From an uncultured Clostridia bacterium (lineage in GTDB: Bacteria; Bacillota; Clostridia; TANB77; CAG-508), in assembly GCA_904378095.1 (NCBI GenBank), contig CAJFHE010000004.1, positions 3,588 to 67,587 on the forward strand: a DNA stretch of 64,000 bases, given 5' to 3'. A program made the translations under genes and the position numbers. This document shows, piece after piece, positions 1 to 64,000 of this stretch. The notes beneath the pieces were generated by a model. The model searched no databases and was not told the origin of the DNA. It saw only the letters and a program-made list of their open reading frames with translations. Position 1 is the stretch's first letter; each line of letters opens with the position of its first letter.

Positions 1-77
1 AGTGTGTTGCTAGATAAATGCAGTTCTAAATTTTTATCATAGCCCATATAATTTAAGACAAGATATTTTGATAAATT

Positions 78-998
78 ATGGAGGTTACGATGGTAATAGG
101 TTATATAAAACAAGAAAGAAAAGCACAAAATTTATTTAGAGGAATAGAAATAAGAAGTTTTGACAATAATTATATAATAACAATTTACAATGCGGAAAAA
201 TATAGGACAAAGAAGAGGCTTGTAAGATTTATTCATAAGTTGGGGATTGAAGCAGTTGTGTTTTCAAAAGAGCTAGATGGAGAATTTAAAAGAGAAATAT
301 GCGAAATGATGAATGGCGTTAGAATTGTAAATGGTAGAAAATTGATGGAATATATGGGATTTGACATATTTGAATATATATTAAATAAGCAACAAGTGAA
401 TATGAAGCAAGAAGATATATATATTATTTTTAAAAGAGATTCCAATTTAAATTTAAATCTTTTAAAGATTTTTATAGAAAATTTTAGAGTTGCTAATATA
501 GTTACAAATGATATTGAAAAACTAAAAAATGTGCAAGAAAATTTGCTAGAGAATGATAATATTCTTATTTCTGTTTCAAATAATAAAAAGAAGGCTTTGA
601 AAAGGGCAAAATATGTGTTAAACATTAATCTTACAAAGAATGAGCTAGAAAAGTACAAAATTAACAGAGAAGCAATAATTGTAGATGTGGGAGAAGATGT
701 AAAATATGCAAGTCCAAGCTTTGACGGCATAAATATTAGCTATTTCGATATTACAGCTCCAGACGAGTTAGTAGAAAAGTTTGAGAGCATAGGAGGAAAT
801 TTTGAGCTAGTAAAATTGTATGAAAGTGCTTTGTTAAAGGATGAACTTCAAAAAGCAAAGATAGAAGATGTGTATGACAGAATAAAAAGAGATGAAATAG
901 CTATAACCGAGTTAATTGGAAATAATGGAAGGATTACAGATGAAGAGTTACAGAAAATTCACAATCTAAACCTTGACAAAATGCGAAAATTAGTTTAA
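78..998 (+). CDS. hypothetical protein (306 aa), no recognisable domain from sequence
   Basis: Long ORF upstream of greA; no motif recognised. Confidence 0.4.
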   Translation: MEVTMVIGYIKQERKAQNLFRGIEIRSFDNNYIITIYNAEKYRTKKRLVRFIHKLGIEAVVFSKELDGEFKREICEMMNGVRIVNGRKLMEYMGFDIFEYILNKQQVNMKQEDIYIIFKRDSNLNLNLLKIFIENFRVANIVTNDIEKLKNVQENLLENDNILISVSNNKKKALKRAKYVLNINLTKNELEKYKINREAIIVDVGEDVKYASPSFDGINISYFDITAPDELVEKFESIGGNFELVKLYESALLKDELQKAKIEDVYDRIKRDEIAITELIGNNGRITDEELQKIHNLNLDKMRKLV

Positions 999-1075
999 TA
1001 TATTACATGTTGTTTAAAGAAGCGATTTTCTTGTTTTAAACAACGATTTTCTTTTAACAAAAGGAGGGAGACAAA

Positions 1076-1555
1076 ATGGATTCTGAAAAAGAAGTTCTAT
1101 TAACCCAAGAAGGTTATGACAATTTAGAGAAAGAATTAGAATACTTAACAACAGAAAAAAGAGCTGAAATAGCAGAAAGAATTAAAATAGCATTGGGATT
1201 TGGAGATTTATCAGAAAATTCAGAATATGATGAAGCAAAAAATGCTCAAGCTGCAAATGAAACTAAAATAGCTGAATTAGAGAATAAGCTTAGATATGCT
1301 AAAATCATAGATGAATCTGAGATAGATACAAAGACAGTTCAAGTAGGCAACACTGTTAAAGTTTTAGATATGGAATTCAACGAAGAAGAATCATACACAA
1401 TAGTAGGCTCAACAGAAGTTGATTTAGCTCAAAACAAGATTTCAAACGAATCTCCAATAGGCTCAGCACTAATGGGAGCTAAAAAAGGTCAAATAGTAGA
1501 AGCTCAAGCACCAGCAGGTGTAATTAAATATAAAATAATCTCAATTACAAAGTAA
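1076..1555 (+). CDS. greA: transcription elongation factor GreA
   Basis: 159 aa; GreA N-terminal coiled-coil and C-terminal FKBP-like domain pattern; RBS AAGGAGG upstream. Confidence 0.9.
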
Positions 1556-1562
1556 AAGGAAA

Positions 1563-4500
1563 TTGGTATCTGTAATGAAAAATATGCTTATAAATGAGCT
1601 TGAAGCAAATGACAAATTCAAGCAATTAATAGATGAAATTGAGATGAAAAAAACCCCGATATTTATATCGGGGTTAGAATTCGTTGGAAAATCCCACATG
1701 ATTTCGACTGTTTCTGATACAGTAAAAAAACCAATTTGCATTGTTACATACAATGAATTGCAGGCAAAACAGCTAGTTAAAGATTTAAAATATTTCCAAG
1801 AAAAAGTAGAGTATTTTGGCAAAAGAGAAATAGCTACATATGACTATATTTCAGAGAGCAAAGACTTACCATATGCAAGAATAGAAGTTTTAAATAAAAT
1901 TTTAAACAAAGATGTAGATATCGTTGTTACTACTATAGAAGCTATAATGCAGCCAATGATTTCAAAAAAAGTGTTGTACAGAAATGTGCTAACTTTTACA
2001 GTTGGAAACTTATTTGAGTGTAGCGGATTTAAAGGAAAAAAGGCATTAAATAACTTAAAACAAATACTTTTGTTGATGGGATATGAAAGAAATGATTTAG
2101 TAGAAAATAAAGGTCAATTTAGTATCAGAGGTGGAATTGTAGATATTGGACTTTCTGAGAAAACTGGTGTTAGAATTGAATTCTGGGGAGACGATGTAGA
2201 TTCTATAAGATATTTTAGTATAAGCTCACAGAGAACTACTGAAATGACTGAAAAAGTAAAAATATTCCCTGCACATGAATATATTTTTGATTATGACTAT
2301 GAAGATGAAGTTTTGCCAGAATATTCAGAGATTGTGGGAAGCATCTGCAAAAAGATAAGAGAAACAAATTCGGATGGAAAAACAAATAAATTGCTAGAAG
2401 CATTCGAAAGAAATAATGATGCAAGTGGCTTTGCAAAGACTGTAGAAGCGGATATAGAGGCAATTCAAAATGGAGAGTATCTTAGTAAAATAGACAAGTA
2501 TTTCAATGAGTTTTATTCTAAGAAGTCTAGCTTTTTAGAGTATTTGCCAAGTAATTGCTTGTTATTTGTTGATGAAAATTTAAAAATAAATCAAAGAATT
2601 GAAAATATTGTTATAGAAAATAATAACTTGATAAAATCTTTGATGGAAAAAGAAAGATTTGTTCCAGAGGCAATAAGAAATATAAGTGATTTTAATAAAG
2701 AGGCTTGGAATGGAATTTTCGAAGAAAGGCAGACAGTTTATTTAGAGGAAAATAACAGCAATTCTGTAAATAAATTTGAATTTAATTATAGACAAATTAA
2801 TTTTCATAAAGCCGAAACAGAGTTATTAATTAATGATATAAAAAAATGGCTTTCTGAAAATAAGCAAGTGGTAATACTTGCTGGCAATAAGGAAAATGTA
2901 GAAAAAGTAAAAAATCTGCTTAGTGAAAACGAAATTTTAACCACTGATGCGGAAAAAAACTCAAAAAATGAGTTATACAGCAATGGAAAAAGTGAACAGC
3001 CTAATATGGCAAAAAATCCTGAAACTAATTTTCTTAATAAGGCCTGTCCCCAAAACGACAAAGTTGTCGTTTTTAGGCCTGTCCCTATAACGACAGGAGG
3101 GCTTTCTTCTGGATTTGAGTGCTATGATTTGAATTTAGTTGTAATCAGCATGGCAGAAGCTCTAGAGGGAGAAGTAAAGAAAAGAAGAACAAGTAGCACT
3201 TTCAGGCAGGGAGAAAAAGTTGTTTTTGCAGATTTAAAACAGGGTGACTATGTTGTACATAGAACTCAAGGAATTGGACAATTCGTTGGAGTAAACACAA
3301 TAGAGGCAGATGGAGTTACTAAAGACTATATTAAAATCAAATACAAGAATGATGATATGCTTTATGTGCCAACAAGCAGCTTGGATAATGTTAGGAAGTA
3401 CATTGGTGGAGGAGATACAGCTCCTAGATTAAATAGGCTTGGCAGCAAAGAGTGGAGCAATACTAAATCAAGAGTAAAAAATAACTTAAGGGAAGTTGCA
3501 AAAGACTTAATTGAGCTATATGCAAAAAGACAAAAAATGAAAGGATTTGCTTTTTCAAAAGATACAGATTGGCAAAGACAATTTGAAGACGAGTTCCCAT
3601 ATCAAGAGACAGATGACCAATTAAGATGTATAGAAGAAGTAAAAAAAGATATGGAGCAGTCTAGACCAATGGATAGATTGCTTTGTGGCGATGTTGGCTA
3701 TGGTAAAACAGAAGTTGCAATAAGAGCAGCATTTAAAGCGGTAATGGACCACAAGCAAGTAGCATATCTAGTACCAACTACAGTACTTGCTAATCAGCAG
3801 TACGAGAGTTTTAAGAAAAGAATGGAAGGTTTTGCAATTACTGTTGAGCTTTTAAATAGATTTAGAACAAAAAAAGAGCAAGACGAAGTAGTTAAAAAAC
3901 TAAAACTAGGAGAAGTAGATGTAGTTATTGGTACACATAGATTGCTTAGCAAAGATGTGGAATTTAGAGACTTAGGACTTCTCATAATAGATGAGGAGCA
4001 CAGATTTGGAGTAAAAGATAAGGAAAAAATAAAGAAACTAAAAACAAGTGTGGATGTACTTACTATGACAGCAACTCCAATTCCTAGGACACTACACATG
4101 TCAATACTTGGCATTCGCGACATGTCTGTTATATATGAGCCACCACAAAATAGAAGACCAGTTCAAACTTATGTATTAGAATATGATGCAGAAGTTATAA
4201 AAGAAGCAATTACAAAAGAGCTAGAAAGAGGCGGACAGGTATTTTATTTGTATAACAAAGTGGAAAACATAGAGAAAAAAGCAATGGATATTGCAGAGCT
4301 AGTACCAGAAGCAAAAGTGGAATATGCACATGGAAAAATGTCAGGTAGAGAAATAGAAGACATCATGGAAAGATTTATTAATGGAGATGTTAATGTTTTA
4401 GTGTGCACAACAATTCTAGAATCTGGAATAGATATTCCAAATGCAAACACAATCATTGTAGAAAACGCAGACAGACTAGGATTGGCACAACTTTACCAAA

Positions 4501-5237
4501 TACGTGGAAGAGTCGGAAGAAGTGACAAGCAAGCCTATGCATATATTACATACAAAAGAGATAAGCTATTATCAGAAGTTGCAGACAAAAGATTAAAAGC
4601 AATACGTGAATTTACCGAATTCGGATCAGGCTTTAAAATAGCAATGAGAGACTTGGAGATAAGAGGAGCAGGAAGCTTGCTAGGAGAAATTCAACATGGA
4701 CATATGGAGCAAGTAGGGTATGACACTTACTGCAACTTACTAGACCAAGTGGTAAAAGAAATGCAAGGAATGGAAGTAGAAGAAGAGCAAGAAATTCAAA
4801 TAGACATCAATATTTCAAGCTATATACCAGATAGCTATATAGAAAACAGTAGCCAAAAAATTGAAGTATATCAAAATATAGCACTATGTAGAACAGAAGA
4901 AGATATACAAAATGTAATTGATGAAATTATAGATAGATATGGTGTAATGCCAAAAGAGTTAGAAAATCTAATAGAAATAGCACGTATTAAGGAATTATGT
5001 AGAAATGCTGGAGTAATTAAAATATCAGAAAAGAAAAACGTATTTAATGACACGAAAAATGTGGTATTCTATTATGATAAAAATAAATATAATCCAGAAA
5101 ATGTGGATATACTAATCAAAAAATATGGATATGACATAAAATTCTCAGCAGGAGTAGAGCCATATGTTACTTTAAGAGTAGGTAACCTAAACGATGAAGA
5201 GCTCATAGAAAAGATAAAGGAATTTTTGTCGTTATAG
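1563..5237 (+). CDS. mfd: transcription-repair coupling factor Mfd. Alternative start is the ATG at 1575. Carries an in-frame copy of repeat family A at 3040-3095
   Basis: 1224 aa; helicase motifs GDVGYGKTEVA and DEEHRFG; UvrB-like N-terminus and TRG C-terminus. Confidence 0.9.
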   Translation: MVSVMKNMLINELEANDKFKQLIDEIEMKKTPIFISGLEFVGKSHMISTVSDTVKKPICIVTYNELQAKQLVKDLKYFQEKVEYFGKREIATYDYISESKDLPYARIEVLNKILNKDVDIVVTTIEAIMQPMISKKVLYRNVLTFTVGNLFECSGFKGKKALNNLKQILLLMGYERNDLVENKGQFSIRGGIVDIGLSEKTGVRIEFWGDDVDSIRYFSISSQRTTEMTEKVKIFPAHEYIFDYDYEDEVLPEYSEIVGSICKKIRETNSDGKTNKLLEAFERNNDASGFAKTVEADIEAIQNGEYLSKIDKYFNEFYSKKSSFLEYLPSNCLLFVDENLKINQRIENIVIENNNLIKSLMEKERFVPEAIRNISDFNKEAWNGIFEERQTVYLEENNSNSVNKFEFNYRQINFHKAETELLINDIKKWLSENKQVVILAGNKENVEKVKNLLSENEILTTDAEKNSKNELYSNGKSEQPNMAKNPETNFLNKACPQNDKVVVFRPVPITTGGLSSGFECYDLNLVVISMAEALEGEVKKRRTSSTFRQGEKVVFADLKQGDYVVHRTQGIGQFVGVNTIEADGVTKDYIKIKYKNDDMLYVPTSSLDNVRKYIGGGDTAPRLNRLGSKEWSNTKSRVKNNLREVAKDLIELYAKRQKMKGFAFSKDTDWQRQFEDEFPYQETDDQLRCIEEVKKDMEQSRPMDRLLCGDVGYGKTEVAIRAAFKAVMDHKQVAYLVPTTVLANQQYESFKKRMEGFAITVELLNRFRTKKEQDEVVKKLKLGEVDVVIGTHRLLSKDVEFRDLGLLIIDEEHRFGVKDKEKIKKLKTSVDVLTMTATPIPRTLHMSILGIRDMSVIYEPPQNRRPVQTYVLEYDAEVIKEAITKELERGGQVFYLYNKVENIEKKAMDIAELVPEAKVEYAHGKMSGREIEDIMERFINGDVNVLVCTTILESGIDIPNANTIIVENADRLGLAQLYQIRGRVGRSDKQAYAYITYKRDKLLSEVADKRLKAIREFTEFGSGFKIAMRDLEIRGAGSLLGEIQHGHMEQVGYDTYCNLLDQVVKEMQGMEVEEEQEIQIDINISSYIPDSYIENSSQKIEVYQNIALCRTEEDIQNVIDEIIDRYGVMPKELENLIEIARIKELCRNAGVIKISEKKNVFNDTKNVVFYYDKNKYNPENVDILIKKYGYDIKFSAGVEPYVTLRVGNLNDEELIEKIKEFLSL
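3040..3095 (+). repeat. Repeat family A copy 1, forward orientation, inside the mfd coding frame
   Basis: AGGCCTGTCCCCAAAACGACAA-AG-TTGTCGTTTTT-AGGCCTGTCCCTATAACGACA; translated in frame as ACPQNDKVVVFRPVPITTGG. Confidence 0.85.
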
Positions 5238-5282
5238 GGACAGACCTAAAAACGACAAAGTTGTCGTTTTGGGGACAGACCT
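5227..5282 (+). repeat. Repeat family A copy 2, reverse orientation; encodes the last codons and stop of mfd and sits before the trmH-like RBS
   Basis: TTGTCGTTATAGGGACAGACCTAAAAACGACAAAGTTGTCGTTTTGGGGACAGACCT. Confidence 0.85.
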
Positions 5283-5297
5283 AAAAGAGGAGGAGCA

Positions 5298-6092
5298 ATG
5301 CAAGTAATTTCAAGCAAAGATAATGAAATTGTTAAAAACATTAGAAAATTAAAAGAGAAGAAGTATAGAGATTTAGAAAATGCATATATAATAGAAGGCA
5401 TAAAGCTGGTAAAAGAAGCAATTGCAGAAAATGCCAAAATAAGGCAAATTGTTATGTGTGAGGATTTTAACGATACTGTAGAATTGGATAAGGATACTTT
5501 ATATGAGATAGCAAGACACAATTTAGTTGCAGTTACAAAAAATGTGTTTAATGCGATTACAGATGTAAAAACTCCACAAGGTATTATTGCAGTAATCGAA
5601 AAGAATGGAGCGAGCGAAAACGAAGCGGACTATTCTCAAGACATAATAATAGCTTTAGATGATATACAAGACCCAGGAAATTTGGGCACTATACTTAGAA
5701 CTGTAGATAGTGCTAATTTAAAGCAAATAATACTTTCTAAAAATAGCGCAGACCCATATAACCCAAAAGTAGTGCGCTCTACCATGGGAGCAATTTTTAG
5801 AGTAAATATTATAGAAACAGAGAATTTACAACAAGAGCTAAGTAAAGCACAGAAAAATGAATTTAAAGTAATGGTTACTTCTCTTGACACAAAAAATAGT
5901 GTATATGATGTGGACTATAATAAAAAAGTAATTGTTATAGGGAATGAAGCAAATGGGGTTTCAAAAGAAATACAAGATATGGCAGATGAGAAGGTAAAAA
6001 TACCAATGCTTGGAAGGACAGAAAGCTTGAATGCTTCTGTTGCAGCAGGAATTATGATTTATGAGTATGTGAGAAGAAAAGTTGCACAGTAG
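5298..6092 (+). CDS. TrmH/SpoU-family RNA 2'-O-methyltransferase (RlmB-like)
   Basis: 264 aa; SpoU methylase motifs (GNLGTILRT, IGNEANGVS). Confidence 0.8.
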   Translation: MQVISSKDNEIVKNIRKLKEKKYRDLENAYIIEGIKLVKEAIAENAKIRQIVMCEDFNDTVELDKDTLYEIARHNLVAVTKNVFNAITDVKTPQGIIAVIEKNGASENEADYSQDIIIALDDIQDPGNLGTILRTVDSANLKQIILSKNSADPYNPKVVRSTMGAIFRVNIIETENLQQELSKAQKNEFKVMVTSLDTKNSVYDVDYNKKVIVIGNEANGVSKEIQDMADEKVKIPMLGRTESLNASVAAGIMIYEYVRRKVAQ

Positions 6093-6101
6093 GAGGCAAA
6101 T

Positions 6102-6539
6102 ATGAAATTAGTAGTACAAAGAGTAAAAAATGCAAAAGTAGACGTAGACGGAAAAACAGTAGGAAAAATAGAAAAAGGATTCTTAGTGCTTTTGGGGGTA
6201 ACCCATACAGATACTAAAGAAACAGCTGATTACTTAGTAAAAAAGCTATGTAGTTTGCGCGTGTTTGAAGATGAAAACGGAAAAATGAATTTAAGCCTAA
6301 AAGATGTGGATGGAAAATTACTTATTGTATCACAATTCACACTTTATGCAGATTGCTCAGACGGAAATAGACCATCATTTGTCAATGCTGCAAAACCAGA
6401 ATTTGCAAATGAGTTATATGAATATTTTTGCGATAAGTGCAAGGGAAATGGCATAGAAGTAGAAAAGGGAATATTTGGCGCAGACATGAAGGTTAGTCTT
6501 TTAAATGACGGACCAGTAACTATAATACTAGAAAAATAA
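6102..6539 (+). CDS. dtd: D-aminoacyl-tRNA deacylase
   Basis: 145 aa; MKLVVQRV start and SQFTLYADC motif typical of Dtd. Confidence 0.9.
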
Positions 6540-6607
6540 TGTATATTTTTTTAAAATTAGTGATATAATCTATCTATAAAAATTAATAAAGAAGGAGAGT
6601 GCTGTTT

Positions 6608-7687
6608 ATGGATAGGAAAGTGAGAGTTGTACAATATGGTACAGGTAAAATGTCAGTTTATACTATGCGTTATGTTTTTGAAAAAGGTGGAGAGATAGTA
6701 GGTGCTATTGATGTAAATCCCAATGTTATAGGCAAAGATATTGGAGAAATAATGGGAGGAGAAAAAAGAGGTGTAACTGTAACTGATGTAAAAGATGCTG
6801 AAAAGTTATTACAAGAATTAAGACCAGATATAGTTATAGTTACTACTATGAGTCTATTAAATGATATTAAGGATGCGTTTATGCTTTGCGCAAAGCTAGG
6901 AATTAATGCAATATCTACTTGCGAAGAGGCATTTTTTCCATTTAACTCAAACCCAACAGTGGCAAACGAGATTGATGATTTAGCAAAGAAGAATGGATGT
7001 ACTATTACAGGAAGCGGATATCAAGATATTTATTGGGGAGAATTAATAAGCAGTATTGCAGGCTCTACACAAAAAATTACGAAAATAAAAGGAAGCTCAT
7101 CATATAATGTAGAAGATTATGGAATTGCTCTAGCAGAGGCTCATGGCGCAGGTTTGACTTTAGATGAGTTTGACAAAAAAATTGCTTCTGTAGATAGAAT
7201 GAGTGACGAAGATAGACAAAAAATAATAAATTCTGGAGAATATTCACCATCATATATGTGGAATGTAAATGGCTGGTTATGCTCAAAATTAGGATTAACA
7301 CCAATTAGTCAAACACAAAAATGTGTGCCACAAACATATAAAGAAGATATAGAGTCATCAACATTAGGAATGACGGTAAAAGCAGGAACAGCAACGGGAA
7401 TGAGCGCTGTTGTTACAACGAAAACAAAAGAGGGAATTACAATTGAGTCTCAATGTATAGGAAAAGTATATTCTAAAGAGGATTACGACAAAAATGAGTG
7501 GACAATAGAAGGAGAGCCAAATACAACAATAGTAGTATCAAGACCTTCTACAGTTGAGCTTACATGCGCAACCGTAGTAAATAGAATTCCAGATGTTATA
7601 AATGGCAAACCAGGATATGTTTCAACAGATAAATTAGATGAGCTAAAATATTTAACAAAACCAATGAATGAGTATGTAAGAGATTAA
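6608..7687 (+). CDS. DapB-like NAD(P)-binding oxidoreductase (amine dehydrogenase / 2,4-diaminopentanoate dehydrogenase family)
   Basis: Rossmann N-terminus VRVVQYGTGKMS; RBS AAGGAG 8 nt upstream of ATG 6608. Confidence 0.55.
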   Translation: MDRKVRVVQYGTGKMSVYTMRYVFEKGGEIVGAIDVNPNVIGKDIGEIMGGEKRGVTVTDVKDAEKLLQELRPDIVIVTTMSLLNDIKDAFMLCAKLGINAISTCEEAFFPFNSNPTVANEIDDLAKKNGCTITGSGYQDIYWGELISSIAGSTQKITKIKGSSSYNVEDYGIALAEAHGAGLTLDEFDKKIASVDRMSDEDRQKIINSGEYSPSYMWNVNGWLCSKLGLTPISQTQKCVPQTYKEDIESSTLGMTVKAGTATGMSAVVTTKTKEGITIESQCIGKVYSKEDYDKNEWTIEGEPNTTIVVSRPSTVELTCATVVNRIPDVINGKPGYVSTDKLDELKYLTKPMNEYVRD

Positions 7688-7789
7688 TAAAAAATATACA
7701 AAAACAGTGGAGAAATTTCTCTAAAGATGATATAATAGTGTATGTCGTATCAGATTACAATAAAATTTAGCAGAAAAGGAAGGATAAAC

Positions 7790-9550
7790 ATGTACAGAGA
7801 CCATAATTGTGGAGAATTAAATATAACAAATGTTGGAGAAATAGTTACAATAGCAGGATGGGTTCAAAAAATTAGAAATTTGGGCTCAATGGAGTTTATA
7901 GATTTACGTGACCAATACGGAATTACTCAGATTGTAATTAGCGATAATGAAGAAATGCAAGCTATAGCAAATGAGCTTGTTACAGAATGTGTAATTAGTG
8001 TTAAAGGTAAAGTAGTAGGAAGAAGTAACAAAAATCCTAAAATGCCAACAGGCGAGATAGAGATAGAGGCAGAAGAGATAAAAGTGTTAGGTAAATGCAA
8101 AAATATTTTACCTTTTGAAGTTAACTCTGAAAAAACTGGTGAAGCAAGGGAAGATTTACGTTTAGAATATAGATTTTTAGATTTAAGAAATGATAAATTG
8201 CATAAAAATATTTTACTTCGCTCAGCAATAATGAAGACTTTGAGAAGAAAAATGGATGAGCTAGGTTTTACAGAAATTCAAACACCGATTTTAGCAAACT
8301 CTTCTCCAGAGGGAGCAAGGGACTACTTAGTACCAAGTAGATTACATCCAGGTGAGTTTTATGCACTACCACAAGCACCACAACAATTTAAGCAACTTTT
8401 GATGGTGTCTGGTTTTGATAAATATTATCAAATAGCACCATGCTTTAGAGATGAAGACCCTAGAGCAGATAGAGCTCCAGGCGAGTTTTATCAATTAGAT
8501 TTTGAAATGTGCTTTGCCGAGCAAGAAGATGTGTTCAAAGTTTTAGAGGATATTTTTTCCACTGTATTTAAGGAGCATACAAATTGGAAAGTAGATGAGG
8601 CACCTTTTAGACGTATTCCATACAGAGAAGCAATGGAGACTTATGGAATTGACAAGCCAGATTTACGTAATCCACTTATTATTCAAGATGCTACAAAATT
8701 ATTTGCAAATACTGAGTTCAATGCTTTTAAAGATAAAACTATAAAAATAATTGTTGTGCCAAATGGAGCAGAGCAGGCAAGAAAATTCTTTGATAACATG
8801 ACAGATTTTGCAAAAGAAGAAGCTGGAGCAAACGGCTTAGCTTGGGTAAAAGTAGACAAAGAAAACGGCTATACAGGCGGAATTTCTAAATTCATAACAG
8901 ACGACATAAAAGAAGGTTTAGAAAAAGAATACAATGTAAGAGTAAATGATGCAATTTTCTTTATTGCAGATGAATTGAAAACAGCACAAAAAATAGCTGG
9001 TTTAATTAGAATAGAGCTTGGCAAGAGATTAGATTTAATAGAGAAAAATGTATATAAATTCTGCTTTATTACAGATTTCCCAATGTATGAGTTATCTGAT
9101 GAAGGTACAATAGATTTCAATCATAATCCGTTCTCTATGCCACAAGGTGGAAGAGAAGCACTAGAAAACAAAGAGCCACTAGAGATACTAGCATATCAAT
9201 ATGATGTGGTATGTAATGGATACGAAATGGCATCGGGAGCAGTAAGAAACCACGACCCAGAGCTTATGGTAAAAGCATTTGAAATTGCCGGATACAGCGA
9301 AAAAGAAGTTGAAACTAGATTTGGAGCATTATACAATGCATTCCAATATGGTACACCACCACATGCAGGAGCAGCACCTGGACTAGACAGAATGGTAATG
9401 CTTATTGCAGATTCAAACAACATAAGGGAAGTTATAGCATTTCCTAAGAATAAAAAGGCAAGGGACTTACTTATGAGAGCACCAAGTAAGGTTACAGAAA
9501 AGCAACTAGAGGATGTACATATTAAGATAGACGAGGTTAAAGATGAGTAA
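7790..9550 (+). CDS. aspS: aspartate--tRNA ligase
   Basis: Class II aaRS motifs FRDEDPRADRAPGEFYQLD and GAAPGLDR; extended -10 TGATATAAT at ~7727. Confidence 0.9.
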   Translation: MYRDHNCGELNITNVGEIVTIAGWVQKIRNLGSMEFIDLRDQYGITQIVISDNEEMQAIANELVTECVISVKGKVVGRSNKNPKMPTGEIEIEAEEIKVLGKCKNILPFEVNSEKTGEAREDLRLEYRFLDLRNDKLHKNILLRSAIMKTLRRKMDELGFTEIQTPILANSSPEGARDYLVPSRLHPGEFYALPQAPQQFKQLLMVSGFDKYYQIAPCFRDEDPRADRAPGEFYQLDFEMCFAEQEDVFKVLEDIFSTVFKEHTNWKVDEAPFRRIPYREAMETYGIDKPDLRNPLIIQDATKLFANTEFNAFKDKTIKIIVVPNGAEQARKFFDNMTDFAKEEAGANGLAWVKVDKENGYTGGISKFITDDIKEGLEKEYNVRVNDAIFFIADELKTAQKIAGLIRIELGKRLDLIEKNVYKFCFITDFPMYELSDEGTIDFNHNPFSMPQGGREALENKEPLEILAYQYDVVCNGYEMASGAVRNHDPELMVKAFEIAGYSEKEVETRFGALYNAFQYGTPPHAGAAPGLDRMVMLIADSNNIREVIAFPKNKKARDLLMRAPSKVTEKQLEDVHIKIDEVKDE

Positions 9551-10580
9551 AAAAGTTTTGTTAGGCATGAGCGGAGGCGTGGATAGCTCTGTCGCAGCAA
9601 TATTGTTAAAAAAACAAGGATATGATGTAGTAGGAGCTACCATGAAATTATGGGAAGCTCCTATTGATGATGCAAAGAAAGTATGCGAGCAGCTAGGAAT
9701 AGAGCATCATGTAATAGATTTAAGAGAAGAATTTAAAAAAAGAGTTATAGATAATTTTGTGTGTACATATATGTGTGCTAAAACGCCAAATCCTTGTGTA
9801 GAGTGTAACAAATTTATGAAATTTGATGCTTTTTATAAAGCTGCAAAAGAGTATGGCTGTGAATACATTGCAACAGGTCATTATGCAAAGGTTAGGTATT
9901 CTGAAAAATATAATCAATATGTATTGGCAAAAGCAAATGCAGAAGCAAAGGACCAAAGCTATTTTTTGTATGGAATAAATAAAGAAATTTTACCATATAT
10001 AATATTTCCACTTTCTGAATTTATGGACAAAAATGAAATACGAAAAATAGCAGAAGAAAATGGACTAGAAGTTGCACAAAAAAAAGATAGTCAAGAAGTG
10101 TGCTTTATACCGAATAATGATTATGTCAGCTTTTTAAAAGAAATAAATTCTTTTGACACAAACAATAAACCAGGAGACATAGTTTTAAACACTGGAGAAA
10201 AGCTAGGTACACATACTGGTTTAATAAATTACACAGTTGGCCAAAGAAAGGGGCTAGGAATAGCTTACAAAGAGCCACTATATGTGTTAAAACTAGACAA
10301 AGAGAAAAATCAAGTAATAGTTGGTACGGAAAAAGAATTGTATAGCACAGAGCTAGTAGCAAACGAGCTAAACTTCTTAATTGATGGCATAGATTTTAGC
10401 GAAGAAATTAATGTTATGGCAAAAATAAGGTATAGAGCAAAAGCAGCAGCCTCAACCTTAAAAATAGAAAATAATCAAGCAGTAGTAAAATTTAAAGAGG
10501 CACAAAGGGCAATCACTCCAGGACAATCCGTTGTGCTATATGTAGATGACATTGTACTTGGAGGAGGAAAAATAATCTGA
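9543..10580 (+). CDS. mnmA: tRNA-specific 2-thiouridylase MnmA
   Basis: PP-loop SGGVDSS at N-terminus; 345 aa. Confidence 0.9.
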   Translation: MSKKVLLGMSGGVDSSVAAILLKKQGYDVVGATMKLWEAPIDDAKKVCEQLGIEHHVIDLREEFKKRVIDNFVCTYMCAKTPNPCVECNKFMKFDAFYKAAKEYGCEYIATGHYAKVRYSEKYNQYVLAKANAEAKDQSYFLYGINKEILPYIIFPLSEFMDKNEIRKIAEENGLEVAQKKDSQEVCFIPNNDYVSFLKEINSFDTNNKPGDIVLNTGEKLGTHTGLINYTVGQRKGLGIAYKEPLYVLKLDKEKNQVIVGTEKELYSTELVANELNFLIDGIDFSEEINVMAKIRYRAKAAASTLKIENNQAVVKFKEAQRAITPGQSVVLYVDDIVLGGGKII

Positions 10581-10657
10581 ACAAATTTTCGCCAAACTAT
10601 TGATTTATTTTCTAAATCATGGTAAAATATTTACATGATTTTTAGAGAGGTGATTAT

Positions 10658-10903
10658 ATGTGTAAGAACATATCTGAAAAAGAGGAATTTGAAGCATTAA
10701 TCGCACAAATAAACGAACTATTAAGCGAAATAAAAAACGAACAAAAAAATCTTAAAGAAGCTGTAGCAAACAATCATAAAGTGAATATGCAAAAATTTTC
10801 TAAATTACTAGAATACAACGAAATTCTTGACATGACTAACACTATATTTGAAAAAAGACTATCAAGCATAGAAAAATTACTTTATGAAGTTTTTAAAAGC
10901 TAA
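10658..10903 (+). CDS. small coiled-coil hypothetical protein (81 aa)
   Basis: ORF with RBS AGAGAGG; no domain recognised. Confidence 0.4.
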   Translation: MCKNISEKEEFEALIAQINELLSEIKNEQKNLKEAVANNHKVNMQKFSKLLEYNEILDMTNTIFEKRLSSIEKLLYEVFKS

Positions 10904-10906
10904 CTG

Positions 10907-21805: not shown

Positions 21806-22075
21806 AAAAATCCCTCCTTAATTAATATATGCCTATAATATAATGATATGTTTTATTTGTCAAGCAAAAAAATAGCCATTGGAATACTGGTGACAGATTC
21901 TAATCTATCACTCTGAGTTCCAATGGCAAAGCAAGAAAATAGTCTCATTTTGAAGAAAAATAAATGCAATCTTTATTTGGAGATATTTTTTGAGTTTTGA
22001 CATTTTCTAAATGGCATTTCCCATCAATTTGATATTTACAATCACACGAACAATTTATATTTGTCAAAATAAAAT

Positions 22076-22100
22076 CACCCCATAACACATATTATGGGAT
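22076..22100 (-). terminator. rho-independent terminator after nth
   Basis: On the minus strand, CCCATAATATGTGTTATGGG followed by a U-rich tract. Confidence 0.6.
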
Positions 22101-22123
22101 GGTTAACAAAAAATATACGAAAA

Positions 22124-22756
22124 TTAATTATTTTTATAGTAATCGCAAAATTTATTAATTGGACATTGCTCGCATTTTGGTGAGCGAGCTGTACAAATAG
22201 CTCTTCCATGATATATAAGTATGTGATTAATATCTTTTAAATATTCATAGGGAAAAAGCTTTAATAAATCTTTTTCAATTTTTTCTGGAGTTTCTTCTTT
22301 AGAAAGACCAATCCTGTTTGATAATCTTTTGGCATGCGTGTCCACAGCGATTCCTTGTGGCTTATTGAAAGCCTCAAGCATTACTACATTTGCAGTCTTT
22401 CTTCCAACTCCTGGCAAACTCATTAGCTCATCCATACTTTCAGGCACTTTGCCATCAAAATCCTCTAAAATCTTTTTAGCAGTAAGCTTTATGTTTTTTG
22501 CTTTATTTTTATAAAATCCGCATGGGTGAATAAGCTCTTCCAAAGTTTCTAAAGGCATTTTGTCAAAATCTTCAGGTGTATTATATTTAGCAAAAATGCT
22601 TGGTGTAGTTTTATTAACTCTTTCATCAGTGCATTGTGCAGATAAAATAACTGCAACTAGCAATTCAAAAGGTGTAGCAAAATCTAAGCTACATTTAGCA
22701 TCAGAATAGGTTTCCTTCAATATTTCAATAATTTTTATTGCGTCTTTTTGAGCCAT
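22124..22756 (-). CDS. nth: endonuclease III
   Basis: HhH-GPD motif LPGVGRKTANVV; 4Fe-4S cluster CX6CX2CX5C at the C-terminus. Confidence 0.9.
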   Translation of the reverse strand: MAQKDAIKIIEILKETYSDAKCSLDFATPFELLVAVILSAQCTDERVNKTTPSIFAKYNTPEDFDKMPLETLEELIHPCGFYKNKAKNIKLTAKKILEDFDGKVPESMDELMSLPGVGRKTANVVMLEAFNKPQGIAVDTHAKRLSNRIGLSKEETPEKIEKDLLKLFPYEYLKDINHILIYHGRAICTARSPKCEQCPINKFCDYYKNN

Positions 22757-22920
22757 ACATTTCTTCCTTTCATATATTCATTAGCAAGATTATTATACCA
22801 GGTTTATATGAAAAAGTAAACGATAACCAGTATTGAAAAATAAAGATATGGTTAAACATAAAATAGTAACCAATAAATAGTTTTCCTAATATAATATACA
22901 AATGATGGGAGGTAATAACA

Positions 22921-23070
22921 ATGCTAAGACTATTGAAAAAAACAATTGCAGTATGTTTAATTGGATTGGGATTAGGAATATTGCTTGTATTATTACTTCC
23001 ATTATCTGGTTGGCTATTTTTAATTGGAGTTATTGTTGTAGCAGTTGGACTGATGTGGCTTTGTTGCTAA
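22921..23070 (+). CDS. small two-TM membrane peptide (49 aa), not in the supplied ORF track in this frame
   Basis: RBS GGGAGG 9 nt upstream; MLRLLKKTIAVCLIGLGLGILLVLLLPLSGWLFLIGVIVVAVGLMWLCC. Confidence 0.5.
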   Translation: MLRLLKKTIAVCLIGLGLGILLVLLLPLSGWLFLIGVIVVAVGLMWLCC

Positions 23071-23093
23071 TGTCAGATATAATAAGGAGGGAA

Positions 23094-23174
23094 ATGCATA
23101 TGACAATTGTTGTAAAAAAAGTTCCAAAATTTTTAAGAGGAATTGTAAAATTTATATTTAGAATTAAAGACTAA
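23094..23174 (+). CDS. 26-aa cationic amphipathic peptide MHMTIVVKKVPKFLRGIVKFIFRIKD
   Basis: Strong RBS AAGGAGGG 5 nt upstream of the ATG; net charge about +6. Confidence 0.4.
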   Translation: MHMTIVVKKVPKFLRGIVKFIFRIKD

Positions 23175-23403
23175 GTACATAAGAAAAGAAATTCTTTTTA
23201 GGATGGAGAAAAAGCTGGCACATATATTTATATCTCTTGAGTTAATAGAGTGTAAATATATGTGCTATTTTGGAATTGGGATTTAGTTAAAAACATATAA
23301 TGTACTAAAAGCATAAAAATAAAGTTTTGCATAATAAATCTTGCTTTTGCATGTAAAAAATGGTATTATATTCATGTATTTGTAAAAATGAGAGGGGATA
23401 AAA

Positions 23404-24384
23404 ATGGAAAAAGTTAAAGAATTTTTAAAAAATCCAAAGAAAACAGCTATTTTAGGCTTGCTTTTTTGCGCCATTATAGTTTTACTAAAATTATATTCAG
23501 TGATATCAAATAATTTGTTGAGTTATATGTTAATGTCTATTTTGTATATGACTAAGGATATAGGCCTAACAATTTATTTTGCTATTATTGTAATGAATAT
23601 GAGCAAACAAAAAGGAAATGTAGAAATGGCAAAAAATTTATTGATTCTTTTTGTGGCTATTTCAACAATATTTTCACTAATACCTTTTAGGGGATTTAAC
23701 ACAATAATTCCTTTGCTAGTAAATGTAATATTTATTATGTATTTATATAATATTTTTTATAAAAAATTTGAGTTTGTAAATAATAAAGTATTTTTATGCG
23801 CAATGGTTGTATATATAGCAATTTATAATATATATCCACTCATAACTTCACCATTAATGTATTTATCTATTTATGATATAATTCAGCTTTTAGCAAACAT
23901 AGCATTTATACCATATTTCTATAATTACTATAATTGGATAAATAATGCTAAAGATTCTAAGGATAAAAAGCTCTTAGAAGAAATGGAAATAGGTGAGACA
24001 AAAGCAATAAGCGCAACAAACGAAGAAGACAAAGACATTAGACGTGACATTTATGCACTATTCTGCAAAGAAATAACAGCTAACTTAAAAGCACCTTCTA
24101 CTGCTGTATTTTGTAAAGAAGAAGAGCTACAAATTGTAAAGCAAAATAACATGTATTATGTTTCTGGTTGGGTTGATAGTCAAAACAGCTATGGTGCAAT
24201 GGTTAGAACAAATATTAAAAACTTTAAAATTAAAGATGAAAATGGAATATTAATGATAAAGAGTAATGCCAAAGTTATGGCAAGCAATAGCTTCATTAAG
24301 CTTTTCGCAGCTAACTGGGTTTTCTCACTTATTGTTACTGTAATAACTTTCGTAATTATTTATGCAATTATTTCAAGTTTATAA
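23404..24384 (+). CDS. polytopic membrane protein of unknown function
   Basis: 326 aa; multiple TM helices plus a C-terminal soluble region and TM helix. Confidence 0.5.
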   Translation: MEKVKEFLKNPKKTAILGLLFCAIIVLLKLYSVISNNLLSYMLMSILYMTKDIGLTIYFAIIVMNMSKQKGNVEMAKNLLILFVAISTIFSLIPFRGFNTIIPLLVNVIFIMYLYNIFYKKFEFVNNKVFLCAMVVYIAIYNIYPLITSPLMYLSIYDIIQLLANIAFIPYFYNYYNWINNAKDSKDKKLLEEMEIGETKAISATNEEDKDIRRDIYALFCKEITANLKAPSTAVFCKEEELQIVKQNNMYYVSGWVDSQNSYGAMVRTNIKNFKIKDENGILMIKSNAKVMASNSFIKLFAANWVFSLIVTVITFVIIYAIISSL

Positions 24385-24424
24385 TGAGATTCACCATGAC
24401 AAAAAGAAAGGAATGAATATATAG

Positions 24425-26179
24425 ATGAAAGCAATAGAAATTAGAAACAAATATTTAAATTACTTTAAAAACCATGGGCATAAGGTAATTCCAAGTGCAC
24501 CACTTATACCAGAAAATGACCCATCGGTTTTATTTACAACAGCTGGAATGCAACCATTGGTACCATATTTGTTAGGTGAGAAACACCCAGAGGGAACTCG
24601 TCTTACAGATTATCAAAAATGTTTACGTACTAATGATATAGACGAAGTTGGAGACAATAGACATTTAACATACTTTGAAATGCTTGGAAACTGGTCATTA
24701 GGCGACTATTTTAAAGAAGAATCTGTAGCAATGAGCTTTGAGTTTCTAACAAAAGAGTTAGGAATACCAGTAGAAAGGCTTTCTGTTACATGCTTTGCAG
24801 GAGACGAAGATGCTCCAAGAGATGAAATTACAGCAGAATGTTGGAAAAAAGCTGGAATTCCAGAAGATAGAATTTATTTTTACGGAAAAGATGATAACTG
24901 GTGGATAGCAGGAGAGGAAGGACCATGCGGACCAGATACAGAAATGTTTTATGATACAGGAAAACCAGCATGCTCGCCAGATTGTCAGCCATCTTGTGAT
25001 TGTGGAAAATATGTGGAAATATGGAATAATGTTTTCATGGAATACTACAAAACAAAAGATGGAAAATACGAAAAATTAAAACAACATAATGTTGATACAG
25101 GACTTGGACTAGAGAGAATGACTATGCTTTTACAAGGCAAGGAAACACCATTTGACACAGAGTTATTTGCTCCAATTATGGAAAAATTAGAAGAGATTGA
25201 AAAAGTAGATGATATAGCTAGCAGAAGAATTGTAGCAGAGCATTTGCGTGCTAGCATGATGGTAATTGCAGATGGCGGCAGACCTTCAAACATAGATAGA
25301 GGATATGTTTTAAGAAAATTAATAAGAAGAATGTCAAGACATTTAAACAAATTGCAAGTAGATTTAAGCGAGTTAGAAGGATTAATAGATTTAGACATAG
25401 ATATTTTAAAAGAAATGTATCCAGAGCTTGAAAAGAATAGAGACACAATCAAACAAGTCATTACAGAAGAAAAAGACAAGTTTATGAAAACTCTTGCCCA
25501 TGGAGAGAAAGAATTTGAAAAAGCTATAAATAAAGCAAAAAATGAGAATAAAAATGTAATAGATGGACAAACTATATTTAAACTATATGAAACATATGGA
25601 TTCCCACCAGAAATTACAGCAGACTTAGCAAGGGAGCAAGGATTTGAAATAGATAATTCAGAATTTGAAAAGCTATTCAAAGAGCATCAAGAAAAATCAA
25701 GAATGGGTAGTGAGCAAAAATTCAAAGGTGGTTTGGCTGAGCAAAACGAAAAAACAATAGCATACCACACAGCAACACATTTACTTCATAAGGCATTACA
25801 AATAGTTTTAGGTGAGCATGCAACACAAAAAGGCTCAAACATCACAACAGAAAGATTAAGATTTGACTTTTCACATCCAGAAAAAATGACAAAAGAGCAA
25901 TTACAACAAGTTGAAGACATAGTAAATGAGCAAATAAAAAGAGATTTACCAGTAACATGTGAAGAAATGACACTTGAAGAAGCAAAAAAATCAGGTGCAA
26001 TGGGCTTATTCGAAAATAAATATGGTGACAAAGTAAAAGTATATACAATAGGAGATTTTAGCAAAGAAATATGTGGTGGTCCTCATGTGTCACACACAGG
26101 TGAATTAGGACATTTCAAAATAAAGAAAGAAGAATCAAGCTCAGCAGGAGTAAGAAGAATTAAGGCAGTTTTAGAATAA
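24425..26179 (+). CDS. alanine--tRNA ligase-like protein (catalytic plus editing domains, lacks the C-Ala domain), 584 aa
   Basis: AlaRS class II N-terminus (FTTAGMQP, GDYFKEE); editing-site motifs HTATHLLH and CGGPHV; ends about 290 aa short of a canonical AlaRS. Confidence 0.7.
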   Translation: MKAIEIRNKYLNYFKNHGHKVIPSAPLIPENDPSVLFTTAGMQPLVPYLLGEKHPEGTRLTDYQKCLRTNDIDEVGDNRHLTYFEMLGNWSLGDYFKEESVAMSFEFLTKELGIPVERLSVTCFAGDEDAPRDEITAECWKKAGIPEDRIYFYGKDDNWWIAGEEGPCGPDTEMFYDTGKPACSPDCQPSCDCGKYVEIWNNVFMEYYKTKDGKYEKLKQHNVDTGLGLERMTMLLQGKETPFDTELFAPIMEKLEEIEKVDDIASRRIVAEHLRASMMVIADGGRPSNIDRGYVLRKLIRRMSRHLNKLQVDLSELEGLIDLDIDILKEMYPELEKNRDTIKQVITEEKDKFMKTLAHGEKEFEKAINKAKNENKNVIDGQTIFKLYETYGFPPEITADLAREQGFEIDNSEFEKLFKEHQEKSRMGSEQKFKGGLAEQNEKTIAYHTATHLLHKALQIVLGEHATQKGSNITTERLRFDFSHPEKMTKEQLQQVEDIVNEQIKRDLPVTCEEMTLEEAKKSGAMGLFENKYGDKVKVYTIGDFSKEICGGPHVSHTGELGHFKIKKEESSSAGVRRIKAVLE

Positions 26180-26246
26180 TGTCGTTATAGGGACAGGCTT
26201 TATGGCGACAAGTTTGTCGTTTTTAGGCCTGTCCCTATAACGACAA
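26180..26246 (+). repeat. Repeat family A copy 4: palindromic variant with inverted TGTCGTTATAGGGACAGGC arms
   Basis: TGTCGTTATAGGGACAGGCTTTATGGCGACAAGTTTGTCGTTTTTAGGCCTGTCCCTATAACGACAA. Confidence 0.8.
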
Positions 26247-26276
26247 ACTAAGGAATATAAAAGAGAGGTAATAAAA

Positions 26277-26624
26277 ATGGAAGATTGTATTTTTTGTAAA
26301 ATAATAAAAAGAGAGATTCCTTCTGAAATAGTATATGAAGATGAAAAAGTTATAGTATTTAATGACGTAAACCCAGCTGCCCCAATCCATATATTAGTTG
26401 TTCCAAAGAAGCATATTGCTACTTTGCTTGAAGTATCAGAAGAAGATGACACACTAATTTCTTATATATATCAAGTGATAAATAAAATTGCTAAAGAAAG
26501 AGGATTTGCAGAAAACGGCTTTAGAGTTATTGCAAATTGCGGCAAAGATTCTGGACAAGAAGTAATGCACATTCATTTTCATGTACTAGGCGGCAAAAAA
26601 CTAGGTGCAAAAATAGTAGGGTAA
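26277..26624 (+). CDS. HIT-family nucleotide hydrolase
   Basis: HIHFHVLGG histidine-triad motif. Confidence 0.85.
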   Translation: MEDCIFCKIIKREIPSEIVYEDEKVIVFNDVNPAAPIHILVVPKKHIATLLEVSEEDDTLISYIYQVINKIAKERGFAENGFRVIANCGKDSGQEVMHIHFHVLGGKKLGAKIVG

Positions 26625-26769
26625 TATAGATTGAAAATTGAATATTACTTACAAAAAAATAAGAATGTTATTTAAGATACAGTAAAAATTAGTTTACAAA
26701 AGTGTAGATCATATATGAAATTTGTGGTATAATATATGTATATAATTAAGAAACAAGGGAGGAAAAAAT

Positions 26770-27468
26770 ATGTTTAATAGTAAATATAGTAAAACTTTAA
26801 CTGTAATTTTAATAGTAGTAATAATTGCAATTATAGGCTTACTTATATTCTTTGGCGTAGATGTTTATAGAAGATATTATATAGAAAGTACAGCAGGGGA
26901 TGCTGTAGAAGAATTTAAAGACGAGGTAAACAAAATTGCATCACTACCTGTAGATGAGAATACAATATTAAATGATGTATCACCAAATGTCGATTTAAAT
27001 ACGCTCTATCAAAATAATGGCTCAAGTATAGATGATGACGAAATAACAGGTGTAGATTATATGGGTTATAGTATGATTGGTACTATAGAAATTCCAAAAA
27101 CGGATATTGAATACCCAATAATTGCTGATGAAGATGCAAGTATCAACTCATTAAATGTTGCAATTGTAAAATTATACCCAAGTTCAGATTTATTAAATGA
27201 AGTAGGAAATACAGTATTGGCTGGTCACAACTATAAAAATGGTACATTCTTTTCAAACAATAAAAAGTTAGAAAAAGGTGACGAAATCTACATAACAGAT
27301 TTGACAGGAAGAAAAGTAACATATGAAATATATAATATATATGAAACAACAACAAGTGATTCAGAATATATGAACAGAGACACAAACGGTAGAAGAGAAA
27401 TTTCATTATCTACATGTACAGATGATACAAAAGAAAGATTAATTATTTGGGCAGCTGAGAAAATTTAA
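26770..27468 (+). CDS. sortase (SrtB-like)
   Basis: N-terminal TM helix; catalytic LSTC motif near the C-terminus; conserved His in AGHN. Confidence 0.75.
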   Translation: MFNSKYSKTLTVILIVVIIAIIGLLIFFGVDVYRRYYIESTAGDAVEEFKDEVNKIASLPVDENTILNDVSPNVDLNTLYQNNGSSIDDDEITGVDYMGYSMIGTIEIPKTDIEYPIIADEDASINSLNVAIVKLYPSSDLLNEVGNTVLAGHNYKNGTFFSNNKKLEKGDEIYITDLTGRKVTYEIYNIYETTTSDSEYMNRDTNGRREISLSTCTDDTKERLIIWAAEKI

Positions 27469-27528
27469 AAAATAGGTTGACAAATTGTTAGAGATGGGGT
27501 AAAATAATAAATGCAGTTACTTGAAGAT

Positions 27529-27606
27529 GGTGGATGTAGCGCAGTTGGTTAGAGCGCCAGTTTGTGGCACTGGAGGCCGTGGGTTCGAGTCCCATCTTCC
27601 ACCCCA
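27529..27606 (+). tRNA. tRNA-His (GUG) with the extra G-1
   Basis: Anticodon loop TTGTGGC; 8-bp acceptor stem including G-1:C73; T-loop TTCGAGT; CCA end encoded. Confidence 0.85.
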
Positions 27607-27627
27607 TCAATTTTATATTTTATACAT

Positions 27628-27702
27628 TGGGCTGTAGCCAAGCGGTAAGGCACCAGACTTTGACTCTGGCATGCGCTAGTTCGAATCTAGCCAGCCCAAC
27701 CA
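27628..27702 (+). tRNA. tRNA-Gln (UUG)
   Basis: Acceptor TGGGCTG/CAGCCCA; anticodon loop CTTTGAC; T-loop TTCGAAT; CCA encoded. Confidence 0.85.
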
Positions 27703-27706
27703 GGTG

Positions 27707-27745
27707 AAATAGCAACTTTCAGAAAATTGAGAGTTGCTATTTTTT
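27707..27745 (+). terminator. rho-independent terminator after the tRNA pair
   Basis: AATAGCAACT...AGTTGCTATT followed by a T7 run. Confidence 0.75.
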
Positions 27746-27813
27746 TGCCTGTCTAACAAAATGTCTAACAAATTAAAGGCTGACTGTCAATAGTTTATTT
27801 ATTAAAAAATTAT

Positions 27814-29283
27814 TTAGAAAATCTTCTTCAAATAAACCATTCTGCTAATTACAGCAATTACAATTATAGCAACTATTGCAACAATCAATCCAATTCCTTC
27901 ACCTGTTTGAGGTATAGGGTCTGGTGATACTGTATTATCAGGAGGTGTTATAGTTGGTTCTTCATATTTAACTACAATTGTAGGAGATTCATCAGATGTA
28001 CTATCTATTTGCTCTCCATTATTTTCTCCTGTAATGTCTACATGAGTATTTGTCGGTAATATTTGGTCTATAATCTCTTCGTCATAATCATCTTTTAAAG
28101 TAAGCTTATATACTAGTGTTGCAACTTCACCTTCGCTTAATAGCTCTATATTCCATGTGATAGAATTATTTGTTGTATCTATACTTTGTGATACTTCGCC
28201 AATGTTAGGACTTGCAACATATTCAAAATTAAAGTTGTCAATTATTTCTTGTGGAAAATAATCTGTAATAGTAATATTTCTCAATGTGTTATCTGTAGTC
28301 ACAACTAAATTGTTAAAAATGTCATTTACAATAGTATCTTCAAGCTCATCGTCTGGAATGTAAAAGTATGCACTTGTTGTAGAATTTTCTTCAGTTCCAA
28401 ATATTTCTTCTGCTAAGTCTCTATATGTTCTTTGTGTAGTTGGCTCAATAGTTTCACTATCTAAGTTAATCATAGCAGCTACAATTTGAGTCCCTGAATT
28501 TTCCATTTCCTCTAATTTTGCTTTAGTCCTTGTTGCAACTACTCCAGAGTATGTTCCAAAAGTACCGTTTGTATCATTATTTGGTACACCATCTGTTAAA
28601 AGTACAACATATCTATTTACATTTTCTTCATCAGAAAAATTTTCCTGTGCAATAGTTAAACCTGCTTCAATATTTGTTCTTGGTCCAACATCTAAGTTTG
28701 ATAGATTTGTTATAGCGCCTTTAACATCATCTTGCGAATTGCTTAGCTCTAATCTAAGTGTTGCATCATTAATTGTTCCTTCTGTTTCACCAGCAGTTGT
28801 ATCTAAGCTAGAAAATCCAACAACACCGATTTTTACATTTGGATTTGAAGCAAATAGCTTGTCAACTAGCGAGTTAGCAGAATCAATAACTGCTTGCTTT
28901 CTTGTTTTATCTCCAATATAGCTTTCAACCATACTAGAAGAATTATCTATAACAAAGAAAATTTCAACATCTTTATAAGATTCTTCAACTTCCTTTGTAT
29001 TTGTCATTGTAAGTGTAAGAGTGACTGACTTTTCTGTGGCATCATAATCAGTAATTTTCTTTTCGAATTCGCCAATGCCTCCAACATCAATGTGACAAAC
29101 TGTATCTTCTACAATCTCTAAAGAAGTAGTACCTTGAGCTGTTTGAGTAGTATTTTGAGTTTCATTTCCGCTTGGCGTGTTAAGTGCTATATCATTTGTT
29201 GCTAAAACACTTGTCATCATGCTAAATACAAAAATGAAAGCTACAAATGCAAATAAAAACTTTTTAAAACTAATTTTTACCAT
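27814..29283 (-). CDS. vWA-domain cell-wall-anchored surface protein with an IPQTG sorting signal (likely substrate of the adjacent sortase)
   Basis: Signal peptide; MIDAS motif DNSSSM; C-terminal IPQTGEG followed by a hydrophobic helix and RMVYLKK tail. Confidence 0.75.
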   Translation of the reverse strand: MVKISFKKFLFAFVAFIFVFSMMTSVLATNDIALNTPSGNETQNTTQTAQGTTSLEIVEDTVCHIDVGGIGEFEKKITDYDATEKSVTLTLTMTNTKEVEESYKDVEIFFVIDNSSSMVESYIGDKTRKQAVIDSANSLVDKLFASNPNVKIGVVGFSSLDTTAGETEGTINDATLRLELSNSQDDVKGAITNLSNLDVGPRTNIEAGLTIAQENFSDEENVNRYVVLLTDGVPNNDTNGTFGTYSGVVATRTKAKLEEMENSGTQIVAAMINLDSETIEPTTQRTYRDLAEEIFGTEENSTTSAYFYIPDDELEDTIVNDIFNNLVVTTDNTLRNITITDYFPQEIIDNFNFEYVASPNIGEVSQSIDTTNNSITWNIELLSEGEVATLVYKLTLKDDYDEEIIDQILPTNTHVDITGENNGEQIDSTSDESPTIVVKYEEPTITPPDNTVSPDPIPQTGEGIGLIVAIVAIIVIAVISRMVYLKKIF

Positions 29284-29320
29284 ATTACATTTCTCCTTTT
29301 TTACAAAAACTTCAATATAT

Positions 29321-29349
29321 ATTATATAATAAATGCACGGAATTATCAA
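29321..29349 (-). promoter_or_regulatory. sigma-A-type promoter for the vWA surface protein gene
   Basis: On the minus strand, TTGATA, 17 nt, TATAAT. Confidence 0.5.
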
Positions 29350-29418
29350 CTAAAATTTGTAATTATATTATATTGACACATATGATATCATATATGCAAA
29401 TGCATGAAAGGAAATCTT

Positions 29419-31296
29419 ATGAAAATTTTAGATAATATTAATTTACCAAAAGACTTGAAACAACTTAATAAAGAAGAAAAGGCACAGTTGGCGCAAGAGT
29501 TACGTCAGTTAGTTATAGAGACAGTGTCGGAAACAGGAGGGCATCTTGCTTCTAATTTGGGAGTTGTAGAGCTTACTATCGCACTTCTTGACACATTTGA
29601 TTTGCCAAATGATGTCATAGTATGGGATGTTGGGCACCAGACATATATTCATAAAATACTTACAGGCAGAAAGAATAAAATAAGCACATTAAGAAAATTT
29701 AATGGATTGGCGGGTTTTCCAAAATCAGTCGAGTCTGAGTATGATAGCTTTAATACAGGACATAGCAGCACATCAATTTCGGCAGCTCTGGGCATTGCGA
29801 GAGCTCGAGATATAAAAAAAGAAAATAATTATGTGATTGCTGTGATTGGAGATGGCGCATTAACTGGAGGTATGGCATTAGAGGCGTTAAATGATGCTGG
29901 AAATAGCAATACCAATTTAATAGTGGTTTTAAATGACAACGAAATGAGCATAGCGAAAAATGTTGGCGGAATTTCTGAGTTTTTAACTAGAATAAGAACA
30001 AGAAAGCTTTACAACAAGTCAAATAGATATATAAAAAATGCTGTGTCACATATTCCGAGAGTTGGGAATGGGATAATTAAATTTGTAAGAAAAATAAAAT
30101 ATGGAATAAAGCAGCTAATTATTCCAAACATGCTATTTGAAGATTTAGGCTTCAAATATCTTGGACCAGTTGATGGCAACAATATAGAAGATTTAGAGGA
30201 AATATTCAAGAAAGCAAAAGATTTGGAAGGACCAATTCTAATACATGCAATTACAAAAAAAGGAAAAGGATACAGACCTGCGGAGGAAAATCCAGACAAA
30301 TTTCATAGCTCATCAGCGTTTGAAATAGCAACAGGAATGCCAAAAAAGAAGAAGGGTGACGATTATTCTAAAATTTTTGGCAAAAAATTAGTGAAGCTTG
30401 CTGAAAATAATAAAAAGATAGTGGCAGTAACAGCTGCAATGAAAGATGGAACAGGACTTACAGAATTTGCAGAAAAATTCCCAGGAAGATTTTTTGATGT
30501 TGGCATCGCTGAGCAGCATGCTTTAACCATGGCAGCAGGAATTGCAAAAAATGGGCTAATTCCTGTAGTTAGTATTTATTCTTCGTTTTATCAAAGGGGG
30601 TATGACCAAGTAATACATGACATTTGCTTGCAAAACCTTCCTGTTATAATGTGTGTGGACAGAGCAGGAATAGTAGGAAATGATGGTGAAACACATCAAG
30701 GTATATATGACATGGCTTTCTTTAGACTGATTCCAAATATCTGTATAATGGCACCAAAGGATTTTACAGAGCTTGAGCAAATGCTAGAGTTTGCGGTTTC
30801 GTTAAAAAAGCCAGTTGTAATTCGCTATCCAAGAGGTGGAGAAGAAAAAGAAAAGTTTACAGAGCATAATAATATCGAATTGGGAAAATGTGAAAAAGTT
30901 AAAACGATTTTGTTGGAAAATGACAAAAAATATGTTACAATAATTGCAATTGGCAATATGGTGTCAAAATCTATGCAAGTTGCTAGGGCACTTTCAGAAA
31001 AAAATATAGAGGCTGAGGTAATTAATGCTAGATTTTTAAAACCGTTGGACAAAGAGAGTATAATACAATCCATAGAAAAGACAAAAAAATGCATTACAAT
31101 TGAGGATGGAACTATTATAGGGGGATTAGGCTCTGCAATAAAAGAATTGATTTCAGAAGAAAATTTGAAAGATATACAAATAAAATCATTTGCATATCCA
31201 GATAAATTTATAGAGCATGGAAGCATTGAAGAATTAGAAGCAAAATATGGATTAGATGTAGACACAATTTGTGCATACATAGAAGGCATGATTTAG
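29419..31296 (+). CDS. dxs: 1-deoxy-D-xylulose-5-phosphate synthase
   Basis: TPP-binding GDGALTGG motif; typical N-terminus MKILDNINLPKDLKQL; 625 aa. Confidence 0.9.
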   Translation: MKILDNINLPKDLKQLNKEEKAQLAQELRQLVIETVSETGGHLASNLGVVELTIALLDTFDLPNDVIVWDVGHQTYIHKILTGRKNKISTLRKFNGLAGFPKSVESEYDSFNTGHSSTSISAALGIARARDIKKENNYVIAVIGDGALTGGMALEALNDAGNSNTNLIVVLNDNEMSIAKNVGGISEFLTRIRTRKLYNKSNRYIKNAVSHIPRVGNGIIKFVRKIKYGIKQLIIPNMLFEDLGFKYLGPVDGNNIEDLEEIFKKAKDLEGPILIHAITKKGKGYRPAEENPDKFHSSSAFEIATGMPKKKKGDDYSKIFGKKLVKLAENNKKIVAVTAAMKDGTGLTEFAEKFPGRFFDVGIAEQHALTMAAGIAKNGLIPVVSIYSSFYQRGYDQVIHDICLQNLPVIMCVDRAGIVGNDGETHQGIYDMAFFRLIPNICIMAPKDFTELEQMLEFAVSLKKPVVIRYPRGGEEKEKFTEHNNIELGKCEKVKTILLENDKKYVTIIAIGNMVSKSMQVARALSEKNIEAEVINARFLKPLDKESIIQSIEKTKKCITIEDGTIIGGLGSAIKELISEENLKDIQIKSFAYPDKFIEHGSIEELEAKYGLDVDTICAYIEGMI

Positions 31297-31314
31297 GAGG
31301 GAATTGGGCAAGAA

Positions 31315-32124
31315 GTGAATAGACAAGAAATATTAAACAAATTCACAAATGAAGAAGACAGATTCTTAGTTTCAAAATTACTGGATAAAATAGAGTTTAC
31401 AGCAAAGAGAAATTCTATAGAGTACACAGATTTCTTGGACATGAGACAAAGACAGATGTTAGAAAAAGTGCTAAAAGAGATAAAGTTTAGCAATTACATA
31501 GGCTATGGTGGGTACAAAACAGCTGAAAGGACTGTATTAATAATATATCCAGACAAGCTAGAAGATTTATTTAAAGAAGAAAAGTTTGATTTCAATACAA
31601 TATTTGGAGTGATAAGAATAGCACTACCAAATGAGTTAAAAAGGCTCTATTCTCACAGAGACTACTTAGGTGCAGTAATAAAAATAGGAATGAAAAGAGA
31701 AAAAGTAGGAGACATTCTTACATGTGTTGATGGGGCTGACTTAATAGTTCTAAAAGAAGCAGAAAAATATATTTTGAATGGCCTCAAGGAATTAAAAAGA
31801 TTTAGTAAGTCCGAATTTGAGCGTGTTAGCCTTGAAGAGCTAAAAATAGAAGAGCCAAAAACACAGAAAATAAATATAATTATTCCATCAATGAGGATAG
31901 ATAGTATTGTGGCTGAAATAATTAGAACATCAAGAGCAAAGGCAACAGAAGTTGTAAAAGAGGAAAGAGTATTTGTAAATCATGAGCTAATTGTAAAGGG
32001 CTCAAAAGAGGTAAAGACTGGCGATATAATTACTGTTAGAGGAAAAGGCAGATTTAAAGTGGGAGATATGCTAAATCAAACAAAAAAAGGAAACTTGGTT
32101 GTGGAAGTGGATAAGTATGTGTAG
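31315..32124 (+). CDS. YlmH-like S4-domain RNA-binding protein
   Basis: 269 aa with C-terminal S4 domain; GTG start. Confidence 0.6.
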   Translation: MNRQEILNKFTNEEDRFLVSKLLDKIEFTAKRNSIEYTDFLDMRQRQMLEKVLKEIKFSNYIGYGGYKTAERTVLIIYPDKLEDLFKEEKFDFNTIFGVIRIALPNELKRLYSHRDYLGAVIKIGMKREKVGDILTCVDGADLIVLKEAEKYILNGLKELKRFSKSEFERVSLEELKIEEPKTQKINIIIPSMRIDSIVAEIIRTSRAKATEVVKEERVFVNHELIVKGSKEVKTGDIITVRGKGRFKVGDMLNQTKKGNLVVEVDKYV

Positions 32125-32137
32125 AAAAGAAAAAAGT

Positions 32138-32194
32138 AGGCTTGTCCCAAAAACGACAAAGTTGTCGTTTTTAGGCCTGTCCCTATAACGACAA
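32138..32194 (+). repeat. Repeat family A copy 5, forward orientation; its 3' end ACGACAAGGAGG forms the folD RBS
   Basis: AGGCTTGTCCCAAAAACGACAAAGTTGTCGTTTTTAGGCCTGTCCCTATAACGACAA. Confidence 0.85.
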
Positions 32195-32205
32195 GGAGGA
32201 AAGAA

Positions 32206-33048
32206 ATGGAAATAATAGATGGAAAAGCACTTGCAAAAAAGATAAGAAGTGAGTTAAAAGAAGAAGTAGAGGAGTTAAAAAAACAAGATGTACATCCAAA
32301 GCTTGCGGTTATAATGGTTGGAGATGATAAAGCATCTGCAGTATATGTACGTAACAAAAGTAAAGCTTGCAATGAAATAGGAATAGAGTATGAAGAATTT
32401 TTGAGAGATAGCTCAATTACTCAAGAGAGGCTAATAAATTTAATTAAAGGATTAAACGAAAGAGAAGATATACATGGAATACTTTTGCAAAGCCCAATAC
32501 CAGACGGATTGGATATAAGAGAAGCGTTTAATACTATAGATTACAGAAAAGATGTAGATGGCTTTAATCCTATAAATGTAGGAAAATTATCCATAGGCGA
32601 GGATTGCTTCGTTTCATGTACACCATATGGAGTAGTAAAAATGCTAGAGGAATACAATATTCCAACTGAAGGAAAAAGAGCGGTAATAGTAGGAAGAAGC
32701 AATATTGTTGGTAAACCTTTAATACAATGTTTGCTAAATAAAAATGCTACTGTAACTGTATGTCACTCTAGAACGAAAAACATAGAAGAGATAACAAGAG
32801 AAGCGGATATATTAGTTGCGGCTTTAGGTAAACCAAAGTTTATAACAGCTGATATGGTAAAAGATGGAGCAGTAGTTATTGATGTTGGAATAAATAGAAA
32901 TGAAGAAGGCAAACTAGTTGGTGATGTGGATTTTGAGAATGTGTCTAAAAAAGCATCATATATAACACCGGTTCCAGGAGGAGTGGGACCTATGACGATT
33001 GCTATGCTAATGTACAATGTGGTTAAAGCAGCTAAATTACTCAAATAA
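32206..33048 (+). CDS. folD: bifunctional methylene-THF dehydrogenase/cyclohydrolase
   Basis: 280 aa; conserved YVRNK motif and PVPGGVGPMT. Confidence 0.9.
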   Translation: MEIIDGKALAKKIRSELKEEVEELKKQDVHPKLAVIMVGDDKASAVYVRNKSKACNEIGIEYEEFLRDSSITQERLINLIKGLNEREDIHGILLQSPIPDGLDIREAFNTIDYRKDVDGFNPINVGKLSIGEDCFVSCTPYGVVKMLEEYNIPTEGKRAVIVGRSNIVGKPLIQCLLNKNATVTVCHSRTKNIEEITREADILVAALGKPKFITADMVKDGAVVIDVGINRNEEGKLVGDVDFENVSKKASYITPVPGGVGPMTIAMLMYNVVKAAKLLK

Positions 33049-33119
33049 GACTAGCTTTGCCATTATCTAGCAATAATAAATAATTTCGGGGGCAATTTCT
33101 TAAAGAAGGAGAAATTGCA

Positions 33120-33779
33120 ATGAATTTAAAATTAAATGTTAATAAAATAAAGACTATAACAGTTGGAGACGAGGCGTATCCAGAGAATTTGATGCATATA
33201 TATGGAAAGCCACAAACACTGTATGTATTAGGAAATGAAAAATTGCTAGATGCGCAGTCCATAGCGATTATAGGATGTAGAAAGGCAAGTGACTATGGAT
33301 TAAAAAATGCATATAAATTTGGTTATGAGCTTGCTAAAAAAGGAATATGTGTAGTTAGTGGATTTGCAAGAGGTATAGATTCATATGCACACAAAGGAGC
33401 ATTGGCAGCAAAAGGAGCTACAATTGCAGTGCTAGGTTGTGGATTGGATGTGGTGTATCCACCAGAAAATGTAGATTTATATAAACAAATTGTAATGAAC
33501 AATGGAGCCATTATTACAGAGTATCCATTAGGAAGTAGACCAGAAAAACATCATTTTCCAGCACGCAATAGAATAATTAGTGGGCTTTCGGATGGAGTGC
33601 TAGTGGTAGAAGCTAAAGAAAGAAGCGGAACTTTAATTACAGTAGAGTATGCATTGGAGCAAGGAAAAAATGTATATGCAATTCCAGGAAATATAACAAG
33701 CGAAAATTCGTATGGAACAAATGAATTAATAAAGGAAGGTGCAATACCTATAACAAAAATAGAAGACTTCGAATTATAA
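33120..33779 (+). CDS. dprA: DprA/Smf-family DNA-processing protein, short form (Rossmann domain only, 219 aa)
   Basis: GxARGID motif (GFARGIDS) and the DprA Rossmann fold; no SAM or C-terminal wHTH extension. Confidence 0.7.
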   Translation: MNLKLNVNKIKTITVGDEAYPENLMHIYGKPQTLYVLGNEKLLDAQSIAIIGCRKASDYGLKNAYKFGYELAKKGICVVSGFARGIDSYAHKGALAAKGATIAVLGCGLDVVYPPENVDLYKQIVMNNGAIITEYPLGSRPEKHHFPARNRIISGLSDGVLVVEAKERSGTLITVEYALEQGKNVYAIPGNITSENSYGTNELIKEGAIPITKIEDFEL

Positions 33780-33896
33780 TAAAAAATTAAAATTTTATTA
33801 AAACTGTTGTAAAAAAATAGAAAAATTGTTATACTAATGATATGGAAAAGGAACAAAATAGTTTTACAAATAATATAAATTTTAGGAGGTATTATT

Positions 33897-34343
33897 ATGG
33901 AGGAAAATAAAGATTTAGAAAATGTTGTAAATAACGAGGAGAATCAAGGTGAAGTATCACTTGAAAACTCAAACATCAAAATAGCAGACGACGTTATAGC
34001 AGTTATAGCTGGAGCTGCTGCTTCAGAAGTACCAGGAGTTGCATCTATGGCAGGTGGATTTGCTGGAGGAATCTCTGAAGTATTTAGTGGAAAGAAAAAT
34101 TTTGCAAAAGGCATTAAAGTAGAAGCTGGAGAAAAGGAAACAAGAATAGATGTAAACATTATTGTAGAATATGGTGTTAGAATTCCAGATGTTGCTTTTG
34201 AAATTCAAAACAGAGTAAAAAAAGCAGTAGAAAGCATGACTGGATTAAAAGTAGTAGATGTAAATGTACATGTACAAGGCGTTAACACAGATAGTAATAA
34301 TGTAGAGGAAGAAAAAACAGAGGACTCTAATAAAACAGAATAA
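33897..34343 (+). CDS. asp23: Asp23/Gls24-family alkaline shock protein
   Basis: 148 aa with Asp23 family signature; sits in the asp23-amaP-DUF2273 arrangement. Confidence 0.8.
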   Translation: MEENKDLENVVNNEENQGEVSLENSNIKIADDVIAVIAGAAASEVPGVASMAGGFAGGISEVFSGKKNFAKGIKVEAGEKETRIDVNIIVEYGVRIPDVAFEIQNRVKKAVESMTGLKVVDVNVHVQGVNTDSNNVEEEKTEDSNKTE

Positions 34344-34452
34344 TAGAAAGAAGGCACTTTAAGATTAGTATTATTTTAATTTTAAATATGGTCTAATGTT
34401 TGAATTGAAATTGTACGAAGTGCCTTTAATTTTTTTGAAAGGAAGTTGTAAT

Positions 34453-35013
34453 ATGAAAACAATAGAAAAAATAACATTGGTACTTTTTTCAACACTTATG
34501 CTTATAATATCAGTAATATTTTGCTTGGCAATATTTGGCTGGGTAGATGTATCGGCTATAACAAATGTGCTAAACTTGGCATTTACAAATAATATAACAT
34601 CAAATATTATTTTGGTATTAAGTATAATATTTATTCTTCTTGCAATAAGATGTATTTTCTTTGATTCAAGTAGTAAAGAAAAGGAAGAATACAAAAATGG
34701 AATTTTATTAGAAAATTCTAATGGTAAACTTTTAATAACAAGAGAAACAATAGAAAATCTTGTTAATGCAGTAGTAAAAGGTTTTGACAGTGCAGAAGAC
34801 GTATCAACAAGAATTGAGCTAGACAAAGATAATAATTTAAGAGTTTTTGTAAATTTAAGTGTTAAGGAAAATGCTGTTATTAAGGAGCTATCAACAAATT
34901 TACAAAACAAAATTAAAGAAGCAATTAAAAATTCTTCAGATTTAGATGTTAAAGAAGTAAATATAAAAGTTAAAAATATAGAGCCAGCAAAAGATAACAT
35001 TGTAGATGTATAG
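34453..35013 (+). CDS. amaP: alkaline shock response membrane anchor protein AmaP
   Basis: N-terminal TM helices plus an Asp23-like C-terminus; RBS before ATG 34453. Confidence 0.65.
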   Translation: MKTIEKITLVLFSTLMLIISVIFCLAIFGWVDVSAITNVLNLAFTNNITSNIILVLSIIFILLAIRCIFFDSSSKEKEEYKNGILLENSNGKLLITRETIENLVNAVVKGFDSAEDVSTRIELDKDNNLRVFVNLSVKENAVIKELSTNLQNKIKEAIKNSSDLDVKEVNIKVKNIEPAKDNIVDV

Positions 35014-35031
35014 AAAGGAAGATGGTGATAT

Positions 35032-35235
35032 ATGGACGATTTTAAGAAATTTATGTCACAATATGGCGGAATGATAATCGGCATAATAGTAGCAATTGTG
35101 CTATTGCTTACAAGATTTTATGAGCTAATAATTGCCATTATTTTGATTGTCGTTTGTGGATATGCAGGTTTTTACATCCAACATAACAAAGATAATGTTA
35201 AGGATAGACTTAAAAATTTTATAGATAGATTATAG
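35032..35235 (+). CDS. DUF2273 small membrane protein
   Basis: 67 aa, two TM helices, typical partner of amaP/asp23. Confidence 0.65.
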
Positions 35236-35255
35236 AAGGGAAAATTAAACGCAAA

Positions 35256-35693
35256 ATGAGTATGTCAGGAAATAGAAAAATAGCATTTGAAATAGTATAT
35301 AGTTTAGAATCGCAAAATGTAAAATATGAGGATTATAAAGAAAATGTGGACATGTTTTTTGAAGAAAAAGAAGTACATGGAAAGTCAACAAGTAAATTTA
35401 TAAAGGACATTGTGTATGGTACAAAAAGACATGGAAAACAAATAAAAAAGCAAATAGAGGATTGCTTATCTGAAAAGTGGAGTTATGACAGAGTTTCAAA
35501 AATAAATATAGCAATACTAGAGATTGCAATTTTTGAAATGTTATATTTAAAAACTCCATACAAAGTTGCGATAAATGAAGCAGTAGAGCTTGCAAAAGCA
35601 TATGGAGATGCAAAGGCACCAGCTTTTGTTAATGGTGTGCTTGCAAGTATAGTTAAGAAGAACAATTTAGATGAAGGAGAAAGCAAAAACTAA
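35256..35693 (+). CDS. nusB: transcription antitermination factor NusB
   Basis: 145 aa NusB fold signature; conserved nusB-xseA context. Confidence 0.85.
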
Positions 35694-36880
35694 TGACATA
35701 TAATCCAATAAGTGTAACAGATTTAAACAAATATATTAAAGAAAAAATAGCAGGAGATGAAGTACTAAATAATGTGTTAGTTAAGGGGGAAATCTCTAAC
35801 TACAAACATCATTATACTGGGCATTTGTATTTTACTCTAAAAGATGAAAATTCTTTAATAAAGTGCATAATGTTTAGAAGTGCTGCTGTAAACTTAAAAT
35901 TTGAGCCTAAAGATGGAATGAAAGTAATGGTATTTGGCACAGTTTCTGTTTTTGAAAGAGATGGAGTGTACCAAATTTATTGCAAAGCAATGCAAGAAGA
36001 TGGAATGGGCAGCTTGTATAAGGCATATGAAGAGATGAAAGCAAGGCTTGAAAAAGAAGGATTATTTGAGCAGAGCCATAAAAAGAAAATACCAATGTTT
36101 CCAAAATGCATTGGAGTGCTTACATCTAACACAGGAGCTGTTATAAGAGATATTATAAATGTTTCAACAAGAAGAAATCCAAATGTATATATTAAGTTGT
36201 TGCCAGTTCCAGTGCAAGGAGAAGGCGCAGCAGAAAAAATAGCAGAAGCAATAAAAATAATGAATGACAAGAAGCTGGCAGATGTAATAATTGTTGCAAG
36301 AGGAGGAGGCTCTCTAGAAGATTTATGGCCTTTTAATGAAGAGATTGTAGCAAGAGCAATTTATGATTCCGAGCTCCCAATAATTTCTGCGGTGGGACAT
36401 GAAACAGACTTTACAATAGCAGACTTTGTAGCAGATTTAAGAGCACCTACTCCATCAGCAGCTGCAGAGCTTGCAGTACCAAATATATCAGATATTATGC
36501 TTAAGCTTGAATCATATAATAATAGATATAAATTGGCATTAAAGAAAAAAGTGGAGTTCATGAGACTAAGATACGAAAAGTGCATGAATAGCAGAGTGTT
36601 TAAAGAGCCATTGCAAAAGATAAACGAAAAATATATGCTAATAGACATGAAAGTAAAATCTATGCAGAATAGTATTTCTAATATATATAATGCAAAGAAG
36701 ACAAATATGGTAAAACATATAGCAAAATTGGATGCTTTAAGCCCACTTAAGACGCTAACTAGAGGATATTCTATAATTCAACTAGAAGGCAAAGTGGTAA
36801 AATCGGTTAACCAACTAAAAAAAGATGATGAGGTGGTGCTAAAGTTAGTCGATGGTCAGGCGAAAGCAAAGATTATGTGA
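35693..36880 (+). CDS. xseA: exodeoxyribonuclease VII large subunit
   Basis: 395 aa; OB-fold N-terminus and catalytic core. Confidence 0.9.
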   Translation: MTYNPISVTDLNKYIKEKIAGDEVLNNVLVKGEISNYKHHYTGHLYFTLKDENSLIKCIMFRSAAVNLKFEPKDGMKVMVFGTVSVFERDGVYQIYCKAMQEDGMGSLYKAYEEMKARLEKEGLFEQSHKKKIPMFPKCIGVLTSNTGAVIRDIINVSTRRNPNVYIKLLPVPVQGEGAAEKIAEAIKIMNDKKLADVIIVARGGGSLEDLWPFNEEIVARAIYDSELPIISAVGHETDFTIADFVADLRAPTPSAAAELAVPNISDIMLKLESYNNRYKLALKKKVEFMRLRYEKCMNSRVFKEPLQKINEKYMLIDMKVKSMQNSISNIYNAKKTNMVKHIAKLDALSPLKTLTRGYSIIQLEGKVVKSVNQLKKDDEVVLKLVDGQAKAKIM

Positions 36881-36881
36881 A

Positions 36882-36916
36882 ATCTTGTTTTTGGGGACGG
36901 AGGAAAAAAACAAGAT
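36882..36916 (+). repeat. Repeat family B copy 3, immediately after the xseA stop
   Basis: ATCTTGTTTTTGGGGACGGAGGAAAAAAACAAGAT. Confidence 0.8.
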
Positions 36917-36963
36917 TTTACAGAGAGATAAAGTAAAATTAAATTCAAAGGAGGAAAGATAAA

Positions 36964-37482
36964 ATGAAGAAAGAAACAAAAACTATAACAACAATAGTTC
37001 TAGCTGTAGTAATTATTTTAGCATTAATATGGGGATTGTATGCAACTTTTGGAGTAGAAGAATCTAGTGTAAGTTCTGCAAATAGTTTGTCAGATGAAAA
37101 TATGGGAATAAGTGATACATCAAATTCAGTAGCTGAAAATGCTATAACAAATACAGAAACTCAGAATGAAGTCGTAAATGAAGTTGCTAATGAGGTGGTT
37201 GAAGAAGAAGCCAATGAGCAAGAAGCAACAGAAAATGATAACAGTAGCAGTGAAAGCGAATCAGAAGTTGTGTCTGGAACAACAACAAGTAGAGAAGAAA
37301 AAGCAGTAGAGCTTGCAAAACAATATTACGAAGAAGAATATGGAAGTGCAGATGAAGTATATTTCACATGCCAAGAAATTAATTCGGATGGAAGATATAT
37401 AGTAAGAGCAGGCAATGCAGATAGTGGAACAAATATGTTTTTATATGTAAATATAGACAAAGGTGAGGTTTCAGAAAATTAA
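36964..37482 (+). CDS. hypothetical membrane-anchored protein with an acidic low-complexity linker, inserted between xseA and xseB
   Basis: N-terminal TM helix; E/N/S-rich region; small C-terminal domain. Confidence 0.5.
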   Translation: MKKETKTITTIVLAVVIILALIWGLYATFGVEESSVSSANSLSDENMGISDTSNSVAENAITNTETQNEVVNEVANEVVEEEANEQEATENDNSSSESESEVVSGTTTSREEKAVELAKQYYEEEYGSADEVYFTCQEINSDGRYIVRAGNADSGTNMFLYVNIDKGEVSEN

Positions 37483-37509
37483 AAAATAATAATTAGGAAG
37501 GATTTAACA

Positions 37510-37743
37510 ATGGAAGAAAAAACAAGCTTTGAAGATAATATGAAAAAATTAGAGCAGATAGCAACTGAATTAGAAAAAGGAGATTTAGATTTGGACACTT
37601 CAGTAGCTAAATTTGAAGAAGGAATGAAGCTTTCAAAAGAATGTAGCGAAATGCTAGAAAAAGCAGAAAAGAAAATAACAATGCTAATCAAAGGAGAAAA
37701 TGGAGAATTAGCAGAAGAAAATTTTGTACAAAATGAGGAATAA
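37510..37743 (+). CDS. xseB: exodeoxyribonuclease VII small subunit
   Basis: 77 aa helical protein with the XseB signature. Confidence 0.85.
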   Translation: MEEKTSFEDNMKKLEQIATELEKGDLDLDTSVAKFEEGMKLSKECSEMLEKAEKKITMLIKGENGELAEENFVQNEE

Positions 37744-37748
37744 GGAAA

Positions 37749-38186
37749 ATGATGGGGATAATTTCAGATTATAAATATTTAATAGTGCCATTTGCAACAT
37801 GGTTTTTTATACAACTTTTTAAATTAATGTATGATTTAGCAACAACAAAGAAATTTAATTTTAAAAGAATATTAGGAGCTGGTGGAATGCCTAGCTCTCA
37901 TTCTGCTGTTGTAGTAGCATTATGTACAATGATAGGCAAAAACTATGGGATAAATTCAGCAATATTTGGATTGGCTGTTGTTTTTGCATTTGTTGTAATG
38001 TATGATGCTGCTGGAGTAAGAAGAGCAGCAGGAAAGCAAGCAAAGCTTTTAAATAAAATTGTGCAAACACCAGGACTTTCTGGAGTGGAAGTTACAGAAA
38101 AGCTACAAGAAGTGCTAGGCCACACACCTATACAGGTATTTGTTGGGGCATTTATTGGTTTGGTTGTTGGATTGATTTTCGGATAA
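37749..38186 (+). CDS. divergent PAP2-family membrane protein (DUF212/YuiD-like)
   Basis: 145 aa; PSSHSA motif. Confidence 0.7.
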   Translation: MMGIISDYKYLIVPFATWFFIQLFKLMYDLATTKKFNFKRILGAGGMPSSHSAVVVALCTMIGKNYGINSAIFGLAVVFAFVVMYDAAGVRRAAGKQAKLLNKIVQTPGLSGVEVTEKLQEVLGHTPIQVFVGAFIGLVVGLIFG

Positions 38187-38284
38187 TGTGCAATTTTGAT
38201 ACTGGGTATTCTAAAGTTTTGTGATTATACAGTAAATTCATACTATATAGACCAATCAGCGAAATTGCACAAGAAGAAAGGAAA

Positions 38285-39955
38285 GTGATTTTTGTGGAAG
38301 ATGTTGAGATTGCAAGAAGTACTAAGCTTGATAAAATAGTAGATATAGCAAGCAAAATAGGTATAGAGGAAGAAGAGCTAGAGCCATATGGTAGATACAA
38401 GGCTAAAATTTCTTTAAAGGCTTATGAGAGACTAAAAAATAAAAAAGATGGAAAACTAGTTTTAGTAACAGCTATAAATCCTACACCTTTGGGTGAAGGT
38501 AAAACTACTATGGCAATTGGCTTGGCTGATGGATTACAAGAAATTGGTAAGAAGTCCATACTAGCATTAAGAGAGCCTTCGCTTGGACCTGTTTTTGGAA
38601 TTAAGGGTGGTGCAACCGGAGGAGGTCATTCTCAAATTGCACCAATGGAAGATATAAATCTACATTTTACAGGGGATATTCATGCAATAACATCTGCAAA
38701 TAATTTACTTTCTGCAATGATTGATAACCACATATATTTTGGGAATGAGCTTGGTTTTGATAGAGTAACATGGAAAAGATGTGTGGATTTAAATGATAGA
38801 CAATTGAGAAAAGTGGAAACCGGATTATCTGGAGAAAAAAATATAGTACCACGAGAGGATGGATTTGATATATCGGTTGCATCTGAGATTATGGCAATTT
38901 TTTGCCTTGCTACAGATGTAAAAGATTTAAAGAGAAGAATTGGAAACATCATAGTTGGTTATACTAAAGAAAATAAACCTATTACTGCAAGTGATTTAAA
39001 AGCTGATGGAGCATTAACTGTATTATTAAAAGATGCAATAAATCCAAATTTAGTGCAAACTTTAGAGCATACGCCTGCTATAGTTCATGGTGGACCATTT
39101 GCAAATATTGCACACGGCTGTAATAGCATTATAGCAACAAAGATGGCGCTTAAACTTGGTGACTATGTTATAACAGAAGCAGGATTTGGTGCAGACCTTG
39201 GAGCAGAGAAGTTCTTAGATATAAAGTGCAGAAAAGCAGATATAAAGCCAGATGCTGTGGTATGTGTTGCAACAATAAAAGCATTAAAATATCATGGTGG
39301 TATGCCAAAGGAAGAAATAAAAAATGAAAATATTGAAGCCTTAGAGCGTGGCTTTAGAAATCTTTTAAGACATGTAGATAATTTGAAAAATAAATATGGG
39401 TTAAATGTTATAGTAGCAATTAATAAATACACACATGATACAGAAAAAGAAATAGAGTTTTTAAGAAATAAATTAAAAGAGCATGATATAGAGCTTAGCT
39501 TAGTTGAAAGCTGGGAAAAAGGCGGAAAAGGTGCAATAGATTTAGCTGAAAAAATAGTAAGATTAACTGATAAAAATTCGCATTTGAATTTTGCATATGA
39601 TTTAGATAAGGGTATTAAAGAAAAAATAAATGATGTGGCAACAAAAATTTATGGAGCAGAAGGTGTGGAATTTTCTGAAGAAGCAAGCGAGCAAATAGAT
39701 AAAATAGAAAAGCTTGGGTTTGGAAATCTGCCAGTATGTATAGCAAAAACGCAGTACTCTTTTTCTGACGATGCAAAAAATTTGGAATGTTTAGAGCCTT
39801 TCAAAATTCATGTACAGGAAGTTATATTAAAGTCTGGAGCAGAGTTTGTAGTTGCAATTACAGGAAAGATTATGACAATGCCAGGACTTCCAAGAGTGCC
39901 AGCAGCTGAGAAAATTGACTTGGATGAAGACGGAAACATAGTCGGAATTTTTTAA
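38285..39955 (+). CDS. fhs: formate--tetrahydrofolate ligase
   Basis: 556 aa; P-loop PTPLGEGKTT; FTHFS signatures. Confidence 0.9.
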   Translation: MIFVEDVEIARSTKLDKIVDIASKIGIEEEELEPYGRYKAKISLKAYERLKNKKDGKLVLVTAINPTPLGEGKTTMAIGLADGLQEIGKKSILALREPSLGPVFGIKGGATGGGHSQIAPMEDINLHFTGDIHAITSANNLLSAMIDNHIYFGNELGFDRVTWKRCVDLNDRQLRKVETGLSGEKNIVPREDGFDISVASEIMAIFCLATDVKDLKRRIGNIIVGYTKENKPITASDLKADGALTVLLKDAINPNLVQTLEHTPAIVHGGPFANIAHGCNSIIATKMALKLGDYVITEAGFGADLGAEKFLDIKCRKADIKPDAVVCVATIKALKYHGGMPKEEIKNENIEALERGFRNLLRHVDNLKNKYGLNVIVAINKYTHDTEKEIEFLRNKLKEHDIELSLVESWEKGGKGAIDLAEKIVRLTDKNSHLNFAYDLDKGIKEKINDVATKIYGAEGVEFSEEASEQIDKIEKLGFGNLPVCIAKTQYSFSDDAKNLECLEPFKIHVQEVILKSGAEFVVAITGKIMTMPGLPRVPAAEKIDLDEDGNIVGIF

Positions 39956-39977
39956 TTAAAATTTATAATGGAAGAAG

Positions 39978-40178
39978 ATGATAATTATGAATAACCAAAT
40001 GAGTGATTTTTTAAAATTTGCATATGAAAAAGGAAAAGTCAAAGAATTAGATGAAGCATTCGTTGAATTTAATCCAAAAGATGAGTGGCACGAAGGAAAA
40101 ATAGAAAATGTTTTAAATGAAGATAAACATAATTATAGTACATATTCAATCGGAGATATTGTATTCGTAAAAGAATAA
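39978..40178 (+). CDS. small hypothetical protein (66 aa)
   Basis: ORF with RBS GGAAGAAG; no domain recognised. Confidence 0.35.
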   Translation: MIIMNNQMSDFLKFAYEKGKVKELDEAFVEFNPKDEWHEGKIENVLNEDKHNYSTYSIGDIVFVKE

Positions 40179-40348
40179 TAAGAATGGATTACATAAAGAT
40201 AGCATTGTAAAAACTGATGTAATCTATAAAATAAACAATGAAAATATATTATTTAAAATAGGGACTGTTGATGATAAAAACATAGAAGAATATAAAAAAA
40301 GTTTTTATAATATAAATAAGAAAAATTAATTGTATAATCACACCATTT

Positions 40349-41098
40349 TTGGATAAAATAACGTTAAGAAATTTTAAACGAAAGTGGTGTTTTTTAGTGG
40401 CAATTAAAATAAAAAGAAACTTAAAAGCAATAATTGTAATACTTCTAGTAAGTACAATTTTTGTTTCATATAATGTGTTTTTTAGAGGTAATGAAGCTTT
40501 AGCTCTTTCAAAGTATGGCTCAAGAGGTGAAGAGGTAAGAACTATACAAACCAAGTTAAAAAGATGGGGCTATTATAACGGAAATGTTGATGGAATTTAT
40601 GGTAGTCAAACTCTGGCTGCCGTGAAGAAGTTTCAACAGAAAAATGGATTGACGGCTGACGGAATTGCTGGTACAAAGACTCTTCAAGCAATGGGTATAT
40701 ATAGCTCATCTTCTAATTCTAGCAGTAATTCAAGCTCATCTACAAATTCAAGTGATTTGAATTTGCTAAGCAGGCTGGTGTATGGAGAAGCACGTGGAGA
40801 GCCGTATACAGGACAAGTTGCTGTTGCGGCAGTTGTACTTAATAGGGTAAAAAACAGCTCATTTCCAAATACAATTTCGGGCGTTATTTACCAAAAAGGT
40901 GCATTTGATGTTGTGAGTGATGGACAGATAAATTTGACTCCAAATGATACTGCTAAAAAAGCTGCGCAAGATGCTTTGAATGGCTGGGACCCAACAAATG
41001 GAGCAATATATTATTTTAACCCAAGTACAGCAACTAATAAATGGATTTGGTCAAGACCAATGACTGTGACAATTGGAAAACATAGATTTTGCAAATAA
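40349..41098 (+). CDS. sleB: spore cortex-lytic enzyme SleB-like (PG-binding domain plus SleB hydrolase domain); start uncertain
   Basis: PG_binding_1 motif (GIYGSQTLAAVKKFQ...DGIAG) and SleB motif LLSRLVYGEARGEPY. Confidence 0.8.
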   Translation: MDKITLRNFKRKWCFLVAIKIKRNLKAIIVILLVSTIFVSYNVFFRGNEALALSKYGSRGEEVRTIQTKLKRWGYYNGNVDGIYGSQTLAAVKKFQQKNGLTADGIAGTKTLQAMGIYSSSSNSSSNSSSSTNSSDLNLLSRLVYGEARGEPYTGQVAVAAVVLNRVKNSSFPNTISGVIYQKGAFDVVSDGQINLTPNDTAKKAAQDALNGWDPTNGAIYYFNPSTATNKWIWSRPMTVTIGKHRFCK

Positions 41099-41156
41099 TA
41101 CTTGTCACCAATGGACAAGAAATAAAAAAAATAAGCAATATAAAACTAGTATATGT

Positions 41157-41188
41157 CAAAAAAGGCACTTGAAAAAAGTGCTTTTTTC
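41157..41188 (+). terminator. rho-independent terminator after sleB
   Basis: AGGCACTT-GAAAAA-AGTGCTT followed by TTTTTC. Confidence 0.7.
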
Positions 41189-41285
41189 GTGTAAAATATA
41201 AAAGTTAAAAAAATATTTTTTGCATTAAAATAAGTTTATATAAAAATCTGGAGATTAACAATATTGACAAGAAGGGAAAATTAAA

Positions 41286-42752
41286 ATGCTAAAAACAGAT
41301 ATAAAAGATGAATTAACATATATAGAAAAAGTGAAAAAAATAAATGAGGGAAAGAATTTAAAATATCATATTTTAACAATGGGATGCCAGTTAAACGAGA
41401 ATGACTCTGAAAAAATATGTGGAATGGTGGAGCAAATGGGATATACTAAAACAGATGATGTTATGGATGCTGATTTGGTTATCTACAATACTTGTTGCGT
41501 AAGAGAGAATGCAGAGGAGAGGCTTTTTGGAAAGCTAGGCGAGGTAAAAAAGTTAAAAGAAGCTAAAGGGACGATTATTGCTATTGGCGGATGTATGATG
41601 CAAGAAAAGCACATTGTGGATAAAATTAAAAAGAGTTATTCATATGATGTGATATTTGGAACTCATACATTAAAGAATTTTCCAAAAGATTTATATGATG
41701 CCATTTTAGAAAGAAAGAAAATTACAGATATTTTAGATATTGACGGAGAGATAATTGAAGGATTGCCAATCAAGAGGAATGATAATATCAGAGCTTCTGT
41801 TACTATAATGAATGGATGTAACAATTTCTGTACATATTGTATTGTGCCTTATGTACGTGGCAGAGAAAGAAGTAGAGCTCCAGAAGATATTTTAAATGAA
41901 GTAAGAAAATTGGCTCAAGAAGGTTACAAGGAGATAACTTTGTTGGGGCAAAATGTGAATTCATACATGCGTGTGGAAAGAGAAAAGTTTAAACAGAGCA
42001 TTAAAGATGAAAGCGATAATGTAGAAAAAAGTTCTAGTGCAGGACAAAGAAATTCTATAAATGAAATTGACTCTTTTGCTAAACTTTTAAGAGCAGTAAA
42101 TGAAATTCCAGGAATTGAGAAAATACGCTTTATTTCTCCACATCCAAAAGATTTTACAGATGATGTAATAGAAGCAATACGCGACTGTAGTAAGGTATCT
42201 AAGTTTATTCATTTACCATTACAGTCTGGAAGTACAGAAGTACTAAAGGTAATGAATCGTGTATATACAAAAGAGCAGTACTTGGAACTAGTAGAAAAAA
42301 TGAAAAAGAAAATATCAAATGTTAAATTTTCTACGGACATAATTGTGGGATTTCCTGGCGAGACAGAAGAGGATTTTGAGGATACATTAGATGTGGTAAG
42401 AAAAGTGAAGTTTGAGCAAATATTTATGTTTATCTATTCTAGAAGGGTAGGAACACCGGCAGATAAAATGGAAAATCAAATTCCAGAGGAGATAAAGCAT
42501 AAGCGTTTTGACAGATTAAAATCACTGTATGAAGAAATTTTAAAAGAAAATAACCACGAGTACATTGGCAAAGTGGAGCAGATTTTAATAGAAGGATATA
42601 GCAAAACAAATAAAGAGCTACTTACCGGAAGAACAGATACTAATAAAGTTGTTGTACTAGAAGGAGATGGTAGTTTAATAGGAAAAGTAATACCAGTAAA
42701 AATAGTTTCAGAGCATATGTGGTATTTAAAAGGAGAAAGTAATATCAAATAG
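41286..42752 (+). CDS. miaB: tRNA-i6A37 methylthiotransferase MiaB
   Basis: MTTase N-terminus (three Cys) and radical-SAM CxxxCxxC (CNNFCTYC); TRAM C-terminus. Confidence 0.9.
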   Translation: MLKTDIKDELTYIEKVKKINEGKNLKYHILTMGCQLNENDSEKICGMVEQMGYTKTDDVMDADLVIYNTCCVRENAEERLFGKLGEVKKLKEAKGTIIAIGGCMMQEKHIVDKIKKSYSYDVIFGTHTLKNFPKDLYDAILERKKITDILDIDGEIIEGLPIKRNDNIRASVTIMNGCNNFCTYCIVPYVRGRERSRAPEDILNEVRKLAQEGYKEITLLGQNVNSYMRVEREKFKQSIKDESDNVEKSSSAGQRNSINEIDSFAKLLRAVNEIPGIEKIRFISPHPKDFTDDVIEAIRDCSKVSKFIHLPLQSGSTEVLKVMNRVYTKEQYLELVEKMKKKISNVKFSTDIIVGFPGETEEDFEDTLDVVRKVKFEQIFMFIYSRRVGTPADKMENQIPEEIKHKRFDRLKSLYEEILKENNHEYIGKVEQILIEGYSKTNKELLTGRTDTNKVVVLEGDGSLIGKVIPVKIVSEHMWYLKGESNIK

Positions 42753-42767
42753 AAAGAAGGAATAAAC

Positions 42768-45383
42768 ATGTCAGAATACACACCAATGATGCAACATTAT
42801 TTAGATATGAAGGAAAAATATAAGGATTGCATTTTATTTTATAGATTAGGGGATTTTTACGAGATGTTCTTCGATGATGCGATTAACGTATCAAGAGAGC
42901 TAGAGCTTACATTAACAGGAAAGGATTGTGGAAAGGAAGAAAGAGCACCTATGTGCGGAATACCATTCCATGCAGCAGATACCTACATCGCAAGATTAAT
43001 TTCGAAGGGGTATAAAGTGGCGATATGTGAGCAGCTAGAAGACCCTAAGTTCGCAAAAGGTATGGTAAAAAGGGATGTTATTAGGGTAGTAACACCGGGC
43101 ACAGTAATGGAAGCAAACTTGCTAGAGGATAAGAAAAACAACTACATTATGTGCATATATAAAAATGGGATTTATTTTGGGGTTACGGTTTGTGATATAA
43201 CAACTGGTGACCTTAGGACAACTGAAATCAAAGAAAGCAATAATTTTGCGGTGCTACTTGACGAAATATCTAAATATTCTCCAGCAGAACTTGTTGTAAA
43301 TCCTATGTTGTTTGATTGCTCTGAAGAAATGAATAAAATAAAAGAAAGATTTGATATTTATGTTACAAGATTAGAAGAAAAAGAATTTACAGATAATTAT
43401 GAAGCTTTATCAGAAAAATATAAAATAGTTGATGATGAAGATAGTACAGTAGAAAATATCTCAAATTATATGTTATCGGTTGCTTCAACTAATGCGCTTT
43501 TTGCATATTTGTTGGAAACACAAAAAAATAATTTGGACCATATCAACAAAATAATAGTGTACAGCACTACTAAGTACATGGCGCTTGATATTAATGCCAG
43601 AAGAAATTTGGAAATTACAGAGAAATTAAGAGATAAATCTAAAAAGGGAACTCTTTTATGGGTATTGGATAAATCTGCAACAGCCATGGGCGGACGAATG
43701 ATTAGAAGATGGCTTAACAATCCATTAATAGATGTAAAGCAAATTAATAAAAGATTAGATGCAGTTCAAGAATTAAAAGATAACATTATTCTAAGGGGAG
43801 ATATTGCAGATAATTTAAAAAAGGTATATGATATGGAAAGGTTAGCTTCTAAAATTTCTTATGGAAGTGCAAATGGTAGAGATTTAATATCATTAAAAAA
43901 TTCTGCAAAGCAATTGCCAGAAATAAAGAAAATATTAGCAGGTACGAAATCTGCCATGCTACAAGAACTTTATAGCGAGTTAGACGTTTTAGAGGATGTA
44001 TATGAATTAATAGACAAAACTATTGTAGAGGAGCCACCAGTTAGTGTTAAAGAAGGCGGACTTATTAAGGTAGGATATGATGAAGAAATAGACAAATTAA
44101 AAACTGCAACTACAGATGGCAAAAACTGGATAATCCAATTGGAGGCAGAAGAAAGAGAAAAGACTGGAATAAAAGGCTTGAAAGTAGGATTTAACAAGGT
44201 GTTTGGCTACTACATAGAAGTAACAAAGTCAAATATGTCATTAGTTCCAGATAGATACATTAGAAAGCAGACACTAACAAATGGAGAAAGATACATTACA
44301 GAAGAGCTTAAAAATCTAGAAAATCAAATATTAGGAGCAGAAGAAAAAGTTGTAAACTTAGAGTATAATGTATTTGTTGAAGTAAGAGATAAAATAGAAG
44401 CACAACTAGAAAGATTGCAAAAATCAGCGGGAATAGTTGCTATGCTAGACGCACTTTGCTCATTTGCAACTATAGCAGAAGACCAAAACTATGTAAGACC
44501 AACTGTTGACAATAATGGAGTTATAGATATAAAAGATGGACGCCATCCTGTTATTGAGAAAATTTTACCTAGTGGAAGTTTTGTTCAAAATGATACATAT
44601 TTGGACAAAGAAGAGAATAGACTAGCTATTATAACAGGTCCAAACATGGCAGGAAAATCAACTTATATGAGACAGGTCGCTTTAATTACACTAATGGCAC
44701 AGGTTGGCAGCTTTGTACCAGCAAGTAGTGCTACAATTGGTGTGGTAGATAAAATCTTCACAAGAGTTGGCGCATCAGACGATTTAAGTATGGGACAAAG
44801 TACATTTATGGTAGAAATGATGGAAGTGGCACAAATACTAAAAGAAGCAACTGAGAACAGTTTAGTTATATTAGATGAAATAGGAAGAGGAACATCAACA
44901 TATGACGGACTTTCAATCGCTTGGGCAGTGGCAGAATACATTTCCGACAAAGAAAAATGCGGAGCAAAAACACTATTTGCAACACATTACCATGAGCTAA
45001 CTGGTTTGGAAAACAAACTAGAGGGAGTAAAAAATTACTCAGTAGCAGTAAAAGAAAAAGGCGAAGATGTTATTTTCCTAAGAAAAATAGTAAAAGGCGG
45101 AACAGACGAGAGCTATGGTGTACACGTTGCAAAACTTGCAGGAGTTCCACAAGTTGTTACAAAAAGAGCAAATGAAATATTAAAATCAATAGAGAGAAAA
45201 AATGTATTAAACAATAAAAAAATAGAAAAGCAAGAAAAAGGGGTTGCAGAGGGACAACTTACAATGTATAATTATAAACTAGCAGAGATTGCACATGAAT
45301 TAGATAAAGTTGACGTAAATGACATAACTCCAATAGAAGCGTTAAATACTTTAGTGAAGATTAAGGAAAAAATGTCGTCATAG
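42768..45383 (+). CDS. mutS: DNA mismatch repair protein MutS; last codons MSS and the stop come from repeat A copy 6; no mutL downstream
   Basis: 871 aa; Walker A GPNMAGKST; ST(F/Y)MxEM motif. Confidence 0.9.
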   Translation: MSEYTPMMQHYLDMKEKYKDCILFYRLGDFYEMFFDDAINVSRELELTLTGKDCGKEERAPMCGIPFHAADTYIARLISKGYKVAICEQLEDPKFAKGMVKRDVIRVVTPGTVMEANLLEDKKNNYIMCIYKNGIYFGVTVCDITTGDLRTTEIKESNNFAVLLDEISKYSPAELVVNPMLFDCSEEMNKIKERFDIYVTRLEEKEFTDNYEALSEKYKIVDDEDSTVENISNYMLSVASTNALFAYLLETQKNNLDHINKIIVYSTTKYMALDINARRNLEITEKLRDKSKKGTLLWVLDKSATAMGGRMIRRWLNNPLIDVKQINKRLDAVQELKDNIILRGDIADNLKKVYDMERLASKISYGSANGRDLISLKNSAKQLPEIKKILAGTKSAMLQELYSELDVLEDVYELIDKTIVEEPPVSVKEGGLIKVGYDEEIDKLKTATTDGKNWIIQLEAEEREKTGIKGLKVGFNKVFGYYIEVTKSNMSLVPDRYIRKQTLTNGERYITEELKNLENQILGAEEKVVNLEYNVFVEVRDKIEAQLERLQKSAGIVAMLDALCSFATIAEDQNYVRPTVDNNGVIDIKDGRHPVIEKILPSGSFVQNDTYLDKEENRLAIITGPNMAGKSTYMRQVALITLMAQVGSFVPASSATIGVVDKIFTRVGASDDLSMGQSTFMVEMMEVAQILKEATENSLVILDEIGRGTSTYDGLSIAWAVAEYISDKEKCGAKTLFATHYHELTGLENKLEGVKNYSVAVKEKGEDVIFLRKIVKGGTDESYGVHVAKLAGVPQVVTKRANEILKSIERKNVLNNKKIEKQEKGVAEGQLTMYNYKLAEIAHELDKVDVNDITPIEALNTLVKIKEKMSS

Positions 45384-45428
45384 GGACAGGCCTAAAAACG
45401 ACAAAGTTGTCGCTTTGGGGACAGACCT
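45373..45428 (+). repeat. Repeat family A copy 6, reverse orientation
   Basis: TGTCGTCATAGGGACAGGCCTAAAAACGACAAAGTTGTCGCTTTGGGGACAGACCT. Confidence 0.85.
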
Positions 45429-45453
45429 AAATCTGCGTAACCAATTAGAAAGG

Positions 45454-47049
45454 ATGAATTTGATGAGAGCTATAGAAAAATTTAAGGAAGACACAAGCAA
45501 AAAAATACTTGCATGCAAGTATAAAAATGAGGTAAGAGCTTTAGATTTTGAGGTAGAAAACTTAGAGGATGTTGTACCAATAGATATAACAACTCGAGAT
45601 GGAAGAAGAGTTTATCAAAGAGGAATTCTATATATAATGGCTATGGCGTTTAATAGAGTCTATCCGAAAGCACTTCTTACAGTAAATTGCCAGCTTTCAA
45701 ATTCAATATACTGTAGTGTAGAAAACATGAAAGTAACAAATGAAATGATTAACAATATAAAAAACGAAATGCAAGATATTGTAGATAGTGATTTACCTAT
45801 AAAGAAGATAGAAATGACGAAGGAAGAAGCGGAAAAGTTTTATCAAAAGGAAAAGACTTTAAGAGGAAGACTTCAATTGGATAACAAATACAAAGATGAA
45901 GTCTCACTATATTTCTGTGAGGACTATTACAACTATTTCTACGGGGTAATGCCAATATCTACAGGGTATATCAATTTGTTTGATGTGGTAAAATATCATG
46001 ACGGATTTTTGTTAAGATACCCGGATAAAAAGACTCCAAACAAAATTGATAAATATGTAGAAACGAAAAAGTTGCTTCATACTTTGGAAGAATACGAGGA
46101 TATTCATAGAGTATTGGATATAAATACAATTTACAAATTGAACAAAAAGATAGAAGAAGGAGGAGAAAAAGAGCTAATCCTTCTTGCAGAAGCATTACAC
46201 GAAAAGAAAATTTCAGATATTGCAGATAAAATAGTTAGAAGAAAAGGTATAAAAATAATTTTGATTGCAGGTCCATCATCTTCAGGAAAAACTACATTTG
46301 CACAAAGATTAGGAATTCAATTGAAATTAAATGGAATTAAACCTCTTACTATTTCGGTTGATAATTATTTTGTTGAAAGGGAGCAAACGCCTAAAGATGA
46401 AAATGGAAATTATAATTTTGAATGTTTGGAGGCTATTGATTTAAATTTATTCAATGATCATTTGTGTAAATTGCTAAAAGGAGAAGAAATAGAACTTCCT
46501 ACATTTGATTTTAAAACAGGAAGAAAACATTATAATGGCGAAAAAATGCGAATGAGAAACAACGAAGTCTTGGTAATAGAGGGAATTCATTGCTTAAATG
46601 ATAAGCTTACTGAAGCTATACCAAAAGAGCAAAAATATAAAATATATATAAGTGCGCTAACTGTGCTAAATATAGACTACTATAATAGAATTTCTACAAC
46701 GGATACAAGATTAATACGTAGACTAGTCAGGGATTATAATTTCAGAGGATATGAGGCTCTACACACATTGCAAAATTGGGATATGGTAAATAGAGGAGAG
46801 GAAAATTATATTTTCCCATTTCAAGAGGATGCAGATAGCATGTTCAATACTTCTCTTATTTATGAAATATCCGTTCTTAAAAAGTATGCAATGCCACTTT
46901 TGAAAGCAATTGATAATACTCATCCAGAATATTCAGAAGCAAAGAGTTTATATGAATTGTTAAAATATTTTGACGATATTGGAGATGAATATATACCTAA
47001 AAATTCGTTGCTTAGAGAGTTTATAGGTGGAAGCATCTTTAATGTGTGA
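45454..47049 (+). CDS. uridine kinase/phosphoribulokinase-family nucleoside kinase with an N-terminal TGS-like extension; start at 45454 or 45463
   Basis: P-loop GPSSSGKTT; long form of about 530 aa common in Clostridia. Confidence 0.7.
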   Translation: MNLMRAIEKFKEDTSKKILACKYKNEVRALDFEVENLEDVVPIDITTRDGRRVYQRGILYIMAMAFNRVYPKALLTVNCQLSNSIYCSVENMKVTNEMINNIKNEMQDIVDSDLPIKKIEMTKEEAEKFYQKEKTLRGRLQLDNKYKDEVSLYFCEDYYNYFYGVMPISTGYINLFDVVKYHDGFLLRYPDKKTPNKIDKYVETKKLLHTLEEYEDIHRVLDINTIYKLNKKIEEGGEKELILLAEALHEKKISDIADKIVRRKGIKIILIAGPSSSGKTTFAQRLGIQLKLNGIKPLTISVDNYFVEREQTPKDENGNYNFECLEAIDLNLFNDHLCKLLKGEEIELPTFDFKTGRKHYNGEKMRMRNNEVLVIEGIHCLNDKLTEAIPKEQKYKIYISALTVLNIDYYNRISTTDTRLIRRLVRDYNFRGYEALHTLQNWDMVNRGEENYIFPFQEDADSMFNTSLIYEISVLKKYAMPLLKAIDNTHPEYSEAKSLYELLKYFDDIGDEYIPKNSLLREFIGGSIFNV

Positions 47050-47068
47050 TATGCAAAAGGGAGAGAAG

Positions 47069-47377
47069 ATGGGAAGAAAATTTACAGAAATAGATGAAGA
47101 ATTTGTTTGTGAAAATTGTGGAGAAAAAGTAAAGCCACTTGGATATTCATGTAGGAACCATTGCCCAAAGTGCCTGTGCTCAAAGCATGTTGATGTAAAT
47201 CCAGGAGATAGAGAAGAAACATGTCATGGTTTGCTTGAGCCAATTGGAGTAGAGTTGGACAGCAAAAAAGGATATGTAATAATTTTTAGATGTAAAAAAT
47301 GTGGTGCAATAAGAAGAAATAAAGCTGCAAAAGATGATAACATGGATTTGATTATCAAACTAACTGCAAGACATTAA
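47069..47377 (+). CDS. RNHCP-domain zinc-ribbon protein
   Basis: CENCG...CRNHCPKC...CKKCG motif set. Confidence 0.7.
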   Translation: MGRKFTEIDEEFVCENCGEKVKPLGYSCRNHCPKCLCSKHVDVNPGDREETCHGLLEPIGVELDSKKGYVIIFRCKKCGAIRRNKAAKDDNMDLIIKLTARH

Positions 47378-47383
47378 AAAAAT

Positions 47384-47440
47384 AAACAAAAGGACGGCCC
47401 ATTGCTCTGGAAATAGAGTGATGGAGCCGTCTGTTTATTT
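47384..47440. terminator. bidirectional rho-independent terminator between the RNHCP gene and the U32 gene
   Basis: GGACGGCCCAT...ATGGAGCCGTC stem flanked by A/T runs on both sides. Confidence 0.7.
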
Positions 47441-49960
47441 TATACATCTCTATTTAAGTTACCATATGTAAATTGTTTTCCTTCTAGTTTTTCTTTGTTG
47501 TAAGAGGATTTAGCTATTAAATTAATTTCCTCTATTGACTCATCTAATAAATCAATGCGAAGAGAAGAAATACCAGTGTCTACATTTGTTATGCAAGTTG
47601 TTTTACTATTAAATATTGTTGTTACCGTTTGTATATTATCTGGAAGAATTCTAAATTCAAATCCGAAGTCTATCTCTCAAATAATATTTATTTGATGTAG
47701 AGCAGCGCACTTGACAAGTTGGATAGCATTTATTTGCACATCCTAATAAACAGTAATTCATTTTCATTATAGGAGTATTTCCATATACTATCATTTCTAA
47801 AGGAATGTGACTTTTTTCAGCATCAACAATATTGTTTATATCATCTATATTTAATTCGGGCGAAAGAGTAATCTTATCTATTCCTAAATTTCTGTAATTA
47901 TTAATAGTACTTACATTAAAAGAATTTAGCGTAAAATTGCCAATGAATTCGTATTTATTTCGATATTTATCTAATAAAATGAGGTCACCCAAACTGGAAA
48001 TGATAAATCCTGCAATATTATATTGCTTAATTAGTCCTTCTAATTCATGTTTTAATACGTTTTTATAGTTTGTTTTCACAATGGCTGGCATGTATATGTA
48101 TGTTTTAAAATTAGAAGTAATACTTTCAAGGGCTTTAGCATAATCTTTTCTCATAAAATAGCGCAAAGGAATATATACGCATGAAATATATTTCTTAGAC
48201 AATTTGTTATAGTCTAGCTCAGGATTAATAATATTTAAATATACTGCAATTGATTTGTCCCCTGTGAGCTTAGAGCCATCATCTAAACGAGTATTTCCAG
48301 ATGAAATTTTAAATTTTTTAGCAAACCCTGATAAATATTTTTCGTAAAGATTATCTAATTTAATCTCATCAAAATCAGTAGCTCTCTTATTTTTTTGTAT
48401 TATCATATTTTCTAATTTTGAAATGGCCATTCTTCTAATTTCGTTAAGCTCTTTTATGCTAGGTATAAACACATCATCTTCTAGCTCGACATTTATTTCT
48501 GCAAATTCAAAAGGAGTATCATTCGTTTTGCAAACTTGCGAGATTATTCTATCCTTACTAATTGGGTTATTTAAAGCTTTTTCTGGTATTAATGTAGATT
48601 GGATTTTCACATTAATGTTCTTGTATAATTTATAATTTAAATTTTGCAAAGATACTTCCATGACAATTGGCTCATCTTTTTTGACACTAATATTACATTT
48701 TAATGGAAGTTTTATTTTCTCATTAGAGTACGACTGCTTAGCAACGTCCAACAACTCTTTACTGGACAATTTATAAATCTTATCTCCCACATGGATGTTT
48801 CCTTTCATTCTTCCAATAACTACTTTTTGACCAACTTCAGCATGTGGTATGTTGGAATTATTTAGCATTAACTCGGATATAGTATATTTTGTATTTTCTT
48901 TTTCAAAATTAATACTATCTCCTATTGCAAGTTTTTCGTTTAATAATACTTTTATGTGGCCTTTAGCTTTGTTATATCCTGCAACATTTCCTATATATAA
49001 TCCCATATTATTAGGTTTTTCTTTAAAAACCAAATCATGATTTGAATGATTTGATAAGTGTCCAGAAGAAAATCCGCCTCTATTAAATATTTGTTTTAAA
49101 TCTTTAATGTCTTTTTCATCAACAATATATTCTTCATCATTTAGAACCATGTCGATGTACTTTCTGTATATTCGTGTTACTGTTGCAACATATTCTGGAG
49201 ATTTTAATCTTCCTTCAATTTTAAAGCACTTTACACCTGCTTTTATTAATTGTGGAATAAACTCAAGAGAGCATAAATCTCTAGGACTAATTAAATAGCC
49301 TTTGTCAATAACCGATTCCGAGGTTTTAGTATTTGAGCTTTTTTCTTCAACTAATTCATATGGAAGTCTACATGGTTGGGCACATCTGCCGCGGTTTCCA
49401 GAGCGACCACCCACCATACTAGAAAAGAAGCATTGACCTGAGTATGATATACAAAGTGCACCATGTACAAAAGTTTCAATTTCTATATTGGAATTATTAC
49501 ATATAAACTCTATTTCCTGCATAGATAGCTCACGTGATAGAACTGCTCTAGAATATCCCAACTTTTCTAGCTCTTGTACTCCTTCTAAATTATGTATTGT
49601 CATCTGAGTACTTGCGTGTATAGGTAAATCTGGAAATAACTTCATTAAAAATTGTGCTAGTCCAACATCTTGAACGATTAACGCATCTATACCTAATTCA
49701 TAAGCTTTTTTAGCAACCATAACAGCTTCTTTAAATTCACTATCTTTTATAAGAATATTTAATGTTAGATGTGTTCTTACATTCCTTAAAGCACAGTAAT
49801 TTATTACTTTTTCAAGCTCGTCAAAATCAAAATTGGTAGCAGAAGCCCTAGCATTAAATAGGCTAGCACCAAAGTAAACACTATCAGCACCATTTTGAAC
49901 TGCTGCTTTTAAACATTCAAAATCACCTACAGGTGATAAAAGCTCAATATCAGATTTCAT
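47440..49960 (-). CDS. U32-family peptidase, long form, with a +1 frameshift at the in-frame CGG (plus-strand CCG at 47663-47665) before the conserved C-terminal domain
   Basis: N-terminal U32 motifs; the main ORF ends ...YYLRDRLRI*; skipping the C gives ...DRLGFEFRILPDNIQTVTTIFNSKTTCITNVDTGISSLRIDLLDES..., the conserved U32 C-terminal domain. Confidence 0.8.
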
Positions 49961-50183
49961 AATTAGATTTCATCCTTTCATGTTTTCTCTTATATTCTAA
50001 TTATATTATATAAAAAATAAAAAATCAACGAGTCTACGCAATTGGAAATGTACCGATTTTGCGCATTTTTCTGTAGATTAGTAAACTGTAACCAAAATCA
50101 ACTTTCTGCATATTTATATATAAATAACAAAGAGGATTGGGTTTACACAAAACTAATATTACCTCGGAAAGGAATGTAAACAT

Positions 50184-50336
50184 ATGCAAGAAGAAGAAAG
50201 AAATTGTGGATGCGGCTGCAACAATGGCGGATTTTTAGGTAATTTTTTTGGAGGATGTGGCTCAGGAGATAATAGCATATTATTCTTTATATTAATTTTC
50301 TTAATACTTTTCTGCAATTGTGGCTGCAACAGATAG
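50184..50336 (+). CDS. YjcZ-like small Gly/Cys-rich sporulation protein (50 aa), unannotated in the ORF track
   Basis: MQEEERNCGCGCNNGGFLGNFFGGCGSGDNSILFFILIFLILFCNCGCNR; RBS AAAGGA; terminator hairpin follows. Confidence 0.55.
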   Translation: MQEEERNCGCGCNNGGFLGNFFGGCGSGDNSILFFILIFLILFCNCGCNR

Positions 50337-50462
50337 CAAAAAACGAGAGCATTAATTGCTTTCGTTTTTTGCTTGCTATGAAATTTTTATTGAATAATGC
50401 TTCAAATTCTTGACAAACGCTAAACATATTGATAATATTATGGTTGAAGAAATGAGGAGACC

Positions 50463-50969
50463 ATGATATATCCAAAAGAATATTTTAATAGTGTTAAAGA
50501 TATAAATATAGAATTATTGAATAAAAATAATATAAAGGGACTAATTTTAGATGTAGATAATACTTTGATAAACCTTGACAGAAAGATGCCTGCCGGAGTT
50601 TCTGACTGGGCAAGAAAATTAAAGGCAGAGGGCATAAAAATGTGTATTTTATCTAATAGTAACAAATTGGATAAAGTCGAAGCAGTTGCTAAGATAATTG
50701 ATGTGCCCTATATATTTTTTGGCAAGAAACCACTTAAATCAGGCTTTTTACGTGCAAGAGAGATTTTAAAATTGCCAAATGAAAACATTGCAGTTGTAGG
50801 GGACCAGATTTTGACTGATATTATAGGCGCTAATAGATGTGGCATGTTTTCTATCTTAGTAAAGCCAATTGAGGAAAAGGATTATTTAATAACAAGAATT
50901 AAAAGACCAATAGAAAAATTAATTATAAAAAGATTTGAAAAAAATAAAAGAAAAGAAAGCTTAAAATAA
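50463..50969 (+). CDS. YqeG-family HAD phosphatase
   Basis: DVDNTL HAD motif I; 168 aa. Confidence 0.75.
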   Translation: MIYPKEYFNSVKDINIELLNKNNIKGLILDVDNTLINLDRKMPAGVSDWARKLKAEGIKMCILSNSNKLDKVEAVAKIIDVPYIFFGKKPLKSGFLRAREILKLPNENIAVVGDQILTDIIGANRCGMFSILVKPIEEKDYLITRIKRPIEKLIIKRFEKNKRKESLK

Positions 50970-50986
50970 AACGGAGGAAAAATAAA

Positions 50987-51727
50987 ATGTACATTAATGA
51001 TATACATATATTAACATATGTGGTAGCAGGAATTATAGGATTATTGGTAGGACAATTTATAGATTGGTGCAATATTAGAATGCCAGAATACAAAAAAATA
51101 TTTTCAAAAGACTTTTTTAAGGAATATTTAAAAAATACTAAGCCAAAATATTTATTAATGGTAATTATAGCGGTATTATATATTTCGTTATTATACTTTA
51201 AAGGTATTACGATAGATACATTAAAGTTTATGCTTTTAATACCAATGCTGCTAAGTGCCTTTATAATAGATTTAAAACTACAAATTATACCAAATAGATT
51301 GACACTTACTATATTTGAAACAGGACTTGTATTTACTTTTATAGAAACATTAGTCGCACCAAATTTTGGAATAAGCATATTTGTTGATAGTATTTTAGGA
51401 ATGTTAGTAGGTGGAGGTATCTTCTTGCTTATAACATTAATTGGCGGAGCCATTGCAGGAAAAGAAGCAATGGGCTTTGGCGATGTTAAGCTAATGGGAG
51501 CTTTGGGGCTTTTCTTTGGATGGATAAACATGATACTTATTTCTGTAATGTCATTTTTGTTCGCAGCGGTTGTAAGCATTGTAATACTAATAGCTAGAAG
51601 GAAAAAGTTTAGCGAGTATATACCATTTGGACCATTTATAGTGGTTGCAAGTCTTATACCGATTTTTATAGAAACGACGGATTTAATATATGTCTTATTA
51701 AAAATATTTTCACTTGGCACTTATTAA
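50987..51727 (+). CDS. A24-family prepilin peptidase
   Basis: Polytopic membrane protein with GFGDVKLMGALG catalytic-Asp motif. Confidence 0.75.
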   Translation: MYINDIHILTYVVAGIIGLLVGQFIDWCNIRMPEYKKIFSKDFFKEYLKNTKPKYLLMVIIAVLYISLLYFKGITIDTLKFMLLIPMLLSAFIIDLKLQIIPNRLTLTIFETGLVFTFIETLVAPNFGISIFVDSILGMLVGGGIFLLITLIGGAIAGKEAMGFGDVKLMGALGLFFGWINMILISVMSFLFAAVVSIVILIARRKKFSEYIPFGPFIVVASLIPIFIETTDLIYVLLKIFSLGTY

Positions 51728-51763
51728 ATGTAGTAAAAAATGTATCATAAAAGGGGCGATTTT

Positions 51764-52834
51764 ATGAATCCTAAAATCAAATGGCTAAGAGATAAGATAA
51801 ATATGGAAAATATGCAGGGTATGATAATATCCAATCCTATAAATATTAGATATCTTACAGACATACAGGCAGAGGGAGTACTGCTAATTACAAGAAAAGA
51901 AAATTTTTTTATTACAGATAGTAGATATTTGGAAGATGTAAAGTCAACATTAACTATAAATGATGGGATTATAGTTAATGATATAGCGAATATCACTAGA
52001 GATGATTATGAAAATTTCTTTCTTTTTTGTGAAAATGTAGGATTTGAAGAAAACTATATTACCTATGCGACATATAAAAAATATATAGAAAGATATAAAA
52101 TAAATAATTTTGAAGAAACCGAAAATTTTATAGAAAAGCAACGTATGATTAAAGATGACGACGAGATAGGGCTAATTGAGAAAGCATGTTATATTACCGA
52201 TTTATGTTTTTCTCATTTATGTGATTATATAAAAATAGGAATGACAGAAAAAGAAATAGCTTATGAAATAGAGAAGTTCTTTAGAGACAATGGAGCAGAT
52301 GGACTAGCATTTGATACGATTGTGGCATCTGGGAAAAATTCTTCAAAGCCGCATGCTGTACCAACAGATAAAAAGATAGAAGCGGGAGATGCAATAACCA
52401 TTGATATGGGCTGCAAATACAAAGGATATTGCTCAGATATGACTAGAACTATTTTTGCTGGCTATGTTCCAGTTCAAATACAAAAAATTTATGATTTAGT
52501 GTTAAAAAACGAGTTACAAACATTAAAAGAATATAAAGATGGAGCTAGCATAAGAGTTATCTCAAAAATGGTAGAAAATGATTTTAAATTAAATGGATAC
52601 GATTTAATTCATAGTTTGGGACATGGAATTGGATTAGAAATTCATGAAATGCCTTATATAAATAGCAAAAACGATAATAGCTTAAAGGCAAACATGGTAG
52701 TGTCGAATGAGCCAGGAATATATATACCAGGAAGTTTTGGCGTCAGAATTGAGGACACGTGTTTAATTACAAAATCTGGATGTATAAATTTAACGAAATC
52801 TGACAAAAATTATATTATAGTGGATGAGGGTTGA
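51764..52834 (+). CDS. pepP: Xaa-Pro aminopeptidase (M24B)
   Basis: M24 metal ligands (D..D..H..E..E pattern; HSLGHGIGLEIHE). Confidence 0.85.
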   Translation: MNPKIKWLRDKINMENMQGMIISNPINIRYLTDIQAEGVLLITRKENFFITDSRYLEDVKSTLTINDGIIVNDIANITRDDYENFFLFCENVGFEENYITYATYKKYIERYKINNFEETENFIEKQRMIKDDDEIGLIEKACYITDLCFSHLCDYIKIGMTEKEIAYEIEKFFRDNGADGLAFDTIVASGKNSSKPHAVPTDKKIEAGDAITIDMGCKYKGYCSDMTRTIFAGYVPVQIQKIYDLVLKNELQTLKEYKDGASIRVISKMVENDFKLNGYDLIHSLGHGIGLEIHEMPYINSKNDNSLKANMVVSNEPGIYIPGSFGVRIEDTCLITKSGCINLTKSDKNYIIVDEG

Positions 52835-52900
52835 TTTTGTTAAAGAAATGTGGTAAAATAACAATGTTAAATTTATGTAAATTTGAAAGGAGTAATAATC

Positions 52901-64000: not shown

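Follow-up and report, generated by a model that had tools for sequence, protein, structure and literature searches.

RESULTS

An in-frame repeat copy within mfd

The window analyzed here is a stretch of 64,000 nt of contig CAJFHE010000004.1 (assembly GCA_904378095.1) from an uncultured Clostridia bacterium, with a GC content of 31%. It holds an mfd gene, encoding the transcription-repair coupling factor, whose ORF of 1224 codons runs unbroken across a copy of a dispersed repeat (Table 1); database Mfd proteins begin at the ATG at position 1575 and are 1220 aa long. The translation includes NKACPQNDKVVVFRPVPITTGG, and the predicted Mfd stretches around the insert include ...FLNKACPQNDK... and ...VVVFRPVPITTGGLSSGFE.... 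Homologues of this protein carry the Pfam domains CarD_TRCF_RID, DEAD, Helicase_C, and TRCF, and it aligns with the E. coli Mfd structures 2eyq and 6x26 (E 5e-210).

A preliminary description, made from the sequence alone, had placed a repeat copy at 3040-3095 in frame within mfd, and both the sequence as described and the unbroken ORF bear this out. A repeat search within the window showed that this 56-nt copy shares 96% identity with 32138-32193 and that the segments at 5227-5282, 17903-17961, and 45373-45428 are complementary to it at 91-93%. By BLAST, the segment from 3032 to 3095 matches an intergenic copy in the metagenome locus L087 (64 nt, 96.9%) and that from 3029 to 3095 matches copies in L101 and L094 (67 nt, 92.5%). 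Because the similarity starts at 3029 or 3032, the element-coded peptide comprises about 22 residues, FLNKACPQNDKVVVFRPVPITT (plus-strand translation of 3029-3095; Mfd residues ~485-507); the insertion that the preliminary description had reported thus stands, at a length greater than the 18 to 20 residues given there. The GG that follows the peptide is native, being part of the conserved GGLSSGFE, and is present in element-free orthologues too. Only one of the three frames in the orientation of the copy is free of stop codons, and it is the frame used by Mfd.

Folds of the copy give a central stem with only three G-C pairs, and the left arm of the central palindrome has an alternative pairing with TTGTCGTT of the terminal arm. 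The last part of the copy (3075-3095) codes for RPVPITT, which replaces the start of the native beta strand ahead of GGLSSGFE; this strand reads IITGG, ILEGG, or IMPGG in element-free orthologues. Two distinct kinds of junction occur at the mfd insertion, ACA/GGAGGG and GCC/ATTTTAGAAGGAGGG. We considered an internal start after GGAGGG that would split Mfd and rejected it: no start codon in frame lies at a distance that could be used, and 120 of 120 homologues have the full length.

The alignment with E. coli Mfd picks up again at GGLSSGFE, which corresponds to residue 428. By this alignment the insertion site is within domain D3, just ahead of its last strands (E. coli residue ~428), and about 45 residues separate the insert from the RNAP-interaction domain. 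The earlier placement ahead of the RNAP-interaction domain is therefore correct, while the assignment to a linker gives way to a position inside D3. Among orthologues, the spacing of two anchors of this loop ranges from 57 to 123 residues. In an AlphaFold model of Mfd residues 300-700, which is of low confidence (mean pLDDT 53), residues ~459-500 are coil with a pLDDT of ~33-35 and PVPITT is strand-like. The site is a loop of D3 that varies in length and is probably disordered. We infer that Mfd is translated through the element and that the resulting peptide is made and harmless.

Table 1. Coordinates of mfd, of the repeat copy within it, and of the other family copies in the window
Feature	Position	Strand	Basis or context
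mfd (transcription-repair coupling factor) ORF	1563..5237	+	ORF list, translation, Pfam of homologues
REP-like copy in mfd	3029..3095	- ('F' orientation, TGTCGTTATAGGGACAGG..., on minus strand)	BLAST and frame analysis
Core motif copy 1, AGGCCTGTCCCC (reverse complement of GGGGACAGGCCT)	3040..3051	-	Sequence, repeat comparison
Central palindrome, AAAACGACAA-AG-TTGTCGTTTT(T)	3052..3074	none	Folds
Core motif copy 2 (AGGCCTGTCCC) and terminal arm TATAACGACA	3075..3095	-	Alignment, structure model
Family copy	5227..5282	+	Contributes the final two codons of mfd and the TAG stop (..EFLSL, stop); then SD and start of SpoU-type methylase gene
Family copy	17903..17961	+	rsgA ORF (17053-17925) terminates within copy
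Inverted doublet, two units, directly 3' of alaS	26180..26246	none	REPIN-like long hairpin, -47.9 kcal/mol, z = -10.9
Family copy, oriented like mfd copy	32137..32194	-	Gap between YlmH-like gene and folD; arm ACGACAA adjoins folD SD
Family copy	45373..45429	+	Provides stop codon of mutS (42768-45383)
Shortened family copy, first unit only	62242..62285	+	Gap between ORF 61546-62238 and convergent spoIVA

Distribution of the family at gene boundaries

The window contains six further family copies (Table 1). The preliminary description had counted six and called them intergenic; the count holds, and the description needs qualifying, since three of the six supply the final codons and stop of mfd, rsgA, and mutS, that at 62242 is truncated, and that at 26180 is a doublet. 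The core GGGACAGRYC occurs 11 times in the window, against 0.09 occurrences expected from base composition. Across the window and 27 metagenome contigs we found 31 distinct full copies, and the mfd copy is the only one within a long ORF. Among 29 other distinct copies, 15 lie antisense between co-directional genes, with 11-21 nt from arm to start codon, and 11 are sense, with seven holding a stop codon inside the element (six use the TAG of the element). Nearly all copies occupy very short intergenic spacers, abutting or overlapping stop codons or Shine-Dalgarno (SD) sites, and this contact could reflect the shortness of the spacers rather than targeting. We considered an SD-like GGAGG as a specific target: the arm adjoins the SD in 15 copies and GGAGGG in mfd, an effect that is not separable from that of short spacers. 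In L112, mfd ends TTGTCGTTGTAA and has no element downstream. The window also holds a second repeat family, with a GGGACGGAGG loop.

No copy was found in any other long ORF in 1.8 Mb of loci. A search of 1.84 billion representative proteins matched only one 47-aa ORF; one sequence stands for each cluster there, which limits the sensitivity. Judged from these searches, mfd is the only gene in which the family resides in frame, and such residence is not a general property of the family.

Anatomy of the repeat unit

The unit of the family is a hairpin whose stem varies between species around a conserved (T)AGGGACAGGCCT motif at the apex or loop, so that different stems enclose the same core in different species. 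A typical copy consists of ~1.6 direct units with a 35-nt period; tandem arrays of 35-36 nt and inverted doublets also occur, the latter as a minority (window 26180, L103 1362, L005 3186-3256, and L112 7569-7606). In alignments of copies, the arms of the standard copy are direct rather than inverted repeats and no terminal inverted repeats were seen, nor were target duplications in the flanks that we inspected by eye. A 5' GTAG tetranucleotide is absent, the conserved motif being instead the one in the loop of the unit hairpin. No copy matched Rfam at the gathering score, and relaxed thresholds gave only chance-level matches. A terminator scan, whose pattern was a GC-rich stem with at least 5 consecutive T after it, flagged none of the three copies in 1-20000, and a search of viral contigs for the family returned nothing.

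A RAYT-like transposase gene between inverted copies

Most of the repeat-bearing contigs come from the metagenome UMIY01, and some are near-identical to window loci. One of these loci, L101, carries at 9783-10574 a gene for a 264-aa Y1 (HUH) protein (Pfam Y1_Tnp, 3.9e-13) that lies between two family copies in inverted orientation. L101 is tied to the organism of the window by near-identical repeats and the shared metagenome only and does not overlap the window; it appears to derive from the same or a closely related organism. The gene was found by running Pfam on genes bracketed by inverted copies; phmmer with an IS200 TnpA query had missed it in 1.8 Mb. A second gene bracketed by inverted copies (in L086) encodes an ordinary protein of the metallo-beta-lactamase fold and was rejected as a transposase candidate.

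The best NCBIfam match of the Y1 protein is the REP-associated tyrosine transposase (RAYT) model, at 60.4 bits against a curated cut-off of 80, with IS200 at 20.9 bits. When a profile of the Y1 family was compared with the PDB, the best hit was E. coli TnpArep (4er8), a weak match (E 0.13) in which the HUH and Tyr motifs are aligned; phmmer of the single protein against the PDB gave no meaningful match. The HUH motif is NNHIHF and the Tyr motif RYIHKNP, with their H and Y residues invariant among aligned homologues, and a further ~120 aa are present at the C terminus of the protein. In five species the gene sits in the same order of genes (RNase J-like, GH15, Y1_Tnp, radA, disA, PPIase), with 60-75% protein identity, and in all five (L101 and L113-L116) an F copy lies upstream of it and an R copy downstream; in L116 the stem variants on the two sides match. 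Weaker Y1 paralogues occur in L003, L017, and L027. These comparisons suggest that the gene is vertically inherited and apparently single-copy. Many Y1 homologues are located on contigs of 1-2 kb, which would be in keeping with flanking repeats that break assemblies.

The inverted flanking copies, the conserved synteny, and the NCBIfam best match together lead us to read the system as REP/RAYT-like. We consider it likely that the segment in mfd is a REP-type, non-autonomous hairpin repeat, that the RAYT-like enzyme is its mobilizer, and that the copy in mfd is tolerated and turned over.

The preliminary description had also likened the repeat to Correia-type insertions. Correia and ERIC elements are MITEs, a class descended from DDE insertion sequences and marked by terminal inverted repeats and target duplications (PMC10969869, PMC3184786). 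The present family shares with them the small size, the many copies, the hairpin potential, the non-autonomous state, the location at gene boundaries, the capacity to supply stop codons, and the folding in RNA, and the copy at 26180 even has inverted ends. That it arose in this way, by deletion within a DDE insertion sequence, is nevertheless very improbable, as the standard copy has direct arms and the inspected flanks have no duplication. The likeness to Correia elements does not hold; with copies on either side of a RAYT-like Y1 transposase gene, the family is REP-like.

Content and turnover of the mfd loop in related species

Family members occupy the D3 loop of Mfd in ~10 related species, and relatives whose Mfd is 77-85% identical carry the same or other variants in the same loop; the insertion is thus not private to the species of the window. 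Element-free orthologues (L010-L013 and L015) lack the inserted peptide, as expected if the segment is lineage specific, a test that had been set beforehand. In each genome in which the two were compared, the loop copy resembles the variant of its own genome (97% over 37 nt in L005, 91% over 54 nt in L024, 100% over 26 nt in L014, and 96% over 28 nt in L004), and the mfd loop of L110 holds three in-frame 36-nt units that match the intergenic arrays of L110 itself. L024 and L110 have mfd genes that are 96.9% identical and differ in the content of the loop, and they also carry different variants directly 3' of recG. In a conspecific strain (L001/L002) there is an 81-nt in-frame deletion in the mfd loop. 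We rejected this strain as an example of an empty site, because the gap does not coincide with the element boundaries, the end CTATAACGACA is kept, and a more distant species is filled; it represents a secondary in-frame deletion.

The available genomes are without exception assembled from metagenomes, and assemblies break at repeats, as the many contigs of 1-2 kb indicate, so that misjoining of a repeat into mfd during assembly or binning had to be considered. The same in-frame junctions are, however, found in 25 clusters of near-identical proteins (P0001-P0025), with P0001 alone on 21 contigs, and variants are present in many species, which makes an artefact of this kind scarcely credible.

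The mfd genes of the window and L111 are 82% identical overall and 66% identical at third positions, whereas identity within the element is 96%, all 20 of its third positions agree, and its differences are confined to positions that are polymorphic in the family itself. The element evolves several times more slowly than neighboring synonymous sites. This comparison bears on the proposal that a single in-frame insertion in the ancestor of the clade was followed by ordinary coding evolution, leaving a domesticated peptide of the kind seen in Rickettsia with no continuing exchange. Such a history would account for RPVPI-x-T/P-GG directly ahead of LSSGFE, which is widespread in orthologues of 77-93% identity, for the two junctions and the alignable upstream loop that the window and L111 have in common, and for the strand-like last residues of the insert in the model. 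It predicts a divergence of ~18% at the nucleotide level and ~34% at third positions, however, where 4% and 0 of 20 were observed. At least four structurally different loop variants, each matching the family of its own genome, the two distinct junctions, and the recent replacement between L024 and L110 also speak against it, and we regard a single ancient insertion as decidedly unlikely.

Direct selection on the element would be another way to account for the strong nucleotide conservation of the mfd copy. In such an account the hairpin with its GGGACAGGCCT motif would be a cis-element of the host, serving as a binding site for protein or RNA, a signal for RNA processing or stability, or a weak bidirectional terminator; it would be under purifying selection and have a regulatory role in mfd through pausing, attenuation, or mRNA cleavage. 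Conservation of the element far beyond synonymous sites in two species pairs, the few positions that vary, stems that covary around an invariant core, the location of copies at gene boundaries, and the occupancy of the mfd loop across the clade are all in keeping with it. Yet a conspecific strain has lost the copy by in-frame deletion, the close relatives L010-L013 are without it, the loop content is wholly different between genomes that are 97% identical, and intergenic copies stand in either orientation relative to adjoining genes. Given as well the lack of an Rfam family and the outcome of the terminator scan, and with the flanked RAYT-like gene offering a simpler account, we think a host cis-element unlikely. 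Exchange, rather than selection, would then be what keeps the mfd copy near the family consensus.

DISCUSSION

The repeats described here and the Y1 gene that they flank invite comparison with the REP/REPIN and RAYT systems of E. coli and Pseudomonas (PMC3116915, PMC3337134, PMC5581495). As in those systems, short hairpin repeats are strongly over-represented outside genes, a Y1/HUH gene is syntenic across species and lies between inverted repeats, the stem sequence is lineage specific, and the family persists across species with occasional inverted doublets; inverted terminal repeats are lacking, as are target duplications in the inspected flanks. There are also clear differences. The host is an uncultured, 31% GC gut lineage of the Clostridia. 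The REPs of enterobacteria and pseudomonads have a conserved GTAG 5' of the hairpin, whereas the conserved motif here is at the hairpin apex (TAGGGACAGGCCT). Copies are mostly ~1.6 direct 35-nt units or 36-nt tandem arrays, not inverted doublets, and the protein has its C-terminal extra region and scores under the NCBIfam RAYT cut-off. Finally, one copy is intragenic and in frame.

That last feature recalls the Rickettsia palindromic elements (RPEs), which measure ~100-150 bp and occupy in-frame positions in numerous unrelated genes (PMC10969869). The preliminary description had drawn this parallel, and for the mfd copy it is apt: a palindromic repeat lies in frame in a housekeeping gene, adds residues to an apparent surface loop, and occupies the same site in relatives. 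It does not extend to the family in general, since only mfd has in-frame copies; the unit here is also shorter (35 nt, in a copy of 56-67 nt), the resident copy has been repeatedly replaced, and the host belongs to the Clostridia. The pneumococcal BOX, RUP, and SPRITE families are modular small repeats of an AT-rich Firmicute (PMC3049150), and they share with the present family tandem internal modules, clustering, insertion beside one another, and terminator-like hairpins. They have no sequence relation to it, however, and no flanked Y1 transposase gene is known in those families. Palindrome-associated elements derived from IS200/IS605 come from multicopy insertion sequences whose left and right ends are defined and which use a short target sequence. 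Hairpin-dependent, single-strand Y1/HUH chemistry, which would apply here too, and the lack of terminal inverted repeats and target duplications are common ground; the Y1 gene described here differs in being syntenic and apparently single-copy.

We propose a model in which the RAYT-like Y1 enzyme, as a candidate activity, would recognize the hairpin and motif on single-stranded DNA and copy or exchange elements. Chemistry of this single-strand kind would be expected to produce no inverted terminal repeats and no target duplications. The copy in mfd may be tolerated because its orientation and frame are free of stops, because it adds ~22 codons and so keeps the frame, and because the surface loop in which it sits varies in length, is probably disordered, and belongs to the poorly conserved D3, with PVPITT at the end of the copy substituting for the beginning of the next beta strand. 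From this tolerated position within an intact ORF, the copy would be transcribed and translated as part of Mfd. Once resident, it could act as a landing or exchange site at which units or variants are added beside it or overwrite it, whether through the RAYT or through gene conversion that uses the conserved core as an anchor, and selection on Mfd would retain only in-frame, stop-free outcomes.

A further step, which we put forward tentatively as one possibility, is that the D3 loop is a heritable landing pad for the REP/RAYT-like system, where the copy, resident in a gene of essential type, is continually recognized by the Y1 enzyme and overwritten or extended from other copies by homing or an exchange like gene conversion, and that PVPITT has been exapted as a structural strand. 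Continual exchange at such a landing pad would explain how DNA of the element stays close to the consensus amid a diverging mfd.

Work on REP/RAYT systems has been done almost entirely in Proteobacteria, and a repeat-rich system in gut Clostridia extends their range. A 2017 survey found a strong link to abundant repeats for no RAYT groups other than 2 and 3, and Clostridia were represented only in the weakly associated group 1 (PMC5581495). Our literature searches found no REP/RAYT system with abundant repeats described in Clostridia; the system found here has a unit of different architecture and a syntenic Y1 gene. Several genes take their stop codons from these repeats, and the repeats are a probable cause of breaks in metagenome assemblies. 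REPs take their name from an extragenic location, and a copy residing in frame within a conserved repair gene is unusual; through the copy in the mfd loop, the copying, exchange, and tolerance of such elements can be studied. If the loop is a landing pad, it would serve as a naturally occurring, in-frame reporter for the turnover of REPs in constrained coding sequence.

RESULTS

A dispersed repeat read in frame within mfd

The ORF at 1563-5237 (+) runs without interruption, its homologues carry the domains CarD_TRCF_RID, DEAD, Helicase_C and TRCF, and its product, which aligns to E. coli Mfd structures with an E value of 5e-210, is Mfd. The preliminary description had placed a copy of a dispersed repeat in frame inside this gene, and the analysis bears this out: the sequence at 3040-3095 (AGGCCTGTCCCCAAAACGACAAAGTTGTCGTTTTTAGGCCTGTCCCTATAACGACA) lies within the ORF, whose translation includes NFLNKACPQNDKVVVFRPVPITTGGLSSGFE. 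BLAST against intergenic copies gives limits of 3032-3095 (64 nt, 96.9%) or 3029-3095 (67 nt, 92.5%), so that the mfd copy comprises about 66 nt, or 22 codons, coding FLNKACPQNDKVVVFRPVPITT. One of the three frames is free of stops in the orientation found in mfd, and it is the frame in use; in the opposite orientation there are two.

A repeat search recovered the six further copies previously claimed for the window (see table). The core GGGACAGRYC occurs 11 times in the window (G+C, 31%) against 0.09 expected, and the family is real and far above chance. A typical copy in F orientation, to which the mfd copy runs antisense, consists of TTGTCGTTATAGGGACAGGCCT, AAAAACGACAAAG and TTGTCGTTTTGGGGACAGACCT, that is, a 22-nt direct repeat with a spacer between. 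The arms are direct rather than inverted repeats; because the spacer is complementary to TTGTCGTT, two alternative hairpins are possible. Similarity between copies stops directly past GGGACAGRCCT on one side, and one subfamily, which includes the mfd copy, has an extra TTAAGAAAA. No target duplication was seen by eye in the flanks of aligned copies, and no Rfam family matches the element. An nhmmer profile yielded 31 distinct full copies; a collection scan with the probe GGGACAGRCCTAAAAACGACAA matched 27 metagenome contigs, the majority of them belonging to a single sample, and none of viral origin.

Repeat copies in the window
Feature	Position	Remark
Family copy	5227-5282	
Family copy	17903-17961	
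Family copy	26180-26246	Inverted doublet
Family copy	32137-32194	96% identity to mfd copy
Family copy	45373-45429	
Family copy, truncated	62242-62285	
Second family	18645-18697	At gene 3' end
Second family	20544-20596	At gene 3' end
Second family	36880-36932	At gene 3' end
52-nt pair	10935-10986	Upstream of MurT-like gene
52-nt pair	60758-60809	Upstream of ORF 60889-61458

Other repeats were observed. The second small family has the same architecture, with an A/T-rich stem (AATCTTGTTTTT/AAAAACAAGATT) around the loop (A/G)GGGACGGAGGAA, and may belong to another Y1 transposase paralogue. The members of the 52-nt pair are 81% alike. A further hairpin family with the loop GGGACTACTGCC (or GGGACACTCC) lies between mfd and a SpoU-type methylase gene in L110 (13757-13844; L numbers denote contigs or loci of other genomes and metagenomes) and downstream of mfd in L011. 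The tmRNA (tag ADNNRELAYAAA) with adjoining tRNA-Trp on the minus strand and the tRNA-His and tRNA-Gln on the plus strand (55345-55890, 27530-27702) are ordinary.

Site in the Mfd protein

Alignment to E. coli Mfd picks up again exactly at GGLSSGFE, E. coli residue 428, so that the insert falls within domain D3, and the RNAP-interaction domain (GDYVVH...) lies about 45 residues further downstream. In orthologues, 57 to 123 residues separate two conserved anchors that bracket the loop. The AlphaFold model of residues 300-700, of low overall confidence (mean pLDDT, 53), has coil at residues ~459-500 (pLDDT, 33 to 35), and the last element-coded residues, PVPITT, continue into the next strand. 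At that position, orthologues without the element read ..IITGG, ..ILEGG or ..IMPGG, and the end of the element thus seems to replace the start of the native strand. In L009 (1508-1621; proteins P0069-P0087), GPTTTT stands after the element in place of the conserved GGLSS; its DNA (CCTACGACGACAAC) is similar to the arm of the element and may be a second partial copy.

The same loop in relatives

The closest genomes are all metagenome-assembled genomes of uncultured gut Clostridia from human, rabbit and ruminant hosts. The expectation that the segment would be lineage-specific held, as the orthologues L010-L013 and L015 have no such segment in the Mfd loop. Identically oriented, the core AGGCCTGTCCC occupies this loop in the window, L003-L009, L014, L024, L110, L111 and L112; the insertion is thus not private to the species. 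Stems vary by species (TGTCG/CGACA, GTGGAA/TTCCAC, GTGCCA/TGGCAC, GTCCAC.., CTTCG/CGAAG), with the core kept in all. In four genomes the loop copy resembles its own genome's family variant, its best match outside mfd lying in the same genome (L005, 97% over 37 nt; L024, 91% over 54 nt; L014, 100% over 26 nt; L004, 96% over 28 nt). L110 Mfd has three in-frame 36-nt units (RPVPKDERDGTN RPVPKPDKLVGK EPVPEPD), and the intergenic 36-nt arrays of L110 consist of the same kind of unit. Mfd copies of different classes have the core alone in common, and there are at least two junctions, ACA abutting GGAGGG in the window type and GCC abutting ATTTTAGAAGGAGGG in the L024 type.

In a conspecific strain whose mfd is 99.4% identical, 81 nt are missing and CTATAACGACA is kept. 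We rejected this gap as an empty site: its limits differ from those of the element, CTATAACGACA is retained, and L111, from a more distant species, is filled with both junctions as in the window, so that the gap is a secondary in-frame deletion. Outside the loop, the mfd genes of L024 and L110 show 96.9% identity, yet the loops themselves differ in content, as do the variants at one intergenic site directly after recG; the site has therefore been remodelled on a short time scale. Directly after the recG stop, L008 (~2100-2200) has one 36-nt unit, L110 (2213-2378) has two, and L024 (2368-2423) has the GTGCCA-stem variant also present in its Mfd loop.

Conservation of the mfd copy

Between the window and L111, mfd outside the loop is 82% identical in nucleotides, with 66% identity in third positions at identical residues; the element matches at 66 of 69 nt and at 20/20 third positions (probability, 2e-4), versus only 71% identity in the loop DNA just upstream (Fisher test, P = 9e-4). 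For L024 and L007 the corresponding values are 87.6% and 75%, and the element is 100% identical over >60 nt. The copies in the window, L111 and L112 differ only at positions 33, 34, 45 and 53, the family's own polymorphic positions. Ordinary coding evolution does not account for this conservation, which reflects either direct constraint or exchange with other copies that holds the element at the family consensus. The main rival reading, a hairpin serving as a cis-element under direct selection, is less probable, since a conspecific strain has lost the element and near-identical genomes show its wholesale replacement.

Placement relative to genes

Among the 31 distinct full copies, none except that in mfd lies inside a long ORF. 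The 29 classified copies other than the mfd copy comprise 15 antisense copies between two co-directional genes, in which the TGTCGTT arm is 11 to 21 nt from the downstream start codon and so touches the Shine-Dalgarno site; 11 sense copies directly after a gene, with the stop codon within the element in 7 (the element's own TAG in 6); and 3 unclassified. The sense class includes, within the window, the copies that contain the stop codons of mfd (5235-5237), rsgA (17923-17925, with a later TAA) and mutS (45381-45383); the C-terminal residues of these three housekeeping proteins are thus coded by elements. The mfd genes of L012, L024 and L007 overlap the gene that follows instead (ATGCAAGTAA). 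An exhaustive phmmer search of the element peptide against 1.84 billion representative proteins matched solely a 47-aa ORF, which indicates that in-frame residence is peculiar to mfd rather than a general habit of the family.

In L112 (4935-4975), mfd ends in TTGTCGTTGTAA, with the same SL tail and then no element; this sequence either remains from a lost element or is native and similar to the element's arm. The alaS ORF (24425-26246 region) has only 584 aa, with catalytic and SAD domains, and is so much shorter than usual bacterial AlaRS that the C-terminal part appears absent; its end directly meets the inverted doublet, whose hairpin has a stem of 21 bp plus (-47.9 kcal/mol).

A RAYT-like gene flanked by the repeat

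A search among genes bracketed by inverted copies led to a 264-aa protein encoded at L101 9783-10574 (minus strand) that matches Pfam Y1_Tnp (IS200-like; 3.9e-13). Its best NCBIfam match is the REP-associated tyrosine transposase (RAYT), at 60.4 bits, under the curated cut-off of 80 (IS200, 20.9 bits). An IS200 probe sequence had missed the gene. The H and Y of its HUH (NNHIHF) and Tyr (RYIHKNP) motifs are invariant among aligned homologues. The best solved relative of the family profile is E. coli TnpArep (4er8), a weak match (E, 0.13) with these motifs aligned. Orthologues of 60 to 75% identity occur in four further species (L113-L116, ~3001-3807), and all five share the neighborhood RNase J-like, GH15, Y1 gene, radA, disA and PPIase. 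At 5/5 loci an F copy upstream supplies the GH15 stop codon and an R copy downstream abuts the radA Shine-Dalgarno site; in L116 both flanks have the stem variant TTCGTT/AACGAA. Single-copy syntenic inheritance with a gene's own repeats as flanks is the published RAYT signature (PMC5581495, PMC3116915).

Many Y1 homologues lie on contigs of 1 to 2 kb, which suggests that flanking repeats break assemblies. More distant Y1-type paralogues (L003 20-745, L017 ~14468, L027 ~14359) match the L101 protein at E values of 1e-24 to 1e-27, and after the L003 paralogue comes a GGGAC-type repeat of another kind (GAAACAAGGGGACGGTTCC...).

DISCUSSION

The family probably works like a REP/RAYT system. In contrast to the classical 5' GTAG and inverted doublets, the family here has a conserved motif at the hairpin apex and mostly direct units or tandem arrays; its Y1 protein has an extra C-terminal region, and its host belongs to the Clostridia. 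Reviews exist on in-frame MITEs and Rickettsia palindromic elements (RPEs) and on REPIN/RAYT systems; in the literature we found no description of a REP/RAYT system in Clostridia or of a repeat in Mfd. Like RPEs (PMC10969869), the mfd copy is read through in frame; unlike them, it concerns one gene only and is replaced recurrently. We read the mfd copy as a REP-type element that a permissive loop of D3 tolerates and that is read through to give 22 residues. The Y1 enzyme would drive copying of the element, exchange with other copies would hold the mfd copy at consensus, and the element-coded peptide would be made and be harmless.
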